A DNA stretch of 64,000 bases. Source: Bilabrum cf. latius (Eukaryota). This document shows, piece after piece, positions 1-64,000 of this stretch. Location of the stretch: assembly GCA_965178125.1 (NCBI GenBank), contig OZ237743.1, positions 1,054,001 through 1,118,000 on the forward strand. The letters run 5' to 3'. The first letter of the stretch is position 1, and every line of letters starts with the position of its first letter. Below the pieces are notes generated by a model. That model was not told where the DNA came from, made no database searches, and saw only the letters and a program-made list of their open reading frames with translations. The translations under genes were made by a program, and so were the position numbers.

Positions 1-475
1 GTTCTGGCGGTCGTGGCTTGCGTTTGGACGATCCTAATTGCTCGAGACTGGCCTGTCGACGCATAGGACCGCACAGTGTCCAGGCCCGGCAGGACTGGGT
101 GCTGCCTTCTCCTTGACTATGCTAGCCTGTGGCGACGTTCAGGTAACGTCTACTCTCTGGTGGGCTAGGAGTATGAAGACAAGGACAACAACAGCATCAT
201 CTCCACTGGCAGCCCGCCGGCTTGTCTGGCGTGAGTGCCTTGGCTTGGGCAATTTCGAACGACAAACTGTGTCGAGGCTGTGGTGCCGTCCTAAGTAGAG
301 CCAATGAGCTATGTCGTAGTTGCTTAACTCCGGGGGCAGTCAAGTTGAAGTCGCACGTGCCACAAGGGGGTTGCATCCGAGGTGGTCAAAAAGGTCAAAC
401 TTTTTTGAAGATGAAGCGATACAATTATTGCCAGCAACTCATATTTCGTGGATTTTGAGCAGGCAACATATCATA

Positions 476-3400
476 ATGCCATCTCGTACAGGAATTGCTG
501 CATTATTGGTCACAGCTTGCGAGCCGTTTCTAGATCAGCGCTCCATTAAGGCTATCAGATGCACCTGCCGGCGATTGCAAAGTGGCACCTCTAGACGTCG
601 AACAAGCAGTGACAACGCTGTAAAAGAGACAGCACTGAACGTTAGTTCTGCATCTGGAGCATGGAAAGTTGCGTACGGTCGGGTATGTAGATCAGGTCAG
701 ACAACGTTGGTGCCTGCCAGCCCCGTGGTGAGAGCGCATTGTTGGCATTCATTAGCTGAGTCTAGACAGCAGCATAGTGCTAGTGATAACCCTTAGCATA
801 GAGATATCAGGGTTGGTCCCGAAGGATCGCTGATCAAGTTCGGTAGCTTCTCAGAGTGCAGTCCAAGCTGCCTGTCAACCTTCCCGCTTGAGGCTGCCAA
901 TATTAGCGGATCAATCGACCAATACAGTGAAGTTGCATGCGTTAGCACAGCAATCTCACTACGAGCGCTCGGAATATCACATCTACATGCCTGCACAACT
1001 GCCAAAAGTCGTGCTCTTCGACGCATTCTCCAATCTGCAAGGAGTATTCGCTGCCTGTCTCTGGGTTACGGCAGGGTTCAGTCAAATGCAACCCGAGACT
1101 TTGTAATTCCCGATAAAATTGTGTTGGAGAAGAGCGTATGGAGAGCTCGGGCGGTGCATCGGTGGGCTTCGACTCTGGCAGATGCCCAGCACTCGCTTGC
1201 AGTCCGTGCTTTAGCCACGCCGCCAGCATGCGACCGGCATTCGATTGGGACGCATTTAGTCAATGTACAAGGGTGTAAGACAGCTCTAAAAGTCGGGAAT
1301 AGCGATGAAGCTGCCGAGAGAGGAGCTTCAGGCGGTTCAGGACGCGGTAGCACTAGCTGTCCGGGCGGCGCTCACCGACCGGAGAGCAGAAAAGCCCCGA
1401 TACACAGCAAAGCATATGATGGAACGTGGTCAAGCGGTTCATCATTACGGCACATTGCGGTCCAGAAGGTACCCAGAGGCTTGTTTAGAGCACCAGCACT
1501 TGGTGCCCTCCTCGGAGCCATGCCGCAGCACATGCAGCAATGGACATGTAGTACTACTAGTAGTAGTGCAAATGCGACTGCCGATTTGATCCGTGCCAAT
1601 CCCAAGCTTTACCTTTGTTGGGATCTCCGCACACTGGTGCTACCCGCCTCGCGCACATGGAGAGACGCCCAGGCCCAGGCTCGTCTGCTGTCCTTGTGCC
1701 CTCGGTTGATCGCTCTGAGAGCAGTGAGGCTGCCGTTCAGGGCGGTGCGACTCCCATTCGACTTAGAGCAGAGAGGAGAGCTATGGTACTGGAAGAATAA
1801 CCCCGTGGCGCGCAAGGGGCGGTATAGACCGCGTAAGTGGAGAGACTCCGGATACATGAAGGGACAGGCACTTAGACAGGTCATTGAAGCTGCCTCCCGC
1901 TGGGTATGCACGGTGCTGGACAGCTGCCCAGAGCTCCGCTGCCTTAGCCTGCCAGGCATGGCACCGGAGGGCGCGGCTGGTGTGCTGCTGGGCGTGCTGA
2001 GCAGACGGGGCAGGTTTAGGCTGCGCACGATCGACTTCGGTCTGGTGTAGCCCTCATTCCAAGCGACTTGCACCGACCATCTCCGTTGGTCGGCATTACG
2101 CGCAAAGATGCCTCTACTAGATCGTCGGAATACAAGGCTGCAATACTAGTCGCAAGAATGGCGTCTAATGCAGCAATATTTCGAGCGAGGGCGGATCTCA
2201 GTGCGCGCAGAGCCGCATGATCCGCTGGTCAGGGTGAAGCTCGGCCCAACCTCGCATCCTGCCGACTTGCTATGGGTAGCAGACCGCCCAATAGCAGATT
2301 TAACCAGACCAGATACTGCAGAGGGCGTGCACGCAGCTACGCAACCAGGCCTAGATGAAGGCGCGGACGCAGCCGTTGACATTGCCGTGCACGCAGCTAC
2401 GCAACCAGGCCTAGATGAAGGCGCGGACGCAGGCGTTGACATTGCCGTGCACGCAGCTACGCAACCAGGCCTAGATGAAGCTGCGGATGGCTATACAGCC
2501 GTCACCCGTGCATCGAGTGAGGAAACAGCGTCAGGGGTCTCCAGCGAGACCCCTGACGCTGTTTCAGCCGGAGACGACAGTACATCGTGCAACAGTGGGA
2601 GACGACAGTATCATGCATCCAGGGAGTTCAGGTGCAGAAACGGATGCGGTGCATTGATGGTGGAAGCCACACAAGCAGCGAACGGCCACGCGTTGGATAC
2701 GTCACGCAGCTTAAACTAGAATCAAAGGGACCACGACAGAGTCTGCAAGCTGCGCACATTAGAGTGTCCCGCAGTGGATTGTGCGTGGGTGGGTTGCGCC
2801 ACCGAGTTCGCCAATCACGCCGAAGAGTGCCAGCGCTTGGCAGCAAGCTGCTGCAGTCAAGAATCAGCGTCGACTAGTATGGAGCGACAGAGACTAATGC
2901 ATTTTGATGGTCGCGAGTGTGTTCACGGAGTTTTGTCGGAGAATTCAGCGCCCCCATCGGTAGATCACCGATCAGATCGCCCAGTGCCGCCGGGAGAACT
3001 CAGCAAGCTTGTGTGCACGAACGGTTGCGGGGCAGTGCTTCTTGGGGGCACCAGATTGGGCACCCGTAGTGCGTTACTCACAGAGGCATACGCGCAGATC
3101 GTGCAGGCAGACCACGATGTCCTGTGTCGGATGCACTCTGTGTCTTGCCCAGCAGAGGGCTGCGCCTGGGTTGGGCCCAGGTATACGTATGCTGACCACA
3201 CCGCCAAGTGCCGCTCGTGGAACACATAGCTGCGGTGGAGCCGAAACGAAGTACATCCCGTGGATCAGATGAGAGACGACGTGAGAAGAGCAGCGGCTGC
3301 CTGGGCCTTGGAGCGACCCCTGGATGGCAGGCATGTACCTGGTACTGCCACCGTGCTATCTGCTCCTGTAGATCCCGTGCTAGAGGCCTTTGAGGATCGC

Positions 3401-4909
3401 CCTCCGCAGCATGATGCAGCTCTGCAGGTCGCTGTCGGTGGGTACTGGTGGCGATGGGAGGCCATGGTGCTGTCTTGGGACAGCGTGTCCAACTGCCAGG
3501 ACAAGGACACGCGGGTATCGCAGGCCGTGAAAGACGGCGATGAGCTGGCCGGGCTGCACCTGGGCGCCCCGTTCTGGAGGGCGCTGCCGCCATACATGCT
3601 GGAGCCCGAGACGCCGTTTAAAGTCTAGGTACTGGGGTCGTGTGACTCGGAGCTGCAGAACCAGCGAATGTCTGGGGAGGGCTAGCTGCTCGGTTCAGCT
3701 GACGGCGGTGTCGGTCGGTACCAAGCCCACGCGTCTGATCTGCCGCCAGCACCCGCCAGTGGCGCCGGAGCTGATGATGTTGACAATGAGGGGCACTGGC
3801 GTGTTTCTGATGAGGCAACTGAGGGGGAAACTTGTTGCTCTAGCTCGGAAGCCAACGGTTGTGGCGTCGCTGGTACTGAGGCCGCTTCACTCGAAGTGTT
3901 GCTCCATCCCGACGACCCCCATGTACATGGTACCAGGAGCAGCGTCACGGAGGCAGTGTACCAACTCACCAGGAGCACCGTGGAGCCACTGTCAATGCAG
4001 CACGAAGCTCATCGTGAAAGACTGCAAGATGCAGCGACAGCTGACCCTGCTGACATGCAGTGCCCTGCTCGTGCGCTGTAGAGGGTGACGCATGGTTTTA
4101 ATCTTGTCGCCATCAAGAATTGGACCGTCTGGCGAGCATTGTACTCGCGTACTCGCAGTGATTATGCATCATACTTACGCGCTATCCGACTCGGCAGGGC
4201 TCATCGGAACCCAGAAGAGCACCGAGACCCTGGTGTTCTAGAAGGGCAAATCAGGAGTCTGGAAGACCAAATTGCCATCGCTGATCGCAGTCTGAGGAGA
4301 CTTTATCGCGGGCTTCGCGCGCTTCAAATGAACGCTGGTGCTGGTGCTGGTGCTGGTGCTGGTGCTGGTGCTGGTGCTGGTGCTGGTGCTGGTGCTGGTG
4401 CTGGTGGAGCTGCTGGTGCTGGTGCTGGTGCTGGTGCTGGTGCTGGTGCTGGTGCTGGTGCTGGTGCTGGTGCTGGTGCTGGTGCTGGTGCTGGTGCTGG
4501 TGCTGGTGCTGGTGCTGGTGCTGGTGCTGGTGCTGGTGCTGGTGCTGGTGCTGGTGCTGGTGCTGGTGCTGGTGCTGGTGCTGGTGCTGGTGCTGGTGCT
4601 GGTGCTGGTGCTGGTGCTGGTACAATAGCAGGCGTAAGTGAAGGTACAGATGCAATAGCAGGAGCAGGAGCAGGAGCAGGAGCAATAGCTGGAGCAAGAG
4701 TAGGGGCACCTGTATGTACTCGAGACGGCAATGCTGCCCGAGCCAGCACCACAGCGTAGAGAGATTCATGTGATGAATCGAGCGTCACGCTATTTCAGGC
4801 GCTATGTTTGTTGGTGCTCGTTTGGCTGCTGGTGCACTACTACTGGTCGCAGCAAGGGAGTTAGAGGGCCGACCAAGGGCACGGCAACCATAGAAAATGG
4901 TCGTTTTGA
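476..4909 (+). CDS. ~1477-aa protein: N-terminal F-box-like segment, two TRAF/SIAH-like zinc-finger units, (Gly-Ala)n tract, C-terminal hydrophobic helix (TAG read as Gln)
   Basis: ORF-track pieces 320-796, 1121-2050, 2168-2719, 2774-3229, 3260-3628, 3896-4081 and 4085-4759 share one frame. They are separated only by 10 TAGs (794, 2048, 2147, 2717, 3227, 3626, 3683, 4079, 4757, 4862), and the first TGA is at 4907. Repeated motif CxNGCG...DHDxxC...CPAxxCAWVG...HxxxC. Hydrophobic stretch LFQALCLLVLVWLLVHYYW near the end. Domain names are motif-level inference. Confidence 0.65.
2327..2480 (+). repeat. 60-bp coding tandem repeat, ~2.6 copies (VHAATQPGLDEGADAxVDIA)
   Basis: gtgcacgcagctacgcaaccaggcctagatgaag recurs at 2327, 2387 and 2447. 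Confidence 0.9.
4334..4621 (+). repeat. (GCTGGT)n hexanucleotide microsatellite encoding poly(Ala-Gly)
   Basis: Directly visible, with one interruption near 4406-4411. Confidence 0.95.
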
Positions 4910-5044
4910 ACTTTCTGCCCCGGCGCGATCCAAGAATCTTGTTTCTGTATTTACGAACGAAGCTAGGTAGACCGGAACCGCAAACATGCCGGGACAGTTC
5001 CAAGAAAGCTCCCAGGCACACTCCCACAACAGAGCAGAGATCAG

Positions 5045-7721
5045 ATGCAAACCGCGCTATTAGGCAAAGGATCTTCTCAAACCGAACTTGTAGCAAGTAA
5101 TCAGGCTGGCAAAGGGGCGGCAGATCGATTTAGGGGAGCCTCTGCTCCACATGCAGATCCAGTAGCTTCAGCGCCCCGGCAAACTGCTGGCAGTGAAGGA
5201 GGGTATAGTGAAATCCCGAGAGGAAGGGTTTTGGCCAGCCACGGAAATGTTCCTCCGATGGTATACTAGCTGTTTGGTTAGAATGGCCCGGTTGATTAGG
5301 GCCTCTCCGCACTCCGTGACGGAGAATTCGATCATGGTGAGCCTGGGGAGAACGGAGTCAAGTACCTCCTGACACCACACGATCGATCTAATATCTGATA
5401 GTTCCGGCTCTATTGTAATATTTGAGGTCCTCCGCAGGCTATATTCGGTTCCTTGAGCCAGATGAGCGCAAGCTGAAAGGCGAGGAGTCCCCACCACCGG
5501 ATTGCTGTAGTATTTTCTGCTGCGTTTTCTGCTCGCTAACAGTTCTGGGTGGATGCTGCGTGGCAATGAGATCGTATTTGGTTCGAAAAGGCGAGGTTGG
5601 GGTAGCTCAGTTCTATGACGGTACCGCTCGTGTGTTGGCTCCAGGCTGGCATCTTCTTGATGTCTTCTTCGCCACGGTGAAGCGGTTCAAGGCGACAGAC
5701 AACACGATCCACCACGGCAATATGCACATCATCCGGGTAAAGCCTGGAGAGGTTGGGATCGGTGTCTTGAACGGCGAGCCGTTGATTCTGCTTCCCGGGG
5801 GACGGCACGTTATAACTGAACCGACCTTTAGTTTCGAGAGGCGTGTGGCTCTCACCGAAGCTTTGATCAACCACTCTACCTTGCACATCATCACTGTCAA
5901 TCGAGGAAAGTGAGTAAAGTGCGTCGCATGTCACGATGCAGCTTTGCGATCTGTCTCTATGCTACCTCGATCCCCCCCCATTTCTGTCACCACTCACCCC
6001 GGGCCTGCAGGATCGGCCTGTGCACCGTGGACGGAGAGGGCCATTTTCTAGGCGAGGGCACGCACAGGATCAACAACGGCCGCTTCAGTTTCAAGGGCTT
6101 TGAGTCTGCGTTCCAGGAGCACATCACGGTCGGCTCCAAGCACCGTTGTCTGGTGCCAGCCGGCTGCCTCGGCAAGGCCATCCAGAATGGGCAGCAGGTA
6201 CTCATCGAGCCCGGAGAGCCCAGGTACTATGCGGATCCTACATTCGTGTACGCTGGATCCGTCCTTACGAATGCCGCGGTTATCCGTCACGGTCCCATAC
6301 GATGAGCATGCATTCACTGGCAGACCAAACAAGCCAGACCGCATGGGCTTTGGCGGTTTCACTTGCGCTTCCGTCATCATCAAATTTGTATTGCATGCTA
6401 TCCATCATCCGGTTGACCTGCTGCGATTGTTGCGCCTGTGCTCGTTGCTCTCCCTCGCAGGATCATCACCACGCCCGACGGCCAGGTGGGCGTGCTCTTC
6501 AAGCAGGGCGAGCTGGAGGTGCTGCCACCCGGGCGGGTCACGAGGAGCGACCCGACGAATTTCTTCGCGGGCTTCCTGTCGACGGGCCAGCAGACTCTGC
6601 CTATCACCAAGATATCGCTGCTGTCCGCCGATATGGTCGGCCTGGAACTCGACGCCGCGGTCACCGTTCAGATCGTGGACGCCAAGAGGGCCGTCACGAT
6701 GCTGGGCTCCTCTGGCCAAGGCGGCTCCGCGGGCGGGAGTGGCGGAAGCGGGGGCAGCGCTGGTTTTGCGGCTGCGTAGCGTCGTGCGGCGGCAGCGTCC
6801 AGGCTAGCCACAATGCGCAGCAGGCTGCAGAACAAGGGCAGGGGCAATGGCAAAGGAAGCGCCTTATTCGGCGCTGGAGCTGACGATGATGACGATGACG
6901 TAGCGGCTGCTCTCCGTGCCTCCCTGTTTGACCAGGGCGGTGGCGGGGCCGATGGCGACGCGGTGGAATACGGGCTTACCGAGTCCGGCTCTGACGGAGT
7001 GGCGCTGTAGTCTCGGATCTACCGGTCCATCGTGGAGCGCGCGAAGCTCAGCATCGCCACGATCGTGGGCGGTTCCCCGCTGCAGGATCATTCCATGCAC
7101 GTGCGCAAGCAGGTGAGCGCAAGGAGCGGCGGCGGCGAAGCGGGTTCGTTGGCGACTGCTGCAGCCTCCTCCTCCACGGCCGGAGAGGAGTCGGAGGAGG
7201 ACCCATCGGCTGGCATGGGGCAGTCCTTCCGGCAGCAACTGCACGACACATTCATGAGCAGGTTTGCGATTGACCTCCATGACCAGTGCGGGGTCAAGGT
7301 GGTGGACATCGCCATCGAGCAGGTCACGTTCAGCGACCACGAGCTGTCCACTGCCATGGCCAAAGGGGCCGTGTCCAGGACCGAGCTTACCCAGGCGAAC
7401 ATCCGCAGGCAGGTCATGGCCCTCGAGGCGCAGGCAGACCAGCAGAGCTGTGTGATGAGGGCGGAGGGCGAGGCGCGCGCCATCGAGATCCTGGCGGAGG
7501 CGGAGGCCGGGCGCATCCGGAAAATTGACGAAGCGATGAGCAAGGCGAGCGCAAACACGCGCGATAGAGAGACGTTTAAGATCGCTGCGGACGTCGTGGC
7601 CGCGTCCAAGTCCAGCATGATCATCGCTTCCGGAGCGAGGGAGGCGACGAGCATGCTGGTGGGGCAGCAGATGATCGCAGCGGCCTCCGGGGCAGCCTCT
7701 GGCGACGGATCTCGCACGTGA
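5045..7721 (+). CDS. SPFH/Band-7 (stomatin/flotillin, vacuolin-like) protein, 4 exons (5045-5336, 5438-5909, 6011-6301, 6461-7721), ~771 aa
   Basis: Repeated HGxxHIIxV/PGxH motifs and an SPFH-like core (LSADMVGLELDAAVTVQIVD; GVKVVDIAIEQV), followed by an AE-rich coiled coil (RAEGEARAIEILAEAEA). Introns 1 and 2 are phase-compatible GT-AG. There are three in-frame TAGs in exon 1 and two more at 6777 and 7008. Stop is TGA. The intron-3 donor is atypical. Confidence 0.75.
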
Positions 7722-8157
7722 CCCAGGGCATGACGGTGTCTTTTTCACTCCAGTGACAAGTTGGAGGTTCGGAGATCGGCGGCTTTTTGATTGGGCTGGG
7801 TTGGTTTTGCCAGGTGGCGAGCTTGCACTCGTCAATCCTTGCTACCCATCTTAGCTCTTGAATGCCACCGCTTGAGTTGATTCCGAAGTATCTTGCTCGA
7901 ACGTACGAACTTACGAATTTCCTCGGGTTACTTCAATCCGATGGATGGATCATCCGTGGCTCTGGCAAGCAAATGCCATTTATCGGCGGCATGCGGTCTT
8001 TCGTCAGGCTAGTGCTTAACCATTTGTGCGGAGAGCAAAACACATAATGAAAATTTATAGAAGCAAAGCAAGAGGCCAAGGCGGCAGAATATAGGCGTGC
8101 TGGCAGGTGTCTTGCCAGCATCCAAGTACATGCCCGATACTGTGAAGCGTTGGTGAT

Positions 8158-9441
8158 TCACATGATCGGGAACGACGCATCCATCTGGATCCCGCACTGA
8201 CCCGGGGGTCCGTACTGAGGCCCCCGACCCAGCAAAATGTACCCCTGATCGCCCCACGTGGTGCCCCAAGAGGTCTTAACCTTCCAGTAGTCTTCGCCGT
8301 TGAGGGTGCCGTAGCCGACGAGCAGCATGCCGGTGTCGAGCTAGGTGCCGCATGGGGCCGTCATGACGCCGCTGTGGTAGTTCTGGAAGTTGAGCGACTG
8401 GGCTGACACCCCAATCGACACAGGCTGCTGTGCCACGGCCGCCATGAGGTCTTGCTCGGAGTATCCCGCTACAGGGTGGTACCCCTAGATCTGGGCGCGG
8501 TTTAGGCAGGGAGGCGCCATACCATGGCACTGGCAGGGCCCCGACTGGGCTGTGTACGGGTAGTTGGACTCGAACGTGAGGCCACCCGCCCACTGGGTGT
8601 ACCTGAACGCTGCGTTGATATCACCGCTCACGCACCCGTTGTTGCCGAAGGAAGCAGAGCAGTCCACCAGCTGCTGCACGGACAGGTCGATGGGCGGGAC
8701 ACCATGGTAGATTGCCCGCGCGCTCTCGATGGCCCCTGCTGCCGAGAAGGCCCAGTCGGACCCGCACTGGCCCTGGTCCTTGACCGAGGTGACGGCACCT
8801 GCGAGCACGTGTTTGCATGGATAACATAATGTCACGGTACTATGCTTTATGACGCGCAATGACTCCCAAGCAGTACGTGCATGCATTCAAGCATCATTCT
8901 TGCAACCCGGCCACAGCAGCCAAGCATCGCGCCCACAAGCAACTGCGCGGGCTACCCGACCACCACTCGGGTGACGGGCCCGAGAACGGAGTGCTCCAGG
9001 GCCAGCATCCAAACGATGGCATGCTAGCAAGCGCAAGCGATACATACACCATACTTGTGTCTCACCTGCTGCGGTCCAATCCACCGATGGCGGAAGGCTG
9101 CCCTGCCCCTGCGTCCGACGGTCGTGGCCGGTCTCGGCTGCAGTCGCGTTGGGAACCGTGCCTCGGAAGCCTCCGGTGTAGATGGCGGCGAACTCCTCGT
9201 TCGTCAGATCGGAGAACGCATTCAGGCCCATGGTCCACGACAGGCCCTTGGCGTTGTGCTCCTCGACGGCCTCGGCGTTGGCCGAGAAGACCTCGAGGCG
9301 GCGTTGGGCCTCCTCGCCCTCGTAGGTCTTGCCGTGCTGGGCGGCCCATTGCGTGAACTGGGCCATGCGGTCCTTGGTGCTTGCAGCCATGGCAGTGGAA
9401 GCTGCGATGGCTGCGATGATGGCGGTGCAGGCGGTCTTCAT
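8158..9441 (-). CDS. Papain-family (C1A, cathepsin-L-like) pseudoprotease copy A, exons 9441-9066 and 8798-8158, ~338 aa
   Basis: Signal peptide, I29-type propeptide ([14 protein letters not shown]), [39 protein letters not shown]. In-frame TAG at 8485 and 8341. Stop is TGA. Confidence 0.9.
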
Positions 9442-9483
9442 GCTTGTCGTTGGCGATGTCCTGGTGGGCTGCGGTGCGGTAGC

Positions 9484-9499
9484 GACTGCGAGAAATGAG
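9484..9499 (-). promoter_or_regulatory. Possible initiator/core-promoter element CTCATTTCTCGCAGTC, also at 11695-11710 and 13320-13335
   Basis: The same 16-mer lies ~45-60 nt upstream of the ATG in all three protease copies. Identity of copy C to A and B stops just upstream of it. It resembles a YCATTYY initiator but could instead be a splice acceptor. Confidence 0.3.
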
Positions 9500-10331
9500 G
9501 CTTCCAATGAGCGACTGTGGAAGGGGCCTGGCGCAATCTGCATTGGTGTAGAATGGCACGCAACCTAGATTCGCAGGAAGCTGGTATCGCAGGAATGCAA
9601 GGGGCCCTTCAGGGTGCCTCGTGTGCCATGCAGCCTCGGATGATGCTCTGGTGCCAGTCTCGAGCGCGCCTGGATGCCTTATGTATACATGGCTTGAGGC
9701 ATGTGCCCACGAATTACCTACCGGTACTACTCCTGGATACCATGCAAGCAAATGTATTGGACAGCTATTATTTATTGTTTCATCTACGATTTCGTGTGTA
9801 ACAGATGCAAGGAGCCGGTCCAAGCAGGAGCGACCACTGTCAGGGCGTGCCATCGCGCAGGCACATGCGAAAGAAGCAGTAGATTTCACGAAATGTGCAG
9901 TGTTAGCTCGATACCAGCACCGGGCTTAACGTATGTCGTGTTGTGGTTGTTCGGGCGCAAGTGCAACTGCCAAGATAATGGACATGTTTGCCACAACGCA
10001 CTTTTTTGGTCGTTGCAATTGCATGCAAGTGAGTACCTCGAAATACGGAAAGCCACGATCACGATCGATTCAGTGCTATTTATTTTGGAGCTCGAGGGGA
10101 GCAGTGTCTTCCGAAGGCAGCAACGAAAACGTGCTCAGGTGAAGCATCAGTGGCAACGATACTATATTCATTGCGATACCCCTGAGTGTTGCAAAAAGAG
10201 TGGGTTTTGCTAGTACACGAAAGGTGTTGTGGATGGGTCCAACACACGCCTACATAGACCTGGAACGGCGCATGGCGTGCCTGCCCCTTCATCTCAATCC
10301 CCACGCCAGCAAGCACCGAGCTCAAATTCTC

Positions 10332-11652
10332 TTAGTCAAGAGGCGGGGCAGGCCACACAGTCGGGAATGATGGAACCATCTGGATCCCGCACTGCCCAGC
10401 ACCCCCGTACTGAGGCCCCCGGCCCAGCAAAATGTACCCCTGTTCGCCCCACGTGGTGCCCATAGAGGTCTTAACCTTCCAGTAGTCCTCTCCGTTGAGG
10501 GTGCCGTAGCCGACCAGCAGCATGCCAGTGTCAAGCTAGGTGCCGCATGCTGTGGTCAATACGCCGCTGTGGTAGTAATGGAAGTTGTACCCTCCGGCAT
10601 CCACCGCAATCGACACAGGCTGCTGTGCCACGGCCGCCATGAGGTCTTGCTCGGAGTATGCCGCTACAGTCTGGTATTCCTTCAGATGCACAAGCTAGGG
10701 ACAAATAGGCAACTTGGCTGAGAACTGGCAAGGCCCATCCTGGGCGGTGTACGGGTAGCAGGAAGACTGCAGCATGCCATTTGCCATGACGTAGTGAAAC
10801 GCACCTAGCATTGTCCCACCCGCGCATCCGTGGGTGCCGGAGGAAGCAGAGCAGTCCACCAGCTGCTGCACGGACAGGTCGATGGGCGGGACACCATGGT
10901 AGATTGCCCGCGCGCTCTCGATGGCCCCTGCTGCCGAGAAGGCCCAGTCGGACCCGCACTGGCCCTAGTCCTTGACCGAGGTGACGGCACCTGCGAGCAC
11001 GTGTTTGCATGGATAATGGCATGGATAATGGCTTGGATAATGTCACGGTACTATGCTTTATGACGCGCAATGACTCCCAAGCAGTACGTGCATGTAATCA
11101 AGCACCGTTCTTGCAACCCGGCCACAGCAGCCAAGCATCGCGCCCACAAGCAACTGCGCGGGCTACCCGACCACCACTCGGGTGACGGGCCCGAGAACGG
11201 AGTGCTCCAGGACCAGCATTCAAACGATGGCATGCTAGCAAGCGCAAGCAATACACATGCCATAATCGTGTCTCACCTGCTGCGGTCCAATCCACCGATG
11301 GCGGCAGGCTGCCCTGCCCCTGCGTCCGACGGACACTACCGGTCTCGGTCGCAGTCGCGTTGGGAACCGTGCCTCGGAAGCCTCCGGTGTAGATGGCGGC
11401 GAACTCCTCGTTCGTCAGATCGGAGAACGCATTCAGGCCCATGGTCCACGACAGGCCCTTGGCGTTGTGCTCCTCGACGGCCTCGGCGTTGGCCGAGAAG
11501 ACCTCGAGGCGGCGTTGGGCCTCCTCGCCCTCGTAGGTCTTGCCGTGCTGGGCGGCCCATTGCGTGAACTGGGCCATGCGGTCCTTGGTGCTTGCAGCCA
11601 TGGCAGTGGAAGCTGCGATAGCCGCGATGATGGCGGTGCAGGCGGTCTTCAT
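10332..11652 (-). CDS. Papain-family pseudoprotease copy B, exons 11652-11277 and 10990-10332, ~344 aa
   Basis: Near-identical exon 1 and intron to copy A. VKD(TAG)[10 protein letters not shown]. In-frame TAG at 10965, 10695 and 10536. Stop is TAA. Confidence 0.88.
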
Positions 11653-11884
11653 GCTTGTCGTTGGCGATGTCCTGTTGGGCTGCGGTGCGGTAGCGACTGC
11701 GAGAAATGAGGCTTCCAATGAGCGACTGTGGAAGGGGCCTGGCGCAATCTGCATTGGTTTGGAATAGCACGCCGCAACCTAAAATCAAAGGAATCTCAAG
11801 GGGGGCCAGCCCTGGCAGTGGCGAAATTCCATTTGTCGGCGAATGGTCGCACTCCCGCGTCAAGCAGTCTCTAACATGCCCGAC

Positions 11885-13277
11885 TCAAATGAACGGATAC
11901 GACGCATCCATCTGGATCCCGCACTGCCCAGCACCCCCGTACTGAGGCCCCCGGCCCAGCAAAATGTACCCCTGTTCGCCCCACGTGGTGCCCATAGAGG
12001 TCTTAACCTTCCAGTAGTCTTCTCCGTTGAGGGTGCCGTAGCCGACGAGCAGCATGCCAGTGTCGAGGTGGGTGCCGCATGGGGCAGTCATGACGCCGCT
12101 GTGGTAGTTCTGGAAGTTGAGCGATTGGGCAGAGACCGCCACGGAGATTGGCTGCCTGGCCACGGCTGCCATGAGGTCCTGCTCAGAGTATGCCGCTACC
12201 CGGTGGTACCCCGAGATTGGCACCCGCACCAGGCAGGGAGGCGCCATACCATTGCACCGGCAGGTGCCATCCTTGGCGGTGTAAGGGTAGTCCACGTCGT
12301 GGGTGAGGCCGAAGACCTGCTGGGCGTATTGGAAGCTCATGATCATGGTGCCTCCCTCGCAACCGTTGTTCGTGTAGTTCGTGTTCGGTCCAGAGCAGTC
12401 AATGATCTGCTGCACGGACAGGGTGATTACCGGCCCACCGTTTACGATGAAGTCAAGGCCCTCCATGGCACCTGCCGCAGAGAACGCGTAGTCGGACCCG
12501 CACTGGCCCTGGTCCTAGACCGGGGTGACGGCACCTGTGACAAAAGGAATACAATTCATTAATCACGATTAATACAATCATTGGTGCATGTCATGGCGGC
12601 TAGTTTGCTGCACATGTGTTCGGCCGGGTTGGCCAAGACGCCAAGCACTTCAATCTGGGCCATATGACAAAAATATATTACTTAAGCGGGTGGACACCAG
12701 ACGTATCAAACATCATTATCTTTAGGATCAAAAGCACAAAAAGCGATCAATATGCCCTTAAGGCGGCCAAACTCTGTAGGTGGCAATACAACTTCGGACA
12801 CGAAATCGGCCGGTCCGAGCACGGAGTGCTCCAGGGCCAGCATTGGAATCTTTGGAGTGCTAGCAAGCGCAAGCAATACATACGCCATATTCGTGTCTCA
12901 CCTGCTGCGGTCCAATCTACCGATGGCGGCAGGCTGCCCTGCCCCTGCGTCCGACGGACACTGCCGGTCTCGGCCGCAGTCGCGTTGGGAACCGTGCCTC
13001 GGAAGCCTCCGGTGTAGATGGCGGTGAACTCCTCGTTCGTCAGATCCGAGAAGGCATTCAGGCCCATGGTCCACGACAGACCCTTGGCGTTGTGCTCCTC
13101 GACGGCCTCGGCGTTGGCCGAGAAGACCTCGAGGCGGCGTTGGGCCTCCTCGCCCTCGTAGGTCTTGCCGTGCTGGGCGGCCCATTGCGTGAACTGGGCC
13201 ATGCGGTCCTTGGTGCTTGCAGCCATGGCAGTGAAAGCTGCGATGGCTGCGATGATGGCGGTGCAGGCGGTCTTCAT
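11885..13277 (-). CDS. Papain-family pseudoprotease copy C, exons 13277-12902 and 12534-11885, ~341 aa
   Basis: Same exon structure as A and B. VTPV(TAG)[12 protein letters not shown] with TAG at 12515. Stop is TGA. Confidence 0.88.
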
Positions 13278-14082
13278 GCTTGTCGTTGGCGATGTCCTGT
13301 TGGGCTGCGGTGCGGTAGCGACTGCGAGAAATGAGTACTGTACACAAGCGTGCACGGAACTTGGAATCATGGATTGCCCGAAGAATGGATTATGTACACT
13401 CAAGGGGGCCAGCCCTGGCAGTGGCTGCCGGTACAGCACGTGATCGGACTGGTCTGGGCTGGCCTGGTCGCCTCATCATTGCCTGTGGTATCTACCCGGC
13501 CAAATCAGCTGCTCAACATACAAGTCGTTCTTCTTGGAGCTTGCATGTAATTACATGACTGCCTTTGCACTTGCGGGGGCACCCACTGGCAGTTGGTAGT
13601 CGCAGGAGTGCGATCCACGGACTAGCAACAGACTGAATTCAAGGAAACAGCTTGAAGCAAAAAATCAACGGAATCAAAAACACAAGACATGTTGCCTTAC
13701 ATGCGTAGGGCTGAGGTCTGCTGTATCCACGGAATGAAGGCTGCGCACCACTATCCCGGATCGTCCGTCGGTGGGGGATCTGATATATGAGAAAATGCTC
13801 AAAAGCGCACGCTATCACGAAAGCCCGGCGAATTAGTCTTTGCTCTGTTCCCAAATTCAGGCAAACCATGAATTCTAGGGCAAGAGGCTGCGCGCACAAG
13901 GTGCTCTTCGGTGTGCCGCAGCAGGGCAAAAAGCCGAAAACAACAAAATGAAACAAAGATTCGCGCCCTGTCACACGCCCCGCCAGAATCATGGGCGTCA
14001 ATTGTGGGTTGTGTGAAGTACGTTGTATGGAGAATATACTTGCTTGGTTAGGTTCTGAGGCTTAGAACGAATGCACGTGAAA

Positions 14083-15159
14083 TCACGTCATATTCCCCCG
14101 TTGAGACAGTAGCTTGAAGCTTGAGTCTTCAGTAGAGTCGTCGTCGCTCTCGGATGTTGACGTCATCTCCGCCCCTTCTCTGCGAGACCCAGTCGATGCG
14201 AATGCCAGCTTGCCAGCTCCATGTCCACTGGCGCGTCCCACGCTGGACCCATGCCCGCCCCCTTGCGATGATTCGCCACTGGTAGTAGCGACTCCCGATC
14301 TTGATGCATCTCGCGAGACTTCGCTGGGAAGCGCTGGCAATCCATGGCTGGACTCCATAGAGTGCTCCGGAAGCAAACCGAGCAAGTTGCCTCCTGTGGC
14401 AGCAGGTCGGTAGTACCCCGGTGGCAGCGTTAGCACCCTAGGAGTCCCGTCCTGGCATCTAGTTGCGACTGCGCTTCCTGTGGGCTGGTCTTGAGCCAAA
14501 GCAGGCGACCCCTCAGGCAAGCTGCCTGACGAGGACCGGGGCACTACCTGCGACAAGGATTCGCTGCTGGTGTACCCGCCCTTGTCCGTGGAGCAAGACT
14601 GCGTCTCTAGCGACTGCCTGGAGTCTCCCGAAATGTGAGCCATGCCGAGCCGGCTTCGGATTTCTAGCCTGCTGTCAGCAGTAGTGCCGAGGCCGGTCGT
14701 CTGGGCGTCACGTAGATCAGCAAACGGAGTTCCTATCGATGATCGCGCCGCATTGGCGCCAGCAGGCGGCGGCATATACGCATGAGGCATTTGTGGTGGT
14801 ACCATGCGGGGATTTAAGGGATGAAGTAGCCTTGCTTGCTCGTATGCATCGGTTGCCGCGCCCGCCGGCAGTGCCCTTCCGGTAAACGGACCTGGCGGTC
14901 GAATCGCATCTTCTATTGAAGCTGGCTCTAGACAGCTATATCCAGCAATATCTCGGATGGCTCCTTCGAGCCCTCGGATGGCTCGCTGGGCTTCCTTTAT
15001 TCTCCTAGCCACAGATATGATCTGGCTTTCGCTAGGCTGCTATTCGCCGCGTGCTGCATCACCAATACGAGCCTGCAGCTCGTCAGACAGGCCCAAAGCA
15101 TCTCCCCACTCTGCTGAACTCACGTCAATGTCCTCTATGCGCCTGTTATCGTCTTGCAT
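14083..15159 (-). CDS. Hypothetical protein, ~358 aa, N-terminal coiled coil then Ser/Gly/Pro-rich
   Basis: ORF 14083-15012 extends upstream through one TAG to an ATG at 15159 (MQDDNRRIED...). Stop is TGA. No family recognised. Confidence 0.55.
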
Positions 15160-15482
15160 TCTTTTTTTGTCGCAATTGTGAACTCGACGGCCGGCGTCGG
15201 CGATGCCAGCAGCATTCTGTCGGCAGTGCCGTGCAGTACCCTCGGCACAAGGGGCTGGCTTGTCGGAGGCAATTCACTGATCTCACAGGGACAATGTTTG
15301 TATTTTGGGGCGTAAAAGCAATATAGTTCATTATTTCAGTGGCAATCAACTGGATCTGGACGGTGGGAGTCAGGGCCTCGGCCGAGAATCGCAAGCTTGC
15401 CAGTGGTCGCCACGCAAGCCAGCATCAAAACCGGAACAATAGAGCGGAACCGCAAAGGGGACGGCGAGTCGGCGATACCACA

Positions 15483-16646
15483 TCACCCTTCCGAATCGGA
15501 TGCTGCGGACGCGTCGCTCGCTACCCGGCTGGTAGAACGGCTATAGCGCACATCACCATAGTCTCCATCGCCGCTAGCATCCAGGCTTACCGGCGGCGCT
15601 CCACCGGCAGTACTGCCTTCAGCTCCTCCTTGTCTTTCTTCAGTTCCGCTTGCATCCTTGGGGCGCGCAACATGCAGCAGCTCAAGCAAGGAGTCCTCGG
15701 GCGATTGCTATCCCGTGATAGAGGCGGACGGCAGCATGAGCCCCTCGGCTTGGTCAGAATCTGGCTGTCGGTCCTCGGAGTGGAGCTACATGAGCCCCTC
15801 GGCTTGGTCAGAATCTGGCTGTCGGTCCTCGGAGTGGAGCTACATGAGCCCCTCGGCTTGGTCAGAATCTGGCTGTCGGTCCTCGGAGTGGAGCTATGGC
15901 GGGGATTGCGGAGCGGTTGGCACTGGCATTGAGACTCGGTGGACTTCAACACGTTGCCCTGCGGTGCCAGCACTGCCATCAGCGCCATTAGCGGCAGCAC
16001 ATGCACCAGCGCCAGTGCCATCAGCGCCAGCGCCACCAATATCATCAGCGCCAGCTCCAGCTCCAACACCACCAATAGTATTAGTGCCAGTCCCAGCGGG
16101 TGGTCCACGCTCAGGCATCGTGACGCTCCGCAGGCTCGTAGCTCTCGGTCCCTCGGAACAGGTCGGCATTGCGCCTCTAACGCTGGACGAAGAGGCGATC
16201 GCTGCCCCACTCGGTGGCCCGATAGGCTGCTCCGCCGCGACTTTAGAACCTAATGGCGTGGAGGTACTGGCTGGGACGCCGGTGTGGCCTGCAGTTGCGG
16301 TGCTTGGTGCTGAGCTGGACGGGACTTCCGATGCGGTGTTGCCAGCCGGAGCGCCGCTTCCAGCGTGACAGCTGGATTGCTCCACTTTCAGACGATCGCC
16401 AGGCTTGCTATTTATCTTGGGTTCAAGCACTGCCTCGAGTGCCTTTTGCAGACTTCCGACTGCGCGTCGGGCCGCCCGAATGGATCTTCGCACTTGTCGT
16501 AGGTCCGATCGTTGCACCTCGTCTGTGGACCTATCTGCCGCGTCTAGGTTACTCATCAGCAATTTAGACTGGTCCAAAATGCTGAGACGTGCCTCAACGG
16601 CTGCCGTCTCGGCAACCTCTGGGTCTGCTGCTGGTGGCCGAGCCAT
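15483..16646 (-). CDS. Hypothetical low-complexity protein, ~387 aa, with an 18-aa repeat
   Basis: ORFs 15894-16646 and 15483-15689 join in frame across four TAGs. Stop is TGA. Confidence 0.55.
15735..15896. repeat. 54-bp tandem repeat x3 (on the minus strand QLHSEDRQPDSDQAEGLM, first Q encoded by TAG)
   Basis: catgagcccctcggcttggtcagaatctggctgtcggtcctcggagtggagcta occurs three times. Confidence 0.93.
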
Positions 16647-16981
16647 CCATCACTTGCTGCCAGAATTTTCCCGATCTCGAGGCAACGGGCAAGCCGCTGT
16701 GAATCTCGTGCACTGCTTATTAGTGGTATCACCTGATTTCAGCAAGCTGCCATTCAGCCGGCAAGGCGCGCCCTGGTGGCAAAGGGCGTGCTGTGCCCCC
16801 GGCCCTTGATGAGCGAGCCGCTGACGTGACGTTGGGGACTCACCGAAGGGCCGAGGCCGGCACGCGCAGGTTCGGTGGAAGCCGATGCGAGGCGCCTAGC
16901 GCAATTTTGAGCCAGCACAACCAGCAAATCATCGATAAATGAACAACATGTCGCATTTTAGCATGTCCACGATTGGTCAAT

Positions 16982-19055
16982 TCAGCTGTAGTTGGTCCAC
17001 ACGCCCTCCAGCTCCAGGTACTCCTGCAGGCCCAGGGACACGGAATCATCGCCACGAGGCGGCCAGTCGCCTCCCCCTAGCTTCGTGGCAGCCTCCCTGA
17101 TCCTTTCCCCCACGGTCGCGGGCAGCTCTTCCATCCACTGCAACATGCCAATGGAACTCTCCTGCAGCAGAGGCGCAGGCTGCGACCCCGACCCCGACCC
17201 CGCGGTCTGCCTCGGGAAGGGGAACTCGGAGCACGAAGCAGAGTGGGAAGAGGGACCACCTGGCAGAGTGGCAAACCACGCGAGCGCTTCCGCAGTCAGC
17301 TGCTGCACGGTACCCGCCAGGGACGGATCCCCCGCGATGTTCTGCATCTCGGGCGGCATGCCCTGGAGCGCCGAGGATCCGCGCGGCGCGTTGGGGCCGA
17401 GCTCGTACAGCTCCAGGCGGGCGCTCGCGTTCGCTAGCACGGCCGCCGTCCGGGCGCACTCGTCACACTCATTGGCAGTGAGATCGTCGGGCCCATTGCA
17501 CACCAGTGCGCTGCACCTGTCCAGCTCCTGCCCGACGGCGAGCGCGAGGGCGCCACCGGCATACATACCCGCGGGGGGATCGATGAGCAGCTTGTGGGTC
17601 TCTGCTCGCACCGAGAGCCTCGGCGCCACGTTCCAGCAGTGCCCCGACACGCCGTAGCGCCACTCGTTCAAGATGCTCCGGTTGCGGGGGATGGCCCTCG
17701 ATTCCGAGTCCTTGCGCAGGAGCACGTTTGACCGGTCCACCCCGTCGATGGCCGACAGGGTCTCCTAGGGCAGGGGCACCCCCGCGATGGCGGCGGCCGT
17801 GGGCATCCAGTCGACCGCCGCGAAGAGGCTTGGGTCCACCGCGCCCTCTCTCACGTTCCCCGGCCACCTGACGATGAAGGGCAGCCTGGTGCCTCCCTCG
17901 TACAGGGACCTCTTCCTCCCCCTGAAGGGGCCCTGGGTGGCGGCGCCGTTGACGAACACCGCCGGGTCTTCGGGGCCGTTGTCCGTGCTGAAGATGATGA
18001 GCGTGTCGTTGAGGATGCCCAGGGTGTCCAGGCCGTGGAGGAGGTGCTTGAGGTCAGTGTCCGCGCTGGTCTATGAGGCCGCCATGATCAGCGGACCGCA
18101 GACGGTCTGGTTGTAGGCAGGGTTGGACGCTGCCTTGCGACATAGCCGGGTGGGGTCGAATGGGGCCATCTACTCCGGCGTGGGGTTGAGGTCGGCGTGA
18201 GACATGTGCAGCCACGTGTTCACGTAGAACGGCTTTTGTTCCCTGACCGCCGTCTCGATGAACTTGACCGTGTGGTTGACGGCGAGCGCTGTCGTCGTGG
18301 CGTCCCACCACGAGTTGTTGCATACCGGGGGGGGCGCGTGAGGGACAGGGCAGGAAGGGTCCAGTGGAGGAGCTGCAGGGTCGTCCCTGATGGAATCGAA
18401 GGTGGCAGAGTCGTCGAGCCCGTAGGCTACGGGGGGAGGAGCGGGCGGGTTCTGCGTCGCGCCGCAGTGCCACTTGCCATAGTGCGCCTGCGGCAGCAGC
18501 AAGGCAGACAAACAAAGAGAGCAATGTAAAGTATGCGGAAATAAGACCAGCGAATACCGGGCCAAGCGGAAGGAGGCAAGCGTAGCAGTGCAGCGTAGCT
18601 CTAGCAAAACACGAAGTGCAGCGGAGCTTGAACGCAGTGCGAGCCGAAGGCGATCGTTGACTCACTGTGGCCCACCCATGGTCATGAAGATGCGACATAA
18701 TGTTCGTCACGTTGGTATCCAGGTAGTTCGCCTGGCCTATGGCCTCATTTGTCTTTGCATTCGAGTTGAGCGCTGTGTGGATACGCAGCTCGGCGGGATA
18801 CCTGCCAGTGATCCATCCCACTCTGCTCGGGGAGCATACGGGACTTGCGCTATGATAGTCCGTATAGATCGTGCCCGCCGCAGCAAATTCGTCAAGGACG
18901 GGAGTCTTTACGTGCGACGGTGAAGCTTTACTGCCGTACGCTTCGATGTCACCAATTCCCCAGTCATCCGCAAGCACGAAAATGATGCCTGCCGGTGCAG
19001 CCCGTACCCGTACACCACATACCACGAGACACATCGCTGCCAGCAGCCCTCGCAT
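16982..19055 (-). CDS. Secreted formylglycine-dependent sulfatase (arylsulfatase/GalNAc-6-sulfatase-like), exons 19055-18666 and 18487-16982, ~631 aa
   Basis: Signal peptide, IIFVLADDWG, CSPSR (CxPxR), the spliced WAT|AHYGKWHCG, IIFSTDNGP, GRKRSLYEGGTRLPFIVRWPG. In-frame TAG at 18170, 18071 and 17765. Stop is TGA. Confidence 0.9.
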
Positions 19056-19244
19056 GTCGGATGGCTGAGTGGAAAGTGTTCTCTGGTGACAAGTCTGGTG
19101 ACAATCTGATTATCAGATTCTGATAAACTCAAAAGCACACGCTATCTGCATTGTGAATGTACAGTGCTATTTCGTGGCGGAAGCCAGCAGCTGCAACTAC
19201 GTGAATCCAGCGATAGTCTCGCCTACCTTGGGTACCTGGGCGCA

Positions 19245-21350
19245 ATGCGCCTCGCTTCAGTTGCTCTAGCGATACTATCTATATCACTAGCAAAGGAGGA
19301 TGCCCAAAATGTAGCAGAGGACTACTTGCTGGCTTCAATCTATCCGCCATGGCTAGCTGTGAGCTTTGTTTTTGTCGTATTGAAGCAAAGACCAGCACAC
19401 GCGCGCGATGCAAGCGATTTGTTAGCATGAGCTTTGTTACAATCTGCTTTCATGTGCTATTTTCGTCACTGCGCGCAGGCAAGCTCCGGAGCAGGGAAGG
19501 TCATGGTTCCGTCGCTGGACAAGTGGCCCAAGCCTCCTCCGCCACCCCCTGACGGGGTCTTGGTAGGAACAAATTACCCCCCTGCGCCCGCTCCACCGCC
19601 ACCTCCACCACCTCTGAACTTGGCGGCTCAGTTTGCTGCCGCTGCGGGCGGGTCAGCCGGTGGGCCGAAATCGACGACGTCCTCTCAAGCAAAGCTCATG
19701 CAGCTAGTGGCCGAAGAATTGGTAAAGCGTGGGGTCAATTCGGACGACAGCAGCAGCAAACAAAACTTGCCCGGGACTGCGACGACGTCATTCGTGGAAC
19801 GCTCCACCAGATTCGCGTCTCGTCGCGACCGTGAATCGAGCGAGCAAACGAGCGAGCACGCGGCCAGAGCACCTTCTCGAACCCCTTCAGGCGCTGCAGA
19901 TGCGGCCAGCACAAGCGAAGTTGTGCGAGAAGCGGTTGCCGCGGCGCAGCTCCGGTTTGCAGCCCTGAACCGCGGCAGCGCCGGTGCGAGCACAGCCGTG
20001 CTGGCAGGGGAGCAGGCAGGGTCGTCCCCGGGCAAAAGCAGTGATGCAGCGGGCGGCGGCGGCCCACAGCACGTCTCGTAGGATAAGAACGGCGCGGGGG
20101 ATAGCGAAGGTGTGATTGGTAGAGCAGGGTCACAGGGGCATGGGGATGGCACCCCTGTGGATGGCACCCCGGTGGATGCAGCCATGGGTCTGGTCGATCG
20201 TTCCGCTGCGTCGGGGGTCGACGCAAGCGTTTCTGGCGAGAGCCAAGAGGACAGCGGTCCCATAGGGTTAAACCAAGCAGGAACGGCTTCAGAAAAGGCT
20301 TCCGAAAATGGCGGCGGGATCCTGGGTGCCCTGATGGGCACGAACCAGGGCAGCGCGGCCTCAAAGTCCAGCAGGGGCTCGAGGAGCTGGCGCAAGCTGA
20401 GAGGGGGGCGGCGGGTGGCACAGGGAACAATAGAGCAGGCGGATGCGGTACCACCACCGGCACGGGCTGCAGATGGCACGAATGCGAATGCGAATGCGAA
20501 TGCGAATGCGAATGCGGGTGCAGATGCGGGTGCAGGTGCGGGTGCCGGTGACAATGGTGCGGATGCTGCACGTTCTGTCGGCGCCGAGTCCTTCCTTCAG
20601 GCGGGCGCTGCAGGGAACAGTGTCAGGAGTGGGGGTCACAGTGGTGCCGGTTCGTAGCACTAGGAATCTGCCCGTGCTCATGCAGGCCACGCGATCGTGC
20701 CGGGGGTAGCAGGTGCACTGCACTCAGGTGCTCGCGCGGGCTCGGCCCACGGCAGCCGAGGCCTGGATGCAACCAGGCTCCCGCGGTTCGCGGAGGCTCG
20801 CCACTCGTCACACGGTAGGCAAACCCACTCGTCCCACGCTGGATCGACCTGGCCGCCTCCCGCGGGCATCATGCCGGCCATACAGCAGCTGCCGCCTGGC
20901 ACGCAGCAGGCGATGTTTGCATGGGCCCAAACGCTGCGGCCTGCTGCGGACGTGCCCTACGGATCGCTGGGCGCAGAGGAAGACCCGGAGGGAGTCATCG
21001 ATCCGGGCCCGGGGGGCTCCCGCGCTCGCCACAACTAGGCGATGATCGCCAAGGGCGAGCTGGACAAGCTGATCCCGCCGTTCTTCAACTATGACCCGTT
21101 CGGGACGAATGCCGAGGTGCTGGCTGGAAAAACGGGCAAGTTTTCCGATAGCACAGGAGAGCTGCACGCGACTCCAAATGAAGCCGACAAGAATGCCCCA
21201 AAGAAGGTGGGAGAATCCGGCACGCCGGACAATCTGGGGTACGACCCGCCCACATCGAGCGAGGACAAGAAGAAGAAGAAGCCAACCGGCTTGCCGGTAC
21301 ATCCGGACTACCTTGACACGTCGGCTGGGCACCTTGATCTGGTGAGCTGA
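19245..21350 (+). CDS. Putative secreted Pro/Ala/Gly/Ser-rich protein, exons 19245-19358 and 19479-21350, ~661 aa
   Basis: Signal-like MRLASVALAILSISLA and a phase-0 GTGAGC...GCAG intron. ORFs 19434, 20112, 20697 and 21042 share a frame and are joined by four TAGs. Stop is TGA. Confidence 0.6.
20481..20516 (+). repeat. (AATGCG)6 microsatellite encoding (Asn-Ala)n
   Basis: Directly visible. Confidence 0.85.
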
Positions 21351-21726
21351 GACACGGTTGGCTGCCGGTATTCCAGCTACCGGCAGTCATGGTGCGGTAT
21401 CTTTGCCAGATTTCGTGCAGTCGCATGGTATTCTAATCGATTGTTAAACATATTGTCGATGCCTGTGCTGTGTGCTCTGCAAAGACACGTAGAAAAGCAA
21501 GCACACTCGCACAAATCCGCACGGCCCAGGGAGCGACTGATGCGCCAGCTTGATGGTGACATCAGAGCTTCCATCCGGCCGAAAGTGCAAACTTGAGCCA
21601 GCCATGCCGATTCTCAATACTCCATGAGTATACGCGGCCCCACAAAACTCCCCAGAGAAGGCTGCCTTGTTGTTGCGACCAACCACTACCAGTGGCACTG
21701 CCACTGCCAATCATCAGCTGCCGCGA

Positions 21727-22926
21727 TCACGCTGATTGCGGCGACGAGCAGTCGCAATCTCGCTTCTTCCCATCGTACAGCGACAGCACGCAGCACGAAA
21801 ACATAGAGTGGCGAGGCAGAGCAATCGCATTCCTGGTGTAAAAGTTCGCGTTCTTGTAGTCGTCGTGCGAGAAGCACTCCCCGTTTATCCTCACCAGCCT
21901 CTTCGTGGTGAAGAGGTACGTGTCATAGCCCTTGCTCCTAAGCAGCTGGAACTACTTGGCCGGATGCATGTCGGTCATCTTAGACATCTTGTTGAGCTCG
22001 AAGAAAATACTCTTGACCTTTCCAGAGCCCAGCAAGTCGAACGGCGGCATCGTCATGCCCCTGAACACCTTCCCGTCGAGTCCCTCCGTGTCTACCTTCA
22101 TAAAGGGCACGTCTGCGTACATTCCCATGGAGTGGGGACCGCCGCTGGCCGTCCAATTGGACAGGGTGATGGTCTTCGTTTGGCCGAGCACCTCGTCGAA
22201 CTTCCGGTTTCCGCTTCGCTCCCTCTCCACGAGCGAGGCTCCCGTCCAATCGCTCCCCATGCCTGAATTGCCTAAAATTGGGACAGTCTATCCTTGGACA
22301 TCCCCGACCGCGGCCCGGATGACGTCGAACCGGTCCCTGGGCACCTTGAGTTCCAGCATTTTGCTCCCCAGGATGCTGGACAAATGGGGCATTATCTCGA
22401 AGAGGAAATAGCGAGAACCGGGCCACACCTTTACAATGTGTGCCGCAAAGTTGCCGATGTTGGCACCGACGTCGAGAAATGTCGAATTGGGCCCGGCCTT
22501 GGCTCCGGCATCCCGAATGGCTTCCAGGAGCCGGAGCTGGTTTCGATTCGTATCGTCCTCGTTTCCCGCCTCCGGCCTCAATACTTTCGCTGTTGCTCCC
22601 TACACGCACGGCTCGCCTGCCCACCGTGGCGGCGGCGGCGTTGCGGACGCTGACGGTGAAACAGATGGTGACGGGATCGGCGTGACCGTGGCAGTCGGCG
22701 AAATTGTTGCCGTGGGCGTCGGCCGCGGCGAAGGGGGGGCCAACGATGCAACGTGCATTGGTTTACTCGATTCTGCCACATCGTAGGCCACCAGCTATTG
22801 CTTCCCGTGGGATGTGTCCCCTGGCGTAGCACCAATTTGGGTAAGGACGACAATCATCCCGGTTATTGCAATGCCAGCTGCAAGTCCAATGGCGCAACGA
22901 ATCCCAAATATACTGGAGCACTTCAT
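21727..22926 (-). CDS. FkbM-family SAM methyltransferase with N-terminal membrane anchor and Pro/Thr stem, ~399 aa
   Basis: FLDVGANIG and FMKVDTEG motifs. ORFs 22600-22791, 22288-22581 and 21952-22260 are in one frame, joined by four TAGs. ATG at 22926, TGA at 21727. Confidence 0.75.
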
Positions 22927-23372
22927 GATGTGCTCTCCGAAGAATCGGTCGCACGATCTCCGGCAAAGAAAAAGTGTCGGGGAGCTGCAACGGATGCTCT
23001 AATCGACCCAAACTGCCAGGTGGTGGTCGCGCGTTGACGACTCCGATGAGCTCAAATAAAACGTAAATTCAAAGGGCCGCAGGGATTGCCCTGAAGGGAA
23101 AGGCTATCTGTGCCGCCTGATGGATCTAGAGGTTGTACATAGCGAGGCTCCGAATGGAACCGAACGGTACTCCACATATGGGCCTATCCACCACTGGATT
23201 GACACAAATCACAATCTTAAATAGCAATCCGTTTTAAGGTGAACTGGTCGTTCCATTGCACAGGTGTTACCCTGCCCACCTGATAGACTGAAGATAAGAT
23301 CAATCAGCAACCCTAAAGCGCAGAAGTCAGAATGAAACGATCATTTAGTATAATGAGTGTGCTTTCTCAAAT

Positions 23373-26300
23373 TCACTCGTCAGTGTTGAGGCTCAGGGCC
23401 ACGCCCTGCAGCACCCAGTGGCTCGCATGCTCCTCCGTGGCGAGATCCGCTTCGAACACCAGGCCGACGCCCATCGCGTTCCTTCTCGCCTGCGTCACGT
23501 ACACCGGCGTGCGGAAGGTCCCCACGAGCTTCAGCTTGGCTGCCTCAATGGGAGTCACCTGCAGCACGGGCAGGGGCACCACGAGCACCTTGGGGTCCTG
23601 TCGCTTGAGCTGCATGGCCTTCCTGTCCCAGCCCGCACCCTCCAGGTACAGGCCCCGCACGAAGCACCCGTCCTCCGGCACCTCCACGATCTCTGACGGA
23701 TCGTCGTGCGCCGTCACCCGCGTGAACAGAGTGGATTTGTCCAGGGGCCAGCTCTTCCTCCTGCACGTGGCCTGCACCAGCGCAGTGAGATACGACTCGG
23801 GGATGTGGAGGCCACTGAGCCAGATGACCGGCGGATCGCCCTCGTCCCTCCAGGCCTCGTACTGGTTGCCCCTCTGCACGAAGTGGCTCATCCATGACCC
23901 CAGCGGTTTCTGTGTCATGGGAGCCAGCGCACGCCAGCTGTTAGGTAACAGTCCGTCGAACAGCGCATCGCCGATCTGCTCCAGGCGGTCGCTCATGCCG
24001 ATCTCGCCCTTGAGAGCGCGCTGCAAGTCCTCCAAGCTCTGCGCCATGGCACCGCATAGACCGTTCCAGCGCTCCAGCTCCTGCAGCAGCACGACCTCCG
24101 TGGGGGTGGGCAGGCCGTGGTCCGACATGATCCTGCGGCGAAGCAGCGCCACGTCTGTCAGGTCGGGCACCTTTTCCAGGATGCCCACAAGGACCCGCTC
24201 TACGTGCTCCTCCCTCGACGTGCCCTGCGCTGCCGCGGCCGTCCTCGGCTGCAGCGAGGCCAGGTTCCTCCAGAGCCCCTTGGAGGCGATCGTGAGGTAG
24301 CCGATCTCGGCGTTGGGGTGCAGCCCGAACACGGCGGGGCTGTTGGAGAGGGGCAGGCCCTCCACCTTGTCACGGAACTCCTCCAGCTCCCCCGGTGCGG
24401 GCAGATCGTAGTCGAAGCCAACTGTCGAGAAGAAGAACCTGGCGTCCTCAGAGAACAAAAAGTCCCCCATGTACTCGTCCAGGTACGTCTTGAGCACACG
24501 CCGGTCGAAGTCGTCGCTGACCCTGCCGCCGTACATGGCGTCCCCAACGAGGTACTTGAGCGAGCCCCACGGGATGATCTCGTCCCCGTTCTGGTCCGCC
24601 TTTGTGAGGTACAGCTCCAGGAGCTGGCGGGACACCTTGAAATCGGACTCGTTGAAGTCGTAGGCCACGTTCCAGCCGATCTTGCCGTACTTGCGTCTCT
24701 CCAGCACCACTGCGTGCAGGAAGCACAGCACGTACACGAGCGGCCTGAACGCCTCGTGCGGGCACACGTCGAACTCGGAAGGCTGCATCTTGTGGAGGAG
24801 TGCCCTCATGTTGAGCTTGAGGCCGTCCGGAGGCTCCGTCACCACCTTGAGCGACCGCTGGAGGATGCCCAGGGGGAACCGGTCTGTGGGCTCCGTGGTG
24901 AGCCACAGCCTAAAGTCCTCGTGCGGGTTCTTGGCCTCTTGCAAGATCTTCTCGAGGTTGCTGAGCCAGGACAGCAGCAAGTGGCAGTTCTGCAGCAGCA
25001 CCCAGTAGCCCCTCTGCATGCCCAGCTCCAGCATCTCTTCCGCCTTTTCCGCCTGTCCCTGGCCCAGGGCCAGGAACCTGAGCTTTGTGGGCGGCGTGAA
25101 GCCCTTGGCCTGTCCCAGCTGCTGGATGTCCGACTGGGGGTCGGCGCCCGGGCTGAGGATGAACACGACCGGAGACACCGGTGAGGACTGCTGGTAGATC
25201 CTCTCGTAGTCCGCCACGGGCGGCTGCACGTACCTCTCGTCCATGCGGTGGATCACGAACTGACGCACCACGTCATATACCCTGTCCACGCGGAAGCAGC
25301 GTATGATAAGGAGCCTCTGGAAGCGGGAGAGCTTGGCCTCGAATCCGCACGGGACGTCGGATGCCTCCGGGTTTGGCTTGTCGTACCACTCTTTCCACAC
25401 GGCCGCGCTCTCCGCCTTGGTGATGCTCTCGACGATCCCGTCGAACGGGTTGGGCTTGTCGCCGTCATCCTCCAGCAGCCCCTCCAGTCGGATGAGGTCC
25501 TTCCAGCCCTGGGCCGAGATCCACCCGTGGGGGCACTGCTCCTCCGGCTCGTCCAAGGAGGTGTCCCCCTTGAGGAAGAAATCGAGCTCCCTCCTGTCCA
25601 GCTCGCCCTCGCCGTCCATGATCATGGTCGTCACCTGGAAGGAGAACATGAGCTTGTGCCGCTCGAAAATACCGAGGCACGTGTAGTCGTACATCTGCTT
25701 GGTCATCTCGTCGATCATGTTCTCGAGTCGCTTAGCCAGCTCGTGGCTCGGCCTCGCGTGCTTGAGCGACCGCGTAAATACGCCGAGGAAGGACCCGAGC
25801 GAGATCTCGTACATGCGCATGATGTTGCTGAGACCTGCCATGGCAAAGAAGAGGATGGAGCCTCGCTTGGCCGCGGGTTGGTATGCCTCGCGAGCCTTGT
25901 TGATGCTGGCCCTCGTCTTGGCTGACTCGACCAGCTTGGCACCGATCAGGACCGAGCTGGACTTGGCCTCCTCGAGCGTCTCGATCAGGGCCTGGTTCTC
26001 GAGGATGTCGCCCTGCGCCGTGCTCAGCGTCTTGAGGAGCGTGTCTTCCAGCTGCTCCAGCTGCTGGGTCATGCTGCTCATCTCCGAGACGAGCTCCTTG
26101 AACTGCTTCTCCAGCTCCTCCCTCTCGTGCCCGACCACAACGTTGAGGAGCTGGTTCTCCAGCCCCTGCATGGTCACGCTGTAGTTCACGATGGAGGTCT
26201 TGCCCATGATCTCGGGCGAGTAGTGCGGGTTGCCCAGCTTGCTGGTGAGGTACATTCTGAACTCGTCCGACCACGCGATGGACTTGTCGCCCAGCTTGAT

Positions 26301-29300
26301 CATGAGCTGCGAGCCCTCGTAGTGGGTCCTCCTCTCCAGGATGGGGTCGATCCTGGGGTCCAGCTCCTCGCCCACCGACTCGAAGAGGAACGGCTGCCCG
26401 TACTGCACGGCCAGCTCCAGGTGGCGCATGAAGTCGTCGTCCAGCAGCGTGGCGCGCTTCAACCGGTTGTCGGCCTCCCTGTTCTTGATCCACTCGATGG
26501 CCTGCTGCTGCGGATCCACGCACAGTGGGAAGCGCGAGGCCTGGGTCGTGAGGATGCCGTTCATGATGGAGTGGTCGTCCGCCGGCAAGCCCTCCCCCAC
26601 CCACCTCTGCACCGTGGCCTCGCTCGCCATGAACCGGATGAGGTCGTAGGGCTGCGTGAGTGGAAGCGCCTTGTCCTTGATGTCCTCCAGCCAGTCCTCC
26701 TTGATCATCTGCTGGCGGTACTGGTACGTGAAGGGGCCGAGGTAGGAAAGAAAAGACGCAGCCACGATGCAGTCGCCCACGAGCCGCTCCTTCTGGCCGT
26801 TAATGCTCTTGACGTCCTCCCCCCAACGCTTCCTCTCCGAGCTAAGCCCGGTGATGAGCTTCGAGGCGGCGTCGAGTTTCCGGGCCATGGTGGCGGCCTC
26901 GTCCTGGAGCTGCTGCAGCTCAGTCCTGCCCTCATTCAGCTTGATGTTGAGCTCTGCAATCTCGGCCTGCAGCTTCTCCAGCCTCTTGGCGGTGTCCCGG
27001 AGCTCCCTCTCGCTCTGCTTGGACTTGCGCTGCATCTCCTGCACCCGCTGCATGAGGGGCTCTACTTTCTTTGCCACCTGGTAGTACTCGATCATGGCCT
27101 GGACCCACTTGAATAGGGCAGCTGCGGCCACCGATGCGCCGTCGAGGATCTCCTGGGTGAGGCCCTGGGAGCGGATGTAGGAGGAGGCCTTGTTGATCAT
27201 ACCTGCAGTCAGCCTCGTCTTGTCGTAGTTCTGGAGGCTCTTGAGGAAGTTGGACTGCTGCATCATGATCTTGCACGCGGACCAATCGACCGACTTGCCC
27301 TCCGTGCCGGTGGGCTTGAAGGCGTGCACGCAGTACATGCAAAATTGCACCTTTTGCGGGGGCGTCTTGAGAGCCCTCACCTCGTTCACCTTGTCGGCTG
27401 TCAGCACCTGAAGGGCCCTGTCGGCGGCGGCGAGAGCGGGCTCGGCCTCGCGCAGGCTTGCCTCCGCCTCCGCCGACTCCTTGTTGATCACGATCCTGTC
27501 CTTATCAAGCTGCTCCTTCTTCTGCTGCGCGTCTGCCTCGTCCTTGTTGGCCTCCTGCTGCCTGGCATCCACCCTCTCCAGCATCTCGCCCACCTCTTTG
27601 GCCTTGGCGTCCACGATGACCTGCCTCTCCTTGAGTACGGTGCTGAGCTGGTCCACCTTTTGCTGGGCGTCGAGCAGCTTGTCAAGGCCGCTGGTCAGTC
27701 GCTGTGCCCTCGTGTCCAGGTCTCTTCGCTTGTCGCCCAGCAGTTTGCGGTAGTTGGAGATGAAATCGAGGTAGTTCTTCGGCGTCACGTAGTTGTGCCG
27801 CCTGAGCTCGGCCTCGAACCGCCTGGACGCAGTCACGACCGATTCGTGCACGTGCACCATGTGGCCGATCACGCTGGGCCTGTGCTCCTCCGGGAGCGTC
27901 TCGTCCTTCAGGAAATGGCTGGCCACCTTCTCTAGGGCATCCGCAGGCCACGGGAAGAACCAGTCGATCACGCACGACGACACGAGCCCGGGGAAGTTCC
28001 TGCAGCGCCGGCGGAGCGTGTCGCCCGAAGGCGACATGGCCAGCACGATGTGCAGGTTGTTGCGGCACTTGGACACGAAGTACGCCCAGCAGTTGTCTGC
28101 CGTGTCCTCGATCCCCGCGGCCTTCACCTCCGACCGCACCTGGTTGATCATCACGTCCTTCTCGTCCTTGTCGTAGAGGGCAGGGACCATGCCCGTCGAC
28201 AGCATGTTGTTGATCAGCTCGAGGAAGCCCTCCTCGGCCACGTCAGCGTCCGTGAAGAGGAACACGACGGGTTTGACCACCAGCATCTTGTACAGCTCCT
28301 TCAGATCCTCCCTGAAGTCCTTCTCCGTGTAGTTCCTGGACATGGTGATGGTGAACAGGTCGTAGCCGGCCGTGTACGTGGCCAGTCGGGTGAGGGACTG
28401 CTTGCCGCTGCCACCGACACCCACCAGCAGCGCGTTGCCGCGACGCATCCGCAGCACCCGCAGGATCCTCGTGAGGTGCTCCAGCGCCTGCTAAAAGAGA
28501 ACGAGGGACATCTCCTTGACCTCCTCGTTGTACAGCTGCAGCACCTGATCCAGGATGCCACGCACGCTGTCGAAGGAACCCAGGTCGCGGTAGAGCCTCA
28601 GGTCCTCCTTCTCCTCGGACAAGCGACCGAAGGCCTGGCCAAAGTCGCCGTACAGCATGGGCATCCTCAGGGCGTGATCCGAGGCCTCTCCGAAGCCCCT
28701 GCGGATGAGTGCCTCAAGCTCCTTGGCAACGATGGCGTGATCCTCGTCGCTTACCAGACGGTCCGCGAAGATCCTGCAGCACTCGTTTCTCCACAGTCGC
28801 GCCACGTCTGCCTCTGTCTGGACCGTGTCGGGGGTGATGGTGGTCAGCCCCTCGTAGATGCGGCCCAGGTCCCGCAGGTTGAAGATGTAGTGGAACTTGG
28901 CGGGGGTGGGCGGGAGCTTCTCCACCAGCGTGTTGTACAGCGACAGGGTAAGCCCCGTGACCTTGCCTGCAGCGGCCCTGGCCGGGTCGGTGTACCCTCC
29001 GTCCTCGTAGAACCTCTCGATGATGGACCCGTAGATCTTCCTGAGCACGTCCTCGGTGGGAGGCGTCAGGTTGAACACGGAGAACATGCTCATGAAGCGA
29101 GGATCCACGCTGTTGCGGCCTCCCCCAGGAGGACCCATGGCCCCGACGTACCTCATGTCCTTGAAGGTCTTGAGCTCCAGGTCCTTCTGCCTGTCGTACA
29201 TCTGGCCGCGACCCACCAGGAAGTGCAGGAGGGCGATGGGCTGCTGCGTGCCGTACGTGTCTACCCTGGGCATGTTGAGGTCGTCCACGAAGACCAGAAG

Positions 29301-32300
29301 CTTCTGCCCGATCTTGGGGCCGTAGGTCTTGCCTGAGCGCCGGTCCACCACGCTCTCGATGTTCTGCTGGACATCCCATGACGTCGTCCTGCTGCTAAAG
29401 TTGATCACGAGCGGCTTGAACTTCTCGGGGTCCAGCGACTGCATGTAGTTCTGAATCGTGACCGTCTTGGCGGTGCCCGACTCGCCCACGAACAGGGTGG
29501 GCTTGCTCACCCTCTGCATCTGAGTCAGGATCCACGTGTACAGAACCGAGTCGGTGGTGGGCACCAGCACCCGATGGATGTCGAAGGGCTGCGGGGGCAC
29601 GTAATCGGGCACCTTGGATTTCCACGCCACCCACTTCTGGTCCTCGGGCGAGTACAGGTGCACGTAGGGGTCCTCCGGGATGCCCAGCTCAACCATCTTG
29701 CCGAGGAACTCGGCGAACCGAGCTCGCTGGGGACCGGTCGCGGCCGCGCCGCAGGACCACACGAGCGCGTTCACAAAGAGGCCCTCCAGCGTGTCGAACT
29801 CGGTCACCTCCTCCTCGTACGGAATGAGCGCGTCCAGCATCGAGCACAGCTGCTTGACCATGGACAGGTCGGTCATGGGCACGACCAGCTCCACCGGCTC
29901 CTCCATGTCGCCCGTGCCGTCGCCCAGATCGCCCTCCAGCACGTACGCCACCAGCTTGTCAACGTACTTGTCGAACAGCTGCATCAGGTTCTCGGCCTCT
30001 GTGGGTCTCGGTCCCGCGCCCGCCGCCTTCTTCTTGCCCCCCTCGGCCCCTCCGGCGACGCCACCCTCCGGCTTGGGATGGAGGCCCCGGCGCCTGAGCT
30101 CGGCCCACCGCCAGAAGTAGGGCCGGTACCTCAGGTTCTTGGGATCAACGTACGTCATGCCGCAGCGACTGATGGTGGCGGGACTGGCGTACTGCAGGTC
30201 GAACACCTCCACGAGGATCTTGCAGTGGTCCTCCAGTCGAGTTCTCGTGCCGTTGGGCAGCGTGAGCAGCTTGTTGTCGTCCATCACAGAGTTCATGTCT
30301 TCCACCCACACTGCGTCGACGTCGCCGTCGAAAACGATCCAGCGCATCTCGTTCTCCTTGCCCGGGGGCAGGGGCTGGTTGCACTCCCGGAACAGCTTGG
30401 AGAGAATGCCGTTCTGCCACTCTCGGGTGGCCGGGTCCATCACGCCGTAGAGCTCCTTGACCGTCTGCGCCTTGGGGTTGAGCGTGAAAACCTTCACGTT
30501 TCGGTTGAAGGCGGGCTTGCTGGCCCTGGCCAGGGCGTTGATGACGACCGTCTTGCCGCCTCCCGTGGGACCGACCACCATGGTGGTGTGCCTGACCAGC
30601 ATGACTTCGTACAGCTGGATGACCTTGTCGACCTGAAGCTGAAAGACGTCCTCGAGGTCATGGTGCATGACGTCCTCCTCGAGCACGGCCTCTGTCGCGT
30701 TCTTGAGCTCTGGATATGCCACGCGGGGGCAGTCCAGCCCGGGGAACAAGTCGTCGATGAGGCCCTTGAAGAGAGGCACGTCCTCGTACACGAACTTGGG
30801 GAGGTTGGAGTCCCGCAGCGAGCGCATGAGCACCAGTTCCTCCGTCATGTCTGCGTACTCCCTCTTGAGTCCTCCCGCCATCACCAGCACCGACTTGAGC
30901 GCCCTGAGCCCGAAATCGTAGTGGTACTGCTTGGACAGCTGCTCCCTAGCCAGCGAGTACAGAGTGGTCATCTTCTTGGCCAGCACCCTCGCCTCCTCGA
31001 AGCCCTCGGAGAACAGCATGATCTCGCAGATCTGCAGCAGGTCGGGCACGATCATGGTCACGGGACGGAACAGGGCCTTGAGGTTGTCGGGCAGCTCCGT
31101 GCGGCCGGCGTACCCGGGGTTCATGGTGATGAACACGCCCACGCTGGGGTTGATCTTGATCTCGACACCGAGGCCGATGTCGGCGGTCGGTCTGCCGTAC
31201 AGGAGCGCGTTCTGGATGGATTTGAGCTGCGCAGAGACCACCGACAGCACCTCCACGTTGATCCGGTTGAACTCGTCGAAGCAGCCCCAGGCCCCCACCT
31301 GCGCCAGACCCGAGAAGGTGGCGCCCAGTGCCTTGTAATCGAGACCCTCGCCGCAATTCTGCACGTAGCAGGGCAGGGCGAGGTTCTTGGCCAGATCCTT
31401 CACCGTCTCCGTCTTGCCGGTCCCCGCAGGACCCGCAGGGGAACCACCGAGCTTGAATGTGAGCGCCTGGGTCAGCGTCATGTAGCACCGGTCCGTGAGT
31501 GGCGTGATCACCAGCCTGCCGGACAGGCCCATGTAGTCGTACCCGTAGCCGAACTCGCCAGTGCACTGCCGGATGAGGATGTCGTCGACGTCCTTGTCCC
31601 AGTAGAACCTCAGCTGCGACTCCCAGGCGAACTCTCTGGCGTCTAGGATGGAGTCGCGGACGAACGAGTCCACGATGTCGCGCGCGTGGACGTCGACGAT
31701 GAGCAGCGTGTTGCACTTCTTGCGTATCATCTTGGGGATGTCCCCTCTCACCAGGCCCACGAGGTCGATGAGCTGCTGCGTGAGCTTCGAGGCGAAGCGC
31801 TTCATGGCGTACTTGTCGCCTTGCGCCACCCGCCTGAACGTGTCTTCCGTCTCCCACGTCCACCAGATCTGGGACCCGACCATGCACACCATGCCTATCT
31901 GTTCCTTGACCCACTCGATCCGCTCCCTCCTGGCGTAGTAGAACACGCCCTCCTTGGCGATCTTGTGGAGCGAGTACTTCATGTCCTGGTCAGTCTGGGT
32001 CATCCACTGCTCCACGGGGCCCTCCACGGAGGTGTTCCTCCTGAAATCGAAGGACTCGCCCTCGCTGGAGGACATGCCCTGCACCAGCTTCGCGTCGGAG
32101 GAAAACGCGAGCTTCTTGACGTTGTTGTAGAGCTGCATCAGGTACTGCTCGATCCCGCGGGGATCTGAGGAGCCCAGCACCGCCAGCAGCTCGTCGTCCG
32201 AGATGAAGAAGAACCGAGGGAAGGCGTTCCTCTTCGAGTCCAGGTACTCGCTGAGGCTCTTCTGGCATGCGTCCAACATCTCGCCCATGTCGACAAGCTC

Positions 32301-35300
32301 GTCCCTGCGGTCCGCCGTGCCGGCGCACTCGAGGATAGCGGGGGTCTTGACGACCTGCTGCATGATGCTCTTGAACTGCTTATCGATGCCGGCGAATCGC
32401 TTGGCCTCCTGCGGCAGCTGCATCTTGATGTCCTCGTTCCCGATGAAGATGCCCTCCAGGTACCTCCACTTCTCCTGCACGTTGTACCACACGTCGAGGG
32501 TCTCGCCCACGATGCTGAGGGAGTCACTCCACTGCTTCACCTGGCCCGCGAACGTGGTGACAAAGCGAGAGCCTTGGATGGTCTGCAGCTGCAACGTGTG
32601 GTCCTCGAGCTCGACCTTGATGTCGTCCGCCGGCAGCAGAAGGTGCGCCCTAAACACCCCGTTCTTGGAGTACTCACCCACGGCCAGCTGGGTGGACCTC
32701 CACTTCCTAGAGATCGCGTCGATGTCCTTCTCGATCTTGAGCTCGTTCATGGCCTCCGTGACGATGTCGTCGATCGTGTCCTCGAAGCGGCTCAGGTTCA
32801 TCTCGAAGATGCCTTGCAGGGTGAACGTCTTGGGGTTCATGCTGAACTCTACGCCAGTGAGCTCCATGAGCTTCTTCCAGTGCCTCTCTTTCATGGCTTC
32901 GTTCTTGAGCTTGCTGATGAGCGGCAGCGAAGCACCGAAGCCCTCGATCTCCCCGCGCACGCGAGCGTACAGCGGCATCTCCTTGAGCTCGGCGGGCTGC
33001 TTCCTCGCCCTAGACTGCAGCTGCTGGGAGCCCTGCTCGAGCGCGTTGGTGTCCAGGGCAGACCACAGCATGTTGCTGTTCGTCTCCGCGAACGTCTTCT
33101 GGTCCTAGTATAGCCCGTACAGCTTCTCCACTTTGCCCAGGTCCTCTTTGACCAGTCCCAGCTCGGGGTATCGGGTCACGTCCATCCCAAAGAGCCTCTA
33201 CGCGTCGCTGATCTCCGCCTCTCGCGCGTTCATTGCGGCCAGCTCCTCCCTGGCCTTGGGGAGCATCTCCAGGCCCTCGTCCAGGGTGACCCCCTCCTCG
33301 GCGGCGGGGCCCGTGGCCTGGTATCGCTCGAGATACGCGGCGGCCTCCTTCTGAAACTCCTCCGCCTCTGCCTGCGTGGTGCTCGCAAACCTTTGCTTGA
33401 GCGCGTTCAGCCTCGCGTCCTTGGTCAGCGCCCAGTTGACCACGTCCTTCCACTCCTTCAGCAGTTCAGAGGCGACCTCTGCCTCTTCCGCGTCCACATG
33501 GATCATCTTCTCGTACTTGCTGAGCGTGCGGAACCGCTCCACCACGTCGGCGATGGCGAGCTCGGTGTCCATCCGCATGAGCTTCACCTCGCGCACCGTG
33601 GTGAGGACCGTCTTGAGCTCCGCCAGGTTCTGCGGCGAGCTGTCGAGGATGGCCATGAGCTGGTCCCAGTGCTCCCGCATGCCGTGCATGCGAGTGGTCG
33701 CGGTGTCGGTGAGCACCCTCCCGTACTCCTTGACGAGCCAGCGAGCCTGCCTTTCGTTCTCCTTGGCGACAGGGGTGCAGTCCACGCGGATGAATCCGAC
33801 GTCCTTGACAGCGGGATGCTTGCGGGCCTGCTCGGCAAGGGCCGTGAAGGACGCCATCTTGGCGTCAAAGTAGGACACGGGCAGCTGCCTCTCCGCCAAA
33901 GAGTTCATCTGCGACGGCTTGCGCTCCTTCCACAGGCCCCTCTCCTCGCCGAACGACTCCCAGTCCGCCACGAACCGCTTCACGTCCTGGATCATGCCAA
34001 CCACCGCCGGATCCATGGCCACCATTGCGCCCACCACCTCCTGGTTGCTGACCATGTCCTGGTAGTACGAAAAGTCGGGCGCGTCGCTGCCTTCCATCAC
34101 GTCGGGGAGGGCAGGGATGCAGGTGCCGTCCGTCCACCGGATAAAGTTGCTCGCCGCGCGGCACAGGAACTCCACCGTCCTGGACAGGTATCTCGCGATG
34201 TAACCCGGCTCAGGGGACATGACGAGGTGGGGCAGGTTGTGGGTCACGTTGACGAGGACAAGGGGGCGGCGCCGCTCCAGCCTCGTGCCGTCGGCCCCGG
34301 CCACCTTGTCCAGCACGTCGATGTTGAGGAGTCCCTGGAATGTCACGATGGAAGCCACGGTCATGCGCACGATTGCGTTGTAGATGCGCCGCTCCCAGTA
34401 CCTGTAGTACTCCTGCAGCAGGGGGGCTGCCCTCGTCTTCCTGCGGTCGCACAGCGCGGCCTCGATCTGCTCCAGGCTCGCGGGAATGCTGCGGAAGCGC
34501 TCCTGCAGGTCCTCCAGCCTAACTCTGCCCTTCTTCTCCAGGAGTTCGTAGAGCTCGGACACCTCCATGGGGTGCAGTTCCGCCGTGTCTTCCTCGCGGA
34601 AGAGCAGCGTGGTGGCGATTGCCTGCACGTGCTGCTCCACCTGATCGTGGGACTTGCGCACCGCCCCCAGCTGGTTGTGGAAGGCCCGGATGGAGGTGGT
34701 GACCTGCTCGATGAATGCGCTGATGTGGAGCGAGTTCCAGTTGAGGGGAGAGAACCCCGGTCGAACCTTCGCTCGGAGCTTGGCCAGGTCATTCTGCATC
34801 AGCGTGGCCTCGACCGGCTTGAGCTGCCTCAGGATGCCGTGGTACTCTGCGAGCATTCGCTGCAGGCGAGACACCTTGCCGAGGAACTCGTGCTCCTGCA
34901 GCGTCACGTTGAGCGCCGCTTCCGGCACCTCGAAGCCGAGCCGGTCAAGGAGCTTCGTCTCGCGGATGAGGGCGTAGAGCGCCGGGCTGAAGTTGACGTG
35001 GTAGGGCGGGATGGCCATCCGCGTGGCGGGTTCGTCCACCGCGCCGTCAATGACCTTGCCGCCGAAGGTGGCGGCAGCAGCCGCGGCCGCAGCCACGTAC
35101 AAAGGCTGGTCCTGCCCATGCAGGCCCTCCTGCCCACTGCCCGGCTTCAGGATGTCCTTGGGCGCGAGGGGCTTGTCGTGCAGGCTGGGGCCCAGCACGT
35201 GCTGCGTGAGGAAGTCGCTGGCAAGCTGCTCCACCCTCTCGGACCAGCCTGAATAGAGGTCACGGATGTACGTGTCGATGGACCTGGCGTAGTTCAGGTA

Positions 35301-37844
35301 CGCTCGTTTGTAGGACTGCCCGTCGGGAGTGGTCAGCAGGCCTGGCATTTCCTTGCGGAAGCGCAGGATCAGCCGCTTCTGCCGGATGTACAGCGAGTGG
35401 GCCCAAGAGATGGCACCTGCCACGGGCGGGTAGTCCTTGAACACGGGAGGGCTGTCCCTTTGCGTCTCGAAGAGGTCCTCCGCCTCGGACAGCTCCTCCC
35501 TGGCCTTGGACACCACGCGGTCTTGCTTGGCCTCCAGCTGCCGCCTGATGGCCTCCCGCATCTCCACTCCGCTGAGCTTGCCCAGGAGGTCAAAGGCGCC
35601 CTCTGCCGACCTGAGCTTCTCGAAGGCGACGTCGATGAAAGAGGCCGTCTGGTCCTCGATCGCTTGCGCCTCGCGGCGGAAGCGCTCCATGCGACTGTTC
35701 CACTGGTCCTCGTTGCTCTTCTCGTAGGGGCTCTGGCGCAGCTTCTGCAGGGGCAGCGGGAGGTCCTCGACCATGCGGTTCACCTTGTCCACGGCAGTCT
35801 GGTCGCTCGTGATGCTCCGGAGCTCGGGTCCGCTGAAGAAGCGCCTGAACTGGTCTATTGTGGACACCACCTCAATCACGTCGCCGATCACCGCGGCCAT
35901 GTGGTCCGTCCTTGCAAAGAGTTCTCTCCGGTCGAACTCCCACCTCGAGTCGCTCTCGTGCTCGATCTGCTCCCGCACCTGCTTGTAGCTCTCCCTCCAC
36001 TGCACCAGCACGTCCCGCGCCAGCTCGAGCGTCGGCATGGACTTCTTGGCTGGCTGTCTCAGGATGCCCCGCAGGTGCACCTCAGCGGCCACCTGAGCCC
36101 GGATCTCCCTCGCGATCCGCTGCAGCAGCCCGCTCATCTGCTGGTCCCTGAAGTGCCGGCTGATGATCCACACTCGGCGCAGGCCGGTCAGCATCGGGTG
36201 GATCGTGTCGAGCATCAGCTGCAGGGAGCCGGAACCTAGGGCCTTGAAATGCCTCTCCACAGTGGACAAATACTTGACGTTGTCTGCCGCCTCGGCGTGC
36301 GCCTTGGCCAGCTCAGCGTGTGCCCCCGAAAACTTGCCCAGCTGCGGCTCACGCGCCACTTCGAGCACCTGCAGCATCTTACGGACGCGAGGGGCCTGCA
36401 GCTGCTCGAACAGGGCGGAGAGGGTTGCGTTGCACCTCCTCCAGTATTCGATCTCCCCTGAGGGTCCCTTGCCGCGCGCCATGCCCTTGACAGTGGCCAG
36501 CACGTGGGTGACCGTCTCCTGCCAGTCAAGCACCGCGTCCAGCACGATGGCGCGCACCTCGTCGTTCTCCGCCGCGGCGGCCGGGTTCTCGATGGCCAGG
36601 TCGGGCACATCCAGCTGCACCTCGCCCGTGAGTGACTGTGACGTGTGCTCCATCTGAGTGGCGAAGCGCTGCAGGCTCGCCCTGAAGTCACCCTTGATGC
36701 CCTCGGGAACAGTCTTGGCCCCCGTGTCGACCTCCTGGGGCTTGGGCAGGGCGGCAACGGAGCCTCGAGCAATGCCACCCGCTCCACCGAGCATGGACCC
36801 GCCGCCAGAGCCGCCGCCGAGCTGGGACCCCGCCCCTCCAAAGGCGCTCCGGCCCCCGAATACCGACGCGGAACCGGCGGCGCCGCCGCCAAAGGCGCTC
36901 TTTCCCCCCCCAAACACCGACCCAGACATACCCCCGCCACGCCCACCGAATACCGACGCGCCGGACGCCCCCCGTCCGTGGCCGCCCCCGCCCCCGCCAA
37001 ACACGGAGCCGGCGCCACCACCCGGAGTGCCCGACCCGCCGATCATGGTCCCCGCACCTCCCGCGCTCGTCATGCCAGCCGTGTTGGCCCCATGGATGAA
37101 CACCGACCTGGCGTAGTCCTCGGAATGTGCGTCTGACCCGTCATGCCTCGCCCCCCTGCGGCCCCCCAGCTGCGCCTCGAGCATCGGTATGAAGGCCCCC
37201 TTGAGGGCCAGCCCCATGCTGCCGATTCCGTCCTCGCTCATCTGGCCGTACTCTACCCAGGAGGCCATCTCGTCCTGCACAGTGTCCTCGTCGTCCGCGC
37301 TGGGCTCCAGGGGACCATCCTTGGAGCGGATAAAGTAGACGGCGGGTGCGAGCACATCAGCGGGCATTGTTCCGATCGAGGCGCCCACAACAAACTCGGT
37401 TCGCTCTTCCATTTCAGTGACCGTGTGGGGCACCATGCGGCTGACGAGCTCTGTTTTGGGGGACTTGGGGGCGGCTTCCTCCACTCCATCCTCTCCCTGG
37501 CTCTTGCCATCCTCGTCCTGGTCTTTCTTCTCCTCTGTGCCGTTGCCTGCCCCTCCCTGGGCAGCGCCGTCCGCTGCCTCTTCCTCTTCTTCCACGACCA
37601 TCTCGAAAATCTCCCGCTTCATGACTGTTCGTTCCACTGGGACTTCCGTTGTGGTTTCGCTGGCATGAATCAAGAGGGTTGTCCCGGCCGGCGTGTCGGC
37701 AGCCAGGAAGGCGTCGATCGCAGCGCCGTCCAGACCTGGCTTGCCCTTGCTGGAATAAACAACTTCGAAAGCCTCCTCGTCAAAATCAAAATACATTTGA
37801 GATATTTCCCTTATCCATCGGACCGCCGGTGGTAGTGCCACCAT
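23373..37844 (-). CDS. DNAH10: Axonemal inner-arm dynein heavy chain (I1/f alpha, DNAH10-type), intronless, 4823 aa
   Basis: P-loops GPAGTGKT, GPTGGGKT, GESGTAKT and GVGGSGKQ. C-terminus HWVLQGVALSLNTDE is typical of DNAH10. The three long ORFs are in one frame, separated only by TAG at 33198, 33105 and 28491. Stop is TGA. Confidence 0.92.
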
Positions 37845-38159
37845 GGCCTGCGAACAGAGGTAAGATACCTATGCGATGCCTCAGAACTAGTTTGGTGTTG
37901 CCCAGGTGCCCCCAAGCGAGCAACCACGTATGCACTCGGCCGACATTCGCAACTATACGAGTTGATGAATGCACTCGTTATAGGCATAAACTCACTTTCC
38001 GACGTTTGCGCTGGCTAGCGCAGTTTTGTTTTGTCTTTCCGTTGGAAAGATTGTAACGTGTGCTGCCGGAGCCTATTCCAGATTATAGTACGCTCGCCTC
38101 CGCGAGCATACCGCGAGAAAAAAACGCAGCTGCTGTTGTGATTTTGCCTAATATTATTC

Positions 38160-41065
38160 ATGGATTCTGCAGTAGTGAGATTGCTACGCGACTCGTTCCA
38201 CATGGTGATGCTCTGGGGGCACTCATCTCCCAACGCCATTAACTGCAACTGTAGCAGCCTATTCCATGGATTCAAAGCAACACGCGGAAACCAGCACTCA
38301 TTAAGATGCCGTACATTGTGCTGTAATTTTATTTATACTGTGCGCAGCCAAGGCATCTTCGGCCAGACGATATCGAGGATGTGCAAGATGACGACCTCAT
38401 GGACTTCGATGAGCAGGCCAAGCGCGAAGAAGAAGAGGACGATGAAGATGAAACGTCCGAGGAGGAAGTGGAAACAGGGTTGACAGAAAACTAGGGGCGA
38501 ATGCTATATCTCATAGGCCTCTACGCCAGACCGGCACGGACGGGAGCAGACAAGGAGGAATGGATGAGGCGACAGGCTCTGCTGGTGATGCTCTACGAAG
38601 GGATTGTTGCGGAGCTGTTCGACTACGATTACGCCCCTGCATCCATGTTTCTAGAAGACAAGCGAAGGTACTTTAACAAGTCGCAGGAGGGCGCGAGCGA
38701 CATTGATTACCTCAGGGAGGAAGAGCTCGTCAACGGCCTCAAGCTCTCCTCCAAATCGTACGTGCCCGTGACCTGCTACCAGATTTCGAAGAAAGGAATG
38801 GACCTCATCCGACGGATGCCAAAGGCAGACAAGGACGCCGTGCACGAGCTAGTGTTCTCCCCCGGCACCAGAGAGCTGCTTAGGATCGAGTGGAGGGGCG
38901 AGCAGTACGCTCTCATCGGTGCCGGGGGGTACGAGAGAATCTCTACCGTCACGGAGGTAGAGGACGTGTCATACGTCTCATCTGCGTACGTGCCACAGTG
39001 CCTGCGATTCGGGGGCCGCCCGACCCTATCCAATGCGCACAGAGCCGGAGAGTGCGCGGTCAGCGTCAGCAACATCAGGGACGAGCTGGACGAGGTGATC
39101 ACCCTGAATAGCGTGTCCATCATCGTGGCGGAGTTCATCCCGTTCGGTGCCAACCAAATCGTCACGATGAACAATAACTTGGGATCCACGGAGCGCGTGC
39201 AAGGCGGTTTCTTCACGGCTCTGATCGACGAGGACTCAGCGGGCACAAAGTTCGAGGTGGAGCCGGGGCTTACTTCCGTGAACATCCTCGACTACACGCT
39301 GACCAAGCACGTCAACTTTGAGGCGGACATCCACCTGCCGGAGGACGAGGGCATCGTGTAGGTGGAGACGTTCGGGGTGTCTCTGAACGCCGACGGAACG
39401 TGCTTTTACGGCATGCAGGTGGAGGCCGTCATGGATCGAATCAAGGACAACGTCTCGCTCGACCACCTGTCCCGGCTCCTCGTTGACGTGGCCACGGACT
39501 CTTCCACCATCGTGGACTCTGTCATCAGCGCGTACCAGCGAAAGCTCATGAACCTCGTGTTCAACGGGGACGCCGAGCAGCGAGACAAAGTGAACCTCAT
39601 CATCGCGAACGAGATCACGCCGCACCTCACCGCAGAGGAATACATGGACAAGGGCGAGTACGAGAACGAGCTCAAGCAGGTCATTGGTGACACGCGGGCG
39701 GCCTTTGACATATCCGAGCACGACACGCTCATCTTCGGGGAGAACGGGCTGCTGCTCGCGGGCCCCAACTCGAGGCAGCACGAGCCTCTCCTCTGCGCCT
39801 TCTTGCAGTTCACGGCCATGGATCTCTTCTGCAGGAACTACTGGAACAGGCTGTTCCTCCTAAACGATGAGATGCGCGAGCTCAAGCGCCTCCTCAACAC
39901 GCATCACGAGGACCCGACCAGTCTGGAGAAGATCCGCGCCAAGATCCAGGTCTCTGCCGACAGGACCAGGCTGCTGGGCGAGACGCTGGGCTACCTGGTG
40001 GAGGCGCTTGAGGCCTCTGAAATCCCCCCAGAGCCGGCTGACGGCGCAGGCCGGGCATTGTATGACCGACTCCAGATCGCGGACCTGGCTGGGCAGCTCT
40101 CGATGCGCGTGCTGGACCTCAAGAAGAACATGAGGGGGACGGAGCAGGAGCTTGAGTTCCTGAAAGGGCTGGCGGACGTGATCACGCAGGGGAGGCAGAT
40201 GAGGACCCAGGAACTGATCGAGTACAACTCGAGGCAGATGATGCTGCTGCACAGCACCGAGGAGCGCTCCGCCAACACGCTCGAGGTGCTGCAGTTCATC
40301 TTGTCGGCCATGCTGGCATTCGCGGTGATGGACAGGCTCACGGGGGAGTGGAGCATCAACGACCTGGCTTGGATGCAGGACTTCAAGGCGGCCATGCTGA
40401 CCGACAGCCCCGTGATTTGGTTCTTCTTCAACTTGATTTTCTGGGCTACGACGGCCTACGGGCTCTACAAGCTGGGCCAGTACCTCGTGTTCCTCTCCAT
40501 GGGACGGATCACGCTGCGGATCCGGGTCATGCAGCGGCTCAGCCCGACCAATTTCAACGCGCTGCTGCAGAGCAAGGAGACGTCTCTGGAGGACAAGGAC
40601 GTCGACGACTACAATACGATTGTTAGGATCATGTGGACCGAGAAGGACAGGGCGGCCTTCGGAGGCACCGTGCCAACCGTGCAGGTCGAGTACGACACGG
40701 ACACGGCGTTCCTGCACTACATCTACGTCTCCTACAACCGCCACTTAGCGAAGGCAGACGAGGCGCTCACGGCAGCGCAGGTTCGAAACCGGGTGGCGCA
40801 GGACTTTGTCTCTGCGGAGGTGTTCGAGGACAACCAGTACACGTTCGAGGAGGAGATTCTCGACGAGACGGGCGAGGTGGTGGACGGGCCCAGCGTGATG
40901 CCGATGGATGCGACGTCTGCTGCAGGGGCCACCCAGGCCGGCCAGCAAGAGTACGGCCCTGCCAGTGGCAAGAGCGCGGAGGGGCGGGCGGCCGACGGGG
41001 CCAGCTTCGGCAAGGGCGGCGGGGTGGGGAGCGAGAGCTTGGCGGGGTCTAGCGTGGTCGCATGA
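38160..41065 (+). CDS. Conserved-looking hypothetical protein, ~910 aa, with a coiled coil and two C-terminal TM helices (probable exons 38160-38174 and 38348-41065)
   Basis: Strongly biased codon usage. ORFs 38501-39361 and 39362-41065 are contiguous across TAG 39359, with another TAG at 38492 (LTEN*GRMLYLIGLY). The first micro-exon is tentative. Stop is TGA. Confidence 0.75.
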
Positions 41066-41285
41066 CAGTAGCGATGAATTGAATGGGGAGGGGCGTGCTT
41101 CCAGTGTGGTAGGCAAACTGTGTCCTGGCAAAATGGAGGTTCAATCAACACCCGACAAATCACTAACTGAACCCGAACATTTTGCAATCGAGTGAGTCTG
41201 TTCAATCAAAGCAGGAGTCTGCAAAACAGAATGTGTGCTTATCTGCGCCTGCTTGCCCGATCGAGTAAATATGCACCATTGAACT

Positions 41286-41969
41286 TCATGCCCGCTTCCA
41301 CACAGCGATACGCTCCCTTCCTCCCCTGCCTGGGTGCGACTTGCTCGCTTCCACCTCTTCGTCGAGCACGCACACGAGGCCGGCCTTTTCCATGTGCTCG
41401 GTGTAGATTTTGGTGGTGAGGGGAAATGGCGGGCCTTTCTTCCATTCCACGCTCTTGTCGTCTGGATCTGCCATCGGGAATTGCAGCGTAACCAGCAAGC
41501 CGTCCTTCTTGAGGACGCGCGCATGGGCTTCAGCGAGGGCTTGCCTATCGTCGATCTGCATGGCGCAGAAGAATGTGTAGTCATATACAATGTCCGCAAT
41601 GTTGGTTGGGACCCGTCCTGATCCACCTGGCAAGAGATAGTCGCCTACGATCATCTTCGTAGAGCCAGGGGAGGATTCGGTCTCGGCGAGGTACGCCTCC
41701 GCTGCCTTTGACGCCGTCTCAGAGATCTCAACTCCGAAGGTTGTGAATCCACGCTTAGCAAACGTGACCAGGTCGTAGCCCCGGCCACAGCCAGGTACTA
41801 CAGCTACCTTGCCTTTCCCATCCTTCGGAAGCGGCGAATCCTCGCGTTCGAGTAGATCAACGAGGGCCGGCGATGACTGTTTCGCGTCGAACCTGTCCCC
41901 AGGCTTGATTCCAGCTTTCCATGCTCCTTCCCATCTGTCTAGTCGCGATGATCCTGATGCTGCTGCCAT
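41286..41969 (-). CDS. Thiol/halide (TPMT/HOL-family) SAM methyltransferase, 227 aa
   Basis: VVPGCGRGYD, YDYTFFCA and GPPF motifs. Intact ORF ending in TGA. Confidence 0.88.
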   Translation of the reverse strand: MAAASGSSRLDRWEGAWKAGIKPGDRFDAKQSSPALVDLLEREDSPLPKDGKGKVAVVPGCGRGYDLVTFAKRGFTTFGVEISETASKAAEAYLAETESSPGSTKMIVGDYLLPGGSGRVPTNIADIVYDYTFFCAMQIDDRQALAEAHARVLKKDGLLVTLQFPMADPDDKSVEWKKGPPFPLTTKIYTEHMEKAGLVCVLDEEVEASKSHPGRGGRERIAVWKRA

Positions 41970-42150
41970 TCTTTTCGCGGTTGTTGCGCGCCGTCATCGT
42001 TCCGACGGCAACTGCGCAATGCTGTCCGAGTCGTGTGACGACTGCGTTCGGCTTCTGGAAGCTTGGCCCAATGCGTGTTAGCTGACCGCGGTTCTATCAT
42101 CCAATTGATACAAGTGAGAGGCATGGCGTCTAATGTCAGGTCAGCACGCA

Positions 42151-43248
42151 TTAAAACCGGTCTTTTCTCTTCCGACCCGAGTACTTGGAGTCCCTCTTGA
42201 CCTTCTTTCCCTTACCCTTGGCCTTGTCCTTTAGGTGCATGATCACATCCCTCCTCGTCACTGGTAGCTCCTTGCGCTGCCACTTGGTGCCCTTCTTCTT
42301 CCGGTACACTGGTTTGCTGCCCCCGCTGGGACGGTGGATCACCCTGACGCCAGCACCCACGGCGGGGCCGGTCGAGGAGGAGGAGGAGGCGTCCGCCCAT
42401 GCCGCCGCAGACGAGCTGCTGCCCCCACCCGCACCGCCCTTGGCAGCCCGCCCCAGCTCGCCCGCACCCTCCCCGATCCCCACCCCCATGGCCTCGTCAT
42501 CATCTTCATCTTCATCTTCATCCTCTCCATCCTCCATGCCTGCCACACCCGCGCCACCACCCGCGCCGGCACCCCTTTTCTGCTTGCCCTTCCTCCTCGT
42601 GATCCGCGCCGCTGTCCCCGGTGTGCCCGCGGAAATCACGAGGTAGTACTTCTTCGCCTTCGTGGAGTTGGGGTAGTCCACCACAAGACCCCCGCTGAAA
42701 CCGCATCGCATCGCGGTGGTGGTCAGCATCTCGAGCTGCTCCTCGTCCTTCGGGTAGAGCTGGAGGGCGGCCCGCCCGCCGCGGCGGAGGGCACCGTAGA
42801 GCGAATGAAAGAAGCGAGTAATTCGCTTCATCGGAGTGTGTCGCTTTTGCGTTGCAAAACACAACCACTGCACGGCGGACACGCTGATCACGCCGTCGAA
42901 CGTGCCAGGCCGGAAGCCGAAACCCTGCCCCATGTCGCAGAGGATCAGGTCGCCGGATGCCCCTCTCGCCTTCGCGATGCCAAGCATGTCCTTTGCGATA
43001 TCAAAACCAACCCATGCATGACCAGCTGCCGTAAGTGCGGCCCCACTGAGGCCCGAACCAACGCCAATGTCAAGAATAAACGCTTTCTTGCTCGGTGGCA
43101 TAGCGAGGAGCTCGATGCATCGTTCTGCCATCTGTGTCTAGACGGTAACCATTCGGCTGCTGCTCGTGTACTTCTCTGCCTCTGTTGAGGAATAAAAAAC
43201 ATCGGCCGGTGCAACCAGCTCCGGCCTCTGGCTGACATGAGTTGCCAT
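42151..43248 (-). CDS. BUD23: 18S rRNA guanine-N7 methyltransferase BUD23/WBSCR22, ~365 aa
   Basis: RPELVAPADVFYSSTEAEKYTSSSRMVTV(TAG)TQMAERCIELL, ILDIGVGSGLSG, GGLVVDYPNSTKAKKYYL, and C-terminal DSKYSGRKRKDRF followed by TAA. TAG at 43138. Confidence 0.95.
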
Positions 43249-43532
43249 CCTGATTCACTTGCAGTTGCAGTATAGTTCCCTTCTTTCCGTCAAAACAGCG
43301 AGACCCTCAGAACAAAGTTTGACGGGTGCAGTTATCTGAAACACCTTTGTAAATTTGTGAATGTGGCGACTGAGGTGTTCCGGCACCAATACGTGTGTCT
43401 TCGGTCGTGGATATTCCCCAGTTTTTGGTTCCGCAAGTATATGCGCGGCGCCACTGTGTCTCGAAATCCGATAGAAGCAAGAAAGGAAACTTCAAAGGCC
43501 GCATGCACACAACCCGAAACGTACCCTCGCAC

Positions 43533-46500
43533 TTATTTGTGTCCCCTGGCTTGGCTGCCGGAAGACCTCCGCCGCACTGCCACAGCTCGCCTGAACTCCA
43601 CCAGCCTCCTCGCGCGGTCCTCGGGCCCCCGCAGCCAGAACCGCCACGCCCTCCACCGCCCCATCGCGTGCACGCACCGCAAGTACCTATCGTGGTCTGT
43701 GGTGTAGGCCGCGTGCACCATGGCCCGGATCTGAGCGGCCTCGCCTCTCTCGCCGATTCCGGCATAGAGCCAAGACGGATGGGCACTGGTGCCGACTGGC
43801 AGAACCCGGGGTGCTGCTGCACCCTTCCCTGTCTTCTTGGTTGAGCCCTTCCCTGTCTTCTTGATTGATCCGCTGCCGAGGGAACCCTTGGGCGTACTAG
43901 AGGCCCAGCTGCCTTTTGCAGGCATCGCCGACGGCTTATTCATCGCTGGCATCTTCATCGCCGGCTTCTTCTCCGCCGGCATTTTTTTCAGCAACAGGGC
44001 TTCTGGGTTACCCGAGAAGTCAGCCCATGCGCCCAGCTTTGTGATCTTCTCGTGCTTGCTAGCCGGGAGCTGATCCGAATCGTCTATGTCATAGAAGTCG
44101 CCGTCGGTGTCGGTGTTGCTCCACGCCGCTTTCTTCGCAGCCACCTTTTTCGCCGCACCATACTGCGGTGCGGCCTCGTCAACCATGCGGCCGACGCCGA
44201 CGCCAGCGCCGAAGCCAGGCTGCTTCCTGCTGGAATCGGAATCGGACCCCGAGTCGGAGCTATGCGCAGGACGCGGCTGCCTCGGGGTGGGTGTGTCGGC
44301 TGGCCTTTGCCCTGCTTTCAGGTCCGTGCCGTAGTGCTTCATGAGCAGCTGCTTCAACCAGGGGCGCCTCGTCGGCTTCTTTTTCTCGTTGCCGTATCGT
44401 TGGACGGTGCAATACCCAACCTGCACCATGTCACTGGCGCCCGTGCTCTCCAACATGCTGGGAACGTCTGCAAGCACCCCGTCAAGGTCGATGCCAGAGC
44501 CCGCCATGAGCTCGTCGGCGCCTGCCTGCAGGTGCGCGATGGCCGCGGCAGTGTCCTCTTCCGACCCTGCGCTAAGCTGGTAGAAGCCCACTTTCGGGTC
44601 TCCGGGAAGCCATCCGCAGCGCTTCGTGGGATCCAGCTCGACCTTGCCCAGCTGGCCCCTGGCTGCCGCAGCTGCCACCAGCATCCTGTGCCTGTTGATG
44701 TGGGCCCTTGGGAACGGAATGTCGGCGAAGCTGTGCCTCAGCTTGGCTCCGTGCATGAGGAGCAGGAGAACCTTGTCCAGGGCGCTCTCGGCGTCCCTGC
44801 TGTACGTCTGTGCCGCAATCAAGATGGGTCGCCCACTCAGAAACTCGTTGCCTGGGCTGCTTGCATCGGCGCTGGCCCCTGCAGCCAGCAGGGCAGCAAC
44901 CGCAGAGAGGCCCCTCGCCATAATAGCCTCCCGAAGAGCCGACTGCGCTGCAATTGCCATCTTTTCAGAGTCCTTGCAGACGAGAAGAGCCACGTAGAAC
45001 GGGTCTGCGGTGCCAAACTCGGCCAGTTTCAGCAGCATGCGCTTGAGCCTGGGTGACGTCTCGGCCATTGAAGACACAGTGGCGAGCCCTGCGGCAGCGT
45101 CTGGATGGGCAGCTGCGAGGCACTTGACGGCCCCTGCGAGGTCTAATGCACCGGTGGAGCGTGCACTGCTGCCCATGCGAAGCGTCTCGCCCGGCAGTGG
45201 CACTGCGACTGCCCCTGCCCCTGCCCCCGCTCGAGTTGGCTAAGCCTCCGGTCGGGTGGGTGCGCGAGCCGCCAGCACGTTGAGGAGCATGCCGTCAGCC
45301 GCGGGCTGGTAGCCATCGTACCGCGGCCTACGCCTGAGTGACCACTAGTTATTGATCTGCCATTGGGACGACAGGGCCCCTGCGAGCTTGAGAGCGGGCG
45401 GCTCTAGCTTCACGAGCTCTTCAGCAGTGCCGGCTGCCTTGCTAGCCTGCTTTGCCTTGGATGGCTTCTTGTCCGCCTAGGCTTCCAGTACCTGGTACGG
45501 AGCCAGCAGTTCAGACAACGTGACCTTCTCGTTCTCGACTGGCAGTGCCGCGAATTCTGTGTGAGCGTGCACCATGCCTCGCGACACTCGGATGGACCCG
45601 AGGGCTGCACCAACGCCCGCTCGCAGCCACGCAGGCGTGCCCTCTGAGTCAATGACAATACCTGACAATTCTGTCAGCACGCCCTCCAGCTCTGCAGCTG
45701 CGGAGTCGTAGGCATCGGCGCTGCCTGCAGCGTTGCCGTCCGCCGTGCTCGGGCTCGCCTGAGACATGGCCAGCAACGCGCGTGCACCTCGCAGCACCGA
45801 GTGCACCGCCCTGCCTGCAGCCGCACTGTGGCCGTCATCGCCGCTGGCACCGCTTCCTGACGAAGCTGCTTCGGATTGGACGGTGCCGCGGTCGAGCCGT
45901 TTGGCTGCTGCTTCGAGAACGCTTGCAGCTGATGCGCCCGTCAGAAGCTACGCGTGATTTCTCCCGTACCCACCAGGTCGGACCTGGGGCCCCGGCGGCG
46001 AAGCCTAGGGGATGTGTGCTGGAGAGAGAACTAGTCCGGGGAGCTAAACACTCCCCTGGACGATCGGTTGAGGGACGTCACCGGCCGCAGGTGCTGGGGT
46101 AGGGGCTGGTCCTTCTCCACTGCTGGATCTAGTCATCACTGGCATTGGATGCATAGATGCTGCCTTCTTCTTTGACGCTCGTATCGGCTGTTCCGGCTAC
46201 GTTCCTGCATCTAGTGGCCTGGTTGACAGCATCCCCACGGTGAGATTGCTCAGGGGCTCATGCACGACCTGCTTGGCAAACCTTGCGAGTGCGGTGGAGG
46301 GCCGGGCGCCCATGCCATGGAGGGGCTAACTGACGTTGGTCTAGGTGTACCCTGCCAGCATGAACTCAAGATCGCGGCCACCTTTCAGGTCAATCGCTGG
46401 CAGAACTGCGCCACGGGCGGCGAGCGGGTCGGCTGTTGCAGCAGCGGTCGCGTCAGCCGCACTGGCTGCAGCACCGGGGGTGCCACTACCAGTGGCCTCG

Positions 46501-48272
46501 TCCAACAGAACCTTGGTGTTGTTTGCAATCTGCCGCATCCAGAGCCTCGCGTGTCCAAGCTCTGCCGCAGAAAGGCCCGCTGACTCGATCGGCGTCGGGT
46601 CCTTTGCCTTCCGCGCCTCACGAAGCATCTCGCTCACCGTCGTGCTAGCCCCACTGCCCTCGAGCATCTTCTTCTGCTCTCGCACCCACTCCTGCAGGTC
46701 TTGCTCCTCGCGCTCTGCCAGCGCAAGCAGAGCCAGCGACACCCACAGCCGTGCATCGCTGCCCCCATCGTTCACAGTGCTGGCGGGGTAGTGCAGGGGT
46801 GTCGCGCCCCTCGAGTTGCGGGCCACGAGGGCCCCTTCGGAGCCCGGCCTGAGGTGCGCCAGTGCCTTACCGAACCTGTCCTCCATCACGGTGATCTTGT
46901 ACGCGTCTGCATGCACCCTATTACCTGGAAGCAGCCCCTGATCTTGTTCCCCGTTGTCCAACAGACTCATTGCGCTGATCACGGCGTGAAGCGGCGCTTG
47001 CCTCTTGCGGCGGGTGGGGCGCAGCAAGTTCCCGAGTTTCCATTTCATCATGGTCAGTGGGATCGCAGCGGGGAGCATAAGGGAGTGCGGCGGGCCTCCA
47101 GGTAGCACTGCAGCCCTGTCAGCCGCGGTGGCGCCCCGGTCGTTGGCCTGCGCGCCGCGCTCCCAGCTTCCAGGCTTCGGGTGGTCGACGATCAACCTGC
47201 CGACGATGTCGTCTTCGAGGGGTCCCACACCCAGTTCCCTGGCGACCAGGGCGGCGAGGACGAAGAACTGGGCCGATCTGGCGCGGGTTGATTCTCGCTC
47301 CGGGTCCTGGAGGGCCTCACAGAGGGCGGGAGTGACGGGCGCGGGGGGCTCCCCAGCGATCGCCTGAGCCTGCTGCTGCAGCTGCTGTCTCGCTTGCCTC
47401 GCCTGCTGGGGGCCCATGCCGAACAAGTTGGCGTGCCCGTGCTGTACCAGTACCTGCTGCTGCGTCTCCCTCGCCTTTTCCTTCTATCGCTCCGTGGGCT
47501 CTGGGTCTGAGATCAGCCTGCCGCCGTCGGTGCGGGGCGTTGCAGGGGTAAGGTCCTGCATGGGAACACCCGTTGTTCTCTCTTGAAGGCACGTGCTCGC
47601 CCCCCGTGCAACCAGCACACGAACCACATTTGTGCGACGGGAAAACACTGCGAGCTGGAGCGGCGTGTCGATCTGTCGCTGCCCGATGGGCGCGGCTTCT
47701 GCGAACGGGCGAGCGTCCGGGTCCGGGTATAGGCCTGAATCCAGCAGCACAGCGCATGCGGCTGCTCTCCCGCGATGCGCGAGAAAATGTAGGGCGGAAA
47801 CCATTTGATTTTGTGGTTGCACGATACGTGGGGCCCATTGGTAACCACCAACCCGCGGCAACGACGTCGGCGGGACTTCAAACAGCAGGCTCGCGGGGGA
47901 TAAGGCACGGCTTGCACCCCACAGAAGTGCACGAGCGACAGACTCTTTCTCATCCGTAGATGTCGGCTTCTGCGACTTAAAAGCTTCAATCAGTGCCGTG
48001 CGAAGCTTTGCGTTGCCGTGGATCTTTGCAGACTCTAAAGCGCACTGCACCAGACTTTGGGCAGCGGCTCCTGCGACCTCGTCAGACATGGTTGGCAAGT
48101 CTGCTATAGCGTAAACCGCTTTAAAAGCAGCAATATCGTAGGATGCGGTCGAGTTGGCGCCGTTCAAAGAAGCATGAACGGCTGACTTCCATTCTTCTGG
48201 GGCTGAAGCAAGGGCTGTATTTAGCCTCATAACGGCTGAATCAATGGTCACGCGTCCTTCTGTTGACGACAT
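43533..48272 (-). CDS. Large ankyrin-like repeat protein, paralog 1, ~1579 aa
   Basis: ORFs 47484-48272, 46341-47426, 45477-45806 and 43533-45203 are one frame joined by ~10 TAGs. Ankyrin-like TPLQLAVF...VRVLVARGA and RNSRGATPLH. Stop is TAA. Colinear with 50402-55129. Confidence 0.7.
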
Positions 48273-48446
48273 CTGTCACAAAATATAAATTACACAATTT
48301 TGTGGCAGAAAATACCAGCAAAACGAGCAAGTAGTCGTGAAAAGCTGCGTTCTCGGGTACTGCCAGAGAAGCTGATCAGTTCCGGTTTTCCAAGTCGAAC
48401 ACAAATCATATTTCGAGGCCAGCAATCTCACGGTCCGAGCAGCAGT

Positions 48447-50220
48447 ATGGTTAGTGCAGCAAAAATTCAGAATATTCAGCTAGCATGCTCAGTTGCCCGT
48501 AAGTGTCATGCACAAAAAACATAAAAATGACGGACAGGCTACCACATACAGTTTTCCCGGTCCAACTAATCGCCGTTTTTCTATCCCAGGAGTGGACACG
48601 AACGTGTTTGTAGGAGTTCATCTATGGACGCCGTTTGGTGCTCGTGGTGTGTACGGCGGGCAGGTCGCTGCGCAAGCACTGTGCTCCGCGTGCTTCACGG
48701 TTCCGCACGGGTTCGCCCCTAACTCCCAGCACTGCATGTTTCTACGTTCAGCGGATGGCGATAGGCCGATCGTGTATACCGTGCATAGGATTCGAACGGG
48801 ACGCTCCTTTGCAACCCGATGGTGCGTTGCAACGCAGGCAGCAAAGCCGGTGTTCGCGTGCTCTGTGTCATTTCATACGGAGGACAAAGAGACGAGCCCA
48901 TTGGAGCACCAAGTAGACCCACCAATTATTGTCCAATCAACGGAAGCGCCTGATCCATCCACTAGGTCCCATCATGCGCGAAGCACCCCCAGATTGGATA
49001 GCAGAGCGACTGCCTTCTCCAGCCGAGCCACTCCCAGCCGCGTGGAGCCGCCAGAGGAGCTGCCGGGGCGGCGTGCCCGCTTCGAGCAGATGCTCCGCGA
49101 CCCTCGACTTCCAGAGGGCTATAAATACACCATTGAGGCGCGTAGAGACGCCGTGGATGACGTGATCGACATGCGGCCGTGCGGCCGAGAGGACCCACTA
49201 TACCAGGGGGCCAGACCCCCCGAGTACTGCGTCTGGATGCGCGCGGCGCCAACGATTACGGAACCTGACGGTGGCAACACACGCGGTGGCGAGAGGCAAG
49301 AAGTGGTGCAAGGCCAGCACACTCGTCACACCGCGGCACCGGAGCTGTCCGAAGCGGGTGCAGCAGGGGACCAGGGCAAGGCCACCCAACCGTCGAAGGC
49401 TGCGGCCCCTGGGAGCCGCCTGCAGCACGGGGGTGACGTTGATGATAATTGTGCCGAAGCTACTGCTGCCGGTGCCGCCGGTGCCGGTGCCTCGCTGGCC
49501 GGTAGTACTGCCCCGCTGGAGCCTTTGCTGGATTCTGGCTCCGGGTTGCTGGACAGGGTTCGCATGCCGGCGGAGGTGCGGTGCAGGCTCGCTTGTGTGG
49601 TCTCGTTCCTCAGCGATTTCAACCTCCTGGCGGCCGCCATGCGGCTGCACGGGTGGCCAAACCCGGAGCTCGGCATGATGGTGAGCCTCGACCACACTGT
49701 GTGGTTTCATCGCACTGCAGCGCTGGGATCGGAGCACGACTGGCTGCTGCTTCGGATGCGGTCGCCGAGCCTGAGCAGCGCGCGGGGCTTCGCGCTGGGC
49801 GAGATTTTCTCGAGGGACGGTAAGATGATTGCAAGCTGTGCCTAGGAGGGTCTCATCCGCATGCGGAAGGGATACAGGATGCCAAGTGGGGGATCGGATG
49901 GACATGGGGACGGTGATGCAGGAGGAGCCTCGTCCTCGACACACGGGCTGCCTCCTTCGTCACTGCGGGCCGCGGCTGCTGCTGCAGAGTTAAGCGATTC
50001 GGGTGCCAGCCAGAAGGATGGTAGTTCCAGTGGGATTGCTGCCTGCAGTGCATCCACTGCCTAGCAGCAGCCTGACGATCTCGTGAGAGTCGCGGTCTAT
50101 GGGAATCGCACGATGCCTGAGCGCGGAGGAGACATTGAGGCTGCTGCCTCTCTGAGCAGGGGATGCCGCGCAAACCTGATGTCTGCGTCAGCTTTGCAGG
50201 GATGGAGCAGCAAATTTTGA
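48447..50220 (+). CDS. ACOT8: Acyl-CoA thioesterase II (TesB/ACOT8-like), probably peroxisomal, exons 48447-48498 and 48590-50220, ~560 aa
   Basis: VYGGQVAAQAL, RIRTGRSFATR, SLDHTVWFH and ASCA(TAG)EGLIR. TAG at 49843 and 50062. Ends SKF-TGA, a PTS1-like tripeptide. Confidence 0.87.
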
Positions 50221-50401
50221 ATCTTGTTGTGCGTGAAGGTTCCGGGGAAGTGCTGTTGATGCCAGATCGACCCAAGTCTACGTGCCACAGTGCCAGCCTG
50301 GACAAGCAAACCGGAAGAAGCCGTCGAACAAGAACGGGGAATCAAAACGCCAGAGTGCAAGGAGCAACGACAATAAGCTGCAGTGCTAGTCGCGACATTT
50401 A

Positions 50402-53400
50402 ATGGAATCAAGTACTTCCCATGTTTTGACTGCCGTTGACGAAAAACTCCGGGGCAGTGTTGAGTGGGTGGCTGCCCTGCTCGACAAGGTCCGACCTGAG
50501 CTACTAGACGAGCTCTGCCTCATTTTTACTACCTCTGATGGATCAGGCAGGGCTTGCATGCAGAATGCAAAAACAGTGATACTTAAAGCTGCCACTGAAT
50601 AGAACGGTAGAACGCGATCCGAAAACTCATAGCTTTTGTGTGCGGCGGCACGTGCTGCATTCGCTGGAGCTTGGATCCACTCAAGCGAGTTCAGCTTTCA
50701 ACGCATCTATTCCCAGTTACGGGCGGCAAGCAAGCTGTATCAAGCTTGTGGTGCTATTCTGTTCTTCGCTGGTCCGCTTATCAGCCCTGCAAATGCTTCC
50801 TACACGGTGCCGAGAACGCCTCACGCCACAATGGGACACATGCGATTTCGCATGCAGCGTCGAGGGAATGCAGACAATGATGCAGCGACATTCTTGCATC
50901 TGTGTGCATGCAATGGCCTTGACGATGTTTGCGCTGAATTGTTGGATTCTGGACTCTACCCGGACCCAGACGTTACGTCAATGAACCCCGACAAATCAGT
51001 CGAAACACCCCTGTAGCTGGCTGCCTTTAACAGGCACGTCGATGCAGTGCGAGCGCTCGTGTCTCGAGGCGCCAGCATATTTCTGCCAGAGCCCTCGACA
51101 TCCCAGCCGATGGACAGAGTGCAAGTGGACCAGCCTCGCGTGGACAGCAGGTTCCTGGGTCCTGGCAGGTACGCTGCAGGGGGCCCGTGCCCGACTAAGG
51201 AGCTGATCGATGCTCTGCAGGGCCCTCACAAAGACGCAGCTAGAGCGCATGCAGTACGGTTTTTTGCCTTTGCGGCAGCGGCAGCTCGCGAGCTGGGAGC
51301 TCTTGCCGTCCAATCCGACGTGCTGCCGGGCGGGGCACTGCAGCCCCTTGGAGTAGCTGACGCGCTGGCTCTGCGAGATATCATGCCTGGTTCAGAAATG
51401 AACCCACAAGGCCGGCGAGGTGACACCAGGGCCACGGGAATTTCCCCCGTCAGCACCGCAACGGCAGCTGACATGGCAGGGATCTAGGACCCGGAGCAGT
51501 ACGTCCCGCCCACAGGCGCGGCTTGTCCTACACTGCCGCTTTTGGAGTCGTCATCTTACACGTGTACAAAGAAGCAGGCCGCAAAGAGGATGTTTACAGC
51601 GATGCGGGCGAGACAAAGACGGCTGCTGGGCATGATCGAATAGCTAGATGCGCATGCGGGCCCAAAGCATGCCGTTTCAAGGCCCCGCCGCAGCACTAGG
51701 GTGCATGCTGATGCGTACAAGATCACCGTGATGGAGGACAGGTTCGGTAAGGCACTGGCGCACCTCAGGCCGGGCTCCGAAGGGGCCCTCGTGGCCCGCA
51801 ACTCGAGGGGCGCGACACCCCTGCACTACCCCGCCAGCGCTGTGAACGATGGGGGCAGCGATGCACGGCTGTGGGTGTCACTGGCTCTGTTTGCGCTGGC
51901 AGAGCGCGAGGAGCAAGACCTGCAGGAGTGGGTGCGAGAGCAGAAGAAGATGCTCGGTGGTCGATCAATCAGCGTGTCAGAGCGAGACCTGATGATTGAA
52001 GCGAGAGAGCGAGGGAGCGAGGAGGAATCGAGGTACCAGCGATGGCAGCCCGGCGGTCTGTCGGTGGACGAGGTGCGCGAGGCAAGCAGGGGCATGCAGG
52101 AACTGGCAAGGCATGCAGAGGACTTGCTGTTGGAAGCCACCGGGGCAGTGCTTGCAGAGGCAGCCGATCCCGCAGAGCTATCGGCCGCTGGCGCTGCTCG
52201 AAGTCTCGATACCATGTTGCGGTTTAAGGCGCCGTCTGGCGCCGCAATTACAGGTTGTGAGTATCGAGTCAGCGCGACTGTCGAGCGCAAGGCAGACCAC
52301 AGAGGTATGGGGGCCCGCATGTCGACCGCAATGTCGGGCTGCGCAGTAGCTTTGCTGAAGGGGGAGCTGACGAGCATCCGGGCAGCCGCTATCCACCAAG
52401 GCAGTGCTTCGGCAGGCAAGTTGGCCCAGGGCCAATACAGTCTGCCTGGCATGACAATGAGCGTGAGCTTCAATGAATCGAGTGAGGTCGGCAGGCAACA
52501 GGCTCAGGCCGGGCCACCCGTGATGCGGCTATCGGCGGGGCATATCATTGCATCCGTCCGACTGGTTGCAGGACGGGTGGAGAAGCTCATCTGTCCTGAT
52601 GGTGGCGAGCCTGACGATGCCCTTAGAGCGGGATCCTCCTCGGGGGCAAGGGCAGGAGCGCATCCGCCGGCATCTAGCGCTAGCGAAGTGCTTCGAAGCG
52701 CCGTGCGTGGGACGCTGACGGCCATCGAGGAACTGGCGGCCGTCACTTCCTGTACCCGAGAGAGCTGGGAGGCCGAAGAGATAGGGGCACTGGATGCCCG
52801 ACTACAAAGCTCCAGACAAGCATTGTTGGAGGTGGTGCGTAGCAAGACAGGGGCCGCGCCTGGCTGGGTGCGTGGGTGCGCTGCACTGGCCCTGTCGGGG
52901 GTGAAGCAAGGCGCCGGCATGGCCGTGGCTCATTGTTCCCTGGGGATTCTAGCAGAGAACAGCAGAGGACCCACCGTGGATGCATAGCTGGACGCAATGG
53001 AGGGTAAAGGAAGCGCTGCCGAGACCGTCGCCGCCACGCCTGGCAAAACACGAGTGGCTTCGGGCACGAGCGGATCGGTGCGGCCGGCTGCCGTTCTCAG
53101 TTGCTGCTGGATTAGAGGTCACACGCACCGCACTGGTTTGAATCTAGCTGGATATCCTTACCACGTCACCGAAGATGGACCCCTCCTTGAGATGTGTGCC
53201 GCTCTGGCTCCTCAGCAGATGGACGTGATTCCGTCTCGAGCTGTGGCCACGACCCGAGGGCCTCGCGGTTTCGGCGACTCGCTGGTGGTGAGCGAGGCCG
53301 CGGCACGATAGCCCACGGATGATCCATTGACCGAAGGCTTTGAGCTAGACGCGGCTGTCAAGCGGTTGGTGCGGGCCCACCCTCAGTACGAACCACATAT

Positions 53401-55129
53401 CGCGACTTGTGCCTTGATGGCTGCCACGTAGCCCAGGCTCAAGCGCATGCTGCTGAAACTGGCCGAGTTTGGCACCGCAGATCCGTTCTACGTGGCTCTT
53501 CTCGTCTGCAAGGACTCCAAGGAGCTGAGCAACGCGGCGCAATTAGCTCTGCCCGAGGCAGTCATGAGGCGGGGGTTGGACGGTGTCGCTGCCCTGCTAG
53601 CTGCTGGTGCTAGCGCTGACAGACCGTACGGGCTGGGCAGTTCCTACAAAGGACGGCCCATTCAATGGGCGCTAGCTCGTCATGCTTCAAGCCCTGATCT
53701 TGCCATGGACATTCTGCTCCTGCTCCTCATGAACGGAGCCAAGTTGAGGCACAGCTTTACCGACATTCCGTTCCCAAGGGCTCACATCAACAGGCACAGG
53801 ATGTGCATTGGTGCAGCTGCAGCTAGGGGTGCAATGGGTCGAATACCCCACCCGTAGTTTCCTCTGCACGTTGCTGCACTCCCAGGAGACGACCGTGTAC
53901 TGCAGCCACCGCTAGCTGCTACCAAGGGCGACGGCACAAGCTCGGCAACCGAGCTCAACGCACACGGAAACGGTGCAGTCCTCTTGCAGCATCTGCAGGC
54001 CGGCATCGATGAGGCGTGCTCCAACACCGGCGTGGACCTTGAGGATATCCTGGCGGATCTGCCAGACATGCGCAGATGCACCAGGGCTGGAGACTTCTGT
54101 GCCCCTGTTACCCCTGGCATGGACGGTATTGAGGGCTTGTCCACCCACTTGCTCGCCGATCGCTTGCGGTCTGTCAAGTCTAGCGAACTGTACAGGAATA
54201 TGGAGGCGCTGTACAACTTCGATCTGCGAAACACTGCCCGCGAGAGAGAGATCAAAGCAAAATACTTGAATCGAGGTGGCGAGAGCGAGATGGGTGGCGC
54301 GGTTGGCAGCGCCATCATTCCCCAGGCATAGCAGAGCAGCCGAAAACAGGCCTAGCAGGCTGCTGCAGAAGAGTCAGCAGATGGGTGGGGCACCGGGTGG
54401 AACATGGATGAGCATGATATTGGACCGGACCGAGAAAGTAGAAGCAGTAAGACGCGTACTAGTAGTCTGCCCGCTACAGACCCATGGGGCCTGAAGAGTG
54501 CGCCCGAAACAGCAGGCGACGGTGCACCAGCGGCAGATTCATGGGGTGAGTGGAAGCCGGCAGCCCCCGCTCTCCCGACAGCGACCGTGCATGGTGGATT
54601 GGACCGCAACGTGGGTACATCCGAGCTTCCGAGGTTTGCAGTCGATACATCTGATCATGATTATGCCCCGGATGTATCATAGGGTTGGGGGAGTATGAAC
54701 TTCTTCGGTGACTCTACCGATGCATCAACAGCGAGTGCATCGAATCCTGCGATGAGCGACGCGGCATGGCGATTGAATGACGTCGAACTACCGATGTCTT
54801 CAGCAGCAGCTGCAGCCGCAGGGACAGCCGCATCTAAAGCCGCTCCAAACACTGACGCCGAAGCCGCGCCGCTGCTCGGATCTGTTGGCACCAGTGCTCA
54901 TCCGTCTTGGCTCTATGCCGGAATCGGTGAGAGAGGCGAGGCCGCTCAGATCCGGGCCATGGTGCACGCGGCCTACACCGCAGACCACGACAGGTACTTG
55001 CGGTGCGTGCACGCGATGGGGCGGTGGAGGGCGTGGCGGTTCTGGCTGCGGGGGCCCGAGGACCGCGCGAGGAGGCTGGTGGAGTTCAGGCGAGCTGTGG
55101 CAGTGCGGCGGAGAGCCAGCCGAGACTGA
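50402..55129 (+). CDS. Large ankyrin-like repeat protein, paralog 2, ~1575 aa
   Basis: Nine ORF-track pieces from 50402 to 55129 share one frame and are joined by ~12 TAGs. Shares motifs LLDSGLYPDPD, HADAYKITVMEDRFG, LAEFGTADPFY and GTSAHPSWLYAG with paralog 1. Stop is TGA. Confidence 0.7.
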
Positions 55130-55299
55130 GGCCGGCGCGGGGTGGTGGGTCTCAAATGGGCAGTGCTGCGGGTCTTGATCTGCTGCATGCCGATAGATTT
55201 ACTTCTTATTTGTTAATCTCCGTATTTTTTGATGAACATTGCCATGGACCATCGGATGCATCCAGATTCACGCCGGCTGCCGCGGTTCTATCTGCCTGG

Positions 55300-56841
55300 T
55301 CAGCGACCGGCCTCCAGATCCTGCTGATGTGCCTCCCTCTCAATTTCGACTCCAAGTTTAGCTGGAGCAGCACCAGTACCATCCATCAGGCCGAGCTCGA
55401 TCTGGCCTGGTTCGGCAGTCGCCGGTATACCCGCTGCATCGTCACCCTCACGGCACGCCTCGTCGCTGTGAGTGGGGCTGATGCCGCACATTGCCGAGCA
55501 CAACCACCAGCCCTCTCGGTGCCCCCTCCACACCCAGTAGAGCAGCGTGATTGCCCACACCGTCACAATGGGCAGAACTACCGCCGCCGACGCAGCATAC
55601 TCTGTCACGCCGAGCTGCAGGCATGCTCCTATGAGGACGATTCCAAGCAGGCACCGCATCACGGTGGGACCGTCGAGCCCCTGCCTGAGCCACGTCCCGA
55701 GTAAAAAGGATGACAGGGAAACGGCGCACACAGTCACGTACACCGGCCATTTACTGCCGTCAATCCCGTCTCCAAAGAACAAGCCCAGCCTCAGCAGAAG
55801 CTCTAGGATGGCATAGACCACGAATGTCGCCCTCGTCTCGTCCTTGCCCAGCTGTAGGAGAGCAAAACCGACCACGATGGGAGGTCCGTGGACCCCAAGC
55901 ATGCCTCCTAACACCCCCGCTCCCAGACCAGCGATCAGAACAACCGCCGGGGCTCGCCAGAAAGGCGGCAGGCACTGTGGCCAGGGGGGCGGGACGTAGC
56001 TGTCACCGATGGACCAGTGGTACGGGAGCGGCTTCTCAGCCAATGCGCTCGATTGGTGCGAATTCGCAGGAGTTACTGCCGCTGCAACGACGGGGTCAGC
56101 GCCTTCTAAGGGGGCAGGGGCAGGGGCAGGGGCATCGCCTGCTATTGGCCCTGCTCTGCTGGCGTCAGGATGTGGCGCAGCGATGGCGCCCGGACCTGAT
56201 GCAGCCGCCCCGGCTGACGGGCCCGCCCCGGTCGTGGGTGCGGTCAAGGCAACGACCCCGGACGTTTCTTTCTCTTCTAAGTCATTGCTACTGTGGTCTA
56301 ATGCGGCCTCTGCTGACATGGTTTCACCGGTGCCTGATCCACCTAGCTTGCCGCTCGGTCCTGAAAGAAGCTCCGAAGTAGCACCGGAATCCGATTTTTC
56401 TACTTGTGAGGTCTTCCACAGCACTATCTCAAATGCAAGCTTGATAGAGGAGAACAAGAAGAAAAGAGCTCCGATAAAATAGCCCAAGATTGCTGTATCT
56501 ACGTTGTGCAGCAGCCAGAATCCGACAAATACTGTTCCTATCCCAGTAAGCGATAGCAACAGGCCATCTCGAATCCTTGCACGGAGAGGACCGTTTCTCA
56601 TTTCCCATGCCATGAACGGCAACGTCACGGCCGTCATCAGTGTGATGTTGAACACGCTTGACGGTGTTGATTCTTCGTATAACCCAGCGATTCGAAGCAC
56701 ACCCATGATCGCCAAGTACACGATTGCATCCCCAAAGCTAGTCAGCCCAGCTACACCACTCGAGAAAAACACTACCACTCCAACGACAATAACTTGCTCC
56801 CAGATTGGTGCTCCGTCACCGGCATCGGAATCGCCTGCCAT
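55300..56841 (-). CDS. TauE/SafE (sulfite exporter)-family multi-pass membrane protein, 513 aa
   Basis: GVAGLTSFGDA and GVLGGMLGVHGPPIV motifs, about 10 hydrophobic segments and a central low-complexity loop. Intact ORF ending in TGA. Confidence 0.75.
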   Translation of the reverse strand: MAGDSDAGDGAPIWEQVIVVGVVVFFSSGVAGLTSFGDAIVYLAIMGVLRIAGLYEESTPSSVFNITLMTAVTLPFMAWEMRNGPLRARIRDGLLLSLTGIGTVFVGFWLLHNVDTAILGYFIGALFFLFSSIKLAFEIVLWKTSQVEKSDSGATSELLSGPSGKLGGSGTGETMSAEAALDHSSNDLEEKETSGVVALTAPTTGAGPSAGAAASGPGAIAAPHPDASRAGPIAGDAPAPAPAPLEGADPVVAAAVTPANSHQSSALAEKPLPYHWSIGDSYVPPPWPQCLPPFWRAPAVVLIAGLGAGVLGGMLGVHGPPIVVGFALLQLGKDETRATFVVYAILELLLRLGLFFGDGIDGSKWPVYVTVCAVSLSSFLLGTWLRQGLDGPTVMRCLLGIVLIGACLQLGVTEYAASAAVVLPIVTVWAITLLYWVWRGHREGWWLCSAMCGISPTHSDEACREGDDAAGIPATAEPGQIELGLMDGTGAAPAKLGVEIEREAHQQDLEAGR

Positions 56842-57242
56842 TGCGGGTCAACCTGTGGGTCAATGCGAGTGCTTCCCAGAGAAAAGCACTGAGTATATGC
56901 AAAATAATCAAAATACGCTAGACGGGTGCCTCGATCCGTTCGATTGGTTCGCTAAAACGATGCCTATTTTCTGTTCCCGAAACTAGACGGTTTTCCGGTT
57001 TGTTTGTGGACATGATCCGATCTGCGGTCCAGGTATGGTGCAGGTCAATGCGCCACATGTGTCGCACCACCGGGGCACGCCCACAGCATCGCTACCAAGC
57101 TCGGCTTCCGCCAAGTTCACAACTTCAAGTTGAAGCTGTTGATGCTGAGCGCCTCGCTCAGCCAAGATGGAGATACTCGCCCACGGAGCGGCACCCCTTC
57201 GCCGTGAAAATCGCAAGATGCCAAATCTATACAACATACGGA

Positions 57243-60200
57243 TCAGTCCGCACCGCTCTCCTTCTTGGCATTGCTGGCAGCGGCGGAGCTCGAGTCAGGA
57301 AGCACTTTGCTCGCTGCAGCCGTGCCCGCACCCGCGGGTTCGCGGACAGGAGCCTCCGAGTCGCCACCCCCGCCCTCCGAGCCCTTGGCGCAGTGCTCGC
57401 CCCTGGATGCATCCTATGCCTACGCTGCACTCCTACCATCTTGATCCCCCTCTTTCTTTTTTTGCTCGCCGCCCACCGCTGCGTCTTCTTTGGAGCGGTC
57501 CTCGAACCTGGGAGATCCTTTCTTGAAGACGTGCACGACCTTGAGCTTCGCTGCGATCCTCCGCCGCGCCTGCCGCAGCAGCAGCTTGCTGATGTTCCGC
57601 GCCTTGACTATCCCGCGGAACGTGAGCAGAGAGGTGATGGCGTTGTCCACCTCCTCGGCCGTGGGCAGCAGCCGCCGCCTGCTCCCATGCTGGCCCATGG
57701 ACCGCCCTCTGCCTCGCTGGATCGCGCTGACAGCATGCCTGCTCGTTGTAAGGAACGGGTGGAGCGCCACCTCGTCTATGGTCGGGCGCTTGCTAGGGTC
57801 TTTGATCAGCATGCGCCTGATCAGGTCTTTGGCGAGAGCTACGCCGGCCATGTAGGCGGGGGTGGGCTGCGGCTCCGGCTTGGGCTTTAGCTTGGATCTG
57901 TCGCCACCGTGCACTGCAGTCGGGGACCCGGCCCGAGGACTCGCACTCTTGCCCTCACCCTCCCCCGTGCCTTCGTTCTGGTTCTGTTCACCCTCTCCTC
58001 CTTCCTACTACGCTGCCCCAGCATCGCCTGCGTGGTCTGTTAAAGTGGCAGGGGCAGTGTCCTTTGCCAGGCATTCAGGAAACACTGGCAGGTCACCAGG
58101 CTCCGCATGCACGCCTGCAGCCCTGCCCACCATCTTGAGGATTTCCTCCGCCGTTGTTCCCTGGGGAGGGGTGCCTGCCTCGTCCAGCTCCTCCCCCAGC
58201 TCGTCCAACGCAGTGCTGGACATGCGCTCGATGGAGCTTCCGACACCCTGCTGCTGGCCCGACCTGGACGTGGTGGCGTGCATGTGCACTGAAGGCGGGA
58301 TCACGAAGTCCCCATCGTGGCCTTCTGCGTGCCGGGTACCGCGACTTCTGGTCATTGCGGCCCGCGTACTGCTTGTCGTGGCGCCTTCAGACACGGCGCG
58401 CGCGACCATGCCACCCGACTCCTTCTGCTCCCGCGCCTGTTCCTACTCGGGTACCCCGAAGCAATGCGCCCCTGTGCGGTCCAGCCGGCCGTCCTCAAAC
58501 TCCACCTCCTTCTCAACGATCGCATCGAAGATCTCGTAGATTCTCTTCGCCACAAAGGGCGGCCGGCCGTACAGCATCATGTACAGGGAGCAGCCCACGG
58601 CCCACACGTCCGCCTTCTTGCCGCTGAATACCCCGCCCTCGGTCATCTCGGGCGACGTGAAGGCCGCAGTGCCCGCCGTGGATCGCAGCCCGTCCCCACC
58701 TTCCTCGTGCACGTGCGAGACGCCAAAGTCGGCCACTTTCAGCTCCCTCGTCTTGCGGTTGGCGAGGAGGTTACCGGGCTTGATGTCGCGGTGGACCACC
58801 CTGTTGAAGTGGAGGTACTGCATCGCCGCCACTAGTTGGGCAAAGTAGTGCCTGGCCTCGGCGAGGGGCAAAGGGGCGGCCTCCAGTGCATCTGGCTGCA
58901 GCGCACCGCCGGGCACGAGGTCCGAGACCATGTAGATGCGGTCGTGGTCCGCGCTGTCGATCACCTCGTGCAGTCTCACCACGTTCGGGTGATCCAGCAT
59001 CTTGTGGATGGCCACTTCGCGCTTCACGCTCTGCAGCGCATTCCCAAATCTTCCCATGGACTTGCGACTCAGCACGGACTTGTTGAGTATCTTCACGGCG
59101 TAGGCTTTCCCGTCCATCTGGCTCACCGCCTTGCGCACCTCCCCGAAAGCACCCTTGCCGATTTGCTCAGACAGCAGGTACTGGTTCACGATCTGCGTGT
59201 CGTGGTCAATGTGGCGCACGCCGGAGCTGGCCAGGGCCGTGTTCTTGAACCCGCTGCGAGCCGGGAGCGGCATGGGCGGCGATTGGCCATCGCCGTCTGC
59301 CCCGCTCCCCCCGTCGTCTCCTACTCGCTCGTTGCCAGTGGTCTTGGATCGCTTCAGCATGCCTGGATGTGGGGGCATCTGGCCCGCCGGCGGGCCACCC
59401 AATGACTTGGCGCCCCCCCTTGAAAGAAAGGGGGGAGGGCCGCCCCCGGTGCTGCCGGGCAATCCCGACATCTGAGGCGCTGCGGTCGTGGTCTTGCGGC
59501 GGCCCATCGCGGCAAGAAAGGGCGGGGGCGCCTTGGGTACATTCAGCGAGTCGGCGCGCGGTGCAGTATCGCTCGGTTTGACCGTAGATCCCGAGCCGTT
59601 TTCCTGGATCGCGGCACTCTCGGCTGTTTTTCTCTCTGTGGCTGGCGATTGGTTGGCTTTATCACCGGGAGCAGCGCCTTCAACTGAAGTCTTGGCGGCC
59701 TGAAGCTACAGCGGGGGCGCTCCCGCACCTGCGTGCGTTGCACTCTGACCCTGCAACGTGGCTCCTGTACCCCCTCCAGCGGAAGATTCCGACTACTCAC
59801 CTCTGGCGCTGTGCGGACTCTCCAGCTGCTGCTGCTGTTGTTCCCTGGTCCCGGCGAGTGCAGCCTGCGCCGTGTGGGCCGCAGGCATGGTGGCCTGCAG
59901 CCTGGTTGACGAAGCGTGCAGGAGGCGGACGTCTCCCGACGGCAGTGCGGCCCGTGGGGGCTGCAAACCCGCGCCACTTTGGCCACCTTTATCCTCCCCA
60001 CCTGCGATGTCCCTCCCACTCGCCAGGCCTTCCATGATCACGGCTTCCTCCTCCAGAAGAGAGGGTGTGGCACCGGACAGGATTGCGTTGCTGCTTAGAG
60101 CGCGCAGCATCCGCCTCGAGTCGCCGCTTTGACCACCCCCATCACCGATATTACGACGACTACCCCTAGCAGCAGCGTCCACCACTACTCCGGAGCCGAA

Positions 60201-61873
60201 AAGGGGCGGCACTATCTCCTGACCTTTGCCCTTGGCCCCCCCAAGCCGGCCCCTGAGCGTACCCCTGCGCGCAGCAGAGCCTCCGCCGAACGGCCCCCGA
60301 CCACCCCCGCCACCCCCGCCCCCTCCGCCCCTTGACAGCCCACCTCTGAGAAGCATGGCAAGGCTAACATCTGGTGCCTCGTTTGCCAGCCGCCGCGCCG
60401 TTGCTGGGCCTGGGCTGGCAGCGGACGAGCCCGCTGCGCCCCTGCCGCTGCCGCTGCCTGCGCGCCCCACCCCGCCCACCGTGGTCGAATCGATTCCGAG
60501 TCCCATAAGCGTGCGCCTCGACTTGGACACGTCATCCTGTCTGGTCTGTCTGGACAAAAACTGCTGCGCACCGCCGTGCGCTGCACCCGACTGGCTCGCG
60601 CTGGCGGCGGCTAGCCTGCCAGCGCCCTCCCTCTCCCTGTCCCTGTCCCTCTCTGCCCTGAGCTGGTCCTGCAGCATCCTGTGCCTCCGGGCGGCACCCA
60701 CCGCCCCCCTTGAGAAAACCAGGACGTCGTCCGTGCTCTGCGCTGCAAGTGCCAGGTTGGCGGCCGCAGCGGCGCCGCGCAATTGGTTCCGCTCGGGGCT
60801 GGCCGAGCTGCCGGACGGACCCCTCCCTCGGTTCATGTTCGCAGCTCTGCTGCTGCTGTTGCTGTCAGCTGGTTGCTAGGCTCTTGGGAGTTGAACTGCG
60901 TCAGAGTCCGCTCTGCCGTCGCTCAGTAGGCTCGTCATTGCGCCCCTTGAGCCAGCAGTTGCCATCAGCGATGCGTCACCTGCTCCTGCTTCGATGCTCG
61001 CTCCACCAGCGGCAGCCGTGCCGTGCGTGGAATCCACGCCCTACCCTGGTCCACCCGCGCGGGGGCCTATTGAGCCCCATCGATTGGGTTTTCCAAGGGC
61101 TACCGATAACTACTAGTCGCCATTCACTTTCGTTTCCGCTTCCGAATGTTTGCCAGTTGTGGCTCTCTTCTCACTCGGTAGCACCTACGGCTACCCTGAC
61201 GATATCCCGGACGATGATGTCCAGGTCACAGCTGCATTCACTTCATCCGATGTGTGATTCTAGGCTTTTACTTCAGAGTCTGCCGGCAACTTCAAACTGT
61301 GGCCAACATCAGCGGTGTTGCCGTTCGATACGGCGCCCTCAACGCTTCTTCCTGCACTCTTCTGCTGTTCTGCGCAGGAACCTGCAGCACTCGGAGTATC
61401 AACGATACGTTTTTGTTCACCTGCACGTTGTACACAGAAAGCCGAATGGATGACAAACAATGCCAAGGACTGAATAACAAGCTATGGGTCTGCCGACTTC
61501 TTAATCCGCCAACGTGCTCACCATTCGACGTTGTATCGACCACTTGAGTCTTCTGACGCAATGATGATTCGCTGTTGTGGTGTTTCTACGTTGCAGCAGC
61601 CTCGGCTTCAGGAGCAGTACTTGGCTACCCAGGGCTGCCAGCAGCGACGCTGCCAGCAACCGGTGTGTCTGATGCTGATTTATGGGAACTTTGATGATTG
61701 ACCGAAGTAGAACCACCACCTAAAGCACTTTGCTCATTCTGGGATGATGCGGTCCTGTGCAAGCTATCAAGCCCACTTGCAGCGCTAGGTTCCGCCCCTG
61801 AAGCATCAATAGCCTTGCCATCCACCGTGTACTCTGGAGGCGAAACAGGTAAGCGAGACTGTCCGCATCCCAT
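57243..61873 (-). CDS. CaMKK-like Ser/Thr kinase with long disordered N-terminus, exons 61873-61522 and 61381-57243, ~1496 aa
   Basis: VNQY...IGKGAFGEV, AVKILNK, HRDIKPGN, DFG, AGTAAFTSPE, DVWAVG, and subdomain XI DLIRRMLIKDPSKRPT. Starts MGCGQS (acylation-type). About 16 in-frame TAGs. Stop is TGA. The N-terminal part of the model is less certain. Confidence 0.8.
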
Positions 61874-62033
61874 GCCGTCTGCTTCGTGCGGCAAGCCTTT
61901 TTTGCTGTAGGCACTGGGAACTTGAAGTCGCAACCGAAGACTGCGCCAATTATTTTGGTCGCAAATTGCCAGTGGCATCTCACTAGAGCAGATGCACTAG
62001 AGCCAATAACCTGCTTTGTGTGCACGAAATGGC

Positions 62034-62507
62034 ATGAATAGCTTAAACGGGCCACGAAGCTTTGCAGATGTGTTGGCTAGGTCGCAGCAGTCCGGGCGAT
62101 TGAACAGCAGCCAGGTCCGAGGGCTAGCACTTGCGTTCGAGGATGCCTACGTCGAAGCTGTCGGGCACGTGGCTTCAAAGTATCGTAGCGATAGCACCCG
62201 TGTACTTGTTGGCGCACCATGTCTCTTGACAGGGGGCCTTGCATCATATGAAAAGCACAATGCTGACTGGAGGCTCATAGTCCAGAATGCGCAGCTGTCT
62301 CGCCGCCCCAAAGGAGCTTTAGTCGAGTTACCTGGCAGTCGAGTTGAGGTGATGCCACTCAAACAGAGTAGAAGCACTCGAGATGATACCGAACCAGTAG
62401 CCGGTGCATTGAAGAAAAGCAGTGCGGTTGGGAAAGCAGATGCGGGCAAAATGGGCAAGGTAGAGGGGCTCCCTTCGGCCGCAAAGAGACGGAGAGTAGA
62501 AGGGTAA
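62034..62507 (+). CDS. Small protein, possibly a divergent TFIIA gamma subunit, 157 aa
   Basis: Helical N-half (DVLARSQQSGRL...LAFEDAYVEAV) and GGLASYEKHNADWRLIVQNA loosely resemble TOA2. Basic KRRR tail. Stop is TAA. Confidence 0.4.
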   Translation: MNSLNGPRSFADVLARSQQSGRLNSSQVRGLALAFEDAYVEAVGHVASKYRSDSTRVLVGAPCLLTGGLASYEKHNADWRLIVQNAQLSRRPKGALVELPGSRVEVMPLKQSRSTRDDTEPVAGALKKSSAVGKADAGKMGKVEGLPSAAKRRRVEG

Positions 62508-62775
62508 CGGCTCCATAATGGGGCACCGGTATTTGTGCAGAAGTCTTCGTTCCAGACAAGGAAAGACCGATGGCTTGGATGCGGACCAAGGCAACTTGAA
62601 GCGGACGGGAAGGCGCTCGACTCCCCGCACCGAATGCGCAAGGCAGCAACTTGAATGACTGGTATCGGCAGTTGTCTATTATGCTTCATCTATGCTTGCA
62701 TAAAATCCCAGTGCTCGCCCGGACGCACTTGCTCCAGCGGCAATGCTCGCTCGCTCGCCAATCCATCCATCGTTA

Positions 62776-63700
<925 letters not shown>

Positions 63701-63853
63701 ACTGAAACTTGTTTTATCGGCCTCAATTTTTGCTGGACCCAATTCTGTTCGTCACACCTGTGCTGCGCGGCGCCTTGCGGAACTATTTACATTCCTGGGA
63801 GATTTCGGGACGAAATTCAGTTTGGACAATAGAAGCTGACTACTAAGCGAAGC

Positions 63854-63963
63854 ATGAATTTCTTTGGCGCCCCCAAGCCCGCACCGAAACCTAGCGTCTC
63901 ACCAGAGAGAATAATGCAGGAGATTACAAAGCTCAACGGGCGGATCGAAGCCGGGGAGCTGCA
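63854..63963 (+). CDS. First exon of a probable Snf7/ESCRT-III family gene, truncated by the window edge
   Basis: MNFFGAPKPAPKPSVSPERIMQEITKLNGRIEAGEL followed by a GTGAGT donor. Confidence 0.45.
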
Positions 63964-64000
63964 GTGAGTTTCGCTTGTGGGCCTCTCCAGCGGCTGCGGG

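Follow-up and report, generated by a model that had tools for sequence, protein, structure and literature searches.

The available text of PMC11687900 describes the assignment of UAG alone to glutamine (NCBI translation table 15) for one fornicate and three ciliates, the species being Iotanema spirale, Hartmannula sinica, Trochilia petrani and Protocruzia tuzeti. The window analysed here, a stretch of DNA of 64 kb in total, resembles these organisms in carrying UAG at conserved glutamine positions, in keeping UAA and UGA as stops and in using UAG as a minor glutamine codon. In the same text a tRNA-Gln(CUA) is predicted for H. sinica and T. petrani and was not found, and likewise none is present in this 64-kb window. 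The two differ from the window in usage: UAG makes up 18.5-31.8% of their glutamine codons and UAA is their preferred stop, whereas here UAG accounts for ~11% of glutamine codons and TGA is the main stop (16/19 frames). Other reassignments of UAG alone given by PMC11687900 lead to leucine (rhizarian exLh, TARA phyllopharyngean MAGs) or serine (Scotinosphaera), and the ciliate PL0344 reads UAG as Glu and UAA as Lys. All of these share with the window the uncoupling of UAA from UAG, but the amino acid here is Gln.

Outside ciliates, a screen of MMETSP data is cited in PMC5304391 as having found no non-canonical code. The literature search found no code change in a stramenopile nucleus; subscription papers, supplements and an unpublished 2025 data-set description could hold one. 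The available text of PMC11412368, PMC13768787, PMC12152300, PMC12153298, PMC11008856, PMC6972860 and PMC6879139 mentions none for stramenopile nuclei, and that of PMC6723347 gives mitochondrial code 4 only and no stramenopile nuclear change. In the genome paper of Cafeteria roenbergensis, the closest named relative of the organism studied here, the available text names a non-standard code for the mitochondrion only (PMC6972860). The code proposed below is of a known, rare type, and it is probably the first of its kind in stramenopile nuclei. Since the organism belongs to a different supergroup branch (Stramenopiles, Bicosoecida-like), its origin would be independent of the known table 15 cases.

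The placement comes from a dynein gene in the window, whose best named match is Cafeteria roenbergensis (Bicosoecida) at 65% identity. In dynein trees built from 63 and 27 of 120 homologues, which represent a single gene and one named bicosoecid, the window is sister to Cafeteria plus one further database protein, P0121 (FastTree support 0.914; SH-aLRT 100 on 3,112 columns). Window and Cafeteria lie inside a clade that has full support and excludes oomycetes and ochrophytes. The organism is thus placed by these trees as a single-celled, bicosoecid-like stramenopile, sister to the flagellate Cafeteria and distinct from C. roenbergensis. GC content is 55-65% in the window and ~70% in C. roenbergensis. 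The database entry for the C. roenbergensis dynein is a full-length protein of 4,850 aa, and the two organisms were compared at the protein level. No Rfam match, 18S rRNA included, was found within the 64-kb window. The nuclear code of this organism is read here, with a probability of about 0.91, as of the table 15 type, with UAG as Gln and UAA and UGA as stops.

The codon from which this reading started lies in one of three papain-like genes that stand in tandem on the minus strand, each with two exons and one GT-AG intron. Copy A (8158-9441, 338 aa) consists of exon 1 (9066-9441), an intron (8799-9065) and exon 2 (8158-8798), ends in TGA and contains in-frame TAGs at 8485-8487 and 8341-8343. 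Copy B (10332-11652, 344 aa; exon 1 11277-11652, intron 10991-11276, exon 2 10332-10990) ends in TAA and contains three, at 10965-10967, 10695-10697 and 10536-10538. Copy C (11885-13277, 341 aa; exon 1 12902-13277, intron 12535-12901, exon 2 11885-12534) ends in TGA and has a single TAG at 12515-12517, in a column that is Lys in 119/119 homologues. The Pfam domain PF00112 covers the entire exon 2 with E-values from 7e-60 to 9e-58 over the copies (copy B: 9e-58). In the PDB the best matches are to actinidin, EP-B2 and triticain, and most of the homologues carry a precomputed match to PF08246, the I29 inhibitor propeptide.

The copies agree with papain family C1A in the PF00112 domain and in keeping the Gln19 position, but differ in the catalytic triad: each of the three, its frame intact, has Asp for Cys25, Thr for His159 and Thr for Asn175, while homologues have C in 118/120, H in 119/120 and N in 120/120. 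Every copy thus has the papain domain of an active C1A cysteine peptidase, and none has its catalytic residues. The three are best read as secreted or lysosomal C1A non-peptidase homologues, the localisation being suggested by a hydrophobic N-terminus judged by eye. The literature search returned nothing on this dead-triad papain family, and the ESM Atlas returned generic papain clusters only. A database protein (P0242) is 86% identical to copy C, has the His-to-Thr change in common with it and keeps Asn175; since it carries that change, the dead papain family is older than this genome. The identity among the copies is mosaic, which suggests gene conversion. Eighteen viral papain loci on giant-virus contigs (L059-L076, many named GVMAG) share 50-57% identity with copy A and are of the active type (His and Asn intact in 18/18, Cys motif matched in 16/18). 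They contain no internal stops, have TAG as the end in 3 cases and use the standard code. An exchange of genes between viruses and this lineage is possible.

The codon itself, CTA on the plus strand at 10965-10967 and hence TAG on the minus strand, is codon 134 of copy B and occupies the papain Gln19 (oxyanion-hole) position, a column that is Q in 118/120 homologues. Copies A and C have CAG there. The 21-mer around the codon occurs three times in the window (8764-8784, 10956-10976 and 12500-12520; mean by chance 0.01 in 100 shuffles). An earlier note had pointed to TAG in copy B against CAG in copy A (8773-8775) at the oxyanion-hole Gln amid identical sequence, and this was confirmed: a single base differs within 49 identical bases upstream and 126 downstream. 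A contig from a DNA run (X3) covers 10841-11211 with no differences; this run may be the source of the window, so it is not independent.

The interpretation given in the earlier note is supported. Copy B does stay in frame to its end, but only if two further TAGs are read through, and its TAA lies 7 codons past the ends of A and C. The suggested alignment of the three copies pairs TAG with CAG in this column, but the other four of the five papain columns with TAG in a copy face AAG/AAG, AAC/GTG, AAG/TCG and CAC. Scored alone against homologue profiles, the six papain TAGs do not pick out Gln (N -2.2, Q -3.4, S -3.4). That CAG and TAG behave as synonymous is shown by other genes, but the site itself is weak as an internal control. 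TAG is present in all three copies (two in A, three in B, one in C), so copy A is no TAG-free control, and with the catalytic triad gone from all of them a constraint on the oxyanion-hole Gln is not to be assumed. Among the copies, dN/dS is 0.47-0.65 in exon 2 and 0.45-0.59 overall (crude Nei-Gojobori estimates, confounded by apparent gene conversion), and it does not decide whether copy B is functional. If TAG is Gln, the C-to-T change in the first position of this copy B codon is silent, comparable to CTG/TTG for leucine, and the TAG is very probably one instance of a genome-wide reassignment of UAG to Gln.

Across the window, the number of stop-free frames of at least 500 codons is 8 under the standard code, 21 when TAG is sense and again 8 when TAA is sense. 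A set of 19 frames, picked by length, Pfam match or codon bias and cut at TAA or TGA by construction, contains 79 TAG, 529 CAG and 136 CAA codons and neither an internal TAA nor an internal TGA. TAG is present in 17/19 frames. Besides the genes described individually, the long frames counted, between 311 and 61466 on either strand, are frame 311-4909, a band-7 gene, frame 14083, frame 15483, a sulfatase, frame 19503, FkbM, TPMT, two ankyrin paralogues, TauE and a kinase. One gene is an axonemal dynein heavy chain of the I1-alpha/DNAH10 type (23373-37844, minus strand). Reading its TAGs at 33198-33200, 33105-33107 and 28491-28493 as sense fuses three adjacent frames into one protein of 4,823 aa with all Pfam dynein domains. 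Gene by gene, TAG/(TAG+CAG) follows TTG/(TTG+CTG) (rho 0.59, p 0.025, 14/19 frames).

Two other readings of the frames were tried and rejected. Tiny introns around the TAGs fail because no length difference was seen against copy A, homologues or a related metagenome locus (L001, see below). TGA as sense opens 31 long frames, none of which is needed for a Pfam gene, and these are read as GC-rich shadow frames; the off-frames of the dynein hold 122 and 38 TGA.

Several frames have features of their own. Frame 311-4909 (plus strand, 1,532 aa, no Pfam match, 11 TAGs) combines zinc-finger-like repeats rich in Cys and His with a long run of Ala-Gly dipeptides and a hydrophobic segment at the C-terminus. 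In the low-complexity frame 15483-16646 (minus strand) a unit of 17 codons occurs three times, each starting with TAG. The ankyrin-repeat paralogues (43533-48272, minus strand, and 50282-55129, plus strand; ~1,600 aa each) are divergently oriented, flank a TesB gene and share near-identical blocks amid diverged regions.

Under the standard code, copy B would be a pseudogene in which a nonsense mutation turned C into T, and the TAGs elsewhere would come from errors, introns or further pseudogenes. Decay is plausible for tandem duplicates that have lost the triad, and the exon-2 dN/dS given above would fit it. The same account would make pseudogenes of the dynein, the ribosome-biogenesis enzyme BUD23 and 17/19 frames, with TAG as the one kind of break and no TAA, TGA or frameshift among them. 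In two species the TAGs take the place of Gln with no insertion or deletion, and spliced contigs of copy A carry TAG. This account is extremely improbable, and UAG is better read as a sense codon.

The amino acid is indicated by comparison with outside homologues, which covered 13/79 TAGs. The tabulation of codons opposite TAG that the earlier note had suggested was made on the window, on columns of homologues and on L001. A conserved gene at 38381-41065 (plus strand, stop TGA), whose homologues carry precomputed PF27230/PF27231 matches, has TAGs at 38492-38494 and 39359-39361 in columns that are Q in 92/92 and 119/120 of the best 120 of 631 homologues. The BUD23/WBSCR22 18S rRNA m7G methyltransferase (42151-43248, minus strand, stop TAA) has its TAG at 43138-43140, and this column is Q in 118/118 covering homologues among the best 150 listed. 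In a TesB-like acyl-CoA thioesterase (48508-50220, plus strand) the TAG at 49843-49845 is the Q of the conserved QEG motif, which is Q in the 4/4 PDB alignments shown (7 matches); a second TAG lies in the unconserved tail. Another TAG column in the window is Q in 118/119. Over the 12 window TAG columns with at least 30 aligned residues, Q scores +8.7 and the next residue -16.2. As a control, the same test was applied to random sets of 12 columns for 10 other codons, each of which came out with its standard meaning in 491-500 of 500 draws.

Not all columns agree: UAG stands at conserved Gln positions in many genes, and there are counter-columns in the dynein, ankyrin and papain genes. The three dynein columns are E77/Q35 of 117, variable, and E84/Q11/D11 of 120. 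Between the ankyrin paralogues CAG is opposite 1/17 aligned TAG positions, most of which are poorly aligned, and a TAG within a 71%-identical stretch faces TCA. Pairing of paralogues therefore yields little as a test of the code, with 1/5 papain and 1/17 ankyrin positions facing CAG. If UAG were sense but meant Glu or Lys, or were ambiguous between residues, the two mostly Glu columns of the dynein (77/117 and 84/120) and the Lys column of copy C (119/119) would be explained. Ordinary CAG codons of the same dynein also face columns with a Glu majority (23/204) or a Lys majority (17/204), eight columns in two species are 98-100% Gln, with TesB in addition, and without the papain columns the score is +12.1 for Q against -5.1 for E. 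A meaning other than Gln is therefore very improbable.

Further evidence for Gln comes from a second species. A metagenome locus (L001) matches gene 38381 over 502 codons with 95% protein and 78% nucleotide identity, and it has the same dynein neighbour as the window, head-to-head. L001 has CAG at both window TAGs of this gene and TAG at four window CAGs, so that CAG and TAG are paired reciprocally in 6/6 TAG-bearing columns. The four columns with TAG in L001 are Q in 120/120, 120/120, 118/120 and 119/120 of the best 120 of 631 homologues. Window and L001 use different codons at ~40-50% of the conserved two-fold positions (Lys, Glu, Tyr, His, Asp), so L001 is a distinct species or a deep lineage. 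Judged by sequence, the exchange of CAG and TAG between the two is the synonymous behaviour that the earlier note had proposed.

Among at least 58 metagenome loci listed, TAG at an aligned Gln was found only in L001. The TAGs of two others (L012, L045) lie within an insertion that resembles an intron and at a C-terminal position where the alignment is poor. A gene 38381 tree was built from 108 sequences chosen among 120 proteins and 58 loci; it groups the window with L001 (1.0), and this pair is sister (0.99) to three full-length database proteins. A close homologue labelled Symbiodinium (P0002) groups with this lineage, which suggests contamination of that record. A further locus (L056), with the same contig-name prefix as L001, is a 39%-identical paralogue of gene 38381 and has two in-frame TAGs and no TAA or TGA over ~430 codons. 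Some sources mislabel homologues of gene 38381, which is head-to-head with the I1-alpha dynein in window and L001 alike, as WD repeat protein 35.

UAA is kept as a stop and is absent internally, and UGA is kept as a stop with no internal TGA in the 19 frames. The frames end in TGA (16) or TAA (3). The TAA of BUD23 directly follows a C-terminal motif with which human and yeast BUD23 also end, and which lies in the last 20 residues of 53/150 representatives. One ankyrin gene (gene A) and papain copy B end in TAA within 7 codons of the ends of their paralogues. The dynein and papain copies A and C end in TGA at the family end, and of 15 dynein homologues printed ~13 complete ones end where the window's dynein does.

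A ciliate-type code (table 6), with TAA and TAG both Gln and TGA the sole stop, would account for the TGA ends of 16/19 frames, and TAA is in any case rare in GC-rich DNA. UAA does not behave as Gln in the window. No internal TAA was observed in the 19 frames, compared with ~20 expected under a symmetric box, of which at most 3 could hide as ends; the ratio TAA:CAA is 0:136 against 34:84 for TTA:CTA (Fisher p 2e-13). L001 likewise has no TAA among its 502 aligned codons, and the TAA ends of BUD23, exactly at the family C-terminus, and of ankyrin gene A and copy B, close to paralogue ends, fit a stop. Table 6 is the least probable of all the alternatives considered.

A subtler alternative is a context-dependent code, in which UAG would be Gln internally and terminate at some ends, as in Condylostoma or Blastocrithidia, or in which eRF1 would compete at UAG. 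The most conserved genes, which have high GC3, contain few TAGs (3 of 218 CAG+TAG codons in the dynein), and overall TAG is slightly under-used compared with TTG (13% vs 18%, p 0.012). The last TAG of TesB and that of frame 311-4909 sit in unconserved tails and could be the true ends. As the frames were cut at TAA or TGA by construction, the absence of TAG ends is independent evidence only where homology fixes the end. In the seven genes whose ends are fixed by homology or a paralogue (dynein, BUD23, papain A, B and C, two ankyrin genes) 7/7 ends are TGA or TAA and none is TAG, in what is a small sample. TAG is also spread evenly along the frames (19/13/15/18/14 by fifths) and not clearly depleted in the last 50 codons, where 2 TAG stand beside 34 CAR and ~4 TAG were expected. 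Context dependence is improbable, less so than the other alternatives, and UAG as plain Gln with UAA and UGA as the stops is preferred.

Assembled contigs were compared in 4/8 listed runs. Those of three runs (X5, X6, X7; two studies) are joined across the 267-nt intron of copy A with GT-AG ends that match the gene model, and an X5 contig is joined across the 367-nt GT-AG intron of copy C. The joints at GT-AG introns suggest that these contigs come from mRNA, an RNA status that is a guess backed by the splice joints. They contain no other letters over the TAGs at 8485-8487 (X5, X6, X7), 8341-8343 (X6) and 12515-12517 (X5). Editing of UAG to CAG from U to C, with the code itself standard, would produce the same Gln alignments; since TAG persists in the spliced contigs of copies A and C, such editing is unlikely in the extreme, with the qualification that contigs drop rare variants and that 10965-10967 lies outside their cover. 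UAG is thus unedited in the mRNA of copies A and C as represented by contigs.

Among the contig pieces listed for X5, X6 and X7, copy B has no intron joint and none over 10965-10967; missing cover proves nothing. X7 has two 151-base pieces in copy B at depth 2. That copy B in particular is silent is rather doubtful. Contigs of these runs with joints at 12503 and differences over 11333-12377 also indicate at least one additional spliced paralogue outside the window. By eye, this paralogue has AAG at the Lys position of the copy C TAG, CAG at Gln19 and a one-codon insertion before the CGS motif.

A mechanism can be proposed by analogy. According to the available text of PMC5304391, CUA is the sole anticodon that would read UAG and leave UAA alone, and it is one change away from that of tRNA-Gln(CUG). 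As in Iotanema and ciliates, a duplicated tRNA-Gln(CUG) may have mutated to anticodon CUA and would read UAG and not UAA, and glutaminyl-tRNA synthetase would charge this tRNA-Gln(CUA). eRF1 would have lost or weakened its recognition of UAG, for example at the GTS loop; the Iotanema eRF1 carries T32G, and its recognition of UAG was probably lost (PMC5304391, available text). Scans for tRNAs and ncRNAs found neither within the 64-kb window, in which no eRF1 gene lies either, and both the tRNA-Gln(CUA) and the altered eRF1 are postulated from the analogy. The change would be younger than the divergence from Cafeteria and older than that from L001.

On balance this is likely to be the first nuclear code change in Stramenopiles: in at least two bicosoecid species, sister to Cafeteria, UAG alone would have passed independently to Gln in a GC-rich genome with UGA as the main stop. 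It is rare for a nuclear code to treat UAG and UAA differently, and a stramenopile case adds a major branch of eukaryotes. Codon-capture ideas are tied to AT-rich genomes, and as this genome is GC-rich the case puts them to the test. Calling genes by the standard code truncates most of them (17/19 frames contain TAG), so the lineage is probably under-represented in protein databases. Viruses of the lineage would have to use a compatible code. CroV, a giant virus, has Cafeteria as its host (PMC11412368, available text), and it may be speculated that such flagellates could host giant viruses in which TAG is Gln. The system is unusually tractable: it includes at least two species, the sister Cafeteria is a sequenced laboratory model whose annotation shows no change of the nuclear code, and both DNA and spliced-RNA data are public. 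eRF1, tRNA-Gln and glutaminyl-tRNA synthetase can be compared across a single transition, which tests why UAA and UAG are normally coupled.

Follow-up and report, generated by a model that had tools for sequence, protein, structure and literature searches.

To our knowledge, UAA and UAG almost always change their meaning together, and each independent exception tests how eRF1 distinguishes between the two codons. The best match to the code described here is found in Iotanema spirale (Fornicata), whose codon table is identical, with UAG read as glutamine (Gln) and UAA and UGA kept as stops (PMC5304391, PMC9161772). In Iotanema a tRNA with a CUA anticodon was predicted and a T32G change was found in the GTS motif of eRF1 (Panek et al. 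2017, PMC5304391), a motif that is intact in standard-code relatives (Vargova et al. 2022, PMC9161772). The same table is given for the ciliates Hartmannula sinica, Trochilia petrani and Protocruzia tuzeti (McGowan et al. 2024, PMC11687900), and there, as here, the code was inferred from conserved Gln columns. The same source describes codes that reassign UAG alone to another amino acid, namely leucine in the rhizarian exLh and in three ciliate metagenome-assembled genomes from TARA, and serine in Scotinosphaera, as well as the ciliate PL0344, in which UAA means lysine and UAG glutamate (PMC11687900). In all of these the nuclear UAA and UAG are decoupled as in the DNA analysed here, though in other lineages (PMC11687900).

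The stretch of DNA that we analysed (64,000 nucleotides, hereafter the window) is gene-dense, has a GC content of about 60%, and contains long genes that stay in one frame if TAG is read through. The original prediction was drawn from one of them, the gene for the 18S rRNA methyltransferase BUD23 (Table 1), whose frame (43248..42151, reverse strand) contains a single internal stop, the TAG at 43140..43138. The identity of the gene as BUD23/WBSCR22 follows from Pfam matches to Methyltransf_11 and WBS_methylT, with a SAM-methyltransferase domain and a WBS_methylT tail that has the G-R-K-R..F end, and its alignment with PDB entry 6g4w_q (E=7e-77) is gapless over the TAG. It had been claimed that this TAG falls on the conserved Gln of the family, and the family alignment bears this out, since the column is invariably Gln in the best 120 of 437 homologs and also in 46 of 46 named ones. 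The placing of the TAA at 42151 directly after the conserved C-terminus GRKRKDRF was equally correct: among the best 120 of 437 homologs, 107 have their final residue in the column of this Phe and 13 are longer by one to five residues. The further claim, that this one gene by itself displays UAG as sense and UAA as stop, stood for UAG but not for UAA, because the frame continues with C-V-L-T and reaches a TGA five codons past the TAA, so that BUD23 alone cannot prove that UAA terminates. That UAG means Gln and UAA means stop was borne out mainly outside BUD23, by the exchange of TAG and CAG and the swap of TGA and TAA stops in a dynein gene, and by TAG at Gln sites of other genes.

The TAG in BUD23 is not an assembly slip. 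It is covered without a differing letter by contigs X1 (42601-43596) and X6 (42535-43380), and none of the four sequencing runs compared (ten were listed) shows an alternative letter or a skip at this place. Contig X1 is DNA-like and X6 comes from a run with splicing elsewhere, where the RNA status of X5-X7 is a guess, contigs omit rare variants, and the runs that match the window include none recorded as RNA, a result without bearing on expression. The codon stands in genomic and apparently spliced contigs alike. As a separate observation, BUD23 carries a long low-complexity linker of glycine, alanine and acidic residues (42600-42300, reverse strand). Through this linker it exceeds the typical family length of 275-285 aa by about 85 aa, and several relatives of 330-400 aa share this greater length.

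Table 1. Genes and in-frame codons of the window, with positions counted from its first letter
Feature	Position	Strand	Observation
BUD23 (18S rRNA m7G methyltransferase)	42151..43248	-	single open frame, 365 aa with TAG read as Gln
BUD23 in-frame TAG, codon 37	43138..43140	-	column Gln in 120/120 homologs (best 120 of 437)
BUD23 TAA stop	42151..42153	-	right after conserved C-terminal Phe (GRKRKDRF-TAA); in-frame TGA five codons later
Axonemal dynein heavy chain (DNAH10 / inner-arm I1 alpha type)	23373..37844	-	4823 aa in one frame; TAG at 33200, 33107 and 28493
orf38399, conserved protein of 888 aa without Pfam hit	38399-41065	+	two TAG
orf38399 TAG, aa 321	39359..39361	+	column Gln in 136/136 aligned relatives (150 relatives examined)
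TesB-type acyl-CoA thioesterase II TAG, Q-E-G motif	49843..49845	+	Gln in 4/4 PDB alignments shown
Papain-like paralog 2 TAG, K-D-Q-G motif	10965..10967	-	CAG in paralogs 1 and 3
ANK2 (50402-55129) ankyrin-repeat TAG	51014..51016	+	opposite CAG in paralog ANK1
Dolichol-phosphate mannosyltransferase-like (DPM1-like) exon TAG	62929..62931	-	Leu in the sole, distant PDB match

The strongest evidence for the code comes from the axonemal dynein gene. A metagenome scan with the window dynein returned 12 loci, two of which (L001 and L002) belong to a sister lineage, with about 80% identity in DNA and 92% in protein over 3241 aligned codons. The sister dynein has 25 in-frame TAG, of which 19 stand opposite a CAG of the window and the other six each opposite a different residue (G, D, E, S, K and L); conversely, both window TAG covered by the sister (aa 1580 and aa 3118) face a CAG, the third (aa 1549) lying outside sister coverage. 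Five of the sister TAG fall on columns where 119-120 of 120 or 110 of 110 homologs have Gln. Counted over the window codons that differ from TAG by a single base, TAG stands in the sister at 19 of 149 CAG, as opposed to 1 of 238 GAG, 1 of 180 AAG and none of 216 other codons (TGG 0/53, TAY 0/102, TCG 0/49, TTG 0/12), while 20 of the 149 window CAG are CAA in the sister. Sister TAG codons match a window Gln in 76% of cases and sister CAA and CAG codons in 88% (Fisher p=0.12), and TAG is used about as often as CAA in the sister gene (25 and 23 codons). The two dyneins differ by 1432 synonymous and 235 non-synonymous changes.

The other two stop codons behave differently in these genes. No in-frame TAA occurs in the 3247 sister and 4823 window dynein codons, and no in-frame TGA in the 3247 sister codons; by a hand estimate, about five TAA would be expected in the sister if its TAA:CAA ratio equalled that of TAG:CAG. 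Tryptophan is encoded by TGG at 53 of 53 positions in both lineages, and after identical last residues the dynein ends with TGA in the window and with TAA in the sister. Five AT-rich control loci of the same scan (L005-L009) have both TAA and TAG in frame, as in a ciliate-type code, which means that the dynein test is able to detect a coupled code; locus L003 has none. A ciliate-type code for the window itself (table 6, with UAA and UAG both read as Gln) was rejected on the zero count of in-frame TAA in both dyneins. As seen by comparison of the two genes, purifying selection treats TAG as a third synonym for Gln in two related lineages, and TAA and TGA behave as interchangeable stops.

The sister contig also allowed two side observations. 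A database protein of 361 aa (P0241) represents a fragment of the sister dynein (L001 2-8056) that ends at a TAG, and in a search for shorter dynein pieces this sister fragment was the closest match at 96%, the next one reaching 71%. Standard gene calling cuts such genes, as P0241 exemplifies, and the lineage is hence under-seen in protein sets. On the same contig, a frame of 686 aa (L001 9029-11089, reverse strand), which we take to be glycoside hydrolase-like, holds a single in-frame TAG and is closed by TGA. It has no counterpart next to the window dynein, and the order of genes is therefore different in the two lineages.

Beyond BUD23 and the sister dynein, in-frame UAG was found at conserved Gln sites in orf38399, the TesB-type thioesterase and a papain-like gene (Table 1). 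The second TAG of orf38399 (38492) falls on a column with His in 36 and Gln in 21 of 63 relatives, and all seven relatives with at least 55% identity have Gln there. At the papain-like TAG, Gln stands in two of the three PDB alignments shown and Glu in the third, and the residue at the DPM1-like TAG is presumably Gln in eukaryotic DPM1. In the more distant pairs of paralogs, TAG is mostly opposite residues other than Gln, as in the divergent pair ANK1 and ANK2 (35% identity), where only 1 of 16 TAG is opposite a Gln. Taken over 19 genes or last exons of the window, which were chosen by Pfam hit or by length, the Gln-type codons comprise 70 TAG, 122 CAA and 528 CAG, such that TAG accounts for 70 of 720 (10%). 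With ends defined by construction as the first TAA or TGA, 16 of these 19 end at TGA and 3 at TAA, which indicates that UGA is kept as a stop. The TAG share of 12 genes was not significantly related to their CAA share (rho 0.46, p=0.13) or to GC3 (rho -0.25, p=0.44).

Several of these genes have features of their own. Three tandem papain-like paralogs (8158-13472, reverse strand), each with an I29 propeptide exon, have the catalytic Cys replaced by Asp and the catalytic His by Thr, which makes them probable pseudo-proteases as judged from their residues; relatives of theirs found on viral contigs retain Cys and His at the positions that are readable. The protein of orf38399 has 1637 relatives at E<=0.001 and hydrophobic stretches near its C-terminus; a divergent second copy is visible in all four runs (39628-39742), and upstream of the gene a GT..AG skip (38175-38347) occurs in contigs X5 and X7. 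ANK1 and ANK2 are divergently oriented ankyrin-repeat paralogs of about 1580 aa on either side of the thioesterase gene (43533-48272, reverse strand, and 50402-55129, forward strand), which despite their low overall identity have near-identical blocks and C-termini in common, possibly as a result of gene conversion. The DPM1-like gene ends with a tandem stop, TGA-TAA (62776-62778, reverse strand), and a frame of 1532 aa at 311-4909 on the forward strand with 11 TAG and without a Pfam hit contains a long Gly-Ala repeat, with a hydrophobic segment at the C-terminus.

We consider it very probable from these comparisons that the lineage of the window has fully reassigned UAG to Gln, with UAA and UGA as its stops (a code of the table 15 type). 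For half of the sister dynein chains to be whole, each of 25 TAG in the gene must be read through with an efficiency of at least 97%, and this favours full reassignment over leaky read-through. The change may have begun with the duplication of a tRNA-Gln(CUG) gene and a single base change in one copy, which would yield a tRNA-Gln(CUA) that reads UAG but not UAA. In parallel, eRF1 would have become largely unable to recognise a G at the third codon position but would have continued to read UAA and UGA, by analogy with the change proposed for the GTS motif of Iotanema. Such a tRNA and a release factor that tells UAA from UAG had also been predicted from BUD23, and Panek et al. (2017) drew the same conclusions for Iotanema. 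The reassignment would date to a long stem, between the separation from Cafeteria and that of the window and sister lineages from each other, and later C-to-T changes may have turned CAG into TAG at roughly the rate at which CAG became CAA.

An alternative that concerns this mechanism, not the code, is that UAG means Gln without a dedicated tRNA, with tRNA-Gln(CUG) reading UAG as a near-cognate codon after its release by eRF1. Natural read-through of stops by near-cognate tRNAs is known (PMC4150775 and PMC13192750, the latter including tRNA-Gln), TAG is scarce in the window dynein (3 of 231 Gln codons), and a tRNA scan and an Rfam scan of the window returned neither a tRNA gene nor any Rfam match, rRNA included. 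The sister dynein speaks against it, where TAG is as frequent as CAA, stands at invariant sites too, and calls for the decoding efficiency given above, as do the CUA suppressor tRNAs described in two ciliate genomes with UAG read as leucine (PMC11687900). On balance we regard decoding without a dedicated tRNA as unlikely.

Full reassignment also has to be weighed against a context-dependent dual meaning, in which UAG is Gln inside genes and nevertheless ends some of them, as UAR does in Blastocrithidia or Condylostoma. Only 19 ends were sampled, each being read to the first TAA or TGA by construction, and a TAG end could lie within unconserved tails, given that the last TAG precedes the stop by 15 codons in orf311, 52 in TesB, 57 in CaMKK, 75 in FkbM and 104 in orf19452. 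Where homology fixes the end of the protein, though (BUD23, the dynein of both lineages, and papain-like paralogs 1 and 3), the stop codon is TAA or TGA in five of five cases and TAG in none, and since UAA and UGA are both still used there is no pressure for a dual role. We hold a dual meaning to be very improbable.

Even less credit is due to a reading of UAG as Glu, or as a mixture of Gln and Glu. It was suggested by two window dynein TAG on Glu-leaning columns (79 Glu and 35 Gln of 119; 81 Glu and 10 Gln of 120), the third lying on a variable column, but the sister has CAG at the covered Glu-leaning site (aa 3118) and likewise at aa 1580, and the assignment of Glu from the window columns alone was dropped after this comparison. 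Glu stands opposite only 1 of the 25 sister TAG, as compared with 223 of 239 GAA or GAG codons (p=2e-22), and the TAG of BUD23 and orf38399 lie on columns with Gln throughout (120 of 120 and 136 of 136). Finally, the chance that the TAG are artefacts or are removed (by sequencing error, in pseudogenes, as ends of tiny introns or through U-to-C editing of mRNA) is close to nil: although GT occurs in frame at distances of 6, 12, 63, 78 and 99 bases ahead of the last base of the BUD23 TAG, and the guessed status of X5-X7 and the loss of rare variants from contigs leave this some room, such an intron would delete an invariant Gln and in its longer versions also Arg32 (118/120), X6 has a GT..AG skip in TesB that is absent from X1 and yet an intact BUD23 TAG, purifying selection is strong, and the in-frame stops of two lineages are TAG only, with neither TAA nor TGA.

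As to the organism, the closest named match among the matches listed is Cafeteria roenbergensis, a bicosoecid stramenopile (PMC6972860), at 65% for BUD23 and 64% for dynein, and its protein set contains full-length BUD23 and dynein. We built three trees, all of them single-gene, computed in quick mode without bootstrap and with one named bicosoecid. The tree of the dynein middle part (44 rows, with 42 of 120 dynein hits picked by hand) unites window and sister at the tip of a long stem, and places this clade next to Cafeteria and one other protein as its sister group (SH-aLRT 96). The BUD23 tree (34 rows, with 33 of 120 hits picked by hand) also groups the window with Cafeteria (SH-aLRT 95), and the tree of the dynein tail (33 rows, with 31 hits picked by hand) has window and sister in an unresolved group of nine rows together with Cafeteria (SH-aLRT 97). 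The stem of the window and sister lineage measures 0.41-0.6. The window is thus likely to be nuclear DNA of a heterotrophic stramenopile related to Cafeteria, a bicosoecid or close kin. A standard nuclear code in Cafeteria and the other organisms of the trees is deduced from the full length of their proteins in the database rather than from DNA sequences.

In the open-access literature we found, among the matches listed, no nuclear code change in a bicosoecid or any other stramenopile. The list of UAG reassignments in PMC11687900, in the part of that text available, holds no stramenopile; code changes in stramenopiles are linked to mitochondria only in the available portions of PMC6723347, PMC11412368, PMC6972860 and PMC12152300, and those of PMC10120064 and PMC12153298 name none. 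For Cafeteria roenbergensis, which is GC-rich and has few introns, the accessible text mentions a non-standard code for the mitochondrion only (PMC6972860). The decoupling of UAG and UAA is already known; what looks new is the lineage, which appears to add a major group of eukaryotes for which the literature search found no nuclear variant. We consider it rather probable that the window lineage represents the first change of the nuclear genetic code in Stramenopiles, an earlier report outside the open-access literature being possible.

In this context, a link to viruses comes to mind. Cafeteria is the host of the giant virus CroV, and all confirmed isolates of giant viruses have standard-code hosts according to the part of PMC13524828 available. 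As a guess, the window lineage may be a candidate host for giant viruses in which TAG means Gln. Four scans of viral contigs gave no such link. Those with orf38399, FkbM and BUD23 returned no relative; the one with the papain-like protein gave 20 loci at 35-59% identity, none of them with an in-frame stop within the match, and in an all-against-all read-through test of these 20 loci, shadow frames masked any signal for TAA, TAG and TGA alike. It would be tempting to join all of this into a single account, with the first nuclear code change of Stramenopiles, a GC-rich genome with UAA as a minor and unlocked stop, a code half-way to reading both UAA and UAG as Gln, a host of aquatic giant viruses with TAG as Gln, and a code that acts as a barrier to standard-code viruses, but that all these parts hold jointly seems improbable to us.

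How, then, does the window compare with the known cases? The resemblance to Iotanema spirale goes beyond the codon table: TAG is a minority Gln codon in both (about 8% in Iotanema, 10% in the window), and close relatives lack the code in Iotanema and apparently also in the window lineage. They nonetheless belong to unrelated supergroups, Iotanema being an anaerobic metamonad and the window lineage a likely stramenopile, and they differ in the main stop, which is UAA in Iotanema (104 UAA and 15 UGA; PMC5304391) and UGA in the window. The eRF1 and tRNA-Gln of the lineage would directly test whether the GTS change of Iotanema has recurred. The ciliates are similarly set apart. Phyllopharyngea have a GC content of 27-54%, below that of the window, and in the reassigned ones UAA ends 87-98% of genes (PMC11687900), as compared with 3 of 19 in the window. 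McGowan et al. took the dominant UAA to lock this codon as a stop (PMC11687900). Next to a well-sequenced neighbour, Cafeteria, the window lineage does not fit the two usual companions of the code, low GC and a dominant UAA stop, and set against the published cases with stop counts it stands out, on a small sample of 19 ends, by combining a high GC content with UGA as the main stop.
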